Below, piece by piece: positions 1-64,000 of a DNA stretch of 64,000 nt. The notes beneath the pieces were generated by a model that searched no databases, had not been told where the DNA came from, and was given only the letters and a program-made list of their open reading frames with translations. Origin of the DNA: Thermoplasmatota archaeon (GTDB lineage Archaea > Thermoplasmatota > Thermoplasmata > UBA10834); assembly GCA_040751795.1 (NCBI GenBank), contig JBFMHR010000002.1:288001-352000 (forward strand), in the 5' to 3' direction. Every line of letters begins with the position of its first letter. Within the stretch, counting starts at the first letter, position 1. The translations under genes were made by a program, and so were the position numbers.

Positions 1-1
1 T

Positions 2-448
2 GTTCATCGCCCTCCTCCTCAGGACGCCGCAGTAGCTGCAGGCGGACTGCTCCATCCCCTTGTGCGCTATTTCGTCCATGGTCGTGCCGTACATCTCCCT
101 GAACGAGACCACTATGTGCTCGAGGCCGAGGCGCGCGCAGCTCCTTGCGACTATGGGTATCGACGACTCCCTGTACCCGGATATCCCCTCGTCGACGGTG
201 ACGGCGCAGAGGGCCAAGTCCCTGCGCCTGCCGATTATCTTGGCCAGGAGCTCGAGCGCCACGGTGCTGTCCTTGCCCCCGGAGACCGCGACGGCGATGC
301 GCTCGCCGCCCTCCAGGTCGACCTGCCCCCTGATCTCGTGCTTGACCCGCCTCTCGACGAAGTCGGAGAAGTGCTCCTCGCAGAGGTGGGCGCCGCTGTA
401 CCGGACGAATACGACCGCCTGCCTGCCGCACTTGTCGCAGAGGGACAC
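2..448 (-). CDS. tRNA 2-thiolation protein (TIGR00269/NcsA/TtuA family), 3' end runs off the window
   Basis: Manual translation from GTG 448: SLCDKC...HLCEEHF Zn finger, PP-loop AVSGGKDS, and CSYCGVLRR motif. Not in the ORF track. Confidence 0.9.
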   Translation of the reverse strand, partial: MSLCDKCGRQAVVFVRYSGAHLCEEHFSDFVERRVKHEIRGQVDLEGGERIAVAVSGGKDSTVALELLAKIIGRRRDLALCAVTVDEGISGYRESSIPIVARSCARLGLEHIVVSFREMYGTTMDEIAHKGMEQSACSYCGVLRRRAMN

Positions 449-546
449 TGGCTTGCGATGCGGGGACCGGATATATTATTGCTTGTTTCGTGCAGCCCCC
501 ACCAAGTTATTATTAAGGTTACTGCATTCGAGAGGCGCTGACTCCC

Positions 547-1506
547 ATGCAGGACGTCTGGATAGAGAAGCACAGGCCTAAGAAGCTGGCCGAGGTCATA
601 GGCCACCGGGGCATCGTGGAGAGGCTCACTTCGTACGTGAAGACCAGGAGCATGCCCCATATGCTCTTCGCTGGTCCGGCGGGCACGGGCAAGACGACCT
701 GCGCCATCGCCCTGGCGAGGGAGCTCTACGGCGACCAGTGGAGGGACAGCTTCATCGAGCTCAACGCCTCGGACGAGAGGGGCATAGACATCGTCAGGGG
801 CAAGATCAAGGACTTCGCCCGCGCGGCCTCGATCAGCCAGGCGGACTTCAAGATAATCTTCCTGGACGAGGCGGACTCCCTCACGGGGGACGCCCAGGCC
901 GCCCTGAGGAGGACGATGGAGCGGTACACCCAGACCTGCAGGTTCGTCCTCTCCTGCAACTACTCGTCCAAGATCATAGAGCCCATCCAGTCCCGCTGCG
1001 CCGTCTTCAGGTTCAGGCCCCTCAGCGAGGCGGACGTGAGGACGTACCTCGAGAGGGTCGCCAAGGTCGAGGGCGTGGAGGTCACCGAGGACGGTTTCCT
1101 CGCGGTCGTTGAGCTGGCCCAGGGAGACCTCAGGAAGGCGACCAACATACTGCAGGTCGCGGCCTCCGGGGGGCGCCGGGTCGACCCGGAGACGGTCTTC
1201 GAGTCGACGGAGAACATACGCCCGTCCGAGGTCAAGGAGCTGCTGGCCGTCGCGCTGAAGGGCAACTTCATGGCCGCGCGCTCCAAGCTGGACGACCTCA
1301 TAGTCAGGCATGGCCTCTCGGGCGAGGACATAGTGAGGGCGATACACAGGGCGGTGTTCGAGCTCCCCGTCAGCGAGGACTCCAAGATCAGGCTCGTGGA
1401 CCGCGTCGGCGAGGCGGAGTTCAGGATGGTCTCCGGCTCGAGCGAGAGGATACAGCTCGAGGCGCTCCTGGCCCACTTCTGCAACGAGGGAAGGTCGGCC
1501 AAGTAG
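547..1506 (+). CDS. rfcS: Replication factor C small subunit
   Basis: [29 protein letters not shown] and SRC motifs. Confidence 0.97.
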
Positions 1507-1579
1507 GGCGCGGCCAGCCTGCGGCGTGCTTCGCAACGGTTATATACGGCTAACTGGTTGGCCCAGCCGAGGCGCAGAC

Positions 1580-1729
1580 ATGGCGAGATTCCCAGAGGCC
1601 GAGGCCCGGAACCTTATCAAGAAGATCTGCATGAACTGCAACGCCAGGAACGCCATCAGGGCTACCAGGTGCAGGAAGTGCGGCTACAAGGGGCTGAGGA
1701 TCAAGACGAGAGAGGCCAAGAAGGCCTGA
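1580..1729 (+). CDS. rpl40e: 50S ribosomal protein L40e
   Basis: [10 protein letters not shown]...CMNCNARN...CRKCG; ATG at 1580, TATA (TTATATA) at ~1540. Confidence 0.95.
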
Positions 1730-1812
1730 TCGCGCCTCGGATGCAGCCGTCCCGTGTTCTTTCGAGCGACGCCCCCAGCCGGTCTGGGCGCAGGGCCAGG
1801 CCTGTTCCAGTT

Positions 1813-1905
1813 GAGAAGAAAAAGGGTGGAGGGGACTCCACCGCAGTTGGGCATCACCCTTTGGTTACACCTCTCCTCTTCCTACAAAAGAGCGAACCAA
1901 TTGGC
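1813..1905 (-). ncRNA. Candidate small structured RNA (two hairpins plus U-tract)
   Basis: Minus-strand TTAAA box at 1935-1931; stems 1861-1866/1895-1900 and 1825-1831/1836-1842; followed by TTTTTCTT. Confidence 0.4.
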
Positions 1906-2046
1906 TGAGTGGTGTATGCACAAGGTGTTCTTTAACTCTTTTCATCGCCGTCGGAGAATATCTCAGAAATGTGTCAACCCATCCCCTTCGACCATGGCCG
2001 TTGTACGATTAGAATCTTTTTATTTGATTTTTGCCAATACAGTGTC

Positions 2047-3099
2047 ATGTGGCGTTTCCTCCCTTCCGAGATGACCGTCATACTAGCCTTGACCGAGGAT
2101 GCGGACAGGACCGATGCGCGGATCGCCGAGGAGTACGGCATGAACAAGGGCACGGTCGCCTCCGTGAGGCGCAGGCTGCTCGACTCCGGAGCCGTGTTCT
2201 TCGCGAGCGTCCCCTCCTTCAACAAGCTCGGCTGCGAGCTGATGGCGTTCCACACGGGGGCGACGGACCCGGCGGTGCCGGCCGACGTGAAGACCAACAA
2301 CTACCTCGAGTTCTGCGAGGGGAGCCCGAGCATCTTCAACGCGATGATAGGTGGCGGCTACGTCTCCTTCCTCAGCGTCTTCAAGGACGCCACGGACCTC
2401 GAGACGTTCCTCCAGGACCACGGCAGGTTCTTCTCCGGCCAGAGGCGGGCGTCCAGGGCGAGGCTGGAGACGGCGATGTTCCCCTACCGCCTCACGAGGG
2501 GGACGTACGCGACCAACTTCGCGCCGACCGTCCACGACTTCTTCAAGCTGGACGTGCCGCCGCCGAAGCCCCGCCCCACGACCTCGGAGAGCGTCACGAG
2601 CCCGGACCTCTCCAGGAACGAGGCGCGGACGCTCACGGAGCTCGTGGCGGACCCCACCTCCTCCGACAAGCAGCTCGCGTCGAAGGTCGGCCTGTCCAGG
2701 CAGGCGGTGACGCGCATCAGGCGGAAGCTCTTCGAGGAGAGGTACCTGACCCGCGTATGCATACCCAGGCTGTACAAGTGGGGCTTCGAGATCTCCGCCG
2801 TCACCCACTCGAGGTTCAACATGGAGCTCCGCTGGGACATAAGGGTGAAGGGCCAGCCGAAGGACGTCACCGCCCTCTCGTTCATGACCCTGTCCAAGGC
2901 GGACGAGGCCGTCACGAACCACATGGTCGCCACCTACCAGGAGTACTCCGAGAAGATGGAGGCCATGCTCGGGTGGTTCCACAAGATGAAGGCGTTCGAC
3001 GAGAACCCCAAGATCAACGTCTTCTCCCTCGAGAGGAGCACTGAGCTCAGGTCCTTCGACTTCCTCCCCGCGGTGAAGAACCTCCTGCGGGAGGCGTAG
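2047..3099 (+). CDS. Tandem Lrp/AsnC-like transcriptional regulator (two wHTH modules)
   Basis: Two HTH segments (DARIAEEYGMNKGTVASVRRRL; DKQLASKVGLSRQAVTRIRRKL), each followed by an Lrp-like linker (VPSFNKLGCE; IPRLYKWGFE). Confidence 0.8.
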   Translation: MWRFLPSEMTVILALTEDADRTDARIAEEYGMNKGTVASVRRRLLDSGAVFFASVPSFNKLGCELMAFHTGATDPAVPADVKTNNYLEFCEGSPSIFNAMIGGGYVSFLSVFKDATDLETFLQDHGRFFSGQRRASRARLETAMFPYRLTRGTYATNFAPTVHDFFKLDVPPPKPRPTTSESVTSPDLSRNEARTLTELVADPTSSDKQLASKVGLSRQAVTRIRRKLFEERYLTRVCIPRLYKWGFEISAVTHSRFNMELRWDIRVKGQPKDVTALSFMTLSKADEAVTNHMVATYQEYSEKMEAMLGWFHKMKAFDENPKINVFSLERSTELRSFDFLPAVKNLLREA

Positions 3100-3181
3100 G
3101 CCGCGGGGGAAGGGCTGAGAACGTGTAAATACGCCGCCCGGCAATACTCTGGACGGTGATGCCCTGAAGGTCACACCGCAG

Positions 3182-3556
3182 ATGGCGGCGAGGTGGGCGA
3201 AGGCAGTCTTCATGGCCCTGCTTGCGATGGTGCTCGTTCTCTACGGGAGCGGCTTCGTGTCCGACCTGGAGACCAACGCCGCGGCGGAGTGGAACATGTC
3301 CTTCGAGTGGACCTGGGACCTCCTCACCTACCTGATCTGGATAATCATCGCTTGGCTGCTCGTCGACGCCGTGATCATAGTCGTCCTGAGCTTCAAGATG
3401 GACGTGTACAGCCTCGGGGACGTGATGGACCGCCTCGCGAGGATCGAGAAGCGGCTCGGGCCGGAGAAGGCCAGGCCCGCGCAGGCGCCGCCGGAGGCCA
3501 TGGGCCCGGCGGTGACGGTCGACGAGGACAGGGAGCCGCCACCGCCGAAGGAGTGA
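3182..3556 (+). CDS. Hypothetical membrane protein (2 TM plus short coiled coil)
   Basis: Two hydrophobic segments; host-like codon usage; fills the gap before the convergent topA. Confidence 0.7.
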   Translation: MAARWAKAVFMALLAMVLVLYGSGFVSDLETNAAAEWNMSFEWTWDLLTYLIWIIIAWLLVDAVIIVVLSFKMDVYSLGDVMDRLARIEKRLGPEKARPAQAPPEAMGPAVTVDEDREPPPPKE

Positions 3557-3559
3557 GGC

Positions 3560-5884
3560 TCAGGCCTTCTCGGCGGCTTCCTTCTTCGGGGTGTCCTTCT
3601 TCGCGGCCCTCTTCGGGCACTCCATGTTGATGCAGAGGGTCCACGGGGGCCTCCCCTTCTGCTGCCAGACCTTGATCACGGGCGAGCGGCAGGCGTCGCA
3701 CGCCTCCCCGGTCGGCACTATCCTGCCGTACTGGGGCAGCGGGAACATGACCTTGCACTCGGGGTAGCCGGAGCACCCGGCGAACCTCTTCCCCTTCTTG
3801 GACTGGATGACCATGACGTCCTTGCCGCACGAAGGGCACTTGCCGAGCGTGCGCTCGCGCCTCGCCCCCTCGCACTTCGGGTCGATGCACACCACGTTCG
3901 GGGGCTGGCCCTTCGACACGAACTTCACCTTGGGCCCGCCGCAGACGTCGCACTTCTGGTCCGTCGCGAGGGCAAGGAAGCCGCTCGGCAGGGGATAGGT
4001 GTTCTTGCACTCGGGGTACCTGGAGCAGCCGGCGAAGCTGTGGCCGCCCTTCATCCTTATCTCCAGGAGCTGCCCCTGCCCGCACTTGGGGCACGCCCCG
4101 AGGTTGTGCTGGGCCCTGAGGGCCTTCCTGATGTCGTCCCCGATCTCCTTCTTGTTCTTCTCCAGGACCGCCATGATGTCGTCGAGCATGTCCTGGCTCT
4201 CCTCGACCACGTCCTCCTGGACCCTCTCCCCCTGGGCTATCAGGTCCATCTCGCCCTCGAGGTGGGCGGTCATCTTGGCGTGGGTGATCTTGTACTCGTC
4301 GTGGAGCCTCGCGTGGTTCTCGAGGGCCGCGATGACCGCTATGCCGCTCTCGGTCGGTTCGATCTTGGCCCCCTTCGCGAACCTCCGGTCGTAGAGCTTC
4401 TGGATGGTCTCGTGCCGCGTGCTCTTCGTCCCCAGCCCCTTGCGCTCCATCTCCTGGATGAGCGAGCCCTGGGTGTACCTGGGCGGCGGCTGCGTCTTCT
4501 TCTCGGTCGAGGAGACCCTGAGGACGTCGGCGACGTCCCCCTCCTTCAGCGCCGGGAGCGTGACCTCGCTGGACGTGTAGTACGGGTAGTACTTCCTCCA
4601 GCCCTGGAAGAGTATCCTGTAGCCCTCCGCCGCGAACGGCTCCCCGCCGAGGTCGAGGTCGACCAGGGTCGTCTCCGACCTGCAGGGCGGCGCGACGGTC
4701 GCGAGGAACCTCCTGGTGACGAGCTCGTAGACGTCCCACCTCTGCCCCTTGAGCTCGCCCCTGGTGGCGGAGTCGACGGGGTGTATCGGCGGGTGGTCCG
4801 TGGTGCTCCTCTTGCCCCTGGAGGGCCTTATGCTCTCCTGGGCCAGCAGCTCCTCGGCCTCGGCCGCGAACTCGGACTTGGTGAGCTTCTCGAGGATCCC
4901 CCTCAGGCTGAGCGAGGGCGGGTAGACGGTGTTGTCCGTCCTTGGGTACGAGATGTAGCCGTCGGTGTACAGGTCCTCGGCCACCTTCATGGCCTGGGCG
5001 GCGGTGAGCCCCCTCTTGGTGGCCTCCGCGAGGAAGACGGTCGTGTTGAACGGCGCGGGCGGGTACTCGTCCTTCTCGTTCACCGCGACGGACCTGACCG
5101 ACGCGGACTTGGCGGCCTTGGCCTTGGCGAGCGCGGACTGGGCGGCGGCCTTGTCGTCGAAGCTCCCGTGCTTGTGGCTGGCCCTGAACTCCTTGTCCTT
5201 CCTCAGATCCGCGGAGACGACCCAGTAGGGCGTCGGCTTGAAGTCGCGGATCTCCTTCTCGCGGGCCACGACCAGCGCGAGGGTCGGGCTCTGGACCCTG
5301 CCCACGGACAGGAAGTCCTTGCCCAGCTGCCCCGACGCGAGCGATATGAACCTGGTGAGCGCCGCCCCCCAGACGAGGTCTATGAGCTGCCTCGTCTCGG
5401 CGGCGGACGCGAGCTTGTAGTCTATCTCGGCGAGCTCGGAGAACGCCTTCTCGATCTCCCACTTCGTGAGGGCGCTGAACTTCGCCCTCTTCAGGGGCTT
5501 CTTGACCCCGGCCTCCTGCACGGCCTCGAGGCCGATCAGCTCCCCCTCGCGGTCGAAGTCGGTCGCGACGATGACCTCGTCGACGCCGGCGGCGATGTCC
5601 TTGAGGGCGGCCATGATCTTCTTGGCGGAGGGGTCGACCTTCTTCTCCGGCTTGGCGTATATGAGGTCCTTGGGGGCGACCGCGTCCCAGTTGTTGTACT
5701 TGTCAGGGTAGTCTAGTTCGACGATGTGGCCGCGGAGCCCCATGACGATGCAGTCCGCCCCCCCGCAGGCGAACTCGAAGACGGGCACCCCGGCGACGAA
5801 GCGCCTCTTCTGAGTGTTGTTGGAGAGAATCAGTGCGATCCTCTGCGCGGCGTGGTTCTTCTCGCTTATGATGAGCCGGCGCAT
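3560..5884 (-). CDS. topA: DNA topoisomerase I (type IA) with C-terminal Zn ribbons
   Basis: TOPRIM ISEK and ATDFDREGE, SVGRVQSP, active-site ISYPRTD, repeated C4 Zn fingers. Confidence 0.97.
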   Translation of the reverse strand: MRRLIISEKNHAAQRIALILSNNTQKRRFVAGVPVFEFACGGADCIVMGLRGHIVELDYPDKYNNWDAVAPKDLIYAKPEKKVDPSAKKIMAALKDIAAGVDEVIVATDFDREGELIGLEAVQEAGVKKPLKRAKFSALTKWEIEKAFSELAEIDYKLASAAETRQLIDLVWGAALTRFISLASGQLGKDFLSVGRVQSPTLALVVAREKEIRDFKPTPYWVVSADLRKDKEFRASHKHGSFDDKAAAQSALAKAKAAKSASVRSVAVNEKDEYPPAPFNTTVFLAEATKRGLTAAQAMKVAEDLYTDGYISYPRTDNTVYPPSLSLRGILEKLTKSEFAAEAEELLAQESIRPSRGKRSTTDHPPIHPVDSATRGELKGQRWDVYELVTRRFLATVAPPCRSETTLVDLDLGGEPFAAEGYRILFQGWRKYYPYYTSSEVTLPALKEGDVADVLRVSSTEKKTQPPPRYTQGSLIQEMERKGLGTKSTRHETIQKLYDRRFAKGAKIEPTESGIAVIAALENHARLHDEYKITHAKMTAHLEGEMDLIAQGERVQEDVVEESQDMLDDIMAVLEKNKKEIGDDIRKALRAQHNLGACPKCGQGQLLEIRMKGGHSFAGCSRYPECKNTYPLPSGFLALATDQKCDVCGGPKVKFVSKGQPPNVVCIDPKCEGARRERTLGKCPSCGKDVMVIQSKKGKRFAGCSGYPECKVMFPLPQYGRIVPTGEACDACRSPVIKVWQQKGRPPWTLCINMECPKRAAKKDTPKKEAAEKA

Positions 5885-5940
5885 CTGGGGTTGGATGATT
5901 GGCCATTTATATAATGATGATGGGAGGCACCACGGAGCCC

Positions 5941-5963
5941 TGATGCTGGCATAGCCAGCATCA
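5941..5963. repeat. Perfect 10-bp inverted repeat between the purA stop and the topA promoter
   Basis: TGATGCTGGC-ATA-GCCAGCATCA; topA TATA (minus TTATATAAA) at 5906-5914. Confidence 0.85.
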
Positions 5964-5969
5964 AGGAGG

Positions 5970-7292
<1,323 letters not shown>

Positions 7293-7435
7293 TTAGGACA
7301 AGCTGGACGCTCGTATTTAAAGATTAGAATGAGTCGGGTGCTCACGCCTCTCGCGGGGCGGCCTCAGGGAGGTTATTTGGGCAGGGAACCCGATTCGGCC
7401 TCAGGAGGAAGTGGCCCGGGAACGGGGGTGAGCGT

Positions 7436-8302
7436 GTGGCAGAGCTCTGGTTGTTTCTTGCCTTGGGGACAATGCTGGCATACGGCATCGGTCAGGTTCT
7501 CCAGAAGGTGGGCACGACCGGATGTGGCCCCACTGCCATGATCCTGTTCACGGCCCTCATCTGCGGATCGATCTGGGGAGCTTGGTACATCCTGTTCAGG
7601 GACGAGATGGAGATGACGTTGTACTCCCTCGCCGTCCCGCTGATCGGCGGCGCCCTGGGCATGTCCGGCAACGTGTTCTTCTTCGAGGCCTTGGCGAGAG
7701 GGAACGTCAGCGTGGTTGGGACGCTCGTCGCCGCATACCCATGCGTTACCGTCGTCGCTGCGTTCCTGCTCCTTGATGAGAGGCTCAGCGCAGTCAGGTA
7801 CGCAGGGGTCCTCCTGATACTGCTCGGCATCGTGGTCCTGTCGACAGGCGGCACCGGTTCCAGGCAGTCGGTGTCGAAGACTGGCCTCATGCTCGCCGCG
7901 GCGAGCTTCCTGGCTTTCGGCTTGGCGGGGGTGACGCTCAAGGAGGCGGTCAGAGTCGTCGGGAGCGACAACGCGATGGGTTTCTACGCTCTGGTGTACG
8001 TGCTCGGAGGCACATCGTATTGGCTGGTCAAACGCGGAGGCCGCTCGGAGGGCCCGGTGGCCAGGATGCCGCGGAGGGCGATTGGCATCGGCGCCGTAGG
8101 CCTGTCGTTCAGCGCGGTGGGCGGCATCCTTCTCATCTGGGCGCTCGTGGACGGCCCGGCGTCTATCGTGATCACACTGTCCGGGGCGTACCCGATTGTG
8201 ACGATAGCAGCCGCGCTGGTGTTCCTGAAGGAGAAGGTGGTCGCGCGTCAGGGCATCGGACTCGCGATGGTGCTCGTTGGGCTGCCATTTGTATCGTTTT
8301 GA
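7436..8302 (+). CDS. EamA/DMT family transporter
   Basis: About 10 TM helices in two repeats, each ending in an (L)xE(R/K) motif. Confidence 0.88.
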   Translation: MAELWLFLALGTMLAYGIGQVLQKVGTTGCGPTAMILFTALICGSIWGAWYILFRDEMEMTLYSLAVPLIGGALGMSGNVFFFEALARGNVSVVGTLVAAYPCVTVVAAFLLLDERLSAVRYAGVLLILLGIVVLSTGGTGSRQSVSKTGLMLAAASFLAFGLAGVTLKEAVRVVGSDNAMGFYALVYVLGGTSYWLVKRGGRSEGPVARMPRRAIGIGAVGLSFSAVGGILLIWALVDGPASIVITLSGAYPIVTIAAALVFLKEKVVARQGIGLAMVLVGLPFVSF

Positions 8303-8314
8303 GCCAAGCGTCCG

Positions 8315-9421
8315 TCATGTCTTCCGGTACACGTCGAGGAGGTCGCCGAGGGGCGCGTCCGTCCTGAGGCCCTTGGGGTCGAAGTGCGTCCTCGAGGCCC
8401 TGAATCCGGCTTCCGACAGCTTCCCGACCATGTCCACGAGCTTGGGCGGCGAGTGCTTCGTGCGCTTGGCCAGCTCGTCCAGCTTGTAGAAGAGCGGCGG
8501 CGCCCCGACCTCCTCCTTCCAGAGGGCGAGGTACTTCTCGCACCTCGCGGAGGTCCCGAGGTCCTTCGTGGCCATCATCGCATCCAGCAGGTCCCCGGAG
8601 GACATCGCCCCGGTCCAGAGCGGCCCCGCGTCGGCCTTGTCCGCCCTCTCGGGGAGCAGGGCCCTCCCGAGGGTGGCCTTGTCGAAGTGGGCGTAGCCCA
8701 GCCTCTTGAGCGCCGCGTCGGCGCGGGCGGCGCCGTTCACGACCCTGAGGTAGCACCTGAAGTAGTGGTCCGTGTGGTAGCACAGGAGGGGCTCGCAGGC
8801 CCTGTCGTGCCTGGCCGCCTCCCTGGCCATGAACCCCATGAGTATCCTTATGCCGGTCTCGTGGGCGAAGGGCGACCTCTGGGACAGCGCCCCGTACCTC
8901 CTGAGCGAGGTCCTGGGGTAGGTGCCGTACAGGGGGGCGGTGTCGGTCGCGGTGATGGCGATCGTCCCCCCGTTCCTGCAGCTCTGGACCGCCGCATTGA
9001 CGAAGTCTATGGGCGTGCCGAAGGGGTCTATGTCGATGTAGTCGAACTGCTCCTCGGCGAGGACGGCCCTAAGGTCCCTGCACATGACCCTCACGTGGTC
9101 GAGGCTGTTGGCGGAGGCGTTCTCCTTCATGAGCACCGCGGCGGCGAGGTTCCTGTCGTTGAGGGCGAAGTCTGCGCGGACGCCCGTCTCGTTGGCCAGC
9201 CTCAGCCCCCGGGCGCCGGACGCGGCGAGCCCGTCCAGGACCTTGTCCCCGTCCCTGAACACGGCCCGCCCGAACATGACGGACACGTCCCTGCCGAACT
9301 CCATCTGCCTGTTGTAGAAGACGTCCCCGGTCCTGGTTCCGGGCCCCTTCTTGCAGAAAGCCTCCGGCACGAGGAGCTCGGTCGTGCCCTCGATGACCTT
9401 GACCAGGGATGAGGAGTTCAC
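8315..9421 (-). CDS. trm1: tRNA (guanine26-N2)-dimethyltransferase
   Basis: VFYNRQM, DGLAASGARGLR, DIDPFG, TATD, THF...G.RTDAP. Confidence 0.95.
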   Translation of the reverse strand: MNSSSLVKVIEGTTELLVPEAFCKKGPGTRTGDVFYNRQMEFGRDVSVMFGRAVFRDGDKVLDGLAASGARGLRLANETGVRADFALNDRNLAAAVLMKENASANSLDHVRVMCRDLRAVLAEEQFDYIDIDPFGTPIDFVNAAVQSCRNGGTIAITATDTAPLYGTYPRTSLRRYGALSQRSPFAHETGIRILMGFMAREAARHDRACEPLLCYHTDHYFRCYLRVVNGAARADAALKRLGYAHFDKATLGRALLPERADKADAGPLWTGAMSSGDLLDAMMATKDLGTSARCEKYLALWKEEVGAPPLFYKLDELAKRTKHSPPKLVDMVGKLSEAGFRASRTHFDPKGLRTDAPLGDLLDVYRKT

Positions 9422-9963
9422 ACGTACTCGCCCTTCATGAGTTTTATGATCTTGTAGGGCAGGAGGTTCCTGTTGATCGGCGTGACCTCCAGTATCCTGA
9501 CGTCGTCCCTGCGCCTGATGTCCTGGAGGAGCGGGTTCCTGGACTTCTTGTGGAGGGTGAGTATGATGGGCTTGTCGACCTCCATCGCGTCCTTGACCGC
9601 CTTCACGAACCTGTCTGACTCGACCTCCATCTTGCCGACCTCGTCTATCACGATGACGTCGGCGTTCTTGCTGGCGTCGACCAGCGCCTCCACTCCCACG
9701 GTGTCCAGGCTCTCGAGGTTCACGCCGTACTTGCCGACGCAGAACTTGGACTCGGTGTCCGTGTGCGCGAACACCGCCTTCCGCTTGGTCTTCCAGTCCA
9801 TGACGTAGAAGCCCATGCGCTTGCCCCCCTCGATTATGGGCTCCGTGACCATGCCCCCGACGACGAGCCCCTCCTCCTCGAGCATCTCGATGACCTTGAC
9901 GAGGGCCTGGGTCTTGCCCGCGCCGGGCAGGCCCGTGATCCCTATCTTGACTCCCCTCGTCAT
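9418..9963 (-). CDS. Nucleoside-triphosphatase (THEP1/NTPase_1 family)
   Basis: GITGLPGAGKT P-loop, VGKYGV, IDEVGKME; start taken at ATG 9963. Confidence 0.92.
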   Translation of the reverse strand: MTRGVKIGITGLPGAGKTQALVKVIEMLEEEGLVVGGMVTEPIIEGGKRMGFYVMDWKTKRKAVFAHTDTESKFCVGKYGVNLESLDTVGVEALVDASKNADVIVIDEVGKMEVESDRFVKAVKDAMEVDKPIILTLHKKSRNPLLQDIRRRDDVRILEVTPINRNLLPYKIIKLMKGEYV

Positions 9964-10069
9964 GCTATCACCGCGGTGGCGCCGGAACGGTTTTCTGTAT
10001 GCGTATTCATATATATAATGTGTGTCATAAATCTTCAACACTCGATGACTGGCCGACGGGCCTCTCCGC

Positions 10070-10462
10070 TCACTCCTCGCCCCGCACGACCCTCTTCACG
10101 AACATGAGCGGGTAGCTCATCTCCTTCACGAACCTCATGCCTGCCTCGAGCTCCGTCCCCTTGTAGCGGATCCTGAGGGACACGTCCAGCATGTCCCCCG
10201 TGAGGGACACGTAGTCATACTCCCCGGACTTCTTGCGGAGCCTGGACCGGTCGATGCGCACCTCGACGTCCTCGACGAAGGGCTGGACCATGCTCCCGGC
10301 CTCCATGGCCTCCTCGAGCTTCTCCACGTTCTCGGCGCTCACGGGGACCCCGACGAACTGGTGGTAGATCGTGCCGAGCTTGATGCCGGCCTCGAAGGCT
10401 GCCCTCTCGGAGTCCGAGCAGTCGAAGTACTTCTCGGACTCACGTTCTCTTGCGTCTCTCGT
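10070..10462 (-). CDS. mptD: Archaeal dihydroneopterin aldolase (start codon unresolved)
   Basis: Frame reads YFDCSDSERAAFEAGIKLGTIYHQFVGVPV...QPFV...YPLM. The conserved N-terminus lies upstream of the only canonical start (GTG 10342). Confidence 0.85.
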   Translation of the reverse strand, partial: TRDARERESEKYFDCSDSERAAFEAGIKLGTIYHQFVGVPVSAENVEKLEEAMEAGSMVQPFVEDVEVRIDRSRLRKKSGEYDYVSLTGDMLDVSLRIRYKGTELEAGMRFVKEMSYPLMFVKRVVRGEE

Positions 10463-11210
10463 ACAAGGGCCCCCCTACAAGGTACGCGGTGGTCAGAGCC
10501 AGCGCGATGCCTGTGGCGGTACGTGAGAACGCCGTATATAATTGTTGGTCGCCGACAAGGGCGATGCCAGCCACCGTCGGGAGGAGGGCCAGCGCGACGC
10601 CCACGACGCTCGCGACAGCCATGGGGCCGCGCATCTTCGGGTAAGGGACGGTGGAGGCCATGAGTATGCTCGCGACGAGGGCCGCCGGGAGCACGGCCGC
10701 AGGCGCCTCGCCGAACGAGAAGTAGTACTCGGAGGGCTCGGAGCCGGCGACGGGGCCGAAGAGCAGGCAGAGCAGTATCACGAACAGCGCCGCCCCTGGG
10801 GCGGGCAGGCCCGCGAAGTGGGGCAGCTGGAAGCCGCCCGCGCTGAACCTCGCCAGCCTGAAGAGGCCGGAGACGAGGAAGGCGACCGAGCACGCGAGCA
10901 CCAGGACGTCCTGGGGCGCCTGGAGGGGCGCCACCGCGGGGTCCTCGAAGACCGCGTACAGGAGGAACGCCGGCGCGAAGGCGAACGAAATGGAGTCGGA
11001 GATCGAGTCGAGGATCTGCCCCCGCGAGTGCTTGCTCCCGTACCTCCTCGCCATGAAGCCGTCCAGCCCGTCCATGACCATCGAGAGCAGGAGGAGGCTC
11101 GTGGCAGAGAGGTAGTTGCCCTCGGAGACGTAGACTATCGCGATGAAGCCGAGGGCGCCGTTGGCGAGGGTGAAGAGGTCCCCGAGGGAGACCCTATCCA
11201 GAGCGGTCAT
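10440..11210 (-). CDS. pssA: Archaetidylserine/phosphatidylserine synthase (CDP-alcohol phosphatidyltransferase)
   Basis: DGLDGFMARR...G..LDSISD motif, RLARF, FAGLP; adjacent to the decarboxylase. Confidence 0.88.
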   Translation of the reverse strand: MTALDRVSLGDLFTLANGALGFIAIVYVSEGNYLSATSLLLLSMVMDGLDGFMARRYGSKHSRGQILDSISDSISFAFAPAFLLYAVFEDPAVAPLQAPQDVLVLACSVAFLVSGLFRLARFSAGGFQLPHFAGLPAPGAALFVILLCLLFGPVAGSEPSEYYFSFGEAPAAVLPAALVASILMASTVPYPKMRGPMAVASVVGVALALLPTVAGIALVGDQQLYTAFSRTATGIALALTTAYLVGGPLYERRKRT

Positions 11211-11793
11211 CGGCGACCTCCGCGACGCACGTCACCCCGGCGCGGAGCCTCTGCCCCACCTGTGCCTTGATCCTGACCCTGCCCGGCGGGAGGAAGAGGT
11301 CCACCCTGGAACCGAACCTGATGAGGCCGAGGCGGTCCGCCTTCCCCAGCGGGAGGCCCTGGTCCACGTAGGGCACTATCCTCCGCGCGAGTATCCCGGA
11401 CATGTGCATGATCGTGATGTCCCCGATGCCGGTCTCCATGCCGACCTCGACGCGCTCGTTGTTCGGGGACCTGGCGCTGAACGCCGGCAGGTGCCTCCCC
11501 GGGTAGCGGACCATCTTGGAGACGACGCCCTCGATCGGGGCCCTCGTCACGTGGACGTTCCTGAGGGCGAGGTAGATGGAGACGAGCCCCTTCTCGTGGT
11601 CGACCTCCCTCACGACGCCGTCCGCAGGCGCGACGATGCCGCTGCCGGCGGACCTGGACGGGTCCCTGAAGACGAACGCGAGGAAGCCGGCGAGGCAGGC
11701 GAAGGCGACGCAGGCGTAGACGCTCACGAAGAACGTGGCGACGGAGGCTGCCGCGCTCAGCAGCACGAATACGCGTCCGCCCCTGGCGATCAT
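11194..11793 (-). CDS. psd: Archaetidylserine/phosphatidylserine decarboxylase
   Basis: FRDP, APADG, VHVTRAP, NER and the FGS autocleavage motif. Confidence 0.92.
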   Translation of the reverse strand: MIARGGRVFVLLSAAASVATFFVSVYACVAFACLAGFLAFVFRDPSRSAGSGIVAPADGVVREVDHEKGLVSIYLALRNVHVTRAPIEGVVSKMVRYPGRHLPAFSARSPNNERVEVGMETGIGDITIMHMSGILARRIVPYVDQGLPLGKADRLGLIRFGSRVDLFLPPGRVRIKAQVGQRLRAGVTCVAEVADDRSG

Positions 11794-11835
11794 TCAGGTT
11801 GCCTCTGCTCCCAGAGCGAAGTCAAGACCGAACCC

Positions 11836-12489
11836 CTATTTAAGGAGCATCTTGGCGTCGACCACGACGACGCCCCTGCTCTTTATGAAGACCGGGTTCA
11901 GGTCCATCTGGTCCAGCCTGTCCATGTGCTTCTCGCCGAAGGCCGAGACCGCGAGGAGGAGGTTCACTATCCCCTCCCTGTCGACCTTGATCTTCCTGAA
12001 GCCCTCCAGTATGGGCGCCGCCTTGATCTCCCTGAGCATCTCCTCGGCGTCCTCCCTCTTGATCGGGACGACCCTGAACGTGACGTCCTTGTAGACCTCG
12101 GTGTAGATGCCCCCGAGGCCGAACATGATGGTCAGGCCGAAGGTGCCGTCGTTGATGAGGCCGACTATGACCTCCACCTTCCTGTCCTGCATCGACTCGA
12201 CCAGGATGTCCTCCCCGGGGAACTTGTCCCTCATCTTGCAGAACTCCTGCTCGAACTGGTCCCTCGCGACGTCCAGGGCGACGCCCCCGACGTCCGTCTT
12301 GTGGAGTATCTTCGGCGAGCAGACCTTGAGCACGACCGGGAACTTCAGCTTCTTCTGGTCGATGTCCGCCATGGACCTGCCCACCTGGAAGTCGGTGGTG
12401 GGTATGCCCGCCTCGCGGAGCACCTCCTTGACCTCGTTCTCCGCGAGCGCCTTCCTGCCCTCCCTGAGCACGGAATCGATGACAGACAA
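11836..12489 (-). CDS. ADP-forming acetate/acyl-CoA ligase beta subunit (ATP-grasp)
   Basis: FPVVLKV...HKTDVGGV, FGLGGIYTEVYKD, DLNP; TTG start at 12489. Confidence 0.9.
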   Translation of the reverse strand: MSVIDSVLREGRKALAENEVKEVLREAGIPTTDFQVGRSMADIDQKKLKFPVVLKVCSPKILHKTDVGGVALDVARDQFEQEFCKMRDKFPGEDILVESMQDRKVEVIVGLINDGTFGLTIMFGLGGIYTEVYKDVTFRVVPIKREDAEEMLREIKAAPILEGFRKIKVDREGIVNLLLAVSAFGEKHMDRLDQMDLNPVFIKSRGVVVVDAKMLLK

Positions 12490-12521
12490 GTTGACCGCCT
12501 TCCTGATGCGCGAATCGCGCC

Positions 12522-13100
12522 TTAATCCTTGCCGTGGCTCTGTATCGCGGCCTGGCCAAGGCGCCTCCCGAGCGCCAGCGCGGCCCTGTTCAGGTCGTGC
12601 GTCGCCTTCGGGACGGACTCGAGCATCGCCCTCTCCAGCGCCTCGAACGAGACTATGTCCGAGATCTCCCTGAGCGCGCCGAGCATGACAACGTTGCCCA
12701 CGACCCTGGTGCCCATGCCCTCGGCCTCCTTCGTCGCCCTGACAAGGTACACGTGCCCCGAGGGCTTGGCCCTCACTAGGTCGGGGTCCAGGATGACCTT
12801 GGTCTCGGGCTTGACCTCGTGGATGTACTTCTCGTAGGCCTGCTGCGAAAGGACCACGAGGTAGTCCGGGATCTCGACGAACGGGTAGTGCATGTCCCCG
12901 GTGGAGATCTTGACGTCGCACTTGGAGTGCCCGCCCCTCGCCGAGGGGCCGTAGGACTGCGTCTGGATGGCCGACTTGCGGGTGACCTTCCCCTCCTTGG
13001 ACACGGGCCGGTCGTACAGGGCCGCGGCCCTGGCCAGGACCACCCCCATGAGGATGACCCCCTGGCCCCCGAAGCCCGTGAACCTAATGCCTGTCTCCAT
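12522..13100 (-). CDS. 2-oxoacid:ferredoxin oxidoreductase gamma subunit
   Basis: GFGGQG, QSYGPSARGG, NVVMLGA. Confidence 0.93.
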   Translation of the reverse strand: METGIRFTGFGGQGVILMGVVLARAAALYDRPVSKEGKVTRKSAIQTQSYGPSARGGHSKCDVKISTGDMHYPFVEIPDYLVVLSQQAYEKYIHEVKPETKVILDPDLVRAKPSGHVYLVRATKEAEGMGTRVVGNVVMLGALREISDIVSFEALERAMLESVPKATHDLNRAALALGRRLGQAAIQSHGKD

Positions 13101-13902
13101 GTCCCTCGACTCCTACCCTCTCCTGGTAGCACTCCCGGTCCCTGTTGACGAACTCGCCGATGGTGATCTGCCCGGCGAGGTTGAGGTCGACGTGGTCGAC
13201 GTCCGCCGCCCTGGACTTCTCCCTACGGACGGTGCTCGCCTTGAACCAGTCGAGCATCGCGGACGGGTCGGCCATCTTGTTCCTGCGGCCGAAGTTCGTC
13301 GGGCACTGCGAGACGACCTCTATGAAGTTGAAGCCCTTCTTCTCCAGGGCGACCTTGATGGACTTGGTGAGCTCGTGCACCTGCCTGGTGGTCCACCGGG
13401 CGACGTAGTTGGCGCCCGCCGCGACGGCGATCTCGGCGAGGTCGAACGGGTACTCCCTGTTGCCCGCCGGCGTCGTGGTCGAGAGGAAGTCGTGCGGCGT
13501 GGTGATGGACGCCTGCCCGCCCGTCATCCCGTAGATGTTGTTGTTTATGCAGATGACGTCCATGTCGACGTTCCGCCTGCACCCGTTGATGAAGTGGTTG
13601 CCCCCGATGGCCCCGAGGTCCCCGTCGCCCGTGAAGACGACTATGTCCAGCTCCGGCCTCGCCAGCTTGAGCCCGCTCGCGAAGGCGATGGCCCTCCCGT
13701 GGGTGGTGTGGAGCGCGTCGGCGTTGATGTAGAGGGGTATCCTGGACGAGCAGCCGATACCGCTCACGAAGACGGTGTTGTCGAGGTCCCAGCCGAGGTC
13801 GTTGAAGGCCCTGAAGAAGCAGTTCATGACCGTGCCGTTCCCGCAGCCGGGGCAGAAGACGTGCGGCCATCGGTCCTTCCTGTAGAAATCGAAGAGCTCC
13901 AT
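13084..13902 (-). CDS. 2-oxoacid:ferredoxin oxidoreductase beta subunit (TPP-binding)
   Basis: FCPGCG, SGIGCS, HTTHGR, GDGD...NN.YGMTGGQ; ATG at 13902. Confidence 0.95.
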   Translation of the reverse strand: MELFDFYRKDRWPHVFCPGCGNGTVMNCFFRAFNDLGWDLDNTVFVSGIGCSSRIPLYINADALHTTHGRAIAFASGLKLARPELDIVVFTGDGDLGAIGGNHFINGCRRNVDMDVICINNNIYGMTGGQASITTPHDFLSTTTPAGNREYPFDLAEIAVAAGANYVARWTTRQVHELTKSIKVALEKKGFNFIEVVSQCPTNFGRRNKMADPSAMLDWFKASTVRREKSRAADVDHVDLNLAGQITIGEFVNRDRECYQERVGVEGHGDRH

Positions 13903-15032
13903 CAGATCGCCCCCATCTCCCTGAGCTTGTGCCTTACCTCGCCCGGGGTCGGCGGGTCCCCGCCGATCTTGGTGAGCAGCTCCACCTTCTTGCAGCCCGC
14001 CTCCAGGGCCACCCTCTTGATGTCCCAGAAGAGCTGGCCCAGGTTCATCTCGCAGACGAGTATGTGGTCCGCCTTGGCGGCGACCTCCCTTATGGGCTCC
14101 TCGGGGAGCGGCCATATGGTCTTGAGCCTGAGGAGGCCGATCCTGTCGTCCGCGGCCGCGACCTCCCTCGCGCCGAACGAGGCTGAGCCATAGGATATGA
14201 CGAAGTGCTTCGAGTCGGGGCAGAAGGTCTCCCACTTGTTGATGTCCTTCCTGCTCCTGACGATCTTCTCGTTGAGCCTCCTGACCAGCTCGGAGTGCAC
14301 CTGCGGGTCCTCCGGCTCTATCCTGGCGTCGGGCCTGTGGGTCATGCCGGTGACGGCCGCCTTGTGCCCCTTGCCGAAGGTGGGGAACGGGGGCACCAGC
14401 TCGTCCGGCACGTCGTACGCCTCGTCCATCCTGCGCATCCCCCTCTCCTTCCTGTTCACGATCTTGATCTCGGACGGGACGGTGAGGAGGCCCCTCATGT
14501 GGCCGACCTCCGCGTCCGAGAGCAGGAAGGTCGGGACCCTGTACTTCTCCGAGTAGTTGAACGCCTTGACGGTGAGGTCGAACATCTCCTGGACGCTCGC
14601 CGGGGCGAACGCGATGACCTGGTAGTCGCCGTGCGAGCCCCACTTGGTGGCCATGACGTCGCCCTGGGACGCGCGGGTGGGCTGTCCCGTCGACGGGCCA
14701 CCCCTCATGACGTTGGCGACGACTATGGGCGTCTCGGACATGGCCGCGTAGCCGAACGCCTCCTGCATGAGGGAGAAGCCCGGTCCCGACGTTGCCGTCA
14801 TGGACTTGACGCCGCCCCACGAAGCACCAATGACCGCGGAGATGCAGGCGATCTCGTCCTCCATCTGGAGGAACGACCCGCCGACCTCCGGGAGCCTCTT
14901 GGCCAGGCCCTCGGCTATCTCCGTGGAGGGTGTGATAGGGTAGCCGGCGAAGAACCTCAGGCCTGAGGCGATGGAGGCCTCGACGCACGCGTCGTTACCC
15001 TGCAGGAAGTACTCGCCCGGTGCGAGGGTCAC
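13902..15032 (-). CDS. 2-oxoacid:ferredoxin oxidoreductase alpha subunit
   Basis: GYPITPSTE, QMEDEI, TATSGPG, RGGPSTG, EMNLGQ; GTG at 15032. Confidence 0.95.
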   Translation of the reverse strand: MTLAPGEYFLQGNDACVEASIASGLRFFAGYPITPSTEIAEGLAKRLPEVGGSFLQMEDEIACISAVIGASWGGVKSMTATSGPGFSLMQEAFGYAAMSETPIVVANVMRGGPSTGQPTRASQGDVMATKWGSHGDYQVIAFAPASVQEMFDLTVKAFNYSEKYRVPTFLLSDAEVGHMRGLLTVPSEIKIVNRKERGMRRMDEAYDVPDELVPPFPTFGKGHKAAVTGMTHRPDARIEPEDPQVHSELVRRLNEKIVRSRKDINKWETFCPDSKHFVISYGSASFGAREVAAADDRIGLLRLKTIWPLPEEPIREVAAKADHILVCEMNLGQLFWDIKRVALEAGCKKVELLTKIGGDPPTPGEVRHKLREMGAI

Positions 15033-15274
15033 TTCTTCTCCACCTCCTCCTCGGGCCTCCACGATATGGCCTGGTCGGGGCAGCTGAGGACGCACAGCTC
15101 GCAGATGAGCTTCCCCTCGCGCTTCCAGTTGTAGCAGCTCTCGGGCGAGCTCACCACCGCCGCGAAGTACCCGCGCTCGGAGAGCTCGGACCCCTTGGAG
15201 TAGCACTTCTTGGGGCAGATGTAGACGCAGATGTTGCATCCCTTGCAGTACTTGAGGTCGATGACCGTCCTCAT
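15029..15274 (-). CDS. 2-oxoacid:ferredoxin oxidoreductase delta subunit (2x[4Fe-4S] ferredoxin)
   Basis: CKGCNICVYICP and C...CELCVLSCP; first gene of the operon. Confidence 0.92.
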   Translation of the reverse strand: MRTVIDLKYCKGCNICVYICPKKCYSKGSELSERGYFAAVVSSPESCYNWKREGKLICELCVLSCPDQAISWRPEEEVEKK

Positions 15275-15476
15275 CTAGTTCGACCCGCGCCATCGGGAGA
15301 ACGATATTTGAATGTATTTGACATAACGGAATTCGCTACCAGCTCCTCCAGGACGGCCGCGGGGCCTTGTCAGATTGAGCGCGGCGGCCCTCAAAACCGT
15401 TCAATGTCCCGGAAGCGGGGGCGCCCGCAGGTCAGGCGTGCTCAAGAAAGCATTAATACAGGCCTCCCGATAACTC

Positions 15477-16400
15477 GTGCCCGAGACGATGGATGCGCTC
15501 CAGACGGAGATCCTGAAGCTGAAGGAGCAGAAGAACGCCGTCATCCTGGGCCACAACTACCAGCGCAAGGAGGTCCAGGAGGTCTCGGACTTCCTCGGCG
15601 ACTCGTACGGCCTCTCCGTCCAGGCGACGAAGACGAAGGCGAAGGTCATCGTGTTCTGCGGAGTGGACTTCATGGCCGAGTCGGCCAAGATACTCAACCC
15701 GGAGAAGGTCGTCCTGCACCCGAACCTCAGGGCCAGGTGCCCCATGGCGGGCATGGTGGACGTCAAAGGGCTGAGGGAGCTGAAGGCGGAGCACCCGGGC
15801 GCGCCGGTGGTCTCCTACGTAAACACGAGCGCCGAGGTCAAGGCGGAGAGCGACATATGCTGCACCTCCGCGAACGCCGTCAAGATCGTCAAGTCCCTCG
15901 AGGAGGGGAAGATCATATTCGTCCCGGACACCAACCTCGGCCTGTACGTCCAGAGGTTCGTGCCGGACAAGGAGATAGTCTTCTGGCCTGGCTACTGCCC
16001 GACCCACATGAACATCCAGGCCAAGGACCTCGAGAGGCTCAGGAAGGAGCACCCGGCCGCCGAGGTGCTGGTCCACCCGGAGTGCACCCCCGACGTGATC
16101 GACGCGGCGGACCACGCCTTCTCGACCGAGGGCATCATCAAGCACGTCACGGCCTCCCCGAAGAGGGAGTTCATCATAGGCACTGAGTCGAACATGCTCC
16201 ACAGGCTGAGGAAGGAGGCGCCGGGCAAGGTCTTCTACGAGGTGCCCAACGCCACCTGCCCCAACATGCGCGAGATCTCCCTGGAGGACGTGCGCGACTC
16301 GCTGGCGAAGACGCAGCACAGGGTCGAGCTGCCCGCGGACATCATCAGGAAGGCGCGCCTGCCCCTGGAGCGCATGCTCAAGGCCGGCCGCCAGGAATGA
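15477..16400 (+). CDS. nadA: Quinolinate synthase
   Basis: HNYQ, GDS, CGVDFMAES, YVNTSA, HPEC, CPNM. Confidence 0.97.
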   Translation: MPETMDALQTEILKLKEQKNAVILGHNYQRKEVQEVSDFLGDSYGLSVQATKTKAKVIVFCGVDFMAESAKILNPEKVVLHPNLRARCPMAGMVDVKGLRELKAEHPGAPVVSYVNTSAEVKAESDICCTSANAVKIVKSLEEGKIIFVPDTNLGLYVQRFVPDKEIVFWPGYCPTHMNIQAKDLERLRKEHPAAEVLVHPECTPDVIDAADHAFSTEGIIKHVTASPKREFIIGTESNMLHRLRKEAPGKVFYEVPNATCPNMREISLEDVRDSLAKTQHRVELPADIIRKARLPLERMLKAGRQE

Positions 16401-17042
16401 TCACTGCGACGCCAGGTCCGCGACCGGGCTGACGGCGAAGTAGACGCCGAACACCACCATCAGCGCCCCGCACGCCCCGAAGACCACCTCGTGCACGAGG
16501 GGCGTCCAGAGGTGCCTGCTCCTGAAGACCGCGAAGGACGTGAACGAGTACCAGGCTAGGTCGCAGCTCCAGTGCACCACCGCGAACACGACCACCACTA
16601 TCGCGCCGAACTCCTCCGCCGTGAATATCAGCAGAGCGCCGACCGTCGCCCACCAGAGGAAGAAGTAGGGGTTCGCCGAGGTCGTGAAGGCGCCGGCGAC
16701 CAAGGCGCTTTCCGGGAGGGAGTCCTTCCCCGTGACGGCTATCTGCTTCCTGGCGCGGATCATCATCACTCCCATGAACGCGAGGAGGGCCCCGCCCACG
16801 AGGCCGATGGCCGTCATGACCCTCTCGTCCTCGAAGACGAACCCGAGGCTCAGCACGATGAGGGCCATGAGCGGGAACTCGATGAGGCCGTGGCCCAGGG
16901 CGATCTTGACGCCGGCCCTCTCGTCCCTGTAGCCCTTGGCGATGGTCGCGGCCAGCACCGGCCCTGGCATCATCACCCCGGAGAACGAGATGACTATGGC
17001 CATCCCGAGGAATATCCAGACGTTCTGACTTATCGGGTCCAC
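16401..17042 (-). CDS. LysE family translocator
   Basis: PGP, ALGH, SANPYFFLWW motifs; about 6 TM. Confidence 0.9.
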   Translation of the reverse strand: MDPISQNVWIFLGMAIVISFSGVMMPGPVLAATIAKGYRDERAGVKIALGHGLIEFPLMALIVLSLGFVFEDERVMTAIGLVGGALLAFMGVMMIRARKQIAVTGKDSLPESALVAGAFTTSANPYFFLWWATVGALLIFTAEEFGAIVVVVFAVVHWSCDLAWYSFTSFAVFRSRHLWTPLVHEVVFGACGALMVVFGVYFAVSPVADLASQ

Positions 17043-17133
17043 TGGACCCTCACTAGGCCGCCGGGATATTTAACCCGTGCGCCGCAGGGCCCCTGGTGCT
17101 GGGTAGAAATATCCGCACGGCGTTGGGGAGCAC

Positions 17134-17204
17134 CGAGTGATGAGAAGAGGGTCAGCTGAGGTCCAAAGGACCCGTGATGAGCCCTATGAGTGCTGAATCG
17201 CTCG
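17134..17204 (+). ncRNA. Box C/D guide sRNA (predicted pre-tRNA-Met Cm34 guide)
   Basis: C box GTGATGA 17137-17143, D' CTGA 17156-17159, C' GTGATGA 17174-17180, D CTGA 17193-17196; two 12-nt guides; terminal CGAG/CTCG stem. Confidence 0.9.
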
Positions 17205-17253
17205 ACAGAAACCCAGGCGCGCACGGGCGGAGCCGCCCGTGCGGCCGGCAACC

Positions 17254-17793
17254 TCAGAGCTCGAAGCCGTCGTAGTCGAGGTCGCAGATCCTCTTGAAGT
17301 ACCCGCGCGGGTGCTTGCAGTTGGGGCAGGTCTCGGGCGCCTCCTTGCCCCTGTGCATGTAGCCGCAGTTGGTGCAGAACCAGACCTCCTCCCCGTCAGA
17401 CTTGTACAGGCTCCCGTCCTTCAGCCTGTCCAGGAGGAGCTGGTACCTCTTGGCGTGGTGGTGCTCGATGCTGATCACGTGCTCGAAGAAATCTGCTGCG
17501 GCGTCGTTCCCCTCCTCGCGCGCGACCTTGGCGAACTCCGGGTACATCTTGGTCCACTCGTAGGTCTCGCCGGCGATGGCCTTCTTCAGGTTCTCCTCCG
17601 TGTCCCCGACCATCCCGAGGAGCTTCATGATCATCGCCGAGTGCTCGTACTCGTTCTCGGCGGTCTCCTCGAATATCTTGGCGATCGCCTGGTGGCCCTC
17701 CTTGTTGGCCGCCCCCGCCCATTTCGTGTACTTGGCCCTGGCCTCGCTCTCACCTGCGAGCGCGGCCTTGAGGTTCTCCTCGGTCTTGCTCAC
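17254..17793 (-). CDS. rbr: Rubrerythrin
   Basis: AGESEA..KY, ENEYEH, GETYEWTKMY, EHHH and rubredoxin-like CTNCG...CPNCKHP; GTG at 17793. Confidence 0.93.
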   Translation of the reverse strand: MSKTEENLKAALAGESEARAKYTKWAGAANKEGHQAIAKIFEETAENEYEHSAMIMKLLGMVGDTEENLKKAIAGETYEWTKMYPEFAKVAREEGNDAAADFFEHVISIEHHHAKRYQLLLDRLKDGSLYKSDGEEVWFCTNCGYMHRGKEAPETCPNCKHPRGYFKRICDLDYDGFEL

Positions 17794-17861
17794 GATACCA
17801 CTCAATGCGAGATTGCGCTCCTTGGATAAGAAGGAATCCGCGAACCAGTCAGCCGCCCGCC

Positions 17862-18377
17862 TCAGGACTGGAGCGCCACGACGTAGTCTATGAACCTGCT
17901 CAGGGGCATGCCGTCGTTCCAGCGCATTATGAGGTTCCCCTCCTTCGAGGGCTGGATCTTCGGGAGCCTCTCGTACACCGGCTTCAGCCTCCCGTTGAGC
18001 GGCCCGACGTCCAGGGTGAACATCCTCCAGGCGTCGCCGCGCTGGCGCTTGTACCTGAAGGCGTATATGGGCATCAGTCCGACCCTCCTGCAGTCCTCCA
18101 TCATCTCGTTGGCCTGGATGACGAGCTTCTCGTTCCTGCTGAACCTCAGCACGTCGCTGGTCGAGCTCTTGACCTCGATGGGGAACGACAGCCCCGCGCT
18201 GATGGCGACGAGGTCCACCCCGAGGGAGCCCGCGCCCCTGACGACCATGAACGGCCTGTCGCGGATCCTGAGGTACCCGCCCCGCTCGAGCGGGTCGCAG
18301 GTCTTGGTCACCCTGGCCAGCACGTCCTCGTTGGCACTCAGGATGCCCTTGAGCTCTCGCTCAAAAATCTTTCCCAT
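17862..18377 (-). CDS. hjc: Archaeal Holliday junction resolvase (Hjc-like)
   Basis: G..FEREL, VVRGAGS, DLVA, IEVKS PD-(D/E)xK motifs, with an N-terminal insertion. Confidence 0.8.
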   Translation of the reverse strand: MGKIFERELKGILSANEDVLARVTKTCDPLERGGYLRIRDRPFMVVRGAGSLGVDLVAISAGLSFPIEVKSSTSDVLRFSRNEKLVIQANEMMEDCRRVGLMPIYAFRYKRQRGDAWRMFTLDVGPLNGRLKPVYERLPKIQPSKEGNLIMRWNDGMPLSRFIDYVVALQS

Positions 18378-18417
18378 CGCCTTCAGGTATGTATGCTGCT
18401 AGCAAGATATAAACGCA

Positions 18418-18939
18418 TCACTTCTGGTTGCAGTCTTCCATGGCCGCCCTGTCCAGCTCGTCCTGCAGCGTCCCCGCCCCGACGTCCCTGTGGAACGAGG
18501 CCTCCGACTTGGCGCCCGGCGCCCCGGAGCAATCGTCGTCGGTGACGCCCGCGTAGACGATGTGCAGCCTCTTGACCGTCACTCCCCTGTAGTGCCATAC
18601 GACGTCGTACATCGCCGCCAGGTCCGTGCTCCTGAGGCCCACCCCGCACACCTCCTTGGCGACCCTCTTGGCCGCCGTGGGGATGTCCTCGTAGGTGCTG
18701 ATCGGCCCGGCGGGGAGTGACCACCCCTTCCCGCCCTTCCCCCTCACCAGGGCCGTGCCCTTCTGGCCCCTGATGACGAGGATCATCTGCCCCTTGCAGG
18801 GGGCGTAGTCCAGGTCTGCGGCCTCGCCCCGCCTGTCGTACTCGAACTTGCGGACGCTCAGCCTGGGGGTGGACAGCGCCAGGGCGTCGATCTCGTCGGC
18901 CGTCGGCAGCTCGACCAGGATCCTCTTGGGCGGCTTCAC
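18418..18939 (-). CDS. NUDIX-like protein (degenerate box)
   Basis: WSLPAG....ED...AAKRVAKEVCG resembles a Nudix box lacking some glutamates. Confidence 0.65.
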   Translation of the reverse strand: MKPPKRILVELPTADEIDALALSTPRLSVRKFEYDRRGEAADLDYAPCKGQMILVIRGQKGTALVRGKGGKGWSLPAGPISTYEDIPTAAKRVAKEVCGVGLRSTDLAAMYDVVWHYRGVTVKRLHIVYAGVTDDDCSGAPGAKSEASFHRDVGAGTLQDELDRAAMEDCNQK

Positions 18940-20264
18940 GGCGCCAGCCTTGACCTGTCCCTTGGGTATAGGACCGCCTCCCTGATGTTGGGGAGGTTGA
19001 GCATCTTCTGCACGAACCTCTCCACTCCGAAGCCGAACCCCCCGTGCGGGGGCATGCCGTACCTGAAGGCCTTGAGGTAGAACTCGAAGGAGTCGAGGCT
19101 CAGGTTGTTCTCCCTCATCTGCTCCGTGAGCACGTCGTACCTGTGCTCCCTCTGCCCGCCGGAGACGATCTCCTGCCCGCGGTAGTCGAGGTCGAAGTAG
19201 CCTGTGAGCTCGGGGTCGTCGTCCCGCCTCTTGGCGTAGAAAGTGCTCCTCTTAAGGGATGTCGGGAACTCCGTGATGAAATAAAGTTCGGCCTTCCTCT
19301 CCTCCATCATGACCTCCCCTAGGAGCTTCTCCCCCTCGGTCCCGAGGTCCTCCCCATGCTCGAGCTTCATCCCCCTCGACCGCACCATCTCGACAGCGTC
19401 CGCGTACTTGACGCGCGGGAACGGCGTCAGGGGCTGCCCGAGCTCGACGCCGAGCGCCCTGAGCTCAGGCTTCGCGTGCTCGCGCACGTATTCGAGCGCG
19501 CCGACGGCGATGCCCTCAGCGACGTCCATGACGTCCTCCGAGGAGTGTATGAACGCGAGCTCCACGTCGAGGGACGTGAACTCGGCGATGTGCCTTATCG
19601 TGTCGGAGGCCTCGGCCCTGAACGCCGGGGCGATCTCGAATATCCTGTCCAGCCCCGTCGCCATGAGGTTCTGCTTGTAGAGCTGCGGGCTCTGGGCCAG
19701 GTACGCCGTCCTGTCGAAGTACCGGACCTGGAACAGCGTGGAGCCGCCCTCGGCGCCGGCGGCGACGATCTTGGGGGTGCTGACCTCGGTGAAGCCCTGC
19801 GACACGAGGTAGGCCCTTATGCCCTGGAGCGTGACGGACTTGATGCGGAAGGCCGCCTTGACCTCCTCCTTCCTCAGGTCCATGAACCTGTTGTTGAGGC
19901 GGGTGTCGAGGTCTGCGCCGACCTTGTCAACCACGCCCAGCGGGAGGGGCGTCTCGGCCCTGTTCAGCACATCGATCTTCGACGGGAGGACCTCGAAGCC
20001 GGCCCTGGCCTCCTTGCTGGCCTTCGCCTCGCCGGTCACGAGGAGCACCGACTCCCTCGGTATGGAGGCGACGAGGTCGAAGAGCTCCTTGTTCCTCTTC
20101 TTGAGGAGGGTGACCTGGACGACGCCGCGCGAGTCCCTGAGCTGGAGGAACGATATCCCGCCGAGGTTCCGGACCTCCTGGGCCCAGCCGCCGACGGTGA
20201 CCTCCTTGCCGTACATCTCCGGAGTTATCTCGTCGGAGTAGGTGATGTGCTGCCATGTGGGCAA
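18936..20264 (-). CDS. aspS: Aspartate--tRNA ligase (archaeal type)
   Basis: LAQSPQLYKQ, FRAE, EIVSGGQR, PPHGGFGFGVER, YPRD. Confidence 0.97.
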   Translation of the reverse strand: MPTWQHITYSDEITPEMYGKEVTVGGWAQEVRNLGGISFLQLRDSRGVVQVTLLKKRNKELFDLVASIPRESVLLVTGEAKASKEARAGFEVLPSKIDVLNRAETPLPLGVVDKVGADLDTRLNNRFMDLRKEEVKAAFRIKSVTLQGIRAYLVSQGFTEVSTPKIVAAGAEGGSTLFQVRYFDRTAYLAQSPQLYKQNLMATGLDRIFEIAPAFRAEASDTIRHIAEFTSLDVELAFIHSSEDVMDVAEGIAVGALEYVREHAKPELRALGVELGQPLTPFPRVKYADAVEMVRSRGMKLEHGEDLGTEGEKLLGEVMMEERKAELYFITEFPTSLKRSTFYAKRRDDDPELTGYFDLDYRGQEIVSGGQREHRYDVLTEQMRENNLSLDSFEFYLKAFRYGMPPHGGFGFGVERFVQKMLNLPNIREAVLYPRDRSRLAP

Positions 20265-20404
20265 GAGAATACCACCGTCGAGCGTAACCGGTCGCGGATA
20301 TTTACCTTTTCGCCGGCGGGCCCGCAGGCTATCACCTCCGATATCTCCCTGGCAACGTTAATCTAGGATAGCGCCCCCTATCGTGGCGGGACTCCGGTGG
20401 GCAA

Positions 20405-21652
20405 ATGGAGCTGACCATTCTCGTCTATGTACTCCTGATAATAGCATTCGCCAGGATGCTGGGCGAGGTGGTCTCCAGGTTCAACGAGCCCGCGATAGTC
20501 GGCGAGCTCCTCGCCGGCGTCATCCTGGGCCCTTTCCTCCTCGGGGCGGCGACCGACTGGTTCGACGAGATGTACACGTCGTCGTTCATATCGGACCTCG
20601 CGGACCTGGGCATCCTGTTCTTCATGCTCTACGTCGGGATGGAGTTCTCGACCAAGGTCCTCGCCTCGCACCTGCGCCAGGGCGTCGCCATCGCCTCGGT
20701 GGGCGTGGCCACGCCCTTCGTCCTCGGCCTCCTGGCCGGGACGGCCTTCGGGCTCGAGGGCAGGACCCTGGTCTTCGCGGCCATCGCGGTGTCCGTCACC
20801 GCGCTGCCCGTGACGATAAGGATACTCAAGGACCTCGAGGTCCTGGACACCCGCACCAGCGGGGTGATAGTGAGCGCGTCCCTGATCACGGACCTCTTCC
20901 TCCTGTTCGCGATGGCCATGGTCCTCGGGGAGAACGGGGACTCCGCCACGCTGGAGGACGCCCTGATCATGGGCGCGGGCTTCGCGGTCTTCTTCATTCT
21001 CGCCTTCCTGGTGGGCAGGTACCTCGCCCCGTTCGTGTACTCGCTGCTCAAGAGGATGCGGACGGGCGAGGCCGCCTTCGCCCTCGCCATCACGCTCGCC
21101 ATAGGCTTCGCCGTGCTCGCGGAGCACATGGGCCTCCCCACCTTCATCGGCGCGTTCGTCGCCGGCCTCCTGCTCAGGGAGACGGGGAAGGGGCTGAGGA
21201 CCTGGGCCAGGGTGGAGGGGATCCTCTCGGGCATCACGCTCGGCTTCCTCGCGCCGATATTCTTCGTGCTCATAGGCTTCACGGTCGACTTCGGCGCGGT
21301 CGCCGAGTCGATATGGCTCTTCGTCTCGCTGACGGCGGTGGCCCTCGTCGCGAAGGTCGCGGGCTCCTACCTTCCCGCGAGAGTGACCGGCTCCGGCCGG
21401 ACCGAGTCGCTGGCCATCGGGTCCATGATGATGGGCAAGGGCGCGATGGAGCTGGTGTTCGCGCAGATAGCCCTCGAGGCCGGGATCATCGACGGCGAGC
21501 TCTTCTCCGTGCTGGTGCTCATGGCCTTCGTCTCGACCTTCGCGGCGCCGCTGCTGTTCAAGCACTTCTACAACAGGGCCGTGGTGCGCGGGGAGGTCGT
21601 GCGGGAGCCCGGCCCCCCGGCCGACGAGCCCGAGATGCTCCTCGAGCCCTAG
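20405..21652 (+). CDS. Cation:proton antiporter (CPA2)
   Basis: PAIVGELLAGVILGP, IGAFVAG, PIFFV; about 12 TM. Confidence 0.92.
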   Translation: MELTILVYVLLIIAFARMLGEVVSRFNEPAIVGELLAGVILGPFLLGAATDWFDEMYTSSFISDLADLGILFFMLYVGMEFSTKVLASHLRQGVAIASVGVATPFVLGLLAGTAFGLEGRTLVFAAIAVSVTALPVTIRILKDLEVLDTRTSGVIVSASLITDLFLLFAMAMVLGENGDSATLEDALIMGAGFAVFFILAFLVGRYLAPFVYSLLKRMRTGEAAFALAITLAIGFAVLAEHMGLPTFIGAFVAGLLLRETGKGLRTWARVEGILSGITLGFLAPIFFVLIGFTVDFGAVAESIWLFVSLTAVALVAKVAGSYLPARVTGSGRTESLAIGSMMMGKGAMELVFAQIALEAGIIDGELFSVLVLMAFVSTFAAPLLFKHFYNRAVVRGEVVREPGPPADEPEMLLEP

Positions 21653-22539
21653 CGGGACCGCCCCGTGGCTATCGCGACGCCGGCCGCGATGACTACCGCG
21701 CACACCGCGGTCCAGAGCGCGACCTCCTCGCCCCTTATCACCCAGGCGAAGACGGAGGCGAACACCGGCATCAGGTAGATGAAGAACGCGAGCCTGGAGA
21801 CCTCCTCGTGCTCGAGGGCGCTGAGATAGAGGACCGACGAGGCGGCCGCGCACAGGGCCCCCAGGACGAGCAGGTTGGCCACCGAGGCCGCGTCGAAGTC
21901 GGCCCGCAGGTCCTGTTCCAGCGGGATGCTGAAGGCGAGCATCGCCGTGCCGATGATTATGGACAGGCCGATGACGAGCATGGGCGTGTTCCTCTCGATC
22001 ATCCTCTTGGCCGACACCCAGGCGAGGCCGTATGACGCGGCGGAGATCAGGATGAGGATGTTGGAGACGAAGCCGTCGTCGCCCAGGGAGAGGCCGCCGC
22101 TCGCGACCAGCATGACCGTCCCGCCCATGGCGAGGGCCGTGCCGACGCCCTTGGCGGCGGTCATCCGCTCCTTCAGCAGGACGACGGCGAAGAGCAGCGT
22201 CATCACGGGGCCGGAGGACTGTATCACGGACGCCACGGAGGAGGTCCCGTTCTCCAGCCCCATGTTCTGCAGGGCGTTGGGTATCGTGACGTAGAGCAGG
22301 CCGAGGAGGAGGAGCCCCTTCCACTCCCGCCTGAGCGTCGAGGCCACGTCGGCGAGGTGGTGGCGGGCGAGTAGCACCGCGGCCATGATGGCGGCGGCCG
22401 AGGCGAACCTCAGGAACCCGAGCACTATGGGCGAGAAGTCCTCGAGCCCTGTCTGGATGAGGGGGAAAGCGAGGCCCCAGAGCGCCACGGCCGAGATGGC
22501 CATGGCCGAGACCTTCCAGGCCTTGCTCGGGGCGTCCAT
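21649..22539 (-). CDS. EamA/DMT family transporter
   Basis: LWG, FLRF, LLKER, PVFA motifs; about 10 TM. Confidence 0.9.
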   Translation of the reverse strand: MDAPSKAWKVSAMAISAVALWGLAFPLIQTGLEDFSPIVLGFLRFASAAAIMAAVLLARHHLADVASTLRREWKGLLLLGLLYVTIPNALQNMGLENGTSSVASVIQSSGPVMTLLFAVVLLKERMTAAKGVGTALAMGGTVMLVASGGLSLGDDGFVSNILILISAASYGLAWVSAKRMIERNTPMLVIGLSIIIGTAMLAFSIPLEQDLRADFDAASVANLLVLGALCAAASSVLYLSALEHEEVSRLAFFIYLMPVFASVFAWVIRGEEVALWTAVCAVVIAAGVAIATGRSR

Positions 22540-22602
22540 CGGGCGGGGCCATCGCTGAGCCTGTAGTTATTCCTTGCCAAGAGCACGCGAGGAGGTGTGG
22601 CC

Positions 22603-24018
22603 CTAGGCCGACCCGTTCGCCTTCCCCTGCCTCTTCTTCCCGAGGGAGTCGAGCCTCCGCCCTTCGTCGTAGAGGCACCTGAGGGCCTTCGCCGCCCTCA
22701 TGGCGGACGGGTACACGGGTATGTTCTTGACCCTGAGCTCCTGGACGACCTCGTCTATCTCGGGGCCGCCCACCCAGCAGGCGATGATGGGCTTGTTGAG
22801 GTTCCTCTTCTCCTCGACGAGCTTGATCACCGCGCCCACGTACTCCCTGGGCCTCGCGATGCCGGCGTGGACGCAGACCATGATGAGCGCGTCGACGTTC
22901 GGGTCGGAGAGCATGATGCTCCCGGTCGCGTGGTACCTGTGGAACCTCGCGTCCCCCGTGACGTCCAGCGGGTTCCTCGCCGTGGTTATGCCGGGGAGGT
23001 GGGGCTTCAGCGCGTCCGCGGTCTTCTTGGTGATGTTGGTGACCTTGAGGCCCAGGGACTCGCACCAGTCCGCGGTCATGATGCCCGCGCCCCCGCCGTT
23101 GGATATGATGCCCACCCTGTTGCTGTTCGCCGGGGGCTGGTACGCGAGGGCCCTGGCGAAGTCGAAGAGCTCGCCGACGTCGTAGGCCCTCTGGATGTGG
23201 ACCTGCCTGAACGCGGAGTCGTAGACCGCGTCGGAGCCGCTGAGCGAGCCGGTGTGGGTCGAGGCCGCCGCCGAGCCGGCCGGCGTCCTCCCGGCCTTTA
23301 TGGCGACCACGGGCTTCCTGCACCTCCTCGCGGAGTCGAGGAACTTCTTGCCGTCCTTGATGCCCTCGATGTACATGGCGATGACCTTGGTCGCGGGGTC
23401 CGCGTCCAGGTAGTCCAGGAGGTCGGCGTCATCCACGTCGGCCTTGTTGCCCACGCTTATGACCCTGGAGAGGCCGATGTGCTCGCCGTTGGCGTAGTAG
23501 ACCATGCCGACGCAGAGGGCGCCGCTCTGGCTGATGAGGGCGATCTCGCCCCTCTTGGGCATTCCGAAGACGAAGGCCGCGTCGAGGTTGTCGACCGGGT
23601 CCTTGTAGCCGAGGGTGTTGGGCCCGACGAGCCTGATGCCCCCCGAGCGGGCTATCTCGAGGACCTCGTTCTCGAGCGCCCTGCCCCTCTCCCCGGTCTC
23701 CCCGAATCCCGCGGATATCACGACCGCGCCCTTGACCTTCTTGCGGGCGCACTCGGTCATGACCTTAGGTACGAACTCGGCCGGGACGGCGATTATGGCG
23801 AGGTCTATGTCCTCCTTGACCGCGAGGACGCTGGGCTGGGTCTTGAGGCCCATGATCTCCGGCGTCTCGGGGTTGATCGGGTAGACCCTCCCCTTGTAGC
23901 CGTGGACGAGTATGTTCTGGAGTATCTCGTACCCGATCTTCATGGGGCTCCTCGAGGCGCCGACGACTGCTATCGACTTGGGCGAGAAGATCGGTCGCAG
24001 GTCCTCCACGGTTCCCAT
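22603..24018 (-). CDS. ADP-forming acetate/acyl-CoA ligase alpha subunit
   Basis: VVGAS, GPNTLG, SQSGA, STHTGSL phospho-His, NGGG, NPLD. Confidence 0.93.
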   Translation of the reverse strand: MGTVEDLRPIFSPKSIAVVGASRSPMKIGYEILQNILVHGYKGRVYPINPETPEIMGLKTQPSVLAVKEDIDLAIIAVPAEFVPKVMTECARKKVKGAVVISAGFGETGERGRALENEVLEIARSGGIRLVGPNTLGYKDPVDNLDAAFVFGMPKRGEIALISQSGALCVGMVYYANGEHIGLSRVISVGNKADVDDADLLDYLDADPATKVIAMYIEGIKDGKKFLDSARRCRKPVVAIKAGRTPAGSAAASTHTGSLSGSDAVYDSAFRQVHIQRAYDVGELFDFARALAYQPPANSNRVGIISNGGGAGIMTADWCESLGLKVTNITKKTADALKPHLPGITTARNPLDVTGDARFHRYHATGSIMLSDPNVDALIMVCVHAGIARPREYVGAVIKLVEEKRNLNKPIIACWVGGPEIDEVVQELRVKNIPVYPSAMRAAKALRCLYDEGRRLDSLGKKRQGKANGSA

Positions 24019-24087
24019 CGGGGTATCACTCTTGACGGAAGAGAGGGCTCTGTCAGTTTAAGCCTTTGCCACCGACCCGTCTGCGGC

Positions 24088-25146
24088 TCAGTACATCCGC
24101 GAGTACCGCGCGAGTATGCTGAGGGCGACCTCCGTGATCCACAGGTCCTTCTCGGGATGAGGCCTGTCCGACTGCATCCAGAAGCCGTCCTTGGAGCGCG
24201 CGCCGAGTATCCACCTTATGGGCCTGTCCATGCGCTCGTCGTCCGGGCCGAAGCCCAGGAAGGTGAGTATGTCCAGGGCGCAGAGGCCGCTGCCGTAGTG
24301 GGTCGGGTACTTCAGCTTGGTCCAGTGCCCCTCGTCCCCGAAGAAGTTGGCGTGGTGGTTCCTCTTGAAGAACCCGTCCAGGACGAAGTCCGCGCCGCGC
24401 AGGGCCCTCCTGTCCCTCGTGGGCCTGATGGTCGCGGACATCCCCCTCACGACCATCATGGTCGTCCAGACGCAGCTCGGGACCCCCCTCAGCCTCGGGT
24501 CCCCCGGGTCGTACTCGAGCCCGCCGTTGACGAGGCGGAGGAAGTCCTTCGTCCTCATGTGCCGGTACTCGGGGAGGTACCTCAGGTCCTGCATATAGGG
24601 TATGAGCCAGCCGCCGTCCTCCCTCTGGATGGAGTAGAGCCAGTCCCTCAGCCTGCGGACCCTGGGGTCGTCCCCGGCGCCCAGCAGCACCGTGTTCCGC
24701 AGCGCGTAGCCGTTGTAGTGCGGGAGGGGGAACCTCTCTCGGGGGCCGGGGATGTACCCCTCCTTGGTCTGCCAGCCGAGGATCCTCTCGACGCACCTGC
24801 CCACCCTCCCCTCGTCCATGGTGGTCAGGCTGTCCCCGAGCGCACCCAGGTTCCTCAGCATGGTGATGTAGGTCCACCCGTAGGGCGGCCCGGGGCCGGC
24901 GTCCTCCTCCGACTTCCTCGCGGGCGATATGGGCCATGTCCCGTCCTCCCTGATCGCCGCCATGAGCGCGAGCCTCGGCGGGTAGGTCCTGCACGCCTCG
25001 GCGGCCGCCCTCAGGGCCGGGTCGTCCGGCGGCCTCGCCAGCACGTCGAAGAGGAGCCAATAGAGCACGGGTGGAGGGGCCACCCTGAGGAGCTTCCTCG
25101 ATGAATCCCTCACCACCTCGTCGATCTCGTCCTTGAGGTTCGGCAA
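24088..25146 (-). CDS. Hypothetical protein, prenyltransferase/squalene-cyclase-like alpha-alpha toroid
   Basis: Repeated QW-like motifs (IREDGTW, WLYSIQREDGGW, WILGARSKDGFW). Confidence 0.7.
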   Translation of the reverse strand: MPNLKDEIDEVVRDSSRKLLRVAPPPVLYWLLFDVLARPPDDPALRAAAEACRTYPPRLALMAAIREDGTWPISPARKSEEDAGPGPPYGWTYITMLRNLGALGDSLTTMDEGRVGRCVERILGWQTKEGYIPGPRERFPLPHYNGYALRNTVLLGAGDDPRVRRLRDWLYSIQREDGGWLIPYMQDLRYLPEYRHMRTKDFLRLVNGGLEYDPGDPRLRGVPSCVWTTMMVVRGMSATIRPTRDRRALRGADFVLDGFFKRNHHANFFGDEGHWTKLKYPTHYGSGLCALDILTFLGFGPDDERMDRPIRWILGARSKDGFWMQSDRPHPEKDLWITEVALSILARYSRMY

Positions 25147-25164
25147 CCCCGGTCCCCCGGCCGC

Positions 25165-27225
25165 TCAGGCCTTGGGCGGCCCCGCCTTGGGGAACGCGAC
25201 CCAGAATATTGAACCCTTCGTGTGGTCCCCCGGGACGAGGTCCTCGACCCCCGCCTCGCCCCCGTAGGCCTCCGTGAGCGACTTCACTATGGTGAGGCCG
25301 AGCCCCTGCCCCTTCAGCTGGCTAATCGTGGACAGCCTCTGGTACCTGCTGAAGAGGAGCCCCTTCTTATCGGGGGGCACGCCCTTGCCCTGGTCCTCCA
25401 CCGAGACCCTCCACGCCGGCCTCGTCCCGACCATCGACGCCGAGACCCTGACGGTCACGGGCCTCCCCCCGCCGTACTTCGCCGCGTTGCTGATGAGGTT
25501 CACGAAGATGTCCCCCGCGAGGCCCCCGAGCTCGACCTCCTGCCCATCGCCGCCGTACTCCCTGACGAACTCCACCGCCGCCCCCTCGGGGCGCGCCCTG
25601 ACGTCCTCGATGGCCTCGTCCAGGAGCGGCCGGAGCTCCCGCCTGGACAGCTCCTCGGCCCGCCTGGTCTTCAGCCTCGTGAGCTTGGATATCCTGTCGA
25701 CGAGGACCTCTATCTTGTTCAGCTGCGAGGCCGCGGACGCGGCCATGTCCGCCTTCTTGGACTCCGCGACCCCGGGGTCTCCCATCAGCTGGACGAAGGC
25801 CTTCGCGGCCCCGGCGTAGTTGGCTATGTCGTGGACGAGGAGGTCGTTGTAGAGCCCAAGGGCCGAGCTGATCTCCTCGAGGCGCCTGCCCGCCTCCTCG
25901 AGCTCCGTGACGTCCAGGGCTATCTCCAGGCGGGCGAGCCGCCCGTCCGGCCACTCTATCGCCCTGTCCAGGCACTGGTACCACCTGCCCGTCCGCGTGT
26001 TCTGGAACCTCCACGAGTACGGCCCTGTCGGCCTCCCGTCCCTGACGAGGTGCTGGTTGGTGCAGAAGCTGCAGGGCCCCTCCTGGTCGCTCTGGAGGAC
26101 CTCGTAGCACCGCCTCCCGATTATGTCCTTCCCGAATGCCTCCGTGATCGGCCTGTTGGCCGCGAGGAGCTCGTAGGTCGAGATGTCCGCCACGTACACC
26201 ATCGCGCCGAGCTCGTTCATGATGGTCATGATCTCCCCGAGCTCCTTGCGGACGGACTCCTCCCTCCTCCTGACCTGCTCCATCATCCTCGCATCGTCGC
26301 AGGCCAGGCCGATCTGGCTCGCCACCGCCTCCAGGAAGGCCCCCTCGTGGTGGGACAGGTCCCTCTCGGTCACGGACGCGAGGAGGAGCGCCCCTATCAC
26401 CCTGCCCCTCGCCCTGATCGGCACCCCCGCGGCGCAGCTGACGCACTCCTCCTTCCCGCCGGGCGCGGGCGGGCCAAGGCCGGCCAGCTCGTCCCCGTGG
26501 AGGGCGAACATCCGCCGGTCCCTCATGACCCTCCCGCTCAGCCTGGAGAACAGCTCCCCGCACTGGCGGTGCCCGGGGGGCAGCTGGACCGCGATGCCCC
26601 CGAGGTGGTGCATCGAGATGGCTCCGTGGGAGCAGTGCATCAGGCCCATGACGAGCTCGAGGGACCTCCTCATCACCTCCCCCTCGTCGAGCTCCTCCTG
26701 GGCGGCCGCGAGGGCTATCAGCGTCCCCGCCGTGAACTCCTTGCTCCTTATCTCCTCGAAGACGTCCCCGACGTGCATGGACGCCCAGTAGGTGACGTCG
26801 AGGAGCTTCCTGAACGCGGCGAAGCACTCCTCCTGGTCGTCCGGGCTGCAGCCCCTCCTGACCTCGTCGATGATCGTGCTGGTCCCGATGTTGATGACCC
26901 TCTGGATCTCGGTCAGCTTGAAGCCCATCGAGCTCCTCAGCGAGACCATGCGGTTGGAGAACTCGAAGAGCCGCGAGTAGTCCCCGCTCGCGACGGCGTC
27001 CCTAAGGCCGGCGATCATGTCGTCGACGCTCGCGAGGATCTCCTCCTCGGGCCTGCCCGAGTACTTGGGGCTCGAGGCCATCACCTCCCCGGCCCACCTC
27101 CTCCGAATGGCCTCCCTCCTCTCGTCGAGGACCTTGAGCAGCAAGTCTCCGGTCAATCCAAGGCTCTCCGCGGTCCTGCGAGACACCACCCGTCGTCCGC
27201 TGGTACCGGTCCGAGTATTCGCCAC
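25165..27225 (-). CDS. Cytoplasmic sensor histidine kinase (helical RsbRD_N-like, GAF, PAS, HisKA, HATPase)
   Basis: H-box LVHDIAN, NLISNAAKY, DQGKG, GLGL; PAS-like CYEVL...PCSFC; no TM segments. Confidence 0.88.
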   Translation of the reverse strand: MANTRTGTSGRRVVSRRTAESLGLTGDLLLKVLDERREAIRRRWAGEVMASSPKYSGRPEEEILASVDDMIAGLRDAVASGDYSRLFEFSNRMVSLRSSMGFKLTEIQRVINIGTSTIIDEVRRGCSPDDQEECFAAFRKLLDVTYWASMHVGDVFEEIRSKEFTAGTLIALAAAQEELDEGEVMRRSLELVMGLMHCSHGAISMHHLGGIAVQLPPGHRQCGELFSRLSGRVMRDRRMFALHGDELAGLGPPAPGGKEECVSCAAGVPIRARGRVIGALLLASVTERDLSHHEGAFLEAVASQIGLACDDARMMEQVRRREESVRKELGEIMTIMNELGAMVYVADISTYELLAANRPITEAFGKDIIGRRCYEVLQSDQEGPCSFCTNQHLVRDGRPTGPYSWRFQNTRTGRWYQCLDRAIEWPDGRLARLEIALDVTELEEAGRRLEEISSALGLYNDLLVHDIANYAGAAKAFVQLMGDPGVAESKKADMAASAASQLNKIEVLVDRISKLTRLKTRRAEELSRRELRPLLDEAIEDVRARPEGAAVEFVREYGGDGQEVELGGLAGDIFVNLISNAAKYGGGRPVTVRVSASMVGTRPAWRVSVEDQGKGVPPDKKGLLFSRYQRLSTISQLKGQGLGLTIVKSLTEAYGGEAGVEDLVPGDHTKGSIFWVAFPKAGPPKA

Positions 27226-27389
27226 GATACTACTTAAAATCTGCCGTCCAGCCCCCCTGGCCGCGGCTCGCTCGCGGGCCCTGGCCAGGGAGTCGGCGTC
27301 CGCCGTCCCCCTGGGAACGGTTAATATACGCCTAGGCCCTTTTCAGCCGGACACGAAAGGAACGGAGATTCCGACCGGAGGAAGGACAA

Positions 27390-28526
27390 ATGGCTGAGAA
27401 GGTCACAGTCTCTCTCATAAAGGCGGACGTTGGATCGATCGCGGGGCACTCCAGGCCCCACCAGAGGATGATGCAGGTCGCGGGGGAGGCCCTCGCCAAG
27501 GCGGTCCTCGACGGCCTGCTGATAGACTACTACGTCACCAGGTGCGGGGACGACATGCAGCTCCTGATGACCCACAGGAACGGCGAGAACCACAAGGAGG
27601 TCCACAAGACCGCCTGGGACGCCTTCATGGCCGCGGCGGGCGAGGCGAGGAAGATGCACCTGTACGCCGCAGGGCAGGACCTCCTCTCCGACGCCTTCTC
27701 CGGGAACGTCAGGGGCCAGGGCCCCGGCGCGGCGGAGATGGAGTTCGTGGAGAGGCCGACCGAGCCGATGCTCGTGTTCATGGCCGACAAGTGCGGCCCG
27801 TCCGCGTACTCTCTCCCGATAAGCAGGATATTCATGGACCCGTTCACGACCACGGGCCTGGTCATAGACCCGAGGGCCCACATCGGCTACGACCTGGAGG
27901 TCGTGGACGTGGTGGACCACAAGAGCGTCGTCATGAGCTCCCCGGCGGAGATGTACGACATACTCGCGCTCCTGGGCGACACGACGAGGTTCGCGGTCAA
28001 GAGGGTCATGCACAGGGACATAGGCATCGCGGCGACCGTCTCGACGGAGAAGCTCAACATCCTCGCGGGCAAGTACGTCGGCAAGGACGACCCGGTCATG
28101 CTCGTCAGGTGCCAGTCAGGCCTCCCCGCGGTGGGCGAGGTCCTGCAGCCCTTCGCCTTCCCGGCGCTCGTGGCCGGCTGGATGAGGGGCTCGCACTACG
28201 GCGCGTGGTACCCCTGCGGCGTCGACGAGTCCGACCCGACCTACCACGACGGCCCGCCGAGGTTGTGCTGCCTCGGCATCCAGATCAACAACGGCAGGAT
28301 ACAGGGCGCCGAGGCGCCCGGGCTCAAGCCTGGCGACCACAGGCCCATCGACTACTTCGCCGGGCGCGAGTGGGACATCGTCCGGGAGAAGGCCATGGAG
28401 ATATCGATGTACATGAGGGGCCACGGGCCGTTCATGCCGGGGATAGTGGCGCCCGACGACCTCGAGTACACCACCAGGCCCGAGATCCTCAAGAAGCTCG
28501 AGCCGCGGATGAAGCCGCTCGGGTGA
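27390..28526 (+). CDS. fbp: Bifunctional fructose-1,6-bisphosphate aldolase/phosphatase
   Basis: KADVGS..GH, GDD, YAAGQDLL, GKYVGKDDP, GWMRGSH. Confidence 0.96.
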   Translation: MAEKVTVSLIKADVGSIAGHSRPHQRMMQVAGEALAKAVLDGLLIDYYVTRCGDDMQLLMTHRNGENHKEVHKTAWDAFMAAAGEARKMHLYAAGQDLLSDAFSGNVRGQGPGAAEMEFVERPTEPMLVFMADKCGPSAYSLPISRIFMDPFTTTGLVIDPRAHIGYDLEVVDVVDHKSVVMSSPAEMYDILALLGDTTRFAVKRVMHRDIGIAATVSTEKLNILAGKYVGKDDPVMLVRCQSGLPAVGEVLQPFAFPALVAGWMRGSHYGAWYPCGVDESDPTYHDGPPRLCCLGIQINNGRIQGAEAPGLKPGDHRPIDYFAGREWDIVREKAMEISMYMRGHGPFMPGIVAPDDLEYTTRPEILKKLEPRMKPLG

Positions 28527-28539
28527 AGGGGCGGTCGCC

Positions 28540-29217
28540 TTGACCCTCAGGAAGCCGGCCATCGTGGTGAACTTCAAGACCTACCTCGAGTCGAGCGGGG
28601 AGGAGGCGGTCGCGCTGGCCAGGCTGTGCGAGCAGGTCGCCAAGGAGACGGGCTCTTCGATCATAGCCGCGCCGGCGCTCCCCGACCTCGCGCTCGTCGC
28701 GTCGTCGGTCGACATACCCGTCTACGCGCAGCACGTCGACGAGGTCCGCCCCGGCAACACCACGGGCCACGTCACCATGGAGAACATACGCGCCTCGGGT
28801 GCCGCGGGCACGCTCCTCAACCACTCCGAGAGGAGGATCAAGGTCGCCGAGATACACGACCTCATAGGCCTCGCCAGGTCCCTGCACCTCGCGACCATAG
28901 TGTGCACCAACAACCCGGGCGTGAGCGTCGCGTGCGCCGCGATGGGGCCCGACGCGGTCGCGGTCGAGCCGCCGGAGCTCATCGGGGGCGACGTCTCCGT
29001 CACGACGGCGAACCCCGGCATCGTGAGCGACACCGTGCGGGCCATACGCTCCGTGAAGCCCGAGGTCGCCGTCCTCTGCGGCGCGGGCGTCAAGAACGGC
29101 CGGGACGTCGCGAAGGCCATCGAGCTGGGCGCGGACGGCGTGCTCCTGGCATCGGGCGTCGTCAAGGCGAAGGACAGGCGCGCCGTCCTCATGGACCTCG
29201 CGGCCGGCCTCCGCTGA
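28540..29217 (+). CDS. tpiA: Triosephosphate isomerase (archaeal type)
   Basis: VNFKTY, NHSE, EPPELIG, GAGV, LLASG. Confidence 0.97.
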   Translation: MTLRKPAIVVNFKTYLESSGEEAVALARLCEQVAKETGSSIIAAPALPDLALVASSVDIPVYAQHVDEVRPGNTTGHVTMENIRASGAAGTLLNHSERRIKVAEIHDLIGLARSLHLATIVCTNNPGVSVACAAMGPDAVAVEPPELIGGDVSVTTANPGIVSDTVRAIRSVKPEVAVLCGAGVKNGRDVAKAIELGADGVLLASGVVKAKDRRAVLMDLAAGLR

Positions 29218-29245
29218 GCGCGCGCTACGTGTAGCAGTTCATCAT

Positions 29246-31402
29246 TTGACCAGGCCCGCCCATCGACGGGCGATGCGTGTCCTGGGCCGCGCGGCGGTGT
29301 CATCGGCTTTGCTCTTCGTCCTCGCGGCATGGGGCCTGCATCCGGCCTCGGGCTCGGCGGACGCCCAGGCGCCCCCCTTGGCGGTCGCGGAGTTCTACCC
29401 ATGCGCGGTCGGCGGGGACGAGTACCTGGTGCTGTCCAGCCGCGGCGCCGAGGCCGTCAACCTCATGGGCTGGACGGTGTCCGACGGCGAGGGCTCCATC
29501 GCCCTCCTCGGCGGGCTCCTCCGGCCGGGCGAGGCGCTGTCGATCTCTGAGAACGCGTCGTCCTTCGAGCGCGCCTACGGGACGGCGCCGGACCTCCACC
29601 TCCCGTCCTGGACGTCGGGCGACGGGGCGGACGTGACGGGCACGTTCAGGCTCGCCGACTCGGGCGACGCGCTCGAGCTGAGGTCTCCCGACGGGTCGAT
29701 GGCCGACGCGGTGGCGTACGGCGAGTGCCCTGTCCCGTCCTCGGGATGGGTCGGGGACCCGATCCCTGCGCTCAGGCAGGGGGAGGTCGCCCGCCGCATC
29801 CATGTGCCGGTCCTCCAGGACACCGACACCTCTGCCGACTGGACCCCTTTCAGGGAGCACAGGTACGGCTACTCCTCGCACCCCGTCGTCTCATCCGCGG
29901 TTCCGGCGGGATGTGTGAGGTGCTTCACGAGCCCGGACTGCTCCCTCGACGTGGTCCTGGAGGCGATATCGGGCGCGTCCTCCCAGCTCAGGGTGTGCTC
30001 GTACGAGCTGTCCTCCTCGCCCGTGTGCGTCGCCCTCCTCGCCGCCGCGTCGCGGGGCGTGGACGTGAGGGTCCTGGTCGACTCGCAGCCCGTGGGAGGA
30101 ATGTCCCAGGCGCAGGTCGCGTGCCTCTCGTCCCTCGCCCGTGGCGGGGCGGAGGTGAGGGTCCTGGGCGGCGACATGGCCGACGGCGAGGTGAGGCACG
30201 TGGGCGCCCTGCACGCGAAGTACATCGTCGTCGACGGGGACACGCTCGTGGCCCTCTCCGAGAACCTCGTGGAGGACGGCGTCCCGACGGACAGGCTCTT
30301 CGGCAACAGGGGATGGGGCGTGGCCGTGGAGGACGCGTCCATCGCCTCGCACATGTCTGCCGTCTTCGACGACGACTCCCGGACCGAGAGGACGGACGTG
30401 TGGCTGTGGACCGAGGACCCGAGGTGCGACCCGCATGCGGGGCTCCCGGAAGCTCCCAGGTGCGAGCATCCCGAGGGGATGATGGGCCCTGGGGTCAGCT
30501 CGGGGGACGCGGTCGTCTCGCTGTTCCTTTCCCCGGACGCGTCCATGGCCTCGCCGTTCCTCGCGGAGGTCCTCTCAGACGCGGACGACGTCTCGTTCGA
30601 GCAGTTCCAGGCGGAGCTGGAGTGGGACACGCGGTGGTCCGGCGAGCCATTGATGAACCCCGTCGTGGAGGCGGTGGCCGACGTGATGCGCGGGGGAGGG
30701 TCCGCCCGCGGCCTCATGGACGGCCTCTGGTACAACGCCGAGGGGAACGGGGCGGTCGCCGACTATCTCTCCTCCGTCGCGCTCTCGTGCGGGCTGCCGC
30801 CGTCGTTCGGGCTGCTGGCGGAGGAGAGCCCCGTGACGGTGCTTCACAACAAGGGCCTGGTGTCCGGCGACAGGGCCGTCGTTTCGAGCAACAACTGGGT
30901 GTACGCCTCCTTCGCGAGGAACAGGGAGCTCGCCCTCGTCGTCGACGGGGGCGGCGTTTCGGAGTACTTCTCCGCGGCGTTCGAGCTGGACCGGGTGCCG
31001 GACACGTCCGCGCCCTTGGCCGACGCCGGCCCCGACATGGTGCTGGAGGCGCCGGGCGCCGTGGTCCTGGACGCATCCGCGTCCTCGGACGACCGCGCGC
31101 TGGCCAACTTCTCGTGGGACCTCGACGGGGACGGCCGGGCGGACGCGTGGGGGGAGAGCGTGTCGGCCCAGATCGCCTATGCCACGGAGGCGGCATTGAC
31201 GGTCAGGGACGCGTGGGGCAACACCGCCTCGGACACGGTGGCGGTCGCCATGGACGCGCCGGGCCAGCCGCCCCATGACCCCCCGGTGACGCCCGCGGCC
31301 GTGCCCTGGCCCCTCCCCGCCGTGGTCTCGTTGGCCATAGTCGCCCTCGCGGCGGCGCGCAAGCTTAATCTGTCACGTCAATCTACTCGTCCGAAGGGTT
31401 AG
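29246..31402 (+). CDS. Secreted/membrane-anchored phospholipase D-like protein (lamin-tail-like, 2 PLD, PKD)
   Basis: Signal peptide, LHAKYIVVD and LHNKGLV..D motifs, ADAGPD...WDLDGDG PKD, C-terminal TM. Confidence 0.85.
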   Translation: MTRPAHRRAMRVLGRAAVSSALLFVLAAWGLHPASGSADAQAPPLAVAEFYPCAVGGDEYLVLSSRGAEAVNLMGWTVSDGEGSIALLGGLLRPGEALSISENASSFERAYGTAPDLHLPSWTSGDGADVTGTFRLADSGDALELRSPDGSMADAVAYGECPVPSSGWVGDPIPALRQGEVARRIHVPVLQDTDTSADWTPFREHRYGYSSHPVVSSAVPAGCVRCFTSPDCSLDVVLEAISGASSQLRVCSYELSSSPVCVALLAAASRGVDVRVLVDSQPVGGMSQAQVACLSSLARGGAEVRVLGGDMADGEVRHVGALHAKYIVVDGDTLVALSENLVEDGVPTDRLFGNRGWGVAVEDASIASHMSAVFDDDSRTERTDVWLWTEDPRCDPHAGLPEAPRCEHPEGMMGPGVSSGDAVVSLFLSPDASMASPFLAEVLSDADDVSFEQFQAELEWDTRWSGEPLMNPVVEAVADVMRGGGSARGLMDGLWYNAEGNGAVADYLSSVALSCGLPPSFGLLAEESPVTVLHNKGLVSGDRAVVSSNNWVYASFARNRELALVVDGGGVSEYFSAAFELDRVPDTSAPLADAGPDMVLEAPGAVVLDASASSDDRALANFSWDLDGDGRADAWGESVSAQIAYATEAALTVRDAWGNTASDTVAVAMDAPGQPPHDPPVTPAAVPWPLPAVVSLAIVALAAARKLNLSRQSTRPKG

Positions 31403-31408
31403 GCGCGA

Positions 31409-31849
31409 ATGCTCGTACGAAAGTTCGTCCCCGGCGACGTCCAGGCGGTATCGAGGGTGGTGCAGAGGTCCCTCGGGGAGAACTACGCCCCCTCCCTCTA
31501 CATGACCGTCCACAACCTCTGGCCCGAGGGCTTCCTGGTGCTCGAGGGCGAGGCCGGGGTGATAGGCTTCGTCGCGTCGGTCGTGGCCGGCCCTGGCACG
31601 GCCAGGGTGCTGATGCTCGCGGTCGAGCCCGAGCACAGGGACCTGTCGGGCGGGTCGAAGCTGATGGACGCGCTCTACTCGAGCTGCATCGCCAGGGGGC
31701 TCGACACCATAGTGCTCGAGGTCAGGAAGAGCAACCCCCGTGCGAGGGCGTTCTACGAGCGCCACGGCTTCAAGGTCACGGGCGAAATAAAGCGCTTCTA
31801 CACCAACGGCGAGGACGCGGACACGATGTCCAGGCAGCTGCTGAGCTGA
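31409..31849 (+). CDS. GNAT N-acetyltransferase (RimI-like)
   Basis: LAVEPEHR, LEVRKSN..A..FY...GF, FY.NGEDA. Confidence 0.9.
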   Translation: MLVRKFVPGDVQAVSRVVQRSLGENYAPSLYMTVHNLWPEGFLVLEGEAGVIGFVASVVAGPGTARVLMLAVEPEHRDLSGGSKLMDALYSSCIARGLDTIVLEVRKSNPRARAFYERHGFKVTGEIKRFYTNGEDADTMSRQLLS

Positions 31850-31855
31850 GGCGGC

Positions 31856-33397
31856 TCATCCGTAGCCGCGCTTGTCGTCGTGCTGGTGGTAGTTCCAGTA
31901 GTGGTAGGGGGAGGACTCCTTCTCGGAGGTGCTGATGTCCTTGGAGACTCCGCCCATGTAGCTCCCGTAGCGCTCCTTGATCTGCTCCTCCACGGGGCGG
32001 GCGGTCCTCATGGCCCTCCTGATGTGGTCGGCCTCGATGTAGCGGGCCTTCTCGCCCGTGGCGAGGTCCCCGGCGGCCCTGATGAGGCCTCCCAGCTCCC
32101 TCAGCCTGAGGGTCAGGGACTTGTCCTTGTTGTCGACCACCTTCGCCCTCTTCCTCGCCTCCTCGACTATGAGGCCGACCGCCTCCCTGGTCGCGTGGGG
32201 GATCTTCCCGTCCATCACGATCTCCTGGGCGACGAACTGGATGAGCTTCGTCCGGTTCTCGGGGGTGTCGGGCATGACCGTCTCCACGAGCACCTCGTAC
32301 CCCCCGCCGTTGATCCTCGACCTCAGCGGGGACAGTATCTGGGGGAGGTCCTGGATGTTGCACGCCCCCACGAATATGAAGTCGCACGGGACGCTGTCCA
32401 CCCGGACGCTCGCGCCAGCGCTCTGCGGGTTGCGCCCGGAGATCGGGAACCTCTTCTCCTGCATCGCGGTGAGTATGAACCTCTGCATGTGGCCGAGGTG
32501 GGGCAGCTCGTCGACGAAGAGGACGCCCTGGTGGGCGCTGTGTATGGCGCCTGCAATGACCCGGTCGTAGGGCTGCGTCCCCAGCTGCGGGTGCCCGCCG
32601 TACGGGTCGTGCCTCACGTCCCCCAGCAGCTCGGTCTCGCTCGCGCCCGTGGCGAGTACGAACGGGTTCCGCCTCAGCGGGACGATGACCTTCCTGGGGC
32701 TCTCCTTCTCGAACTCGCGCCTCTTCTCGAGCGCGGCCTGGTCCAGGACGCTGATCATGTCGCCCGCGCGCTCGAAGACGACGACCTCCTCCTTCCCGAA
32801 CCTCTTCCTGGTGGTCGTCACGCGCTCCCTGCCGGCCATCTGGCCCATGGTGACCTCCATCAGCCCGCCGAGGATGTCCCCGAACGGGTTGTTGGTCGTG
32901 GACCTGATCTGCGCGAGCTTGGCCCTGGAGCAGTTGGGGCAGAAGCTCTCCCTCGGGGGCGAGTACGCCCCGCAGCTCGAGCACCTGTAGCCGAGCCTCT
33001 CGGCCACGTTCACGGGGGCCTCCTTGGGGTCGATGTACTCCCCCTCGGCGAAGCCCCTGGACTCGAGCTCCCTCTCGACCTCGCTGTCGGTCTTGAGCTC
33101 CACCATGGGCCTCTCCGGGTTCTCCGGGTTGTGGACGACCCTGATCTCCTCCGTCGGCCGGGCGAGGTGCAGCGCCAGCGCCTGGGCTATCATCGACTTG
33201 CCTGTCCCGGGCGGGCCCACCAGGAGGAGGTGCCTCCTCTGCGAGGCGGCTATCCTGGCCAGCCTCACGGCCTCGTCCTGTCCGATGACCCTCTCGAGGG
33301 GGTCCTGCGCTATGCGGACGTCCTCGGTCGTCTCGACTTCGTCGAGGGGGTTCCGCCCCTTCTCGCTCCCTTCAAGGTCATCGGTCATCATGCCCAC
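31856..33397 (-). CDS. LonB-like AAA+ ATPase lacking the protease domain
   Basis: VIGQDEA, GPPGTGKS, LLGDVRHDP, GAIH.AH.GVLFVDE, LRLRELGGL; ends with no Lon Ser-Lys protease domain. Confidence 0.88.
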   Translation of the reverse strand: MGMMTDDLEGSEKGRNPLDEVETTEDVRIAQDPLERVIGQDEAVRLARIAASQRRHLLLVGPPGTGKSMIAQALALHLARPTEEIRVVHNPENPERPMVELKTDSEVERELESRGFAEGEYIDPKEAPVNVAERLGYRCSSCGAYSPPRESFCPNCSRAKLAQIRSTTNNPFGDILGGLMEVTMGQMAGRERVTTTRKRFGKEEVVVFERAGDMISVLDQAALEKRREFEKESPRKVIVPLRRNPFVLATGASETELLGDVRHDPYGGHPQLGTQPYDRVIAGAIHSAHQGVLFVDELPHLGHMQRFILTAMQEKRFPISGRNPQSAGASVRVDSVPCDFIFVGACNIQDLPQILSPLRSRINGGGYEVLVETVMPDTPENRTKLIQFVAQEIVMDGKIPHATREAVGLIVEEARKRAKVVDNKDKSLTLRLRELGGLIRAAGDLATGEKARYIEADHIRRAMRTARPVEEQIKERYGSYMGGVSKDISTSEKESSPYHYWNYHQHDDKRGYG

Positions 33398-33401
33398 GCG
33401 C

Positions 33402-34703
33402 TCAGCTGAGGTCGTCCTTCGTCAAGATCTCCACGTTCGTCGGGAGCTTGGCGATGTTCCCCAGCTTGACACCTACCACCGAAGTGATATTCTTTTCCAC
33501 GGCGAGGTCGAGGACCCTCTGCGTGATTATCCCGTCCAACACGACGGCCTTCACGCCCTCGGCCCCCTCCTTGAGGGTGTCGGCGAGCTTGCTGACATGC
33601 ACTTCCTTGAGCACGTTGCCGCTCTCGTTCAGGAGCTTGGCCTTCGAGGTGTTGTTCAGGTCCTCGAGGACGCCCCTGTAGCGGGACTGCTCGGGCGAGA
33701 GCTTCGGCGCAGGGGGCGGGGGCGGCGGGAGCGGGGCGGCCGGCTCGTGCCTCCTCTGGTCCCTGCCTCCCCGGTCCCTGTCCCTGTCGTCGTCGCGCCT
33801 GCCGCGGCCCCTGTCGCCGCGGCCCTCGTCCTGCCTGCCCCCTTTCTCACCATTCGAGCGCTGCGGGGTGCTTATGTTGAACATTTCTGCGAACTGGTCC
33901 GCGGGGACCTTGTTCCTCAGGCACTTGACGATCTGCTTCTGCGTGAGCTCCTCGACCTCCTGGGCCGCCGGCGCGCGCGCGACGAAGTCTATCTCCGCCA
34001 CCTCGAGCAGCTCCCTCACTATGAGCTCGCCGCCCCTGTCGCCGTCGACGAAGGCCGTGACGACCTTCTCCCTCGCGAGGTCTATGATCGTCTGGGGCAC
34101 GTTCGTGCCCTCGACCGCTATGGTGTTCTTGATGCCGTACTTGAGCAGGTTCAGCACGTCCGACCTGCCCTCGACGACTATTATCGCGTCGGAGTCCTGG
34201 ATGTTCGGGCCCGCGGGCAGCCTCTCCTTGCCGAAGTGCACGACCTCCTCCATCTGGAAGGACTGGCGCACCGAGTCGGTCAGGTCGCCGCCGCTCGTCT
34301 TCGAGGCCTTCATCAGCTCGTTGAGGAGGATCTTGGCCCTCTCTATGATCTTGTTCCTCTTCGACACCCTGACGTCCTCGATCTTCTCGATGTTTATGCG
34401 CGCCTTGCACGGCCCGACCCTGTCTATGGTCTCGAGGGCGGACGCGAGTATGGCGGTCTCGACCTGGTCCAGGCTGGAGGGCACGTACACGAGGCCCTCC
34501 GACTTGCCCTTGCTCGAGCTGACCTCCACCTCTATCCTCCCTATGCGGCCGCTCTTCTGCAGGTCCCTCAGGTCCAGCTCGTCGCCGAGCAGGCCCTCGG
34601 TCTGTCCGAAGATGGCGCCGACGATGTCGGGCTTCTCCACAATCCCGTCAGTTGACAATCTCGCCGAAATCAGGTACTTGGTTGTACTCGGATCTATGTC
34701 CAT
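33402..34703 (-). CDS. dnaG: Archaeal DnaG (exosome-associated)
   Basis: GAIFGQTEGLLG, TOPRIM VEGRSD and DGDRGG, DGIITQR. Confidence 0.96.
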   Translation of the reverse strand: MDIDPSTTKYLISARLSTDGIVEKPDIVGAIFGQTEGLLGDELDLRDLQKSGRIGRIEVEVSSSKGKSEGLVYVPSSLDQVETAILASALETIDRVGPCKARINIEKIEDVRVSKRNKIIERAKILLNELMKASKTSGGDLTDSVRQSFQMEEVVHFGKERLPAGPNIQDSDAIIVVEGRSDVLNLLKYGIKNTIAVEGTNVPQTIIDLAREKVVTAFVDGDRGGELIVRELLEVAEIDFVARAPAAQEVEELTQKQIVKCLRNKVPADQFAEMFNISTPQRSNGEKGGRQDEGRGDRGRGRRDDDRDRDRGGRDQRRHEPAAPLPPPPPPAPKLSPEQSRYRGVLEDLNNTSKAKLLNESGNVLKEVHVSKLADTLKEGAEGVKAVVLDGIITQRVLDLAVEKNITSVVGVKLGNIAKLPTNVEILTKDDLS

Positions 34704-34920
34704 TCTCTCTCACCCTGTTGGTGTCTGAAAAACAGCTCTTCGCCTTCCGCTGTCCTCTCTCGCCCTGCCCTCTCGGGGCCGCGCAGGCTCAGCGGGCTTT
34801 GACAAACATCTGGGCTGTTGCGGCCGACACGCGCCTGTTCGGCGCTGCGTCCGCGGTGATATTCATACGGTCAAGCGTGATGATGTCAATGTTGGGGTTT
34901 GCGCTGTTCTTCGGCACTAC
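34704..34920 (-). promoter_or_regulatory. Long structured 5' leader of dnaG (possible uORF)
   Basis: TATA-like TATTTAT at 34941-34935, ~230 nt upstream of the ATG; several stems including a GAGA tetraloop. Confidence 0.45.
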
Positions 34921-34997
34921 TAATGCGCCCATTGATAAATAGTTTTGCATGGTCCGTATAAAATTCGTCCACCCCCCCTGGCGGGCATACTGGCGCC

Positions 34998-35207
34998 TCA
35001 CCCGCCCGATACCACGGATATGAGCTTGACGTCGTCCCCGTCGCCCAGTGGCTCGTCCGCGGGGACGGGCCTCCCGCCCCTCACCGCGATCCACCCGTCC
35101 GGGAGGTACGAGAGGGCCCTCACGAGGTCCTCGACCGTGCTCCCGTCGGGCAGCTCGACCGAAACGGTCTCCTTCTTCGTGGGCAGGATGGTCGCCGTGA
35201 CCCTCAT
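34998..35207 (-). CDS. MoaD/ThiS/SAMP ubiquitin-like protein
   Basis: 69 aa, beta-grasp-like, C-terminal VSGG. Confidence 0.9.
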   Translation of the reverse strand: MRVTATILPTKKETVSVELPDGSTVEDLVRALSYLPDGWIAVRGGRPVPADEPLGDGDDVKLISVVSGG

Positions 35208-35242
35208 CGCGGACAGAGTAGGCGGGCCCGGCACTTAATCCT

Positions 35243-36055
35243 TCAGCCCCGCCCCGGGCCCTGGAGGCCGTAGGCCGCCACGGCCTGGGCGAACCGCTCC
35301 CTCTCCCCGACGTCGCCGAGGAGGAGGTGCCTGCTCTGACGGAACATGCCGAAGGGGGGGTTGCTGAGGGCGACCCGGAGCACCCTCCCCTTCATCTCGA
35401 GCGCGGAGAGCTCCGAGCGTTTGAACGAGAATGTCATCCCCGCCGCTGGCGAGCGGATGACCATGCCGTCCCTCGAGAGGATGACATCGGTCTGGGCCTT
35501 CCTTGCCGTGAGGCCGATGATTGCGAGCATGCCTGCTCCCATGGCTGCGGGGAGGAGCCATCCCAGGTCGGGGCCCCCGTCGTAGAAGAGCGCCGCCATC
35601 ACCAGGAAGCCGGCCCCCATGAGCGCGAAGCCCGAGAGCGCCACCACCCCCGCCAGGCCTATCGACCTGGCCGAGGCGACGACCTCCTCAGGCGCGAAAG
35701 GCATCCCGACGGAGATGTGGCGCCTCAGCACGTCCGTGCCGCCCCGGCTCTTTTGCCTCCTCAGGAAGACCAGCATGGCTGTCGCAGCCACGATGCACGC
35801 CACGCCCAATGCGATGTCCAGGCCGCTCGCTTCGCCTGTCGCAATCTCGACCAGCTGGAGGGCCCCCAGGATCAGCGCGAAGATAACCCCTGACCTGAGG
35901 AACCGCCCACTCAGAACCTTGTCCAGCTCTGGCGGGAGCTGCTCGGGCATTGCCTCCTTCCTCTCGACGGGAGCGAACTCCTTCATCTGCGATGCGCAGC
36001 TCCCGCAGTACAGCCCTTCTTCCGTGTTCTCGGCCCCGCAGTTCGGACACTTCAA
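35243..36055 (-). CDS. Zinc-ribbon membrane protein
   Basis: CPNCG...CGSC N-terminus and 4 TM; TTG at 36055. Confidence 0.7.
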   Translation of the reverse strand: MKCPNCGAENTEEGLYCGSCASQMKEFAPVERKEAMPEQLPPELDKVLSGRFLRSGVIFALILGALQLVEIATGEASGLDIALGVACIVAATAMLVFLRRQKSRGGTDVLRRHISVGMPFAPEEVVASARSIGLAGVVALSGFALMGAGFLVMAALFYDGGPDLGWLLPAAMGAGMLAIIGLTARKAQTDVILSRDGMVIRSPAAGMTFSFKRSELSALEMKGRVLRVALSNPPFGMFRQSRHLLLGDVGERERFAQAVAAYGLQGPGRG

Positions 36056-36174
36056 ACCGATTCCCCCTGCTGTTGGGCAACCACGCGCCCACACAAGAAC
36101 CCTGCGCAGGGATGCCCCATCATTGAAAACACCAAATACCAGAGCCGTAATGCATGAGGCACGGTCCGCGGGAT

Positions 36175-36264
36175 GCCGAGGTAGCTAAGCCCGGTTTAAG
36201 GCGGTAGCCTCGAGAGCTACTGGTGCTTGTCACCACGGGAGTTCAAATCTCCCCCTCGGCGCCA
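36175..36264 (+). tRNA. tRNA-Ser(CGA)
   Basis: Acceptor GCCGAGG/CCTCGGC with encoded GCCA end, anticodon arm GTAGC-CT-CGA-GA-GCTAC, long variable arm, TTCAAAT T-loop. Confidence 0.96.
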
Positions 36265-36302
36265 TATCGGCCCGTCAGTCGGGAGCATCGTGGGGGTGCG
36301 GC

Positions 36303-37463
36303 TTGCAGAGGTCCAAGGAGATTATAGTCTACGTGGCCGGGTTCACCGGCCCCCTCGCGGGGAACCTGGTCCTCTCCCTCCTGGGCACCCTGGGCGACGC
36401 GTGGGGCGTCGACCCCGTGGACATCCTCCTCTCCATCCCGGCCTTCATGTTCCCCTTCGCCATCATGCAGCTCTTCTCGGGGACCATCTCCGACGCGTAC
36501 GACCGCCGGACGGTCCTCCTGTTCGGCCTGGGGACCTACGCGGCGGGCTCCGCGCTGGCCGCGCTGTGCACATCCCTCGAGCTCTTCATGCTCACCAGGG
36601 TCGTCCAGGGGATCGGCTACGCCTTCGTGAACCCCGTCCTGGTCGCCCTCCTGTCAGAGATAGCGGGGCCCGAGAGGCAGGGCACCTCCATGGGCTACTT
36701 CGGCAGCTCCACGACAGCGGGGGCGTCGGTAGGCCCGCTGCTCGGCGGCGCCTTCGCGGGCATCGACTGGAGGCTGGCGTTCCTGGCCGTGACGGCCCTC
36801 GCGGCGGCGATGTTCTTCGCCGTGTGGTCCGCGTTCAAGGGCGAGGGCCGGGGCTCCGGGAAGGTCTCCGTCGGCACTGTGAGGCACAGCCTCGGGGCGG
36901 CCTTCAGGGACCGGCACATAATGCGCCTCTCCGGGGCGGGCTTCCTCGCCTTCATGGCGTTCGCCGGGGTCATCTCGTTCGTGTCCGAGCACCTGGAGAC
37001 GGGCCCCCTCGCCATGTCGCCGGAGGAGATAGGGATCGCCCTGTCCCTATCGGGGGTCGTGGGCATCTTCTTCGCCCCGCTGGCAGGGAGGATGGTCGAC
37101 AGGAGGGGCCCGAGGTGCTGCGTCGCGGTCGGCTTCTCCCTCGGGGCCCTCGCAGCCTTCTCCATGCAGTGGGCCGACTCCTACTACGTGTTCATCGGGC
37201 TCCTCATCCTCTCGGGCATGGGCGGGTCCTTCGTGTGGTCCTCCCTGCTGACAATGGCCGTCGCCGTGCCGCCCCGGATTAAAGGCACCTCCTCGTCCGT
37301 GTTCAACAGCCTGAGGTTCCTCGGCTTCGCCCTGTCGCCGGTCGTGCTAACGCCCCTGTACCTCACCTGGGGCTTCGACCAGGTGATGCTCACCTGCGCC
37401 TGCCTGGGCCTCGTCGGCCTGGCGCTGGCTGCGGTGCCCAGGTTCCAGAGGGCGCAGGGGTAG
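36303..37463 (+). CDS. MFS transporter
   Basis: SGTISDAYDRR, RVVQGIG, GPLLGG, GRMVDRRG motifs; 12 TM. Confidence 0.92.
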   Translation: MQRSKEIIVYVAGFTGPLAGNLVLSLLGTLGDAWGVDPVDILLSIPAFMFPFAIMQLFSGTISDAYDRRTVLLFGLGTYAAGSALAALCTSLELFMLTRVVQGIGYAFVNPVLVALLSEIAGPERQGTSMGYFGSSTTAGASVGPLLGGAFAGIDWRLAFLAVTALAAAMFFAVWSAFKGEGRGSGKVSVGTVRHSLGAAFRDRHIMRLSGAGFLAFMAFAGVISFVSEHLETGPLAMSPEEIGIALSLSGVVGIFFAPLAGRMVDRRGPRCCVAVGFSLGALAAFSMQWADSYYVFIGLLILSGMGGSFVWSSLLTMAVAVPPRIKGTSSSVFNSLRFLGFALSPVVLTPLYLTWGFDQVMLTCACLGLVGLALAAVPRFQRAQG

Positions 37464-37497
37464 GGTTAATTACGGGCGGGTAGATTCGCACCCGTCC

Positions 37498-38724
37498 ATG
37501 AAAGAGAAGAAGATGCTCATGGTCGTGTGCGACGGCCTCTCGGACCGCCCGGCCAAGGAGTTCGACAGGAGGACGCCGCTCCAGGCCGCCAGGAAGCCCG
37601 CCATGGACGCCATATCCAGGCACGGCGTCAACGGCGTCATGGACGTCATCGCCCCCGGCGTCGTCCCGGGAAGCGACACCGCGCACCTGGCCCTCTTCGG
37701 GTACGACCCCTACAAGGCCTACTCGGGCAGGGGGCCGATCGAGGCCGCGGGCGCCGGGCTGGAGGTCAGGAAGGGCGATGTCGCCTTCAGGTGCAACTTC
37801 GCCACCGTGGACGGCTCGATGACCGTCACCGACCGGAGGGCAGGCAGGATCAAGTCCGGCACGGCCGAGCTGGCGAAGGCTCTGTCCGGGATGGAGATCG
37901 GGGACGTCCAGGTCATGTTCAAGGAGGGGTCGGAGCACAGGGGCGTGCTCCTGCTGAGGGGCCCGGGGCTGGACCCCAGGGTCACCGACGCGGACCCGCA
38001 CCACGAGGGGAAGGTGCTGGAATCGAAGGCCCTCGTGCCCGAGGCGGAGAAGACCGCCAGGGCCGTCAACGAGTTCGTGAAGGCATCTTACGAGGTCATG
38101 TCAAGGTCGCCGGTGAACGCCGAGAGGAAGGCCGCTGGCCTGCCCCTGGCGAACATAGTGCTCCCGAGGGGCGCTGGCTCCCTGGGCGAGCTCGTCCCGA
38201 TGCCGACCATGTACGGCACGAAATGCGCGGCCGTCGCGGGCGTCACCCTGGTCAAGGGGATATGCAGCCTCGTCGGGATGGACGTGCTGGACGTGCCCGG
38301 TGCGACGGGCGGGCTCGACACCGACTACCGGGCGAAGGGGGAGGCAGCGATGAGGGCCCTGGACTCCCACGACTTCGTCTTCATGAACGTCAAGGCGTGC
38401 GACATCGCCGGCCACGACGGCGACTTCAGGCTCAAGGTGCAGGTCATAGAGAGCATCGACTCGATGCTGGAGGGGATGCTCAAGGACATGCACGAGGACG
38501 TGGTCGTCGTGCTGACGGCGGACCACTCGACCCCGGTCAGCGTCCGCGACCACAGCGCGGACCCGGTGCCGGTGGCGATATCCGGAGGCGGCGCGAGGAT
38601 AGACCACGTCAGGGAATTCGACGAGATGTCCGCCGCGTCGGGCGCGCTGGGCAGGATCAGGGGGAAGGACCTGATGCCCACGGTCATGGGGATGGCCGAC
38701 AGGGCCAAGAAGTTCGGGGCCTGA
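37498..38724 (+). CDS. apgM: 2,3-bisphosphoglycerate-independent phosphoglycerate mutase
   Basis: DGLSD, GSDTAH, DRRAGRI, DIAGHD, TADHSTP, HSADPVP. Confidence 0.96.
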   Translation: MKEKKMLMVVCDGLSDRPAKEFDRRTPLQAARKPAMDAISRHGVNGVMDVIAPGVVPGSDTAHLALFGYDPYKAYSGRGPIEAAGAGLEVRKGDVAFRCNFATVDGSMTVTDRRAGRIKSGTAELAKALSGMEIGDVQVMFKEGSEHRGVLLLRGPGLDPRVTDADPHHEGKVLESKALVPEAEKTARAVNEFVKASYEVMSRSPVNAERKAAGLPLANIVLPRGAGSLGELVPMPTMYGTKCAAVAGVTLVKGICSLVGMDVLDVPGATGGLDTDYRAKGEAAMRALDSHDFVFMNVKACDIAGHDGDFRLKVQVIESIDSMLEGMLKDMHEDVVVVLTADHSTPVSVRDHSADPVPVAISGGGARIDHVREFDEMSAASGALGRIRGKDLMPTVMGMADRAKKFGA

Positions 38725-38728
38725 GGCC

Positions 38729-39010
38729 CTACTGCTCCGCCAGAACGGCGTTGATCATTTCGGCCTTCACGTGGCCGACGACCTTGACCGTGGCCTTCTT
38801 CGTCTTCGGTATCCCGAGGAGCCTGCGCTTGATGTTGGTCGAGAGGTGGACCCCCAGGGGGCAGAACTGCGAGGTGGGCCTGAAGGTCAGGCTGACGCTG
38901 TCCCTGGTGACCTTGAGCTCGGAAATGAGCCCCATGTCGTACACGTTGATCTGGCTGTGAGGGTCGACTACCTCCCTCAGCGCTTCAACGACCTGCTTCT
39001 CCGTCGGCAT
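38729..39010 (-). CDS. DUF59/SufT-like Fe-S cluster assembly protein
   Basis: LREVVDP...NVYDMGLI...T..FCP. Confidence 0.85.
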   Translation of the reverse strand: MPTEKQVVEALREVVDPHSQINVYDMGLISELKVTRDSVSLTFRPTSQFCPLGVHLSTNIKRRLLGIPKTKKATVKVVGHVKAEMINAVLAEQ

Positions 39011-39120
39011 CGATGTTCCCCCGGGTGCGTCCCAGTCCCACCGCGATTGTCAGACCCTTGCTTTAAACTGTTGACTATGTGGTTCGGTGCCGGGGCGGCG
39101 ACCCGACCGCCCCCGTCCCC

Positions 39121-39762
39121 TCATATCGAGTGTCTCTGCTTCTTGAAGTAGTCCATCACTATCTTGCGCTGCCCCTTGCGCAGTATCTCGGAGAGGGTCG
39201 AGGGCGACACGTCGAACATCCTCGCCAGCTCCCTCAGGCTTATGCGCTTCGGGTAGTCGAAGTACCCCCTGTCGAAGGCCACCTGGGTGATCTTGTCCTG
39301 CCTCTCGGTGAGGGTCTCCTTGTCGTCTATCTTCGTGAGCTTCACGAGCTGGGCGTCCACGCTCTTCTCCTGGAGGTGGTCGAATATGTCCTTGAGGATC
39401 TTCTTCTCGCTCAGGATGATGGTCCACTCGACCTTCCCGTCGCTCTTCGACTGGGCGGATATCAGGAACACGTCGGAGTCGGTGAGTATCCTGCAGATGT
39501 CGCAGCGGGTGGTGGTTATGGCGCTCAGGACCTTCCCCTTCTCCGTGACGGTGGTATCGACCTTGGCCACGAGGGGGTTCTTCCTGATCGTCTCGAGCAC
39601 CTCGTCCATCTGGTCGGCCGGCGCCTGTATCTCGACGAGGTCCTTGACCCCCTTGTCCGAGTAGGGCATCCGGTCGATGACCTTGATGGTCGCCGGGTAC
39701 TTGGCCGAGACGTCGCTCATCCAGTTGTCGGGGATCTTGAGCGATAGAACTGCCTCCATCAT
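39121..39762 (-). CDS. Bat-like (HTH_10) transcriptional regulator
   Basis: LTERQ...A...GYFDYPK...ELA...S..T.SE.LRK C-terminal HTH. Confidence 0.9.
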   Translation of the reverse strand: MMEAVLSLKIPDNWMSDVSAKYPATIKVIDRMPYSDKGVKDLVEIQAPADQMDEVLETIRKNPLVAKVDTTVTEKGKVLSAITTTRCDICRILTDSDVFLISAQSKSDGKVEWTIILSEKKILKDIFDHLQEKSVDAQLVKLTKIDDKETLTERQDKITQVAFDRGYFDYPKRISLRELARMFDVSPSTLSEILRKGQRKIVMDYFKKQRHSI

Positions 39763-39914
39763 GAGCTCTCTAATCCTCCTGCGAGAAAGCCTCTACGCCC
39801 CTCTGTGGGTTGAAACGCCTCATGCGTATATCTAGTTTCACCACTGGGCTTCGAACCATTTTCAGTCTGGTGGCCGGTCACCTTATTAACGGCGGCGCCG
39901 ATTGAGACGTCCGG

Positions 39915-41228
39915 ATGGACCTCTCCCAGTTCTCCAGGTCATCGGCGATGGTCGACTCCTCGGCCATGTTCGACGAGATGATGTCCTCCGAGGGGGTGTC
40001 GGCGAGGTCATCGAGGTGCGCCTTCTGCAAGGGCTCCAAGATGCTCTGCGGGAAGGACAGGTGCCCCGTCCTCGCCAGGTTCTACTCGACCTCCAGGGTC
40101 AGGGCCATGACCGACCGCATGGACATGGACGGCGCCTCGCCCCCCAGCGTGTTCGTAGGCCAGTACGGGTACCCGAAGGTGTTCGTGGGGCCCATGATCC
40201 CGCCCTACCACGGGGACACCTCCCTGATGGACACCCCCGAGCGGTGGGTCGGGCTGCCCATAGACGACATCATAGAGTTCAGGTCCAGCATGGTCCGGGG
40301 GATGCACACCGTCGAGGTCACGGACGTCGAGGCGCCGGACAGGATCGTCGAGAGGACCAGGGAGCTGGCCCTCGCCAGGACGCCCCCCGAGGCCTTCGCC
40401 GAGTTCACCAAGAAGCCGGTCGGGAGGCTGACGGTCGACGGCGACGCGGAGCCCTTCGGCCCCTCGGCCCCGCTGCGCAAGTTCGACATATCCAACGTGA
40501 GGTTCGACCAGAGGCTGGAGAAGGCGTTCTACGACACCGACCTCCTCGCCAAGGACGCGGTCGTCTCCCTGTACGGCGGCGGGGCCCTCATCTCCGGCAT
40601 CCAGAGGGCGTTCAGCGTCGGCGCGTTCGGCGTCGGCCGTAGGAGGAGATTCGTCCCCACGAGGTGGAGCATCACCGCCGTGGACAGCCTCCTGGGCCTC
40701 CACATGCTGGAGACGACCAAGACCTTCCCCTCCATATCCGAGTACAGGGTGTACGAGACCGTGAGCCTGGACAACAGGTGGGCCATACTCATGATGCCCT
40801 CCACCTGGCGGTACGAGCTCATAGAGGCCTGGTACCCCAAGACCGCGTGGAACCCCCACAGCGACAGGATCGCCATCATGGGCGACCACGAGTTCTTCGA
40901 CGGGAGGACCACCTACGCCTCCATAGGCGGGTGCTACTACTCCGCGAGGATGGCCGTGAACGAGCTCCTCCAGAGGGAGAGGCGGCAGGCGGGGGTGTGC
41001 ATCATGAGGGAGTCGCACCCTGGCTACATCCTCCCCGTGGGCGTCTGGAACGTCAGGGAGAACGTGAGGGCGGCCCTCAGGACCAAGCCCTGGACCTTCA
41101 GGACCCTCCATGAGGCCCTCACCCACGTCTCCGGGGTGATGGACATCCCCATCTCGAGGTGGGTCAAGAACAGCGCCGTGCTCAAGGACGCCCTCTACCA
41201 GAGGCGCATAGACGACGGGTGGGCGTGA
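39915..41228 (+). CDS. nreA: Nre family DNA repair protein
   Basis: C..CKG...LCGK..CP, SPPSVFVG..GYPKV, PTRWSITAVD, GGCYY, C-terminal PIP-like QRRIDD. Confidence 0.92.
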   Translation: MDLSQFSRSSAMVDSSAMFDEMMSSEGVSARSSRCAFCKGSKMLCGKDRCPVLARFYSTSRVRAMTDRMDMDGASPPSVFVGQYGYPKVFVGPMIPPYHGDTSLMDTPERWVGLPIDDIIEFRSSMVRGMHTVEVTDVEAPDRIVERTRELALARTPPEAFAEFTKKPVGRLTVDGDAEPFGPSAPLRKFDISNVRFDQRLEKAFYDTDLLAKDAVVSLYGGGALISGIQRAFSVGAFGVGRRRRFVPTRWSITAVDSLLGLHMLETTKTFPSISEYRVYETVSLDNRWAILMMPSTWRYELIEAWYPKTAWNPHSDRIAIMGDHEFFDGRTTYASIGGCYYSARMAVNELLQRERRQAGVCIMRESHPGYILPVGVWNVRENVRAALRTKPWTFRTLHEALTHVSGVMDIPISRWVKNSAVLKDALYQRRIDDGWA

Positions 41229-42019
41229 GTATGGTCGCCCACGTGAAGTGCAAGGCGGCCCTCTCCCCCTCCAAGCTGCCCGGCCTCGACTGGGCCCTGA
41301 ACCCCTACAGGGGGTGCTCCCACGGCTGCCTCTACTGCTACGTCCAGGACGTCACGGGCTTCGCCCTTGACAGGCCCTGGGGCTCCGCCGTCGAGGCGAA
41401 GGTCAACATAGCCCACCAGCTCAAGGCGCAGCTGGAGAGGGGCGTGGAGGGCGTCGTGGGCGTCGGGACCGTGACGGACCCGTACCAGCCCGCGGAGCAG
41501 GGGCTGGAGCTCACGAGGAACTGCCTCGTCCTGCTGAAGCGGTACGACGTCCGCATCAGCGTCCTCACCAAGTCGGACCTGGTCCTCAGGGACCTGGACC
41601 TGCTGAGGGGATGGGAGGGCGCCGAGGTCGGCGTCTCCATAGGGTGCCCGGACGACACCGCCGCCGCGAGGGTCGAGCCGGGGGCGCCGTCCCCGGGCAG
41701 GCGGTTCGCAGCGCTGGCCAAGCTGACGGAGGCGGGAGTGGACGCCTACCTGATGGCCGCACCGATAGTGCCTTCGGTGTCCGGCTCCGACGGGATGCTC
41801 AGGGGGCTCGTCCAGAGGGCGTCCGAGGCAGGCATCCGCAGGATCATGTGGGACGGCCTGAACCCGAAGCCTGTCGCCTCGAAGAGGATGGTAGCCGCGC
41901 TGCCCGCGCTCGAGGCGGACCTAGAGGTCGCGAGGTCAGGGACATGGTCCTCCCGGGTGCGCATCCGGCTCGCCGAGGAGTGCAGGTCGAGGAGCCTCAC
42001 GCTGGTCGACGCCTTCTGA
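41225..42019 (+). CDS. Radical SAM protein (SPL/Rv2578c-like)
   Basis: NPYRGCSHGCLYCY, TDPYQP.E, LTKS; GTGA overlap with the nreA stop. Confidence 0.88.
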   Translation: MSMVAHVKCKAALSPSKLPGLDWALNPYRGCSHGCLYCYVQDVTGFALDRPWGSAVEAKVNIAHQLKAQLERGVEGVVGVGTVTDPYQPAEQGLELTRNCLVLLKRYDVRISVLTKSDLVLRDLDLLRGWEGAEVGVSIGCPDDTAAARVEPGAPSPGRRFAALAKLTEAGVDAYLMAAPIVPSVSGSDGMLRGLVQRASEAGIRRIMWDGLNPKPVASKRMVAALPALEADLEVARSGTWSSRVRIRLAEECRSRSLTLVDAF

Positions 42020-42087
42020 CGCTCGGGCGGAGTGCGCAATGATTATATAGAAGTCCTATCATATTCGGGGCCCGGAGGCATTGTGAA

Positions 42088-43740
42088 ATGATGGGCAACC
42101 AACCCATAATTGTACTCAAGGAAGGCACGGAGTCGACGAAGGGCAAGACCGCCCAGAGCAACAACATCATGGCGGCCAAGGCCGTCGCCGACGCCGTGAG
42201 GAGCACCCTCGGTCCGAAGGGCATGGACAAGATGCTCGTGGACAGCATGGGTGACATCGTCATCACGAACGACGGTGCGACGATCCTGAAGGAGCTGGAC
42301 ATCGAACACCCCGCGGCCAAGATGGTCGTCGAGATATCGAAGACGCAGGACAACGAGTGCGGCGACGGCACGACCTCCGCGGTCGTCATCGCCGGCGAGC
42401 TCCTGAAGAAGTCCGAGGCGCTCATAGACCAGAGCGTCCACCCGACCGTCATATCGAACGGGTTCAGGCTGGCGGCCGCCGAGGCCGTGAAGATACTGAA
42501 GGGCATCGGGATCGAGGTCAGCCCGACCGACAAGAAGTCCCTCAAGAAGGTCGCCATGACCGCCATGACCGGGAAGAGCGTCGGCGGGGAGCGCGACCTG
42601 CTCGCGGACATCGCGGTCGACGCGATATCGTCCATATCCGAGAAGCAGGACGGCAAGTACCTCGCCGACATAGACAACGTGCAGGTCGAGAAGAAGCACG
42701 GCGGCTCCGTCGCCGACACGAAGCTCATCAAGGGCATCATCCTGGACAAGGAGCGCACCCACCCGAGGATGCCTACGCTCGTGAAGGGCGCCAAGATAGC
42801 GCTCATCGACTCCGCCCTCGAGATCAAGAAGACCGAGGTCGAGGCGAAGATCCAGATCAGGGACCCGATGCAGATGCAGAGGTTCCTGGACGAGGAGGAG
42901 AAGACCCTCAAGGGCATGGTCGAGAAGGTCAAGAAGTCCGGCGCGAACGTCGTCATATGCGAGAAGGGCATAGACGACATGGCCCAGCACTACCTCGCGA
43001 AGGACGGCATATACGCCGTGCGCAGGGTCAAGAGGTCGGACATGGAGAAGCTCGCCAAGGCCACGGGCGGCAAGATCATAACGAACCTGGACGACCTCAA
43101 GGCGTCCGAGCTCGGCGCGGCCGAGGCGGTCGAGGAGCGGAAGATCTCCGACTCCGACATGACCTTCGTGACGGGCTGCAAGAACCCGAAGGCCGTGAGC
43201 ATACTGGTCAGGGGCGGCACCGAGCACGTCGTGGACGAGGTCGAGAGGGCCCTGCACGACGCGCTGAAGGTCGTCGCGGTCGCGGTCGAGGACGGCGTCG
43301 TAGTCCCGGGCGGGGGCGCGCCGGAGATGGAGGTCTCCCTCAGGCTCAGGGACTACGGACAGTCCGTGGGCGGCAGGGAGCAGCTCGCCATCGAGGCCTT
43401 CGCCGAGGCGCTGGAGATCATCCCGTGGACCCTCGCGGAGAACGCGGGCATGGACATGATCGACGTGCTCATCGAGCTCAAGAACTCGCACACGAAGAAG
43501 GCGGGCAAGAGCTTCGGCGTGAACGTCCTCGAGAACAGGGTCTCGGACATGCTGGACCAGAACGTCATCGAGCCGCTCAGGGTGAAGACCCAGGCCATCC
43601 AGTCCGCGACGGAGGTCGCGTCGATGGTCCTGAGGATCGACGACGTCATCGCCGCGAGGAAGCTCTCGCCGTCGGAGAAGATGCCTCCGGGCGGTGGCGG
43701 CGGGATGGGCGGCATGGGCGGAATGCCCGGCATGATGTGA
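42088..43740 (+). CDS. ths: Thermosome (group II chaperonin) subunit
   Basis: [21 protein letters not shown] and GGM tail. Confidence 0.98.
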
Positions 43741-43770
43741 GCCGCAAACCCTTACCTTCAATCCTTTACG

Positions 43771-43810
43771 GGGGCGCGGCCGCGCCCCTGCAACCCCTTC
43801 CCACTTTTCT
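43771..43810 (+). terminator. Probable thermosome terminator
   Basis: Palindrome GGGGCGCGG/CCGCGCCCC (43771-43788) flanked by pyrimidine tracts. Confidence 0.55.
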
Positions 43811-43866
43811 CGGACGACACCTGCGGCAGCCCTCGCAAAGGTTCAGGTGACGCCCTCTCATCAGGG

Positions 43867-44463
43867 ATGCCGGGTAGTGGTACAGTGGAGGGAGTCGGGA
43901 CTTCGGATGGCGCGCTTTGGACAGGGCCATCATCGGCAGAAGTGCAGCGGAACGCAGAGGATGCCAAGGCGCTCAGGACGATGCTACTGATCATAGGCAT
44001 CATCATGCTGGTCGCCGGCCTGGCCACCTTGGCCCACGGGCTGGTCGATTTCTTCGAGTTCGTCGATTGGACTTCGTGGCCGATGGGCGACATTGAAAAG
44101 TTCATCGTCGCGCTGAGTGTCATAGATGTCGTGGACGGGACGGTGGGTGCGACCATGGGCCTGCTCCTGGTGATGCTCTCGTGGAGGCCCGCGGTCCTGT
44201 CCGTCAGAGCGCTCCTGTACCCCGCACTCGTCATCGGAGGGACATACATGGTGCTGTTCTGGGTGACAAGCCTCGCCTCGTCCATCGCCTACGTCGTGTA
44301 CCTCGGCGGACTTCGCGAACTGTCGCAATTCGTCACTCAACCTGCCTACCTGCTACCGGTGCTGGTGGGCGGGATAGTGCTCATCCGCGTGGGCATGCGG
44401 ACGTCTCCGAGGCCGCGGCAGGGCACGCAGGTGGTCCGCTCCCACCCCGGTTCGGGGCTGTAG
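43867..44463 (+). CDS. Hypothetical membrane protein (about 4 TM)
   Basis: Long hydrophobic ORF; start uncertain. Confidence 0.6.
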   Translation: MPGSGTVEGVGTSDGALWTGPSSAEVQRNAEDAKALRTMLLIIGIIMLVAGLATLAHGLVDFFEFVDWTSWPMGDIEKFIVALSVIDVVDGTVGATMGLLLVMLSWRPAVLSVRALLYPALVIGGTYMVLFWVTSLASSIAYVVYLGGLRELSQFVTQPAYLLPVLVGGIVLIRVGMRTSPRPRQGTQVVRSHPGSGL

Positions 44464-44532
44464 GCACATCGGGGCATCCATGAGGCGCGCGGAGCGAGAG
44501 ATTTTCCACCGGGAACCCCATTACGCCCTCGG

Positions 44533-45249
44533 GTGGCGGGCTTGACCAAGGTCATAGTCGTGAGCGGGAGCGTCAGGATGGAGGAGAGCGAGGGGGCGGT
44601 CATCCTCGCCCCTTTCATAGAGGGGATGAGGGCCGCGGGGGCCACGGTCGAGCTGGTCTACGTGAAGCGCCTCAAGATTGCCCCGTGCATGGGCGACTTC
44701 CAGTGCTGGGACGAGAAGCCGGGCGTGTGCCGGATCAAGGACGACATGCAGGCCCTCTACCCAAGGCTGAAGGCGGCGGACATACTGGTCCTGGCAACCC
44801 CCGTCTACATACCGTTGCCCGGGGAGATGCAGAACTTCATGAACAGGCTCTGCCCGCTGATAGACCCGTACCTCATCAGGAGGGGTCCGAGGACGAGGGC
44901 CAGGCCCAACAAGGACGTGACGATCAAGAGGATAGCCCTCGTCTCGACCTGCGGATGGTGGGAGATGGGGAACTTCGGCACGGTCGCGCGGATAGTGAGG
45001 GAGATCTCGAAGGACATCGGGATCGAGTTCGCCGGCGCGGTCCTGCGCCCCCATGCGAGCCTGATGAAGCGGGGCGGCATGAAGGCGGAGGACGTGCTCA
45101 GGGCCGCGAGGAGGGCGGGGGAGGAGCTCGTGAGGAAGGGCATGATGTCCGAGCGCGTCCTAGATGCGGTCGCGCAACCTCTGATGTCCGAGCAGGAGTT
45201 CAGGCACAGGAGCCACGAGCGTCACGCGAGGATCAGGGCCGAGCTCTGA
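44533..45249 (+). CDS. Iron-sulfur flavoprotein / NADPH-dependent FMN reductase family
   Basis: SGSVR, PCMGDFQCW...C.IKDDM, ATPVY. Confidence 0.88.
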   Translation: MAGLTKVIVVSGSVRMEESEGAVILAPFIEGMRAAGATVELVYVKRLKIAPCMGDFQCWDEKPGVCRIKDDMQALYPRLKAADILVLATPVYIPLPGEMQNFMNRLCPLIDPYLIRRGPRTRARPNKDVTIKRIALVSTCGWWEMGNFGTVARIVREISKDIGIEFAGAVLRPHASLMKRGGMKAEDVLRAARRAGEELVRKGMMSERVLDAVAQPLMSEQEFRHRSHERHARIRAEL

Positions 45250-45321
45250 GGGGATGCGGGGAGCGCGGCTGGGACGGGGCGCCCGTCATCGTTATCACCC
45301 CGTGTGCAGTATCCCCGTGTG

Positions 45322-45891
45322 ATGGTGAAGAAGAGATGTCCATGGGCGGAGTCGGACGACCCGCTGTACAGGGACTACCACGACAAGGAGTGGGGCGTCC
45401 CCTTGCACGACGACCGGCGGCTGTTCGAGCTCCTGGTGCTGGAGGGGGCCCAGGCGGGCCTGAGCTGGTCCACGGTCCTGCACAAGCGTGAGAACTACAG
45501 GCGGGCGTTCGCGGGCTTCGACCCGCGGAAGGTCGCCGCGTTCGACAGCAGGAAGGTGAGCAGACTGCTCGATGACCCCGGGATAATCCGCAACCGCCTG
45601 AAGATTGAGTCCGCGATATCCAACGCGAGGGCCTTCCTGGACGTCCAGAGGGAGTTCGGGGACTTCGATTCGTACGTCTGGTCGTTCGTGGGCGGCAAGC
45701 CCATCATCAACAGGCGGAAGAGCGCCCGTGAGATCCCGACCACCACCCCGGAGGCCGAGAGGATGAGCTCCGCGCTGGTCAAGAGGGGGTTCAGGTTCGT
45801 TGGTCCCACCATCTGCTACGCCTACATGCAATCCATGGGGATGGTCAACGACCATGTCGTCGACTGCTTCAGGCATTCGGAGCTCTCGTAG
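45322..45891 (+). CDS. tag: DNA-3-methyladenine glycosylase I
   Basis: RCPWA, YHDKEWG, LEGAQAGLSW, IIRNRLKI, NDH...C. Confidence 0.95.
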   Translation: MVKKRCPWAESDDPLYRDYHDKEWGVPLHDDRRLFELLVLEGAQAGLSWSTVLHKRENYRRAFAGFDPRKVAAFDSRKVSRLLDDPGIIRNRLKIESAISNARAFLDVQREFGDFDSYVWSFVGGKPIINRRKSAREIPTTTPEAERMSSALVKRGFRFVGPTICYAYMQSMGMVNDHVVDCFRHSELS

Positions 45892-46132
45892 AGCTGGGCG
45901 GAACCGCACTGCCCAGAGGCTTCCGTGGTGAAGAGAGCCGGATTCGGGCGGATCAGACTGACTGGCTCGCGGTCAAGGATTTCCGCCCAAGGAGAGTTCA
46001 TTGCCGAGGATACGAGAGATGGTCACCCCTCTTCCTTTCTCCGCTGGTGCGACTTCTTCGATGAATCGACTCCATGAATCTTCTTCAGGTCTAGTCATCC
46101 TCCTCCCCAATAGTCCCATCCTGTCTTTTGGG

Positions 46133-46594
46133 CTACGCCTTGCGTGGGAAGAACTTCCTGAACGGTAAGAGCAGGCCCACGAGACTCAAGATGCTAAACA
46201 ACACCAATGGTGGGAGCAATGAAGAGCGCGATTCGCTTGAATCAAGGGTCAGGCTGAGCGCTGCGAAACCTAAATAGAACGCTGGAACAAACCAGAAAGC
46301 ATACCACGCCCACCTTTCCGCCCGTCTATACGCAGTCGCGGAGATCACTGTGAGAAGGAAGGCGAAGCCAAGGTCAGACAGGCCTCCACTTCTAAAGTAG
46401 AAATCATACAGGGCGAAAAACATCGGATCCGACTCTTTCAGATCGTCTATTGATATGCCGGCAATACTCTCTACCAAAGCAGGGTCTGTGTTGTAACCCA
46501 ATGCATGGGGCACCGCAGATACTAGGATGATTGCCCCTAGAGCGGAGAAGATTATCCATGCATACTTCTCATAGATTTTCTCTTTGATTTCCAT
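46133..46594 (-). CDS. Hypothetical membrane protein (lower GC)
   Basis: About 4 TM; AGGAGG RBS upstream; A/T-ending codons unlike the host genes. Confidence 0.75.
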   Translation of the reverse strand: MEIKEKIYEKYAWIIFSALGAIILVSAVPHALGYNTDPALVESIAGISIDDLKESDPMFFALYDFYFRSGGLSDLGFAFLLTVISATAYRRAERWAWYAFWFVPAFYLGFAALSLTLDSSESRSSLLPPLVLFSILSLVGLLLPFRKFFPRKA

Positions 46595-46827
46595 CTTCCA
46601 ACCTCCTTGTCATAAGTGATTTCGAGCTGAACTCAGGGAAGAAAAAACTCGAGGATTCGAACCCTCTTCAAATCGTCGGTTCCGCTTTGCTCTGAAGATG
46701 GAATCGCCTTATCCTTCATATGGTCTTCTCATGTGGAAGAGCGTCCTTTTGCTGTTGAGACTTAACGTTTATTCGATGGAACGACCTTGATTCAGTCACG
46801 GCGAAGAAGAGCGAGCGCCCCAAGTAA

Positions 46828-46840
46828 GGGGGGGGGGGGG
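46828..46840. repeat. G13 homopolymer
   Basis: 13 consecutive G directly upstream of the flavodoxin core. Confidence 0.9.
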
Positions 46841-46846
46841 AGAAGG

Positions 46847-47326
46847 ACGGCAACCAAGTCTCTACTGATCGTGCGTTCATATCATCACGGGAGTACTGAA
46901 AAGGTCGCCAAGGTTCTTGCCAGAGTCCTTGATGCACAGATACAGACGCCCGCGCAGATACGCCCTGAGGAGCTTCAAGAGTACACTATCATCGGCTTTG
47001 GCTCAGGGATCTATGATGCCAGACACCATCTAGATCTGCTTGACCTCGCAGACAGGCTCCCCCCAGTCGACAACAAGAAGGCGTTCATCTTCTCAACGAG
47101 TTCCATGGTCAATGAAGACAAAGTCGCGGAAGACCACTCTGCGCTGAGGGAGAAACTGCGATTGAAAGGGTACAAGATCGTTGATGAGTTCAGCTGCCGA
47201 GGTTTCAACACGAACAGCTTCCTGAGGCACTTTGGGGGTATGAACAAGGGGAGACCCAATGCTGAAGATCTCAAGCATGCGGAAGAGTTTGCTGTGAATC
47301 TGAAGCAGAGCATGGGCGCCACGTAG
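46847..47326 (+). CDS. Flavodoxin family protein (start uncertain: ACG 46847 or TTG 46787)
   Basis: SYHHGSTEKVA, GFGSGIY, FIFSTS, FSCRG...GGMNKGRP. Confidence 0.85.
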   Translation, partial: TATKSLLIVRSYHHGSTEKVAKVLARVLDAQIQTPAQIRPEELQEYTIIGFGSGIYDARHHLDLLDLADRLPPVDNKKAFIFSTSSMVNEDKVAEDHSALREKLRLKGYKIVDEFSCRGFNTNSFLRHFGGMNKGRPNAEDLKHAEEFAVNLKQSMGAT

Positions 47327-47426
47327 CTAGTCTCGAACATGAGAGATGCGATGCTGCGGAAGAGAGGCTATCGACTTTGAACTCTGAACACTGGCAACAT
47401 CGCCATTCCGCGGCCTTCGATTCCCC

Positions 47427-48422
47427 CTACCTCCGCCTCAGCTTCGGGTTGAAGATCTCGTCCAGGGCGTAGCCTATGAACGTGAACGCGAGCACGACGA
47501 GGACGATGCACAGCCCGGGCACGACTATCCAGACGTACTGCTCGTTGTAGATGGCGTTCTTCGTGTACGCGTCGTACAGTATGTTCCCCCACGTCACGAC
47601 CTTCGTCGGGGGCGGCCCCAGCGCGATGAAGCTCAGCGTGCTCTCCGACAGGATCGACAGCGCCACGGTGAGGATGGAGTTCGCGAACACCAGGGGGAAC
47701 ACGTTCGGGAAGATGTGCCTCGTGATTATGTGCCTGTCCGAGGCCCCGATCGAGCGCGCCCTCTCTATGAAAGCCCGCTCCTTGAGCGAGAGCACCTGCG
47801 CCCGGACGATCCTCGCCGTGCTGGACCAGCCCGTGATGCCTATGACGAACACGACCTTCATGATGCTCGGCCCCCCGGGCAGAAGGGTCGCGAGCACTAT
47901 CATGAGCACCAGCCAAGGCAGGACGAGGAAGACGTCCGTCACCCGCATCAGCACCTCGTCCTTCCAGCCCCCCCAGTATCCGCTGAATAGGCCGACGAGG
48001 GTCCCCAGCCCCATGGAGACCACCGTCGCGACGAGCCCGATCACCAGCGACACCCTCGTCCCGTAGACGGTCCTGCTCAGTATGTCCCTCTGGAGCTGGT
48101 CCGTGCCCATCCAGTGCTCCCAGGACGGGTCCTGGAGGACGCCGTCGTCGGTCGAGGCGAACGGGTCGTAGACCTCCTGCCACGGGTGGCCGGCCGCATC
48201 GGACATCAGCCCGAACAGCGCCACGAACTGGGGGGCGAACACGGCCATCACCACGAAGAAGAGGAGCATCACGAGCCCGGCCATCCCTAGGACGTTTCCC
48301 CTGAAGATCCTCCAGACCCCGAGGGACTTCTTCTCCGCGAGCCTGATCCTCTCCCTGGCGGGCTCGGACAGCGGCAGTCTGTCCAGGAACCCGGTGCGGC
48401 TCTTGCCGAGAGGGGAAGCCAT
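47427..48422 (-). CDS. Peptide ABC transporter permease (DppC/OppC-like)
   Basis: GTDQLQRD..SR..YG.RVSL, EAA-like loop, LSFI.LG, FNPK. Confidence 0.93.
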   Translation of the reverse strand: MASPLGKSRTGFLDRLPLSEPARERIRLAEKKSLGVWRIFRGNVLGMAGLVMLLFFVVMAVFAPQFVALFGLMSDAAGHPWQEVYDPFASTDDGVLQDPSWEHWMGTDQLQRDILSRTVYGTRVSLVIGLVATVVSMGLGTLVGLFSGYWGGWKDEVLMRVTDVFLVLPWLVLMIVLATLLPGGPSIMKVVFVIGITGWSSTARIVRAQVLSLKERAFIERARSIGASDRHIITRHIFPNVFPLVFANSILTVALSILSESTLSFIALGPPPTKVVTWGNILYDAYTKNAIYNEQYVWIVVPGLCIVLVVLAFTFIGYALDEIFNPKLRRR

Positions 48423-48428
48423 GTCATC

Positions 48429-49424
48429 TCACCCCATCTTGACCCTCGGGTCAAGGTAGATCAACATCAGGTCCGCGAGGAGGTTGGCTATGATGACCGC
48501 GATGGCGATGATGAGGAAGGCGGCCTGCAGGAAGGGGTAGTCCTTCTGGTAGGTCGCCTGGACGGTGGCCCAGCCTATGCCCTTGTAGTTGAACACGATC
48601 TCCGTCTGGAACGCGCCGCCGACCACGAACGCCATGTCCATGGCGATGAGCGTCACCATGGGGAGCATCGCGTTCGGGACGGCGTGGTCCTTGAGCACCA
48701 TCGCCTCGGTGAGGCCCTTGGCCCTGGCGGTGGTGATGTACTCCTCGGTCATGACGTCGATGAGCGACCCCCTCATGATGATGGAGAACGCCGCGATGCT
48801 GCCTATGGTCAGGCTAGCCGCCGGCAGCACCAGGTGGTACAGGAGCGAGGAGAGGGTGTCGAACGTGAAGGGGGTGAGCTGGTCCCCTATCGGGAGCTGT
48901 CCGCCCTCCGGGAACCAGTTGAGCTCGAGGGCGAATATGACTATGAGCATCATGCTGAACCAGAACGTGGGCATCGCGTAGAAGAAGAGGGAGAACGCCA
49001 GCGAACCCGTGTCGAACAGGCCCCCGTGCTTCCACGCGGCGATTATCCCGATGAACATGCCGACGGCGATCATGAGCACGGACGAGGTCCCGACGAGTAT
49101 GAGCGTCCAAGTGAGCTCGTCCATTATGATGTCCATCACCGGCTCGTGGTAGTGGAACGAGTCCCCGAACTCGAGCATGAAGGTGTTCTTCAGGTAGGTG
49201 AAGAACTGAACGTACATGGGCTGGTCCAGGCCGAACTTCTCGATCTGGCTGTCTATGTACTCCTGGCTGATGCTCGGGTCCTGCGGTATGAGCATCCTGA
49301 TGGGGTTCCCGGGCATCACCCTGAATAGGAAGAAGTTGAGTATGAGGACGAGGAAGAGCGTCACGAGCGCGTTGACGCCCCTCCTCCCCATGATGCGCGC
49401 TATGCTCCTTGCCGTTGCCGTCAC
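48429..49424 (-). CDS. Peptide ABC transporter permease (DppB/OppB-like)
   Basis: PGNP, GLDQP, YITTARAKGL, DYP, LDPR. Confidence 0.93.
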   Translation of the reverse strand: MTATARSIARIMGRRGVNALVTLFLVLILNFFLFRVMPGNPIRMLIPQDPSISQEYIDSQIEKFGLDQPMYVQFFTYLKNTFMLEFGDSFHYHEPVMDIIMDELTWTLILVGTSSVLMIAVGMFIGIIAAWKHGGLFDTGSLAFSLFFYAMPTFWFSMMLIVIFALELNWFPEGGQLPIGDQLTPFTFDTLSSLLYHLVLPAASLTIGSIAAFSIIMRGSLIDVMTEEYITTARAKGLTEAMVLKDHAVPNAMLPMVTLIAMDMAFVVGGAFQTEIVFNYKGIGWATVQATYQKDYPFLQAAFLIIAIAVIIANLLADLMLIYLDPRVKMG

Positions 49425-49514
49425 CCCTGGTGGCCGCGGGCCGCGGCCGTCGGTCCCTGTCTGGCTCGCGTCGGTGAAAGGGCTGAAGGTGTTTGATGGG
49501 GTTTGGTGCCGCCC

Positions 49515-52154
49515 TCACTCGGGCGGCGGGGGCGCCTCCCCCTCCGGGGGCCCGGCGGCCTTCCTGCGCTTCATCAGCACGAACGCCGCCGCCCCTATCA
49601 CGACCGCCGCGATGACTGCGCCGATCATGATGAGCGTGGTCGTGCTGATGCCTCCTCCGGTGTCGGAGGGCGAGAGCTCGACCTCGACCGTGGTGGTCTC
49701 GCCCACCTCGATGACCGCGGTGAGGGTCTCGGTCACGTAGCCGGTCTTGGTGACCGTCACGTTCCACGTCCCAGCGTCGAGGAGCTGGACCTCGAACTCG
49801 CCCGCCTCGTCGGACGTCGCCAGCTTGGTCACGTCCCCCATGCGGACCGAGACGGTTGCCCCGTCCAGCGGGTCCCCGGTGTCGGCGTCCGTCACGACCC
49901 CTGAGAGCGTCCCCGACGTCAGCCCGAGGGTGAAGTTGAGGGTCGTGGTGTTCCCAGCCTCCACCACCGCCTGGAGCGTCGCAGACCCGTACCCAGACGC
50001 GTCGGCCGTCACGTCGTAGGTGCCGGCGGAGACGGTCATGTTGTAGTACCCGGCGGAGTTGGTGGTGGCCGAAGTCGCCTCAGCGGTCACGGATGCCGTG
50101 ACGATCGGGTCGCCCGCCGAATCCTTGACGTATCCGGAGATCCACCCGGCGTCCTCGACCACCGACACCGTCACGGTGAGGGTGTCCTGGCCCTGCAGCC
50201 CGCCCGCGTCCGTGACGGTCAGGGTCACGGTGACGGTCCCCTCCTGCTCGAACTTGTAGCTCACCGTCTGGCCGAGCTCGTACGCGAGGGTCGAGTCCGG
50301 CTCCATGAACGTCCAGTTCCAGACCAGCTCCTCCGCGGGGCCGTCGTCCTCCGCGTACCCCGTGAACTCCCTCGTCTCGTTCAGCGCCACGGCCGTGTCC
50401 AAGCCCGCGTTGACGTTGGTGGGCGGGAGGTTCTCCCCCACCAGGACGACCTCGTAGTACAGCCACGGCCCGCCGGTGATGCTCGCCAGCGGGGTCATGC
50501 CCGGGTGCGCCTCCATGTCCGGCCAGTTCGTGAACCTGTCCGTCCTGTACGCGTACAGGCCGTACGCGTTGTAGAGGATGACGTACGGCGCGTCGAGGTA
50601 CAGTATCCGCTGCATCTCGTAGATGACCTCCTGCCTCTCCGAGACGACCACCTTGTTCTGCTGCTCTATGAACAGGTGGTCGTAGTAGGGGTTGGAGTAG
50701 AAGCAGTCGGACCAGGCCGACCAGTCGGTCTTGGTGCTGGGGATCTGGTCGGTCGTCATCACGGAGAGCAGGAAGTTCGGGTCGGCGTCCCCGCCCCAGC
50801 CCCAGATGAACAGGTCGTACTTCATGCCCACCCAGTCGCTGATGAGCTTGCTCTCCGACACCCCCAGCGCGGGCGCCTCTATCCCGACCTGCTCGAGCCA
50901 TCCTTGAATCATCATGGCGGCCGTCTCGTCCTCCGTGTTGTCGACTATGTACTCGAACACGAACGACAGCTCCACGCCGCTCGACTCGTTCTCCCTGAAG
51001 CCGTCGCCGTCGTCGTCCCTGTCGTAGCCCGATTCATCCAGTATCCTGTTGGCCTCGGCGATGTTGAACGGGTACTCCTCCCCGGCGGTGAGGTTGTAGT
51101 GCCACCTGGCGCTGGCCGGCGGTATGAGGGTGTCGCCGGCGACGCCGAGGTTGAGGAGGACGTCCTCCACGATGGCGTCCTTGTCGACGGCCATCGCGAT
51201 CGCCTTCCTGACGGACAGGTTGAGCGTCTCGAGGTTTTCGCTGGCCCCGACCACCCTGAGCTCGGGCGGACAGACGTTTATGCCCAGCTCCGTCAGCGAT
51301 ATCTCCCTGACCTCCTGCCCCTCGATGTTGTCCTTGCTGAGCACGGTCTCCCAGCTGTCGGCGGGGACGCTGCACGCGACGTCTATCGACCCGGCCTCGA
51401 GCGAGGTGAGCATCGCCTGCGAGCTCAGGAAGGTCTTGTAGATCAGGGTGTCGAAGTTCACCTTGGGGCCCCAGTAGCCGTCGTACGCCTGGAACTCCAC
51501 GAAGTCGTCGACGGAGTAGTTCGTCAGCTTGAACGGCCCGGAGCCGACCGGTCCGTCAGGGAAGTACAGGGTGTCGAACGGGTCGGCCGAGGTTATCTTG
51601 TTGGACGGGATGTTCTCCCACAGGTGCTTCGGGAGGATGGGTATGATGATGCTGAGCATGGTCGCCTTCGGGACGGCCGTCGTGACCCTCAGGGTGTAGT
51701 CGTCCAGGGCCCTGACGTCCGTCACGTTCCTCAGGTAGTCGATGTACAGCGAGCCCGCGGCCTCGTCCGTGATGATGAGGTTGTACGTCCAGTTGACGTC
51801 GTGGGCCGTGACCGGCTCCCCGTCGTGCCAGGTCATCCCGTGCCGTATGTTGTATGTCCATGTCAGCAGGTCCTCGCTGACAGTCCATGATTCCGCTATC
51901 TGCGGCGTCGGGTTCAGGTCCCCGTCGACGCCGAGGAGCATCTCGTACATCAGGGAGTACACCTCGTAGGCCATCACGAGGTACCCCGTCAGCGGGTTGA
52001 GGCTGTCCACGGACTGGGTGACGCCCACCACCAGCACGACTTCGTCCTGCGCGGCCGCCTCGGAGCTCGCAGGCCCGATGACGGCGGCGCTGAACATGAC
52101 GGTCAGCAAGAGCACGCACACGGAAACGGATGTTGCACGTCTGGTTGTGTCCAC
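49515..52154 (-). CDS. Peptide ABC substrate-binding protein with PKD and two carboxypeptidase-regulatory-like domains and a C-terminal anchor
   Basis: SBP family 5 motifs (WHDGEPVTAHDV, VGSGPF), Thr-rich beta-sandwich repeats, C-terminal TM plus KRRK. Confidence 0.9.
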   Translation of the reverse strand: MDTTRRATSVSVCVLLLTVMFSAAVIGPASSEAAAQDEVVLVVGVTQSVDSLNPLTGYLVMAYEVYSLMYEMLLGVDGDLNPTPQIAESWTVSEDLLTWTYNIRHGMTWHDGEPVTAHDVNWTYNLIITDEAAGSLYIDYLRNVTDVRALDDYTLRVTTAVPKATMLSIIIPILPKHLWENIPSNKITSADPFDTLYFPDGPVGSGPFKLTNYSVDDFVEFQAYDGYWGPKVNFDTLIYKTFLSSQAMLTSLEAGSIDVACSVPADSWETVLSKDNIEGQEVREISLTELGINVCPPELRVVGASENLETLNLSVRKAIAMAVDKDAIVEDVLLNLGVAGDTLIPPASARWHYNLTAGEEYPFNIAEANRILDESGYDRDDDGDGFRENESSGVELSFVFEYIVDNTEDETAAMMIQGWLEQVGIEAPALGVSESKLISDWVGMKYDLFIWGWGGDADPNFLLSVMTTDQIPSTKTDWSAWSDCFYSNPYYDHLFIEQQNKVVVSERQEVIYEMQRILYLDAPYVILYNAYGLYAYRTDRFTNWPDMEAHPGMTPLASITGGPWLYYEVVLVGENLPPTNVNAGLDTAVALNETREFTGYAEDDGPAEELVWNWTFMEPDSTLAYELGQTVSYKFEQEGTVTVTLTVTDAGGLQGQDTLTVTVSVVEDAGWISGYVKDSAGDPIVTASVTAEATSATTNSAGYYNMTVSAGTYDVTADASGYGSATLQAVVEAGNTTTLNFTLGLTSGTLSGVVTDADTGDPLDGATVSVRMGDVTKLATSDEAGEFEVQLLDAGTWNVTVTKTGYVTETLTAVIEVGETTTVEVELSPSDTGGGISTTTLIMIGAVIAAVVIGAAAFVLMKRRKAAGPPEGEAPPPPE

Positions 52155-52350
52155 AGCTCCCCCCTCCTATGCCCCTGCGTCGTCCGCAGGGTCGCGCGGC
52201 AGGTTCTCACTGCCGCTAGCTCTCTCCTAAGCGCCATCTGAATCTATCACGGTGCTATAATTAGGTTAGTGCACATTTAGGGCCATGCCCACTGGGAAGC
52301 CGCCGTGGCGAGCCCTCCAGGCAGGGGCCCTCCCCCGCGGGTGCCGTCGG

Positions 52351-52385
52351 AAAAATGTGACCCAGAGAGGCCTCCCCGGCCTCTC
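52351..52385 (-). terminator. Probable terminator of the PKD protein gene
   Basis: GAGAGGCC-N5-GGCCTCTC hairpin (52365-52385), then a minus-strand T5. Confidence 0.55.
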
Positions 52386-52419
52386 CGGCTAAGAGGTTTG
52401 TAGACCCATCCGAGCTCCT

Positions 52420-53202
52420 TCACTTCTTGTCGTCGTGCTTCTCGAGCCACCTGTCCAGGTTATCGAGCAGGTGGTCGAGCGAGTTCTGCAGCTGGGGCTT
52501 CTCGTCTACCTTGTCCTCGTGGTTCTCGATCGCTCTCAGCAGGCCCGGCGGGCCCTTCCCCTTGTCGGGTGGCTCGGGCGGCGGCGTCCAATTGATCACG
52601 ACCTCCAGCTCCACCGATGCGCCCCCGTCGGCGCCCTCGTCGTCCGTGACAGTCAGGGTGACTGTGTACGTGCCGTTCGCGGCGAACGTGTGCGTCACCT
52701 CCATCCCGGCCGATTCGTGGCCGTCGGAGAAGCTCCAGGAGTAGGCCGCTATCTCGCCGCCGTCGGGGTCGTGCGACCCCGCCGCGCTCAGAACGACGGT
52801 CCCGTTCTCGTTGTACACCACCTGTATGGATGCGGTCGGGTCGCTCTCGACCTCGACCACCATCGTCACGGACACCTCGGCGGAGGAGGAGTTCCTCCCG
52901 TCCAGGTTGTCAGTCAGGTTCAGCTTCACGGTGTACGTCCCGTTCGCGTCGTACTCGTGCGCGGCGGTCACGCCGTATCCCGCCGTCCCATCCCCGAAGT
53001 CCCAGGAGTAGTTGGCGATAGAACCGTCAGGGTCCGAAGACCCCGAGGCGTCCACGGCGACTGTGAGGCTCTCTGTCTCGAACTCGAAGACGGCGAACGG
53101 GAGTCTGTTCACGGACTCCTCCCTCGCCTTCGGCTCGAGGATCGCGAGCCCCACGGCTACTATCAATAGAGCAACGGCTGCCGTGGTTGCCACTAGGACC
53201 AT
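52420..53202 (-). CDS. Membrane-anchored double-PKD domain protein
   Basis: N-terminal TM, two S.DPDG...YSW.F.DG PKD repeats, charged helical tail. Confidence 0.85.
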   Translation of the reverse strand: MVLVATTAAVALLIVAVGLAILEPKAREESVNRLPFAVFEFETESLTVAVDASGSSDPDGSIANYSWDFGDGTAGYGVTAAHEYDANGTYTVKLNLTDNLDGRNSSSAEVSVTMVVEVESDPTASIQVVYNENGTVVLSAAGSHDPDGGEIAAYSWSFSDGHESAGMEVTHTFAANGTYTVTLTVTDDEGADGGASVELEVVINWTPPPEPPDKGKGPPGLLRAIENHEDKVDEKPQLQNSLDHLLDNLDRWLEKHDDKK

Positions 53203-53348
53203 CCTTGTCCTTGGGCTGATCCTCCCACTCTCCGGAGACAGGGAACGCCGTTATCGTATATCAGTCCCACCACGGCCAGTAGGGAATGGTGCACCCTTCT
53301 GTGCGTCGCCCTCCAGTAGAAATGTAGCTATCTGGACGTCAGAGGGGG

Positions 53349-54731
53349 TCAGCCCTTGGCGCCCATCCGCTCGATGATGGCCGCGACGAGCGCCACGGAC
53401 CCGAGCATGCTCTCCACCTTCATGTTCTCGTTCGGCGCGTGGGTGAAGGTCTCCTCGTTGTCGGCGTAGCAGTAGGCCATGCACAGGGGCGCGTGCTCGG
53501 CGAACATCGCCGCAGGCCCCGAGAACTGGGCCATCGGGACCACGCCCGTCCCGGCCGGGGCGCACACCTCCTTCATTATCGAGTGGACCAGCCTGATGTA
53601 GGGGTGGTTCACCGGAGTCTTGGCGGGCTCCAGGCCGGGCTTCTTGATGACGTCTATGTCAGTGAAGCCCCGCGCGTCCAGGTGCCTCCTCAGCAACGTG
53701 TGGACCTTGTCGACCGTGAGGTCGGGCACCATCCTCACGTCCAGCTTCGCGCTCGCCTTGGCCGGCACCACGGTCATGTCCTCGACCCCCTGGTAGCCCG
53801 TGGTCACGCCGCATATGGACATCTGCGGCCTCAGGAAGAGCTCCTTGAGCAGCTCCACGTCCCTCCTTCCCATGAGGGGCCTCTCCAGGCCGTACTCCTG
53901 CATGATCTGCGTGGTGAGGTCCCCCTGGTACTCCCTCAGCGCCTGGACGTCCTCATCCAGCGGCTCCTTCACCAGCTCGTCGAACCCGTCCACCGTGATG
54001 CTCTCGTCCGGGGCCTTCAGCGTGCTCAATGCCCAGACCAGCCGCCATGCGGCGTTCGGCACGGCCGCGGCCTCGCCCGAGTGCGCGTCGGTCCTGGCGA
54101 AGTGAGGGGCGCCCTTGGTGACGAGCTCGAAGTATGCGTCGCCCTTCAGCCCGCAGACGACCTCGCCCGGGCTCGCAGGCGTCGCGCTAACGCCCTCCCA
54201 CACGCTGCCGTCGGCAGTGATGAAGTCCTTGTGTTCTTTGGTGAAAGCGGGGAGCGACATGGAGCCCGCCTCTTCCTCCCCCTCGACCACGAAGCGGACG
54301 TTGACCGGCAGCTCGCCCAGGATGTCCTCGATGAGGTCCACCCCGGCCATGCTGGCCGCGAGCGGACCCTTGTCGTCGCTGACCCCCCGTCCGTAGATCT
54401 TTCCCTCGCGCGTCGCGAGCTCCCATGGGGACGAGCGCCACAGGCCCAGGTCCCCCGCGGGCTGCACGTCGTAGTGGTGGTAGAAGAGCAGCGTCTTCTC
54501 CGCGCCCTTGTCCTTGGAAGCGTAGACGATCGGCGCGCCTCCCTTCACAAACAGCGCCGACCTGTAGCCCCTCCTTCTGAACTCCCTGTCGACGAGTCCA
54601 GCGCACTCCTTCAGGGGCTCCTCTTCCCTCGGAGCTATCGTCTTGAATTGTACCATTTCGGCGAGAAAGTCCATCGCGCCCTTCTCATGATCCTTGGATC
54701 TGCCCTTCAGCGCCGCGAAAGTCTGCACCAT
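53349..54731 (-). CDS. M20/M25/M40 family metallo-(di)peptidase
   Basis: HYDVQP, GRGVSDDKG, EGEEE, HSG, HAPNE. Confidence 0.92.
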   Translation of the reverse strand: MVQTFAALKGRSKDHEKGAMDFLAEMVQFKTIAPREEEPLKECAGLVDREFRRRGYRSALFVKGGAPIVYASKDKGAEKTLLFYHHYDVQPAGDLGLWRSSPWELATREGKIYGRGVSDDKGPLAASMAGVDLIEDILGELPVNVRFVVEGEEEAGSMSLPAFTKEHKDFITADGSVWEGVSATPASPGEVVCGLKGDAYFELVTKGAPHFARTDAHSGEAAAVPNAAWRLVWALSTLKAPDESITVDGFDELVKEPLDEDVQALREYQGDLTTQIMQEYGLERPLMGRRDVELLKELFLRPQMSICGVTTGYQGVEDMTVVPAKASAKLDVRMVPDLTVDKVHTLLRRHLDARGFTDIDVIKKPGLEPAKTPVNHPYIRLVHSIMKEVCAPAGTGVVPMAQFSGPAAMFAEHAPLCMAYCYADNEETFTHAPNENMKVESMLGSVALVAAIIERMGAKG

Positions 54732-54799
54732 GCACGCACTCCCGTGGGATCTCCGATGCCCGGAATCCGGAATGTAGCAGCACTATTTAGATGGGTCGA

Positions 54800-55847
54800 A
54801 CCCGGAATCACTGCGGTTTCGTCCTCGAAAAGTCGTCCTGCACTCGCCTGCAATTCGCCACGCTGGCCAGGCATGGATGCACCACGTCGGATGCATCGAT
54901 TGCCGGGATTTCTTGAGCATGGCTTCCAATCCCGAACGCGGCCCCGATAGCTGCTGGACCTGGGGAAATACCGGTGAGTTATCTGCTCCGAATGTGAGCA
55001 CGGATTACCATGCACCGTCCCCTAACGAGAACCATCTCATCGCACCCTTCAATTTGCACCTAAGCGGCCTCTCGGACCTGCGAATATATGTGATAGGTAT
55101 ACAGGATAAGATGTCAATGATACTATCTATTAGAAGAATAGCATAATGGTTAATCGTACTCTCCGCCCAAACCCACGGCGTGATGCCCACCCATTGGCTC
55201 CAGCTCACTTGGATAGTATCTGCCTGGACTCATGGCTGGGTGATCTGGCTATCCGTTCCAGCGTCTCTGGATGGCTCGAGTTCAGGTTCACTCCATGGCG
55301 CGGGGCTCCCAATGCAGGCCTCGAATCCGCCTCTCTCCCTCGACGCAAAACGTGAGGCGTGCTATCTCGGAGCACGCTGGTTATATCGTACGTGCTATGC
55401 TAGCACATATCATGCTGTCCGCCGTCGTCGGACGGAAATATATGTGTGACCTATACAATGGCCGTTGATATAGATACATAGAGAAATAGTATAATTGTAT
55501 GGTCGAATCAACCCCTTCTATTGCCCCCGTAGGGGGCAAAGGGGGCGGAATGCCCCTCGGATCCCGATTTTTCGCTGCTTCCTAAGGGGGTTTTGACCGA
55601 TTTATTCGTATCCTTGATACAGAGTAGCACGATTTGAGCACGAATCCACTGCTGGATGGAGGGTGTCCCGGACGCCCACCATCGGAAACGGCAACAAATA
55701 GGGGATAAGGCGACGTTTTGACTAGGGGTCCGGGAGGGGGGTGAGCGGTCCAGGGCGTTTTGGACCCAAAATGCGACATTTTTATATAGGCACAATTCGA
55801 TGCTTTGTCGGACAATCGTCCAACAGGTAAGGGATGGGAAACCTACC
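54800..55847. other. About 1.1-kb gene-free, lower-GC, repeat- and hairpin-rich region upstream of the tyrosine recombinase
   Basis: No credible ORF; direct repeats, recurring AGCAC(G) motifs and many stems (see findings). Confidence 0.75.
55779..55788 (+). promoter_or_regulatory. TATA box of the recombinase gene
   Basis: TTTTTATATA about 60 nt upstream of ATG 55848, flanked by two imperfect palindromes. Confidence 0.7.
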
Positions 55848-56501
55848 ATGAGAAAGTATCTCAAGGAGGACGAGCTAAAGGCGTTGCTCGAGGCTCCTCG
55901 ACGGATGCGCGACCGTCTGATCATCAAACTCATGTACGAAACGGGGATGCGGGTAGGCGAGCTAGCAGCCTTGACAATCGGTGACGTGGACCTCGAGTCG
56001 GGCGAGATCACGATCCAGAGGGCGAAGAGGCACGAGGAGGGGCGCAAGGTCCCCATAGTCGACAGCTGGACCAAGACGATGCTCCACGACTACATCGGCA
56101 CCAGGAAGATACGGAAGGACCCGCTCTTCGTCTCCAACAAGCGCGGCCCGCTGTCCAGGCGGCAGGTTGAGCGCCTGGTCTCCAACTACGCGGAGAAGGC
56201 CGGGATCGAGCCAGACAAGCGCCATCCGCACGTCCTGAGGCACACTCACGCGGTCCACGCCCTGAAGTCTGGCATAGACCTGAGGACGCTCCAGCAGAAC
56301 CTGGGCCACTCCAGCATCGAGGTCACGGCCATATACCTCACGATGGACATCGACGACAGGAAGGAGGCGTACTCGAAGCACCCGCTGCCTGGCATGTCCG
56401 AGCACGCGGAGCCAGATGACGCCGAGGAGGGCCACGCGGGCGAGGCGCTCACTGTGCACTCCAATCACTCGAGCTCGTTCGTGCTCTCAGGTGATGTTTA
56501 G
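55848..56501 (+). CDS. Tyrosine recombinase (catalytic domain only)
   Basis: TGMRVGEL (R), AKR (K), HVLRH (HxxR), LGHS (H), TAIY (Y); 217 aa with no N-terminal core-binding domain. Confidence 0.93.
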   Translation: MRKYLKEDELKALLEAPRRMRDRLIIKLMYETGMRVGELAALTIGDVDLESGEITIQRAKRHEEGRKVPIVDSWTKTMLHDYIGTRKIRKDPLFVSNKRGPLSRRQVERLVSNYAEKAGIEPDKRHPHVLRHTHAVHALKSGIDLRTLQQNLGHSSIEVTAIYLTMDIDDRKEAYSKHPLPGMSEHAEPDDAEEGHAGEALTVHSNHSSSFVLSGDV

Positions 56502-56649
56502 TCAGCACCTAAACAAATCTATTGCAAACATCTTACACCTATCATATTCTCCTGTATGGCTAGAATGGGCGGAGACCGCCCCCTCCGAGCCGCATTTTCG
56601 GGCGCCCCGGGATTAGTTCATATCCCGCGATGCCCTATCGCGCGACGCG

Positions 56650-58032
56650 ATGCAGGAAGAGTGGACCGAGAAGTACAGGCCCAAGTCCCTCTCCCAGATC
56701 ATGGGGAACAACTACGCGGTGCGCTCCATGCGGAACTGGGCGGAGTCGTGGTCTAAGGGGAAGCCGCGCTACAAGGCCATGGTGCTCAGGGGCGAGCCAG
56801 GCACCGGGAAGACCAGCTCGGCGCTCGCCCTCGCCAACGACTTCGGGTGGGACGTCGTCGAGATGAACGCCTCCGACCACAGGAACGCCGATTCGATCAA
56901 GCGCGTCGCCGGGCTCGGGGCCATATCCCAGACGCTCACTCTGGACGGCGAGTTCCGCTCCACCGCGCAGGGGAAGAGGAAGCTCATAATCCTCGACGAG
57001 GCCGACAACCTGTTCGGGAGGGAGGACTACGGCGGCGCGAAGGCGATCGTCGAGGTCATCAGGGAGTCGAGCCAGCCAGTCATACTGATAGTCAACGACT
57101 ACTACGAGCTGACGAGGAAGGCGTCCGCGCTCAAGACCCTCTCGGACAAGGCGGTGTTCAGGAGGCTGGACGACCGGACGGTCGTCGCGGTGCTGGCGCG
57201 CATCGCCAAGGCGGAAGGCGTCACGCTGGGCCAGCCCTCGCTCGAGAAGATCGCGGAGAACGCTGGCGGCGACCTCAGGGCGGCCGTCAACGACCTCCAG
57301 ATGCTGGTGGAGGGCAGGACGGAGGTGCGGGCGGAGCACACGTCCGTGCTCTCGGAGAGGAACCAGGAGGCGCAGCTGGGCGACTCGCTCAGGGCCATGT
57401 TCGGCGCCAAGACGGCCAAGGAGGCCCAGGACGCCACGATGGACCTGGACAAGCTCCCGGAGGAGCTGGAGAAGTGGGTGGAGGAGAGCATCCCGAGCGA
57501 GATGAAGGACCCGCGGGACCTCGCGGCCGCCTTCGAGGCCATATCCCGGGCGGACATCTACCTCAGGAGGAGCAGGAAGCTCCAGCACTACGGCATGTGG
57601 GCCTACGCGCGCACGATGATGACGGGCGGCGTCGCCCTGTCCAGGAGGTACGGCGCGAGGCCGCACGTCGGCGAGTACGGGTTCCCCAGCCACTTCATGG
57701 TCATGTCCCGCGCCAAGGGCGCCAACGCGGCGAGGGAGTCGCTCAGGGCCAAGCTCAGCCCCCAGTTCCACACCTCGGGCAAGGAGTTCAGCGAGGCGGT
57801 CCTGCCGGCCCTCGTGACGCTGGCCAGGCGGGAGAGGGGGATACTCCTCAAGCTCGCGGTCGACGCGGAGCTGGACGACGGGGACGTCGCGTACCTCCTC
57901 GGCAGCGAGCCGGGCTCGGCCGAGGTCGAGGCGGTGATGGCGAAGGCCCGCGCCTCCAAGGGCGAGGATGACCCGGGCAGGGCCGCGAAGGCCAGGCCGC
58001 GCTCGAGGGGCAGGAGCCTCGGGGACTTCTGA
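56650..58032 (+). CDS. rfcL: Replication factor C large subunit
   Basis: WTEKYRP, GEPGTGKT, EMNASD, DEAD, GDLRAAVNDLQ, C-terminal PIP-like SLGDF. Confidence 0.95.
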   Translation: MQEEWTEKYRPKSLSQIMGNNYAVRSMRNWAESWSKGKPRYKAMVLRGEPGTGKTSSALALANDFGWDVVEMNASDHRNADSIKRVAGLGAISQTLTLDGEFRSTAQGKRKLIILDEADNLFGREDYGGAKAIVEVIRESSQPVILIVNDYYELTRKASALKTLSDKAVFRRLDDRTVVAVLARIAKAEGVTLGQPSLEKIAENAGGDLRAAVNDLQMLVEGRTEVRAEHTSVLSERNQEAQLGDSLRAMFGAKTAKEAQDATMDLDKLPEELEKWVEESIPSEMKDPRDLAAAFEAISRADIYLRRSRKLQHYGMWAYARTMMTGGVALSRRYGARPHVGEYGFPSHFMVMSRAKGANAARESLRAKLSPQFHTSGKEFSEAVLPALVTLARRERGILLKLAVDAELDDGDVAYLLGSEPGSAEVEAVMAKARASKGEDDPGRAAKARPRSRGRSLGDF

Positions 58033-58041
58033 GGTGGCCCC

Positions 58042-58971
58042 ATGGACGCGCGCACGAGGGAGCACCTGGAGAAGCAGCAGTACAGGATCATAGGCGACAC
58101 GGGCGCCGTCAAGCTGTGCCACTGGATGCGCCAGAAGCTGATCCACGGGAGGCCGTGCTACAAGGAGGAGTTCTACGGGATCAGCTCCCACAGGTGCCTC
58201 CAGATGACCCCCGCCGTCAACGTCTGCAACTTCAGGTGCCTCTTCTGCTGGCGCTTCCACGGAATGTCCAGCCTCGAGGGCACCGGCTACCCGGGTCCGG
58301 AGGAGCTCCTCGAGGGGTGCCTGGAGGAGCAGCGGTCCTTGGTGTCGGGCTTCAAGGGGGACGAGAGGTGCGACCCGGCGCTCTGGGAGGAGTCCAGGAG
58401 CCCGGACCAGGTGGCCATCTCCCTGTCCGGGGAGCCGACCCTCTACCCCGAGCTGGGGGAGTTCATCGCGCTGTGCAAGAGGCGGGGCATGACGACCTTC
58501 CTCGTCACCAACGGCTCCGTCCCGAAGGCGCTGGCCGATCTCTCCTGCATGCCGACCCAGCTCTACGTCACGGTCGCCGCGCCGAACAGGGAGGTCTTCA
58601 AGCGGCTCTGCGTCCCCCAGTTCGACCGCGCCTGGGACAACCTGATGGAGACCCTGGACCTGCTCGGCTCCCTCCCGACGAGGACGGTCGTGAGGCACAC
58701 CCTGGTGAAGGGCTGGAACCTGGGGTGGGAGGACGACTACGCCAAGCTGGACGAGCGCGCGGACCCGACCTTCGTAGAGTCGAAGGGGTACGTGTTCGTG
58801 GGCGACTCCCGCACCAGGATGACGGTCGACAACATGCCCCCGCACTCGTCGGTGAGGGAGTTCTCGTCCCGGCTCGCCCAGAGCCTGTCGCTGGACCAGC
58901 TGGCCGAGCGCGAGGACAGCAGGGTGGTGCTGCTTGGGGAGAAGGGCACCGCCCTGAGGGTCAGGGACTGA
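58042..58971 (+). CDS. taw1: 4-demethylwyosine synthase TYW1/Taw1
   Basis: VKLCHW, CYK..FYGI.SHRCLQMTP, CNFRCLFCWR, GEPTLY. Confidence 0.95.
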   Translation: MDARTREHLEKQQYRIIGDTGAVKLCHWMRQKLIHGRPCYKEEFYGISSHRCLQMTPAVNVCNFRCLFCWRFHGMSSLEGTGYPGPEELLEGCLEEQRSLVSGFKGDERCDPALWEESRSPDQVAISLSGEPTLYPELGEFIALCKRRGMTTFLVTNGSVPKALADLSCMPTQLYVTVAAPNREVFKRLCVPQFDRAWDNLMETLDLLGSLPTRTVVRHTLVKGWNLGWEDDYAKLDERADPTFVESKGYVFVGDSRTRMTVDNMPPHSSVREFSSRLAQSLSLDQLAEREDSRVVLLGEKGTALRVRD

Positions 58972-58973
58972 GC

Positions 58974-60887
58974 TCACTTCAGCCTGATCGTCTCGAGGTT
59001 CAGGGGCGCCCTGGTCTCGATGCCGAACTTCTTGTACAGCGTGCTGGCCAGCTCGCCGCACTTGTACTCCTCCCCGTGGCAGATGATGATCCTCTCCGGC
59101 CTCGGCTCCAGGGTGCTGACGTAGTTCACCAGCTGGCGCCTGTCGGAGTGCCCGGAGAAGCCGTCCACGGTCTCGATGTCCATCTTCATGTGGAGGGTGA
59201 TCGGCTTGCCCCTGTCGTTGATCGTGATGTCGGTCCAGCCCTTCTGGATCTTCCGGCCCATGGTCCCGTCCGCCTGGTACCCCACGAAGACGAGGGTGTT
59301 CAGGGGGTTGTCGCACCAGGCCTTGAAGTACTCCATGACCGGCCCGCCGTTCATCATGCCGCTCGTCGCCAGCACTATGCACGACTCGGGGTCGTGGCAT
59401 ATGCGCTCCCTCATGTCGGGGCTGTCGACGCGCTTGAAGACGTCGGACAGGAACGGGTTCTCGCCCATCTGGAAGATCTGCGTCCTGAGCTGGCTGTTGA
59501 GGTACTCGGGATAGGCCGTGTGTATGGCCGTCGCCTCGAATATCATGCCGTCCAGGTAGATCGGGACCTTGGGGATCTGGTGGTTCCTCATGAGCTCCTC
59601 GAGGACCAGCATGACCTCCTGCGACCTGCCGACCGCGAACACGGGCAGCAGGATCTTGCCCCCCCTCTGCAGGGTCGCGCGCGCGATCTCCCTGATCTGG
59701 TTGCCGGCGTCCTGCCTGCTGGGCTGCATGTCGTGGTAGCCGCCGTAGGTCGACTCTATGACGAGCGTCTCGAGCCTCGGGAACTTGTTCACCGAGGCGT
59801 TGAAGAGCCAGGACTTCTCGAACTTCATGTCGCCGCTGAAGGCGATGTTATAAAGCCCGTCGCCGACGTGGAAGTGGGCTATGGACGAGCCGAGGATGTG
59901 CCCGGCGTTCTGGAGCGTGAGCCTCACGTCGGGGGATATGTCCGTGGTCTCGCCGTACTTCAGGGGTATGCAGTGCATGACCACGTCCCTGATGTGCGAC
60001 GACTCGTACGGCGCCTTCTTCCCCTCGCCAACGGCGACCTTGATAAAGTCCAGCTGGAGCAGCGACATCAGGTCCCTCGTGGGCGGGGTGCAGTACACGG
60101 GCCCCTCGTAGCCGTACTTGTACAGCACGGGCAGCAGGCCGCAGTGGTCCAGGTGCGCGTGCGTGATGACGATGGCGTCGAGCGACTCCAGGGGCATCAG
60201 CTCGGGGGCGCTGAGGTAGGGCGTCGAGCCGTTGTCGTCGGCCGAGACGGCCACGCCGCAGTCGATGAGGACCTTGCTCTCCCTGGTCGTGAGGAGCGAC
60301 GCGCTCCTCCCGACCTCGCGGTACCCGCCGAGGGCTGTGACCCTGAGCCATGTCTCCTCGTTCAGGCGCTGGCGCATGAGCCTCCTGCCGACCTTCCGCA
60401 GGAACTCCTTCCTGTCCTCCTGGACCTTCCTGAGGTAGTTCCTGATCTCGCTCACGGTCTTGGAGGGTATCGGGGGAGCGCGCACGACCTTGGCCGCCCA
60501 GCCGATCTCCTTCTTGATCTCGTTCAGGATGGCGCCGTGCTTGCCTATCACGAGGCCGGGGGATATCGCTTCTATGGTGACCTCCCCCGTGTCGTCCTCG
60601 AAGTAGATGTTGGTGATCTTGGCCTCCTCGGGGATGATCTTCCTGATCTTCTCCTCGGCGCTCTCCGGGCTGGCCAGGGTGCTGGGGTCGGGCCTTATGG
60701 CGACCCTCCTCCTCAGCGTCTGGGCCAGCTGCCTCACGAGGTCGTTGTTGGTGGAGAACTCCTCGAGGTTCTTGGTGTAGATGACTATCACTGGACCCTC
60801 GAAGTCGATGTCCGTGACCTCGATGTGGGTGGGCAGGGTCTTCTTGACCGCCTCCCTCGCGTCTTCTAGAACCTTCTCTATGCCCAT
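58974..60887 (-). CDS. fttA: Beta-CASP ribonuclease aCPSF1 (termination factor FttA)
   Basis: Two KH domains, HAHLDH, GHILGS, FSGHSD, HGE, LETIRL. Confidence 0.96.
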   Translation of the reverse strand: MGIEKVLEDAREAVKKTLPTHIEVTDIDFEGPVIVIYTKNLEEFSTNNDLVRQLAQTLRRRVAIRPDPSTLASPESAEEKIRKIIPEEAKITNIYFEDDTGEVTIEAISPGLVIGKHGAILNEIKKEIGWAAKVVRAPPIPSKTVSEIRNYLRKVQEDRKEFLRKVGRRLMRQRLNEETWLRVTALGGYREVGRSASLLTTRESKVLIDCGVAVSADDNGSTPYLSAPELMPLESLDAIVITHAHLDHCGLLPVLYKYGYEGPVYCTPPTRDLMSLLQLDFIKVAVGEGKKAPYESSHIRDVVMHCIPLKYGETTDISPDVRLTLQNAGHILGSSIAHFHVGDGLYNIAFSGDMKFEKSWLFNASVNKFPRLETLVIESTYGGYHDMQPSRQDAGNQIREIARATLQRGGKILLPVFAVGRSQEVMLVLEELMRNHQIPKVPIYLDGMIFEATAIHTAYPEYLNSQLRTQIFQMGENPFLSDVFKRVDSPDMRERICHDPESCIVLATSGMMNGGPVMEYFKAWCDNPLNTLVFVGYQADGTMGRKIQKGWTDITINDRGKPITLHMKMDIETVDGFSGHSDRRQLVNYVSTLEPRPERIIICHGEEYKCGELASTLYKKFGIETRAPLNLETIRLK

Positions 60888-60944
60888 CTGTTCTCACTCA
60901 GCTTGAACGTGAACGATCCCCGTACGGTGTGGCCCGGGGTGCCC

Positions 60945-61583
60945 TCAGTTGAGTTTCATCTTAGCCAGGCGCTTCTGGACTTCCTTGTCGTCCAGGGGCG
61001 TGAAGCCCTCCGGCGTGATGGTGGCGACGGTGTAGCCGTCGCCGGAGGCCGAGTCGCGCCTCATGGCGGCGTGCAGCGACCTGATGGCCAGGTCGACGCC
61101 GTCGTTGACAGTGAGGTCCTTCTGGTAGTGGTCCTCGAGGACGCCGTACACGTACGGCGAGCCGGAGCCGGTGGTGACGTAGTCGTCGGGGATGGCCCCT
61201 CCGACCATGTCCAGGGCGTAGACGTGGCCGCCGTCCTTGTCCACGCCGCCGAGTATGAGGCCCACCCAGTACGGGTAGAACCTGCTGCCCGCGAGTATGT
61301 TGGAGGTCAGGGTCGCGCCGGACTTGACCGTCATCGGCTGGCCCCTCTTGAGCTTGTAGAGCTCCACCTCCGCGGTGATGTACCGCGCGAGGGTCTGGGC
61401 GTCGCCGACTACCCCCGCGACCGCGAGCCCCATGTTGTCGTCGATCTTGAAAAGCTTCTGCGTGGTCTTGTGGGCTATGAGCGTGCCCATCGTGGCCCTC
61501 TTCTCAGTGGCCATGACCACTCCGTCCTTGCAGACGAGGCCTATTGTGGTCGTGCCCTTCTTGACATCTTCAGTGCTTGTCAT
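60945..61583 (-). CDS. psmB: Proteasome beta subunit
   Basis: Propeptide then G|TTTIG, GSGS, RDSASG. Confidence 0.97.
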   Translation of the reverse strand: MTSTEDVKKGTTTIGLVCKDGVVMATEKRATMGTLIAHKTTQKLFKIDDNMGLAVAGVVGDAQTLARYITAEVELYKLKRGQPMTVKSGATLTSNILAGSRFYPYWVGLILGGVDKDGGHVYALDMVGGAIPDDYVTTGSGSPYVYGVLEDHYQKDLTVNDGVDLAIRSLHAAMRRDSASGDGYTVATITPEGFTPLDDKEVQKRLAKMKLN

Positions 61584-61742
61584 GGATTAACACCACTGCG
61601 AAAATCGGTGTGTTAAAAGCCGTTTTAGAACGCATGACGGTGGCAGTATATAATTGTTTTTCAGGATTGCGAGCTGGCGCCCCTGCCAGGCTCCCATCAG
61701 CCAGGGGCAACGTTTAAGGCCGATGGGGGAGAATAGTATCCC

Positions 61743-61860
61743 TGAGATGGGTAGCCTGTAAGTCCCTTCCTTGGTTGCACGCGACCCTTGTGGACACCGT
61801 GCTCCTAGAACTGGATTCGGAAGGGCCTGGCGTCAGGAAACCGATTGCCTGCCCATCTCA
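61743..61860 (+). ncRNA. Candidate ~118-nt structured ncRNA of unknown family
   Basis: 12-bp closing stem TGAGATGGGTAG/CTGCCCATCTCA, nested stems, TTTAAG box 25 nt upstream, pyrimidine tract downstream. Confidence 0.65.
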
Positions 61861-61920
61861 CCCTTCTTCGTCGCTAGACTTAATACCTGAACGGTCGATA
61901 GGCACAGCAGAGGCCCCCCG

Positions 61921-62277
61921 ATGAGGATACTGGTGGTGGACGACTCCGAGGCCTTCAGGAGGGTCATGACGGAGCTGCTCATGAAGGCGGGCTACGGCGA
62001 CGTCAGGGGCGCCGGAGGGTACGAGGAGGCCCTGGCCGCATACGCGGAGGCCCGCCCGGACATCGTCTTCGTCGACATGGTCCTGCCCGGCCGCTCCGGC
62101 GTGGACCTCACGAAGGCGATACTGGGAGCCGACCCGAAGGCCAGGATCATCGCCATGAGCTCGATAGTGAACAAGTCGATGATCAAGGAGAGCCTCGAGG
62201 CGGGCGCCAAGGACTTCATCCTGAAGCCGACGAACGCCATGGCCCTCGGCTCGATCCTGTCCATGTGGGGTGGTTAG
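61921..62277 (+). CDS. Stand-alone response regulator receiver (CheY-like)
   Basis: VVDD, phospho-Asp FVDMVLP, MSS, ILKP. Confidence 0.93.
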   Translation: MRILVVDDSEAFRRVMTELLMKAGYGDVRGAGGYEEALAAYAEARPDIVFVDMVLPGRSGVDLTKAILGADPKARIIAMSSIVNKSMIKESLEAGAKDFILKPTNAMALGSILSMWGG

Positions 62278-62325
62278 ACGAGCCTGTTCCACTTCAAGAA
62301 GGGCAAGGACGCCAGGGCCGTCAAG

Positions 62326-62835
62326 GTGGCGGGCCCGGACGCCGCCCGCAGGTACGACCTCCGTCCGGGCAGGTGCTACGTGGTCGAGGAGGCGCCCCCG
62401 TCGGTGAGCTTCGACGCCTTCGCCAGCCTCGTGTCGGCCCCCGGCGGCGGGGCCGCGGGGATGGCCGTCACCAGGCAGCACCCCGACCTCGTCAGGCAGA
62501 GGTACGGCCTGGAGAGGACCCCGGTCTACTGGCTCGCCACGCGCGCGGGCGAGGGCGTCATATCCCCCACCAACCTCGGCATATTGACCCAGACGCTGGT
62601 GAAGTTCATCGGGGATAACGACGACGGCGTCATACTCCTGGACGGGCTCGAGTACCTCGTCTCCAACAACGACTTCGGGAAGGTCCTCAAGGTCGTGGAC
62701 CAGGTCCACGACCACATATCTCAGAGCGGCTCGAGGCTCATCCTCCCAGTCGACCCGAGGGCCTTCGAGCCCAGGGAGCTCGCCCTCCTCGAGAGGAACA
62801 TGGACAGGATAGCCGGGGCGACGGACGAGGGCTGA
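62326..62835 (+). CDS. DUF835 domain protein (may start at ACG 62278)
   Basis: VTR.HP, YWL, ISPTNL, ILLDGLEYLV..NDF, ELALLER. Confidence 0.88.
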   Translation: MAGPDAARRYDLRPGRCYVVEEAPPSVSFDAFASLVSAPGGGAAGMAVTRQHPDLVRQRYGLERTPVYWLATRAGEGVISPTNLGILTQTLVKFIGDNDDGVILLDGLEYLVSNNDFGKVLKVVDQVHDHISQSGSRLILPVDPRAFEPRELALLERNMDRIAGATDEG

Positions 62836-62840
62836 GGCCC

Positions 62841-63998
62841 TCAGGCGGCGAACAGCGCCGTGGACACGAACACGCCCTGCGACACCATCACGCATGCGCC
62901 GGTGGACCTCTCCAGGTCGCGCCGGTCCCCGCCACCCTCTATGCCCCACACGAAGTAGCACACGGCCGCGTTCATCTCCGCCAGGAAGAGCCCCAGGGTC
63001 AGGAGCATCGCCCCCGCGGCCGCCGAGCCGTCCCCGCCCGCCACCGAGGCCAGCGACACGAACACGCCGAACGTGACCCCGAGCACCAGCGGGCCGAGGA
63101 AGTGCGCCGTCATCCTCATCATGGATATCGTCGGCCTGAGCCTCATCTTCAGCGCGGCCTCGATCTCCGACAGCTCCCTGAGGTACGAGGCGATGTCCAT
63201 CGCGAGCATCCCCGCCCCGGCCTCGTCCTTCGCGGACGCCCTGGCCACCACCTTCAGCGCCTCCGAGGGGTTGGAGCGCGCCCCCCGCGCCTCCGAGTCG
63301 ACGGCCCTGTCGAGCCCCTGGCCCATGACGAAGGCCCTCAGGCACAGCCTCCTCCCCAGGGGGCGCCCCGCGGCGCCCTCCGAGGCCTCGTCGAGGGCGG
63401 ACTCGAAGTTGTCCCCTTCCAGCATCCGCGCCCCGGCCCTGAAGAGGAGGTCCTGGACCTCATCGTCCACGGAGGCGGCCCGTGCCCCGCGCCGTCTGCC
63501 CGAGGCGACGAGGACGGCGGACGCCGGCAGGGTCCCGGCGAGCAGCACCAGCGGCGCGTGGTCCCCCGGCCCGAGGAGCCAGTAGGCGGAGGCCGAGCAG
63601 GCGGCGCCCAAGGCGATGGCGGCGGCCCAGCCGCCCACGCCCCGCCCGCTGGCGTCCCGCGGCCCGTCGACGGGCCTCCGCGACACCGCGTCCATCGCGA
63701 CCAGCAGCGCCACGGCCGGGAACATCAGGTCCATCACGACGGCGGTCTCGAACGCCATGCCTCCGCCGGCCGTGGGGCCCCGGTCGGGCGCGGCCCCGGA
63801 CCAGATGTCCCACGAGAGCATGGGCATGAACGAGCCCACCATGATGGGGAGGAGGATGCCCAGGGCGAACAGGAGCATGCTGGGCGTGGAGAGGGAGAGG
63901 GCGTACTCCTCCACCCTCCTCTTGGCCCCGGCGACCATGGCCCTGTTGGCCCTCTCAAGCGCCCTCCGCTTCCCCTCGTCGGTCGCCTCCTTGGAGGC
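62841..63998 (-). CDS. Type II secretion F / TadC-like membrane platform protein, 5' end off the window
   Basis: Multi-TM protein with helical cytoplasmic segments (G.NFESAL..A); the frame stays open to the window edge. Confidence 0.6.
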   Translation of the reverse strand, partial: ASKEATDEGKRRALERANRAMVAGAKRRVEEYALSLSTPSMLLFALGILLPIMVGSFMPMLSWDIWSGAAPDRGPTAGGGMAFETAVVMDLMFPAVALLVAMDAVSRRPVDGPRDASGRGVGGWAAAIALGAACSASAYWLLGPGDHAPLVLLAGTLPASAVLVASGRRRGARAASVDDEVQDLLFRAGARMLEGDNFESALDEASEGAAGRPLGRRLCLRAFVMGQGLDRAVDSEARGARSNPSEALKVVARASAKDEAGAGMLAMDIASYLRELSEIEAALKMRLRPTISMMRMTAHFLGPLVLGVTFGVFVSLASVAGGDGSAAAGAMLLTLGLFLAEMNAAVCYFVWGIEGGGDRRDLERSTGACVMVSQGVFVSTALFAA

Positions 63999-64000
63999 GA

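Follow-up and report, generated by a model that had tools for sequence, protein, structure and literature searches.

dif sites consist of 11-bp inverted repeats around a 6-bp spacer and lie in non-coding DNA, and to our knowledge every Xer-type resolvase studied holds its DNA clamped between two domains. The bacterial XerS and XerH are FtsK-linked, two-domain proteins of about 356 amino acids. FimB and FimE, of about 200 amino acids, consist essentially of a catalytic domain only and use host accessory proteins on adjacent non-coding DNA. TnpI/IRS of Tn4430 and cer/psi combine a core site with adjacent accessory DNA that lies beside, or is used by, the recombinase, and their proteins have core-binding domains. 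Modules of xerA and dif, with dif upstream of xerA, have been reported in other archaea (excerpts of PMC5357621 and PMC11840125), and the first of these excerpts also describes the bacterial XerS/difSL and XerH/difH pairs, in which one recombinase gene and its own site form a genetically linked module. MpsA of the SGI1 system needs both an sRNA encoded at the cis site and a separate CB-like protein, MpsB (excerpt of PMC9299015). No description of a clamp-less XerA-like recombinase with an adjacent site was found in the literature searched.

The window analysed here, 64,000 nucleotides from a Thermoplasmatota archaeon, contains such a gene upstream of rfcL, together with a block of conserved non-coding DNA. 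The locus is tentatively read as a self-contained Xer/dif-like module whose recombinase has no core-binding domain, an interpretation about as likely to fail as to hold, under which the locus is most likely a compact device that disentangles replicated chromosomes.

A short recombinase gene beside rfcL

A first-pass annotation of this DNA had proposed a 217-amino-acid recombinase with a complete R-K-HxxR-H-Y set, beginning directly at the catalytic domain and ending in an acidic, probably disordered tail, and each of these elements was recovered (Table 1). PF00589 is the only Pfam match of the protein (142.8 bits, E 1.2e-41), and its six catalytic residues are invariant in 22/22 aligned relatives, a set of short and full-length sequences with identity down to about 37%. 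This invariance argues for retained chemistry. The AF2 model (pLDDT 84.9) has as its top Foldseek match the XerA of T. acidophilum (5hxy), with a TMq of 0.74 and an rmsd of 2.3 A; 77 PDB chains match at E<=0.001, and all among the matches listed are tyrosine recombinases. The Pfam match, the fold and the active-site set together place the protein in the tyrosine recombinase superfamily.

The chains of XerA in the PDB align with the protein through their C-terminal domains only: residue 3 of the query pairs with residue 103 of 4a8e, and the protein begins at the equivalent of XerA residue ~101-103. The MRKY start codon is kept in 27 of 29 related loci, the exceptions being a locus cut by a contig end and two distant loci that align only from residue 20. 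At the other end, residues 181-217 have a pLDDT of 54-59 and no predicted secondary structure, as a probably disordered tail would, and they close in a motif conserved in the family, NH[ST]-x-[SY][FY]V[LI]S-x-DV. The NCBIfam model XerA_Arch (NF040815) gives 187.5 bits, below its equivalog cut-off of 220, and matches over model positions 94-263 only, with about 93 N-terminal model positions missing; the N-terminal four-helix core-binding domain of XerA is absent from the protein. The gene is thus best explained as encoding a probably catalytically competent tyrosine recombinase of a Thermoplasmata lineage that branches beside archaeal XerA and is without the core-binding domain.

Searches for the missing domain covered the locus and the genome. 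There is no Phage_int_SAM match at the locus, PF02899 and PF13495 matching only other, full-length recombinases. Among 18,896 stop-to-stop ORFs, no stand-alone core-binding-like ORF beyond the full-length genes scored below E 0.5 with a weak profile built from five XerA N-termini, in a genome that is 92.8% complete.

The short form is widely kept. A recombinase match is present in 35 of 41 related genomes and in 22 of 24 in the family of the window (f1), where all but two of the 22 matching genomes have one copy; genome G024 carries two copies on two contigs. The best 120 relatives listed are 207-274 amino acids long and 77-91% identical, and identity between genera of the family is 74-91%. 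In an unrooted reading of the tree, 13 short forms from 9 families share one side of a branch (support 95/83; 94% of bootstrap trees). None of the 20 full-length sequences falls among them, not even the ones from G028 and G038, and the short form does not group with XerA orthologues. The first-pass annotation had allowed that homologs might carry the core-binding domain; close relatives are all short, and the short forms make up one old clade. Its suggestion of a domesticated recombinase agrees with the vertical inheritance, single copy and intact catalytic set seen here. At present, such genes are generically called 'tyrosine-type recombinase/integrase' or 'XerD', which masks a conserved core gene.

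A lower-GC gap does adjoin the gene, and its codon usage, described earlier as mostly host-like, is so with a small deviation (GC3 of 0.85, slightly under the 0.91-0.98 of its neighbours), as might be seen in a decayed, 5'-truncated integrase of a lost mobile element. That origin was rejected, and is extremely improbable, given the conserved start codon and protein length, the high identity across genera, the single clade over 9 families and the kept synteny. There is also no frame-shifted N-terminal domain: the stop-to-stop frame spans 259 amino acids, and ORFs in the gap have no Pfam match. The sole tRNA of the window lies at 36175, in keeping with the earlier remark that none is nearby.

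The short form is the best XerA-model match in 11 of 12 searched genomes of families f1 and f2, and full-length matches (160-170 bits) among these 12 occur only in G000, G006 and G018; those of G000 sit in or beside low-GC islands. On the best explanation of these matches, the short form would be the only Xer-like enzyme found in the order. In four genomes of other families (G028, G038, G072 and G109), it coexists with full-length XerA (240 bits or more), suggesting that the ancestral role need not be dimer resolution.

The placement immediately upstream of rfcL, noted in the first pass, was confirmed, as rfcL begins 148 bp downstream of the recombinase; the diverging gene orientation was as well, the upstream M20 peptidase gene being divergent. 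The recombinase adjoins rfcL in 17 of 20 loci, the gene order recombinase-rfcL-Tyw1-CPSF is kept in 16 of 20, and the distant genomes G038 and G069 have the same recombinase-rfcL linkage. The linkage holds across the class and is old.

The upstream block and its dif-like repeat

The gap upstream of the gene (54732-55847) had been called the largest gene-free stretch of the window, and it is the largest without a plausible gene; a GC3 proxy gives a larger one (45892-47426), which contains two low-GC3 ORFs. Of the 1.1-kb locus proposed earlier, the whole length is not conserved, but the right ~490 bp (~55357-55847) are, while the left ~620 bp cannot be aligned even between genera of the family. 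Gap length is conserved across family and order at ~0.8-1.5 kb. Each of the 32 aligned genomes has the conserved elements (Table 1) in one and the same arrangement, with order and orientation unchanged. A hidden gene was sought by tblastx and blastn among the gaps, which picked up DNA similarity among near relatives and the 5' end of the M20 gene but nothing else, and none of seven ORFs in the gap matches Pfam at E up to 0.1. Skips in the alignments of relatives' contigs correspond to diverged spacers of equal length, not to junctions.

Table 1. Features of the recombinase locus, in coordinates of the window.
Feature	Position	Strand	Remarks
Left part of gap, gene-free, variable and lower in GC	54732..55356	.	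Sequence not conserved; total gap length conserved in family
Two palindromes, GCGTGCT..AGCACGC and GTGCTA..TAGCAC	55357..55406	.	Left edge of conserved block
GTCCG-N7-CGGAC element, then TATA-like AAATATATG	55417..55444	+	Possible, predicted second promoter
AT-rich spacer	55445..55518	.	Length conserved, sequence not (alignment of relatives)
Perfect palindrome TTGCCCCC-GTA-GGGGGCAA	55521..55539	.	Arms conserved, loop variable; unique in genome
Conserved palindrome TTGATAC-N3-GTAGCAC	55614..55630	.	Outer TG..CA invariant
dif-like imperfect inverted repeat ACGGCAACAAAT-AGGGG-ATAAGGCGACG	55688..55715	+	28 bp; candidate core recombination site
BRE/TATA-type promoter element of recombinase gene, AAAATGCGACATTTTTATATAG	55768..55789	+	Conserved; putative promoter, from sequence only
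GTCGGAC-N4-GTCC element near expected transcription start	55806..55821	+	Conserved; candidate operator
Invariant AAGGGATGGGAA just 5' of start codon	55829..55840	+	Putative ribosome-binding region
Short XerA-like tyrosine recombinase gene	55848..56501	+	217 aa; catalytic domain only; R35 K60 H128 R131 H154 Y163
Codons of acidic low-confidence C-terminal tail (residues 181-217)	56388..56498	+	Ends in family-conserved motif
rfcL (replication factor C large subunit)	56650..58032	+	Conserved downstream neighbour (Pfam, synteny)

The first-pass annotation had placed a substrate of the recombinase in the adjacent non-coding DNA, and a candidate is there: the 28-bp repeat, ~130-160 bp upstream of the start, which can be read as two 11-bp arms around an asymmetric spacer of 5 bp or as 10+7+10. 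It is unique in G000, and it occurs once, at the same place and in the same orientation, in 16 of 20 loci. Across the order, 37 of 49 genomes have it, once each and in one orientation (reversed-pattern control 0/49), and second copies that would flank an integrated element are absent from the 49 genomes, except in G024 with its two recombinase copies. Comparison of the arms, including covariation, shows that they change independently without compensatory change, as expected of protein-binding DNA. A PWM built from 64 arms finds no conserved further half-sites in the 500-nt region. Distant short-form lineages (f5, f10 and f13) have a different palindrome with the same architecture upstream of the gene. 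Against the Xer/dif reading, none of the three loci (3/3) of lineage f16 has an upstream palindrome within 330 nt, and conservation continues leftward for ~330 bp beyond the site, which means that synteny does not break at the site itself.

A palindrome upstream of any gene could be a mere operator. The palindromes may serve regulation only: the recombinase/rfcL promoter region would have them as its operators, to which either the protein itself or some other transcription factor binds, and the protein's job would lie elsewhere, for example in blocking or unloading SMC complexes while bound to a site, or in an RFC-tied, replication-coupled role. Of the features that precede short-form genes, the GTCNGAC element near the expected transcription start (pairs related to 55806-55821) is the one conserved most widely in the class, and the palindromes of f5 and f13 lie directly against a TATA-like box. 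The presence of the short form beside full-length XerA in four genomes and the old rfcL linkage fit this account, as do dif-associated domain boundaries and the citation of XerD as an SMC unloader in the excerpt of PMC11840125. However, the same excerpt has the T. kodakarensis boundary independent of XerA or dif, the f1 palindrome precedes the TATA box by ~65-100 bp, a long distance for a simple repressor site, and the catalytic residues are invariant over 22 sequences to ~37% identity. Regulation alone is possible but rather unlikely.

The first pass had also called the locus structured and had suggested an RNA or ssDNA cofactor in place of the missing domain; neither proposal found support. 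The covariation score is 0.101 against 0.102 for shuffled alignments, the observed value being equalled or exceeded in 270 of 500 shuffles (32 sequences), and the palindromes do no better than shuffles. Rfam was searched with the gathering threshold across the window and, with a looser limit of E up to 5, across 54600-56750; a tRNA elsewhere and two chance-level matches were all that came up. RNAalifold predicts local hairpins only (covariation term -0.53 kcal/mol), and the left-block hairpins fold as single sequences with a mean z of only -1.0. The upstream block therefore matches no known RNA family and shows no covariation. Downstream of the TATA-like box at 55436-55444 come a variable stretch, a GC hairpin and T-runs, which could suggest a transcript, and there is a precedent in the sRNA needed by the clamp-less relaxase MpsA of SGI1 (excerpt of PMC9299015). 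Against the Rfam, covariation and folding results, it is very unlikely that the block encodes a structured RNA, whether an sRNA or a guide or cofactor of this kind.

A comparison with FimB/FimE-type invertases had been drawn as well, and a clamp-less protein of ~200 amino acids beside non-coding DNA with putative promoters, with weak matches to invertase models, resembles an enzyme that flips an adjacent promoter-bearing segment in phase variation. The matches are far below cut-off (NF007371, 71.2 bits against 222; NF007370, 66.6 bits against 221), compared with 187.5 bits for XerA. Moreover, the inverted matches that flank the gene in the window (I1 and I10) are AT-rich, mutually out of register and not conserved. 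One order and one orientation is found in 32/32 aligned genomes and in 37/37 site-bearing genomes, and no inversion joints occur in relatives' contigs over the conserved right half. An invertase of this type is highly improbable.

Chromosomal position and proposed role

Archaeal oriC regions have repeated ORB elements round an AT-rich unwinding element and usually lie beside orc1/cdc6. The gene-free region next to rfcL could itself be a replication origin or another replichore boundary element with which the recombinase is associated: its length is kept at ~0.8-1.5 kb over family and order, it includes a fixed-length AT-rich spacer between palindromes, genes diverge at the locus, and sampled GC skew turns from negative to positive there in G020 and G017. 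In the closed genome G018, k-mer strand-asymmetry boundaries fall at ~1.47-1.50 Mb and ~0.52-0.55 Mb, while orc1 maps to 1.484 Mb and the recombinase to 0.451 Mb, near one of the two; the partition score of 688 exceeds all 60 permutations (maximum 651). Since the other boundary coincides with orc1, the boundary near the recombinase is terminus-like, against an origin. Furthermore, both orc1/cdc6 genes are on another contig (C23), where ORB-like TCCAC..GGAA repeats are seen by eye upstream of one of them, and at the locus no repeated ORB-type element is seen, the arm PWM finding no further copies. The skew signal is weak and is absent in G000, where GC skew on the contigs shows no sign change at the locus and a change point near it reaches z 2.6 against a family-wise threshold of 4.9, both in a permutation-normalised scan. 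An origin at this locus is improbable.

Of the three closed genomes, one, G018, gives a suggestive link between locus and terminus. Even there the best boundary is 70-100 kb off the gene, which counts against the Xer/dif reading, as does the position of the gene in G017, merely 16% of the chromosome from the best-scoring orc1. Also against it, the compositional partitions of G020 (334, permuted mean 321) and G017 (480, permuted mean 369) fall short of significance, and the change point near the locus in G000 stays under its threshold.

Under the Xer/dif reading, two protomers would bind both 11-bp arms via the catalytic domain, two sites would synapse on a chromosome dimer, and Y163 would cleave, with strand exchange across the short asymmetric spacer resolving the dimer. 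Binding of the protein to the site, recombination and the role in dimer resolution are what we infer, while domain content, catalytic residues, conservation and monophyly of the protein, and the uniqueness, position and orientation of the site, are observed directly. Conserved palindromes nearby, along with the AT-rich spacer of fixed length, may act as accessory architecture and operators, which would regulate the gene and might make up for the missing clamp. In a more doubtful scenario, the whole order would have replaced canonical XerA with an ancient clamp-less paralogue that recombines or holds a single chromosomal site, relying on the ~490 bp of conserved flanking palindromes and the AT-rich spacer as DNA architecture instead of a protein clamp, and the original role may have been replication termination or chromosome organisation, not dimer resolution. 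The paralogue coexists with XerA elsewhere and stays linked to the clamp-loader gene rfcL, so its original role may differ from dimer resolution.

If a widespread, uncultured order of archaea does depend on the short form as its sole chromosome resolvase, a clamp would not be needed where DNA context gives the architecture. It would also provide a very small site-specific recombinase (a core of ~180 residues) with a defined 28-bp site for mechanism and engineering, and its coexistence with XerA in some families raises the question of a second function linked to the replication machinery.

Comparison with known systems

The archaeal XerA/dif systems (P. abyssi 4a8e, T. acidophilum 5hxy; NF040815) are closest in sequence and fold, and the catalytic residues are alike. 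In both cases there is a single recombinase and a unique inverted repeat in non-coding DNA, here a candidate site whose arms can be read as 11 bp long. Its place upstream of the gene is also that of the site in the haloarchaeal xerA operons described in the excerpt of PMC11840125. Unlike archaeal XerA, the short form lacks the N-terminal core-binding domain, has an extra acidic tail and falls in a clade separate from the full-length XerA of the same class, with which it coexists in four genomes. The site spacer is 5 or 7 bp, in contrast to the 6 bp of archaeal dif, and ~490 bp of flanking DNA is conserved. In sequence, the site does not resemble the dif of T. kodakarensis given in the excerpt of PMC11840125, with ~6/28 positions in common when set in register by eye; this and the spacer length count against the Xer/dif reading.

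The link between a single recombinase gene and its own, here candidate, site recalls XerS/difSL and XerH/difH. The short recombinase differs from XerS in its 217 amino acids and in its score with the XerS model (87 bits against a cut-off of 267). FimB and FimE share the size of ~200 amino acids and the catalytic-domain-only organisation, and differ in the weak model scores and in the absence here of flanking inverted repeats and orientation polymorphism. The clamp-less relaxases MpsA of SGI1, TcpM and MobK, as far as the excerpts describe them, likewise have no core-binding domain and a cis site upstream in inverted-repeat-rich DNA. These relaxases belong to mobile elements and nick oriT for conjugation, whereas the short form is a chromosomal core gene with conserved synteny, and the locus is not a mobilisable element of their type; unlike for MpsA, neither a CB-like partner nor an RNA signal was found here. 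No extra half-sites matching the arm PWM were found here; TnpI/IRS and cer/psi may serve as a model for how the flanking palindromes could impose architecture.

The recombinase and its relatives

The recombinase contains a single Pfam domain, the Phage_integrase catalytic domain PF00589 (E 1.2e-41). Its nearest solved structures are the archaeal XerA enzymes of P. abyssi (4a8e) and T. acidophilum (5hxy), which align to it through their C-terminal domains only, query residue 3 corresponding to residue 103 of 4a8e. Against the NCBIfam XerA equivalog, it reaches 187.5 bits, aligning to positions 94-263 of a model of 263 positions and falling under the cut-off of 220 bits solely because the first 93 positions of the model are absent; the FimB/FimE invertase models give 67-71 bits. 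The AlphaFold prediction, for which 22 rows were aligned, has a mean pLDDT of 84.9; it is confident for residues 1-178, and residues 181-217 (pLDDT 54-59) are without secondary structure. Structurally, it comes closest to T. acidophilum XerA (TMq 0.74, rmsd 2.3 A, 185 columns). Residues R35, K60, H128, R131, H154 and Y163 are unchanged throughout the 22 relatives aligned, short and full-length alike. A 233-aa version is possible in this genome (G000) from an upstream ATG, and the MRKY start is the one kept in related loci. The otherwise variable acidic tail closes with a family-conserved motif, which suggests a short docking motif for a partner, and which is missing from more distant short forms, the clamp-less recombinases consisting of the catalytic domain only.

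The first-pass annotation had allowed that this copy might be truncated. A word-indexed search at the protein level drew 582 candidates, 269 of which are relatives at E<=1e-5; the best 120 of the 269 are 207-274 aa in length, share 77-91% identity and carry PF00589 only, save two that also carry PF22823. When the representatives of 50%-identity clusters were searched exhaustively, the nearest ones, at 79-51% identity, likewise began at query residue 1, and canonical Xer-like proteins of 280-320 aa are first seen at about 37-45% identity. Judged by sequence comparison, the recombinase belongs to the conserved core genes, and truncation is set aside. Of 41 related genomes, 35 contain a match at E<=1e-20, including 22 of 24 in the same family (f1), with one copy per genome except in two of them, and 3 of 3 in the sister family (f2).

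Across the class, 91 genomes that are 85% or more complete were scanned with the XerA model, and 76 contain a match at E<=1e-25. With short forms defined by a match that starts no earlier than about position 59 of the model and a frame of about 190-280 aa, they occur in 11 families and full-length XerA in others; the tally for family f11 counts one unpublished genome (G124), on which nothing else depends. A maximum-likelihood tree of the catalytic domain (37 rows) combined 22 of a set of 30 loci, the earlier short-form loci, four G000 integrases and one Methanobinarius XerA, omitting L246, L253, L255, L256, L258 and L260 (redundant), L261 (unpublished) and L267 (internal stops). In this unrooted tree, all 13 short forms share one side of a branch (support 95/83, 94% of bootstrap trees), which sets them apart from full-length genes occurring in the same genomes.

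The genome G000 encodes seven additional PF00589 genes, and those PF00589 genes with a detectable core-binding domain are all full-length. On the large contigs, the additional genes lie inside or adjoining low-GC islands, and the additional genes look like mobile-element integrases. In 11 of the 12 f1 and f2 genomes scanned, no match to the XerA model outscores the short form, and full-length matches of 160-170 bits are restricted to G000, G006 and G018; G004, G017 and G025 contain the short form, one weak match each and nothing more. No further Xer was found in this order, and a search with an XerA N-terminal-domain profile found no stand-alone core-binding partner.

The low-GC islands of G000 (C1:35.5-47.4 kb, C1:392-426 kb and C34:142-151 kb; GC down to 0.44-0.50 vs 0.647 for the genome) surround or adjoin full-length recombinase genes (C1:41134-41976, C1:390787-391317 and C34:140635-141162) and are probably integrated mobile elements. 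Three of the seven additional genes stand in tandem on the 4.6-kb contig C7 (911-1435, 1812-2378 and 2836-3363), resembling a recombinase-in-trio element.

Upstream palindromes and the 28-mer

Only about 55357-55847 of the gene-free gap upstream of the recombinase is conserved. In the left ~620 bp, similarity from one genus to another could not be detected; this part lacks a conserved ORF, gave no Pfam match, and is left uncovered by the contigs of relatives.

Features of the recombinase locus and other observations, in window positions
Feature	Position	Strand	Detail
Lower-GC3 ORF pair	45892-47426		flanked by convergent high-GC3 genes
ORF of the pair	46133-46594	-	153-aa membrane protein (named by eye)
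ORF of the pair	46787-47326	+	179-aa flavodoxin-like (named by eye)
Two palindromes	55357-55406
GTCCG-N7-CGGAC element and TATA-like box	55417-55444
AT-rich spacer	55445-55518		length conserved, sequence free
Perfect palindrome	55521-55539		TTGCCCCC-GTA-GGGGGCAA
Further palindrome	55614-55630
28-bp imperfect inverted repeat (candidate recombination site)	55688-55715		ACGGCAACAAAT-AGGGG-ATAAGGCGACG
BRE/TATA-type element	55768-55789
GTCGGAC-N4-GTCC element	55806-55821		near expected transcription start
Invariant AAGGGATGGGAA	ahead of recombinase ATG
Recombinase ORF	55848-56501	+	217 aa
Tail-end motif	56467-56498		NH[ST]-x-[SY][FY]V[LI]S-x-DV, residues ~207-217
GC hairpin, then T-run	56567-56600		GGGCGG-AGA-CCGCCC, between recombinase stop codon and rfcL

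The region had been described as a structured locus, possibly an RNA or ssDNA fold. In an alignment of 32 sequences (the window and 31 of 35 family-level loci, with L072, L073, L083 and L087 omitted for short flanks), 80.5% of cells in six proposed helices are paired vs 80.9% in shuffles, and the covariation score is 0.101 vs 0.102, a value equalled or exceeded by 270 of 500 shuffles. The RNAalifold covariation term for the upstream block is -0.53 kcal/mol, and an Rfam search gave no match for the region. With covariation at shuffle level and no Rfam match, that description is not upheld, and the palindromes give no evidence of such a fold; they are palindromes conserved as DNA, and would most simply be sites bound by protein.

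The 28-mer is a candidate recombination site. It occurs once in G000, and one copy, at unchanged distance and orientation, is present in 16 of 20 loci. When 49 genomes of the order were searched with a degenerate pattern allowing at most 2 mismatches, 37 proved to contain it; each has a single copy apart from G024, where the recombinase also has two copies. The reversed-pattern control gave zero matches. Its two arms vary independently of each other. Distant short-form lineages, of families f5, f10 and f13, have a different upstream palindrome of similar build, GTCGCAAAAT-N4/5-ATTATGCGAC, and in three f16 loci none was found within 330 nt.

Gene order and chromosomal position

The gene order recombinase-rfcL-Tyw1-CPSF is conserved. 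The recombinase adjoins rfcL in 17 of 20 loci, and in f13, rfcL is still downstream with one gene between. The upstream neighbour differs among loci (an M20 peptidase gene, as in the window, in 7 of 20), and despite this change f1 and f2 retain a gap without genes, about 0.8-1.5 kb long. The hairpin ahead of rfcL may be a terminator, the two genes then being separate transcription units.

Further observations concern individual loci. L040 (G016:C18) carries the recombinase-rfcL-Tyw1-CPSF module twice, head to head (897-5823 vs 8093-13137); the two copies are not identical, with upstream blocks about 95% identical, a 1-nt deletion in the left dif-like site, and left recombinase and rfcL alignable in fragments only (50-62% identity). 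At L268 (G102:C5, f16), the short recombinase gene is preceded, at a distance of about 200 nt, by a divergent tRNA-Lys(CTT) gene (2158-2232), and no dif-like palindrome was seen in this upstream region. The lower-GC3 ORFs of the window may be acquired genes.

Both orc1/cdc6 genes of G000 are on contig C23, where an intergenic stretch upstream of one (132687-133093) contains the motif TCCAC..GGAA(A/T)C several times, together with G-runs; judged by eye, these motifs are similar to origin recognition boxes, which makes the stretch a candidate oriC. In three single-contig relatives, the recombinase lies 16% (G017), 47.7% (G018) and 11% (G020) of the chromosome from the best-scoring orc1, and 39.5%, 44.5% and 44.5%, respectively, from the second. 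Archaeal dif sites are frequently 122-144 degrees from oriC, according to PMC5357621.

For G018, a 4-mer strand-asymmetry scan (40 windows of 20 kb, 40% of the genome) gave a best two-arc partition with boundaries at about 0.52-0.55 Mb and 1.47-1.50 Mb, scoring 688, above all 60 permutations (maximum 651); the recombinase is at 0.451 Mb and an orc1 at 1.484 Mb. Partitions were not significant in G020, where the best long arcs begin directly after the recombinase gene, or in G017, where a-priori partitions through the gene score under the median. In G000, the change point closest to the locus has z = 2.6 vs a threshold of 4.9. A terminus link is thus suggestive in one of three closed genomes. 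Elsewhere in G000, a replichore boundary may lie at about 190 kb on C34, where the large contigs have their strongest change point (z 5.8; family-wise 95th percentile, 4.3).

Readings of the locus

The most economical explanation, held tentatively, is a Xer/dif-type module with a clamp-less recombinase. The main rival, which takes the palindromes for operators only and gives the protein a different role, perhaps one linked to replication, is rather improbable; it stays alive because short form and XerA coexist in four genomes (G028, G038, G072 and G109) and the recombinase-rfcL linkage is old. Readings as an origin, an invertase, an RNA or a decayed integrase are less likely than either. No description of this clamp-less recombinase lineage was found in the literature searched. 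Among known systems, certain archaea are reported to possess a xerA/dif module (PMC5357621), and dif-like elements are reported upstream of xerA operons in haloarchaea (PMC11840125).

Follow-up and report, generated by a model that had tools for sequence, protein, structure and literature searches.

A conserved structured RNA of Thermoplasmatota archaea, probably encoded by a stand-alone gene with its own promoter

A structured RNA gene of about 120 nt is probably encoded at 61742-61869 on the plus strand of the window, the whole 64,000-nt stretch of Thermoplasmatota DNA that was analysed here (contig JBFMHR010000002.1 of assembly GCA_040751795.1). The gene would stand alone, be vertically inherited and carry its own BRE/TATA promoter, and its product would act in trans through its fold. 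As far as sequence comparison can tell, the gene, its strand, its structure and its distribution are real and strongly supported. The predicted RNA measures about 120-128 nt, with both ends placed by promoter spacing and by a pyrimidine- and T-rich tail, and contains a conserved core at 61744-61859 (+). It has no match in Rfam 15 and represents an RNA class that is previously undescribed; full-text searches of the literature found no description of such an RNA. To our knowledge, very few classes of structured ncRNA are known in archaea beyond rRNA, tRNA, RNase P RNA, SRP RNA and guide RNAs.

Folded by itself, the window sequence is unremarkable. Its minimum free energy is -46.7 kcal/mol (z = -1.23), 22 of 200 dinucleotide shuffles reach an equal or lower energy, and the minus strand of the element folds about equally well (z = -0.78). 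Therefore, the reality of the element was judged by comparison. A three-way junction was obtained with RNAalifold from a MAFFT alignment of the family, with all six helices recovered. In short, P1 joins both ends of the RNA, and P2, P3, P4 and P5 build a long arm interrupted by two internal loops. P6, a short hairpin, runs directly into the 3' strand of P1, and no unpaired base separates the two.

P1 pairs GAGAUGGG (61744-61751) with CCCAUCUC (61852-61859), on the plus strand as are all parts of the RNA, and has a conserved length of 8 bp. A preliminary description of this DNA, made by reading the sequence, had proposed a closing stem of 12 bp at 61743-61754/61849-61860. These strands are indeed 92% complementary with one G-U pair, but the top three pairs of the longer stem (61752-61754/61849-61851) are mutually exclusive with P2, which covaries, and with P6, and the comparison favours P2 and P6. 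P1 is followed by the junction J1/2 (UA, 61752-61753), in which the A is invariant and the U is present in at least 90% of 46 copies; with G61754 of P2, it reads UAG in the conservation line of those copies. P2 pairs GCC (61754-61756) with GGC (61829-61831).

The segment 61757-61770 holds J2/3 (UGUAA) and the 5' strand of P3 (G, a bulged U61763, and CCCUUCC), in which 61762 and 61764-61770 pair with 61819-61826. An inner stem had been proposed here, and a repeat finder returns it as AGTCCCTTCC/GGAAGGGCCT at 61761-61770/61819-61828. The GCACG/CGTGC pairing that had been read within that stem is P4 (GCACG/CGUGC, 61777-61781/61798-61802). P4 encloses the variable hairpin P5 (61786-61787/61792-61793), which differs in length between copies and covaries. 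On the return strand, the internal loop between P3 and P4 (61803-61818) begins with a conserved Y-C-C-R-A-A-A, represented here by UCCUAGA. P6 (61834-61851) consists of CAGG, a 10-nt loop and CCUG, with the stem at 61834-61837/61848-61851. It had been described as a GAAA-capped hairpin; the hairpin itself holds, but it has a 4-bp stem and a 10-nt loop rather than a GNRA tetraloop.

The helices are supported by covariation. In an alignment of 66 distinct copies (A3), which was fitted to the model structure and is thus biased towards it, 98.1% of cells pair and 17 of the 30 pairs show compensatory changes, in 169 cells. When the partners were slid by 1-3 columns as a control, at most 7 pairs and 29 cells were found, and none of 500 shuffles reached the observed values. 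The 46 diverse copies of a second alignment (A4), which include other classes and were fitted with the same bias, pair in 95.4% of cells and have compensatory changes in 23 of 30 pairs and 235 cells, against at most 33 cells in the slid control; covariation is present in all six helices. A structure-blind MAFFT alignment of 33 of these 46 copies, from which 13 near-duplicates and copies with large insertions were left out, recovers P1, P2 and P6, and 12 of their 15 pairs change in a compensatory way. The inner arm, which is variable and poorly aligned there, was not recovered in this blind alignment of diverse copies.

Each helix contributes to this pattern in its own way. All 8 pairs of P1 are compensatory among the 46 copies, with 98.9% of cells paired. 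The third pair of P2 is G-C in 21, A-U in 11 and C-G in 10 of the 46, and its second pair changes from C-G to G-C in 8. Compensatory changes occur in 5 of the 8 pairs of P3, and the U-A-A-G-N-C-C motif that spans J2/3 and P3 is nearly invariant. P4 is invariant inside the window's family, and in another class GCAC/GUGC is replaced by GUAC/GUAC (11 of 46 copies). The sequences of P1 and P6 are likewise invariant inside the family. The P6 stem is identical in 45 of the 46 copies, and the remaining copy has CGAG/CUCG, with both inner pairs changed together. In several families the P6 loop holds an additional hairpin of 15-33 nt, which is consistent with a free hairpin tip.

The near-invariant bases at the junction are UAG, the GC/GC pairs of P2, a G-N, and CAGG/CCUG; those in the loops of the long arm are UAAG-N-CC opposite GGC and the YCCRAAA that follows P4. 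Free variation or insertions are seen at the tips of P5 and P6. A mutual-information scan over all column pairs of A3 and A4 picked up mostly pairs of the known helices or columns next to them, and no convincing long-range tertiary pair or pseudoknot. One covarying pair inside the P6 loop (A-U in 42 and C-G in 7 of 66 copies) may extend P6. A pairing between the P6 loop and an internal loop, seen by eye in three sequences, falls in a different register in each and was dropped.

Upstream of the RNA lies a BRE/TATA-like promoter box (GCAACG TTTAAGG, 61707-61720, +), an AT-rich box conserved in position; it includes the TTTAAG at 61713-61718 that had been picked out from the sequence at the start. 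In all 30 family loci, an A-rich stretch precedes a TTTAAG or TTTAT whose distance from P1 does not vary, and the other families and classes examined have an AT-rich box at that distance. An 8-mer with at least 7 of 8 positions A/T is found at -38 to -18 in 36 of the 46 copies, and one with 6 of 8 in the remaining 10. The spacing from TATA box to transcription start in archaea is usually about 26 nt. With this spacing, the start would fall near 61740-61744, at about the first base of P1. About 10 nt 5' of P1, the window has AATA (61732-61735, +), a site where the family alignment has AATA, AATG or ACAT and which is possibly a proximal promoter element.

The RNA is assigned to the plus strand for two reasons. 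The G-U pairs, which make up 56 of the 1334 pair cells in the 46 copies, would be A-C mismatches on the other strand, and the TATA-like box is preceded, at a fixed distance, by the A-rich, BRE-like stretch. The 3' end probably lies in a pyrimidine-rich tail (ACCCUUCUUC, 61860-61869, +), which takes in the tail CCCTTCTTC at 61861-61869 of the preliminary description. Directly after P1, 26 of the 46 copies read N-C-C. A run of at least three T occurs within 30 nt after P1 in only 19 of the 46, too few to define a terminator.

A protein-coding gene fits these copies poorly. Their lengths vary by 1-2 nt, within an overall size range of 111-153 nt, and stops are present in all three plus frames in 26 of the 46 and in all three minus frames in 22; the small indels and the stops argue against coding. 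Two ORFs of 49 aa do overlap the element in the window, as might be expected of a small gene, but neither has a Pfam match. A conserved DNA site would be the other way to explain the element without an RNA, given that the P1 and P6 sequences are invariant inside the family, as a site bound by a protein could be. The compensatory changes in all helices, though, preserve pairing rather than sequence. Either of these readings, DNA site or small coding gene, is barely credible.

The RNA is well conserved within the family of the window. Of the 36 other family genomes sampled, 34 contain the element according to a BLASTN search with a 201-nt query (E <= 1.7e-14); outside the family, this search returned only scraps of about 23 nt. 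A covariance model (R1) was built from an alignment (A1) of 29 family sequences. With scores of 110-140 bits, R1 finds the element in 43 of the 45 family genomes, and it has no match in three genomes of the sister family. With compensatory changes in all six helices as well, the conservation and covariation by which the preliminary description proposed to judge the element are both present. The two family genomes without an R1 match also lack the adjacent psmB, and the locus is thus unassembled there. The RNA is present as one copy per genome, except in two metagenome-assembled genomes that have two copies and are likely mixed bins. R1 also gives full-length single matches in other families of the class. 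One of the copies in the two genomes with two is identical to the copy in a genome of another genus.

To extend the comparison, a second covariance model (R2) was derived from 26 diverse copies (A2); the element in the window scores 136.3 bits with R1 and 110.6 bits with R2. R2 was run with strict filters and is a narrow model, such that a miss means that the RNA was not found and is not proof of absence. On that basis, R2 matches the RNA at full length in 43 of the 151 genomes sampled from the class, and in 27 of 151 from a phylum sample that includes other classes. Within the class, the families with the RNA include f4 (5 of 5 genomes), f10 (6 of 7), f13 (2 of 2) and f15 (4 of 4), and families with no match by R2 include f8 (0 of 10), f11 (0 of 15), f16 (0 of 17) and f19 (0 of 12). 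The phylum sample adds f44 (11 of 16), f49 (2 of 2) and f50 (3 of 4).

Two exact-pattern scans were made over one genome per species for 185,579 species. Among the matches listed, the archaeal labels are only Thermoplasmata, Thermoplasmatota, Methanomassiliicoccales, Methanomassiliicoccus sp. and Methanomethylophilaceae, or unspecific ones (Euryarchaeota, Methanobacteriota and 'archaeon'). All 52 archaeal loci listed from the two scans match R2 at E <= 1.1e-13. The matches listed from the first scan are mostly bacterial, and many of these have a spacing of 105 nt and one coding-like sequence, and were interpreted as the opposite strand of a conserved protein gene of bacteria. The second scan gave 70 stretches, of which 49 are archaeal and 21 are bacterial loci. 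The bacterial matches look like chance, in GC-rich coding DNA. The RNA would have been inherited vertically in many lineages of Thermoplasmatota.

The RNA was not found in one close family either. The sister family (f2) has a syntenic spacer of 200 nt without the RNA, where the best match, with filters off, is partial and reaches 12.5 bits; across the f2 genomes, the best matches have E-values of only 0.96 and 1.57 and look unlike the copies of the window's family. The sister family keeps psmB, and upstream of it are two ORFs that match the response-regulator and DUF835 genes in size, their identity being judged by size only. Since the RNA was not found in the sister family or in many families of the class, it is either not essential or has diverged beyond the model; the lack of a sister-family copy implies that it can be lost. 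The RNA would be dispensable in some lineages.

In the window, the RNA lies between psmB, which encodes the proteasome beta subunit and is the divergent upstream neighbour (60945-61583, -; Pfam PF00227, E 4.5e-59), and a response-regulator receiver gene outside the RNA (61921-62277, +; PF00072, E 4.1e-25) that is followed by a DUF835 gene (62326-62835, +; PF05763, E 3.5e-32). The gene order in the window's family (f1) is FttA (aCPSF1) and psmB on the minus strand, the RNA, the response regulator and DUF835. The preliminary description offered, beside a stand-alone ncRNA, a riboswitch-like leader of the two signalling genes. More generally, the element could be a riboswitch or a protein-binding 5' UTR element that acts in cis on whichever gene lies downstream, and conservation centred on a junction does resemble that of an aptamer.

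The neighbourhoods do not bear this out. The order psmB, RNA, response regulator and DUF835 is confined to one family. ORFs on either side of the RNA were compared with Pfam at 41 loci, 28 from the class and 13 from other classes. No neighbour is kept across families, and synteny is found only inside families. The neighbours include a Ras-like GTPase gene convergent with the RNA in f4, genes for a DRG GTPase and DUF2721 in f10, a convergent DUF2085 gene in f6, and PdxS (vitamin B6; upstream) and Nre in f44; in f15 and f29, eIF2-gamma lies upstream of the RNA and a Pelota/aRF1-like gene downstream. The next downstream gene is on the opposite strand in f4, f6, f7, f46 and f65. In addition, a second promoter-like box (TAGACTTAATACC, 61872-61885, +) lies between the RNA and the response-regulator gene of the window. 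Most family loci have (C)AACGATAAATAC or a variant 15-25 nt 3' of the RNA; the second box in the family reads CAACGATAAATAC or a variant, and here CTTAATAC at 61877-61884. This box is probably the promoter of the response-regulator gene. The sister family, as noted, has psmB and ORFs of the sizes of the response-regulator and DUF835 genes but no RNA.

A few lineages come closer to what a leader would require. In f10, f13, f44 and f3, a same-strand gene begins 20-40 nt after P1, and encodes DUF2721 (f10), a protein of about 500 aa (f13), a protein of about 314 aa with a weak match to M29 peptidases (f44) or a Pop5-like protein (f3). In the first three of these families, f10, f13 and f44, a Shine-Dalgarno-like stretch and an ATG lie within about 20-30 nt after P1 on the same strand with no evident terminator, so that the RNA may there also be the 5' end of an mRNA. 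The scarcity of T runs after P1 points the same way. However, these downstream genes are unrelated to each other, which is a poor fit to one riboswitch class. The proteins of about 500 aa that adjoin the RNA in f10 and in f13 are not related to one another, and among the f10 loci two of these proteins are related (38% identity) and the third is not.

A cis leader would generally be marked by a constant 5' UTR position, related genes downstream and no intervening promoter, a combination that is not found here, and no known riboswitch model matches the element. A leader, whether of the response-regulator/DUF835 pair or of other downstream genes, is accordingly quite improbable, and that part of the preliminary description is set aside, given a neighbourhood found in one family only, an intervening box, a sister family without the RNA, and convergent genes elsewhere. 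Because neighbours differ by family and several downstream genes are convergent, the RNA is instead read as a stand-alone gene. The stand-alone ncRNA with paired ends and its own promoter that had been the other option is upheld by the box at a fixed distance, the covarying helices and the single copy per genome.

Sequencing libraries give a weak hint at best of transcription. Ten sequencing runs contain parts of the stretch, and none has half of the sampled words. In the four RNA-labelled runs examined, all as contigs, X1 and X2 are probably DNA, and parts of the stretch left uncovered are uninformative. The contigs of X4 cover psmB only. X3, a sediment metatranscriptome, has one contig of 154 nt (word depth 21.3) from a relative, which spans 61772-61866, the 3' two-thirds of the RNA, and continues 57 nt past it; the flanking genes are uncovered in that run. 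DNA carry-over is possible for this contig, which is why it weighs so little.

No known RNA family accounts for the element. With the 4227 models of Rfam 15, the whole window has at gathering scores only a tRNA at 36175-36261. A search of 61550-61950 at E <= 10 gave four matches, all with E >= 1.1 and 29-40 bits below the cut-offs, to irrelevant families, and 15 divergent members of the RNA gave no match at E <= 1. The comparison with Rfam that the preliminary description had named as a check thus leaves the RNA unassigned. Rfam 15 is assumed here to include a published set of 224 candidate motifs. Taxa related to Thermoplasma are unmentioned in passages of the paper on these 224 motifs (PMC5737381), whose supplements list the motifs and may include a related one.

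Like 5S rRNA, the RNA has about 120 nt, paired ends and a three-way junction whose first arm is long, and its gene stands alone with a promoter of its own. Along with its Y shape, single copy and size range of 111-153 nt, these traits could suggest a divergent paralogue of a housekeeping RNA, of which a 5S-like RNA would be an example. The second arm of the RNA, though, is only a 4-bp hairpin, and the RNA is missing from many lineages of the class. The 5S rRNA model (RF00001), tested with a cut-off of at least 38 bits for a covariance-model match, finds nothing in 61550-61950 at E <= 10 or in the 15 divergent members at E <= 1, and the canonical 5S gene of the genome lies on another contig (79.5 bits). 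RNase P RNA (RF00373) and SRP RNA (RF01857) have no match at the element and are present elsewhere in the genome at full length, with 182.4 and 152.4 bits. Descent from such a housekeeping RNA is therefore very improbable. RNase P RNA and SRP RNA do share with the present RNA a single copy, an own promoter, a conserved core, a variable periphery and lineage-specific insertions at tips; they differ in that the RNA is much smaller and not universal. A possible likeness of the bulged helix P3 to helix P4 of RNase P RNA was set aside; the bulged base of P3 varies among copies (U, A, C or G).

Other assignments were considered and rejected. A likeness to the TPP riboswitch had been raised on the basis of a few short words that resemble aptamer words, and both RNAs have a junction-type fold. 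The TPP model (RF00059) finds no match at the element or anywhere in the genome (E <= 10; gathering score 54.3 bits), and the suggestion was abandoned. Unlike that riboswitch, the RNA is not placed as a leader in many lineages, and no thiamine genes were found among the Pfam-tested flanking ORFs of the 41 loci.

The RNA has some tRNA-like traits, in that P1 and P6 form an uninterrupted stack of 12 bp and 26 of 46 copies have an N-C-C tail. As regards assignment to tRNA, ARAGORN finds no gene in 61400-62100, and no tRNA model matches the element. A tRNA-like reading was also dropped, given that the P6 loop lacks a T-loop consensus and ARAGORN returns nothing.

In C/D box sRNAs, a C box (RUGAUGA) close to the 5' end and a D box (CUGA) close to the 3' end form a kink-turn. 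The RNA has no RUGAUGA, and its sole CUGA is at the 5' end (61742-61745) and is unconserved, with CCGAGAU in relatives. The earlier statement that the RNA does not resemble 5S rRNA, tRNA or a C/D RNA therefore stands, with the models, ARAGORN and the reading of boxes all negative. H/ACA sRNAs carry an ACA (ANA) box directly after the basal stem, on its 3' side, and their upper stem contains a kink-turn or K-loop. Here the bases that follow P1 are N-C-C in most copies (26 of 46) rather than ACA, and the flanks of P4 lack the tandem G-A pairs of a kink-turn, with position 1b varying between G, A and U.

Bacteria have several orphan classes of structured ncRNA, among them the raiA motif, OLE, ROOL and GOLLD. 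Like these, the present RNA is supported by covariation, stand-alone, conserved across a large taxon and orphan in function. The bacterial RNAs are mostly much larger and have no likeness to it in sequence or structure, whereas the RNA described here is archaeal and of 111-153 nt. Such orphan classes of bacteria are the general topic of PMC11109978 and PMC12054373; the latter describes OLE as functioning as a ribonucleoprotein.

The pattern of conservation also bears on how the RNA would work. Its own BRE/TATA promoter would drive transcription from the edge of the first helix or from a position no more than a few bases away, and the transcript would fold into the three-way junction, with P1 closing the ends, the arm of P2 to P5 and the P6 hairpin. 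The RNA may then act in trans through its three-dimensional fold, most likely as part of a ribonucleoprotein in which a conserved protein, or less likely a small ligand, would be held at the junction. A fold-acting RNA is suggested because the core is conserved and the periphery variable, with neither a single-stranded seed nor a neighbour that is conserved. RNAs of this kind serve as scaffolds of ribonucleoproteins, ligand binders or catalysts. If the gene is taken as real, this pattern of conservation leans towards an RNA that works in trans within a ribonucleoprotein, its partner held at the junction.

A different trans-acting role would be that of a regulatory sRNA that pairs with mRNAs via a loop. 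A stand-alone gene with its own promoter is the usual layout of archaeal and bacterial sRNAs, and the RNA is such a small gene; moreover, the Y-C-C-R-A-A-A of its internal loop is conserved and drawn unpaired. On the other hand, the conserved bases lie mostly in helices and at the junction, and the hairpin loops, which are the usual seed sites of sRNAs, vary or carry insertions. Conservation of structure to the depth of a phylum is also unusual for antisense sRNAs. A base-pairing sRNA is thus unlikely, and the RNA is probably not an antisense regulator or a leader.

A bolder version of the fold-acting reading would have the RNA belong to an unrecognised class that predates the split of the Thermoplasmatota classes, with the junction core as an active site new for archaea. 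This version is speculative and somewhat doubtful. Under it, the RNA could be the subunit of an unknown ribonucleoprotein, a free-standing metabolite sensor or a small ribozyme.

An RNA that is conserved, has a promoter and covaries points to an undescribed cellular function, and this one is kept in many lineages of a phylum to which methanogens of gut and sediment (Methanomassiliicoccales) and abundant archaea of sediments belong. The small size of the RNA makes pull-down, probing and structure work practical, and the covariance model can be used to annotate the RNA across hundreds of genomes.

The three bases that directly follow P1, the helix that joins the ends of the RNA, occupy positions 61860-61862 in the window and read N-C-C in 26 of the 46 copies compared, a diverse set that includes other classes; in two of the 46 the tail after P1 is ACCA. 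P1 and the short hairpin P6 form a 12-bp stack with zero intervening bases. The stack and the N-C-C tail are reminiscent of an acceptor/T-arm minihelix, although the P6 loop lacks the T-loop consensus. In families f4, f15, f29 and f3, an extra hairpin of 15-33 nt is inserted in the P6 loop, such that the RNA is 132-153 nt long where the insertion is present (loci L071, L072, L074, L075, L077, L078, L080, L082 and L084).

Two metagenome-assembled genomes each hold two copies of the RNA, at C18:84102-84226 and C18:98208-98333 in G016 and at C74:24151-24280 and C64:424-552 in G024 (C-numbers denote contigs). Given that one of the two G016 copies (locus L008) has exactly the sequence of the copy in G009 (L007), a genome of a different genus, comparison of the copies favours a mixed bin over genuine duplication.

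Across the window, Rfam yields a single match, a tRNA on the forward strand at 36175-36261 (51.8 bits), whose length of 87 nt points to either an intron or a long variable arm. Among the matches listed for the first search pattern for the RNA, about 30 GC-rich bacterial genomes (loci L089-L164) share one and the same spacing, 105 nt. These matches fall inside one conserved, coding-looking sequence and are unrelated to the RNA; they illustrate that a 20-base gapped pattern can match a conserved gene.

Upstream of the RNA, the repeat finder identified a 10-nt inverted repeat, CCCATCAGCC/GGCCGATGGG, at 61693-61702 and 61718-61727 (90% complementary), which flanks the RNA gene's BRE/TATA-like box on both sides. 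The repeat may serve as the operator of some regulator or may have arisen by chance, and it is not obvious in the relatives among the family loci compared. Sequence comparison also revealed a second promoter-like box, (C)AACGATAAATAC, at 61872-61885 and at the equivalent site in loci L003-L027. Most genomes of the window's family have this well-conserved box 15-25 nt 3' of the RNA, where it is followed by GGAGG and then by the start of the response-regulator gene (in the window, 61921-62277, forward strand).

In three other families, an open reading frame on the same strand lies close to the RNA. An SD-like stretch and an ATG occur within about 20-30 nt downstream of it in f44 (L271-L277, L280 and L281), f10 (L170, L193 and L242) and f13 (L107 and L152). 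The downstream genes differ, and encode a protein of about 314 amino acids with a weak match to M29 peptidases, a DUF2721 protein, or an unnamed protein of about 500 amino acids. At these loci, the RNA may have a second role as the 5'-terminal part of an mRNA.
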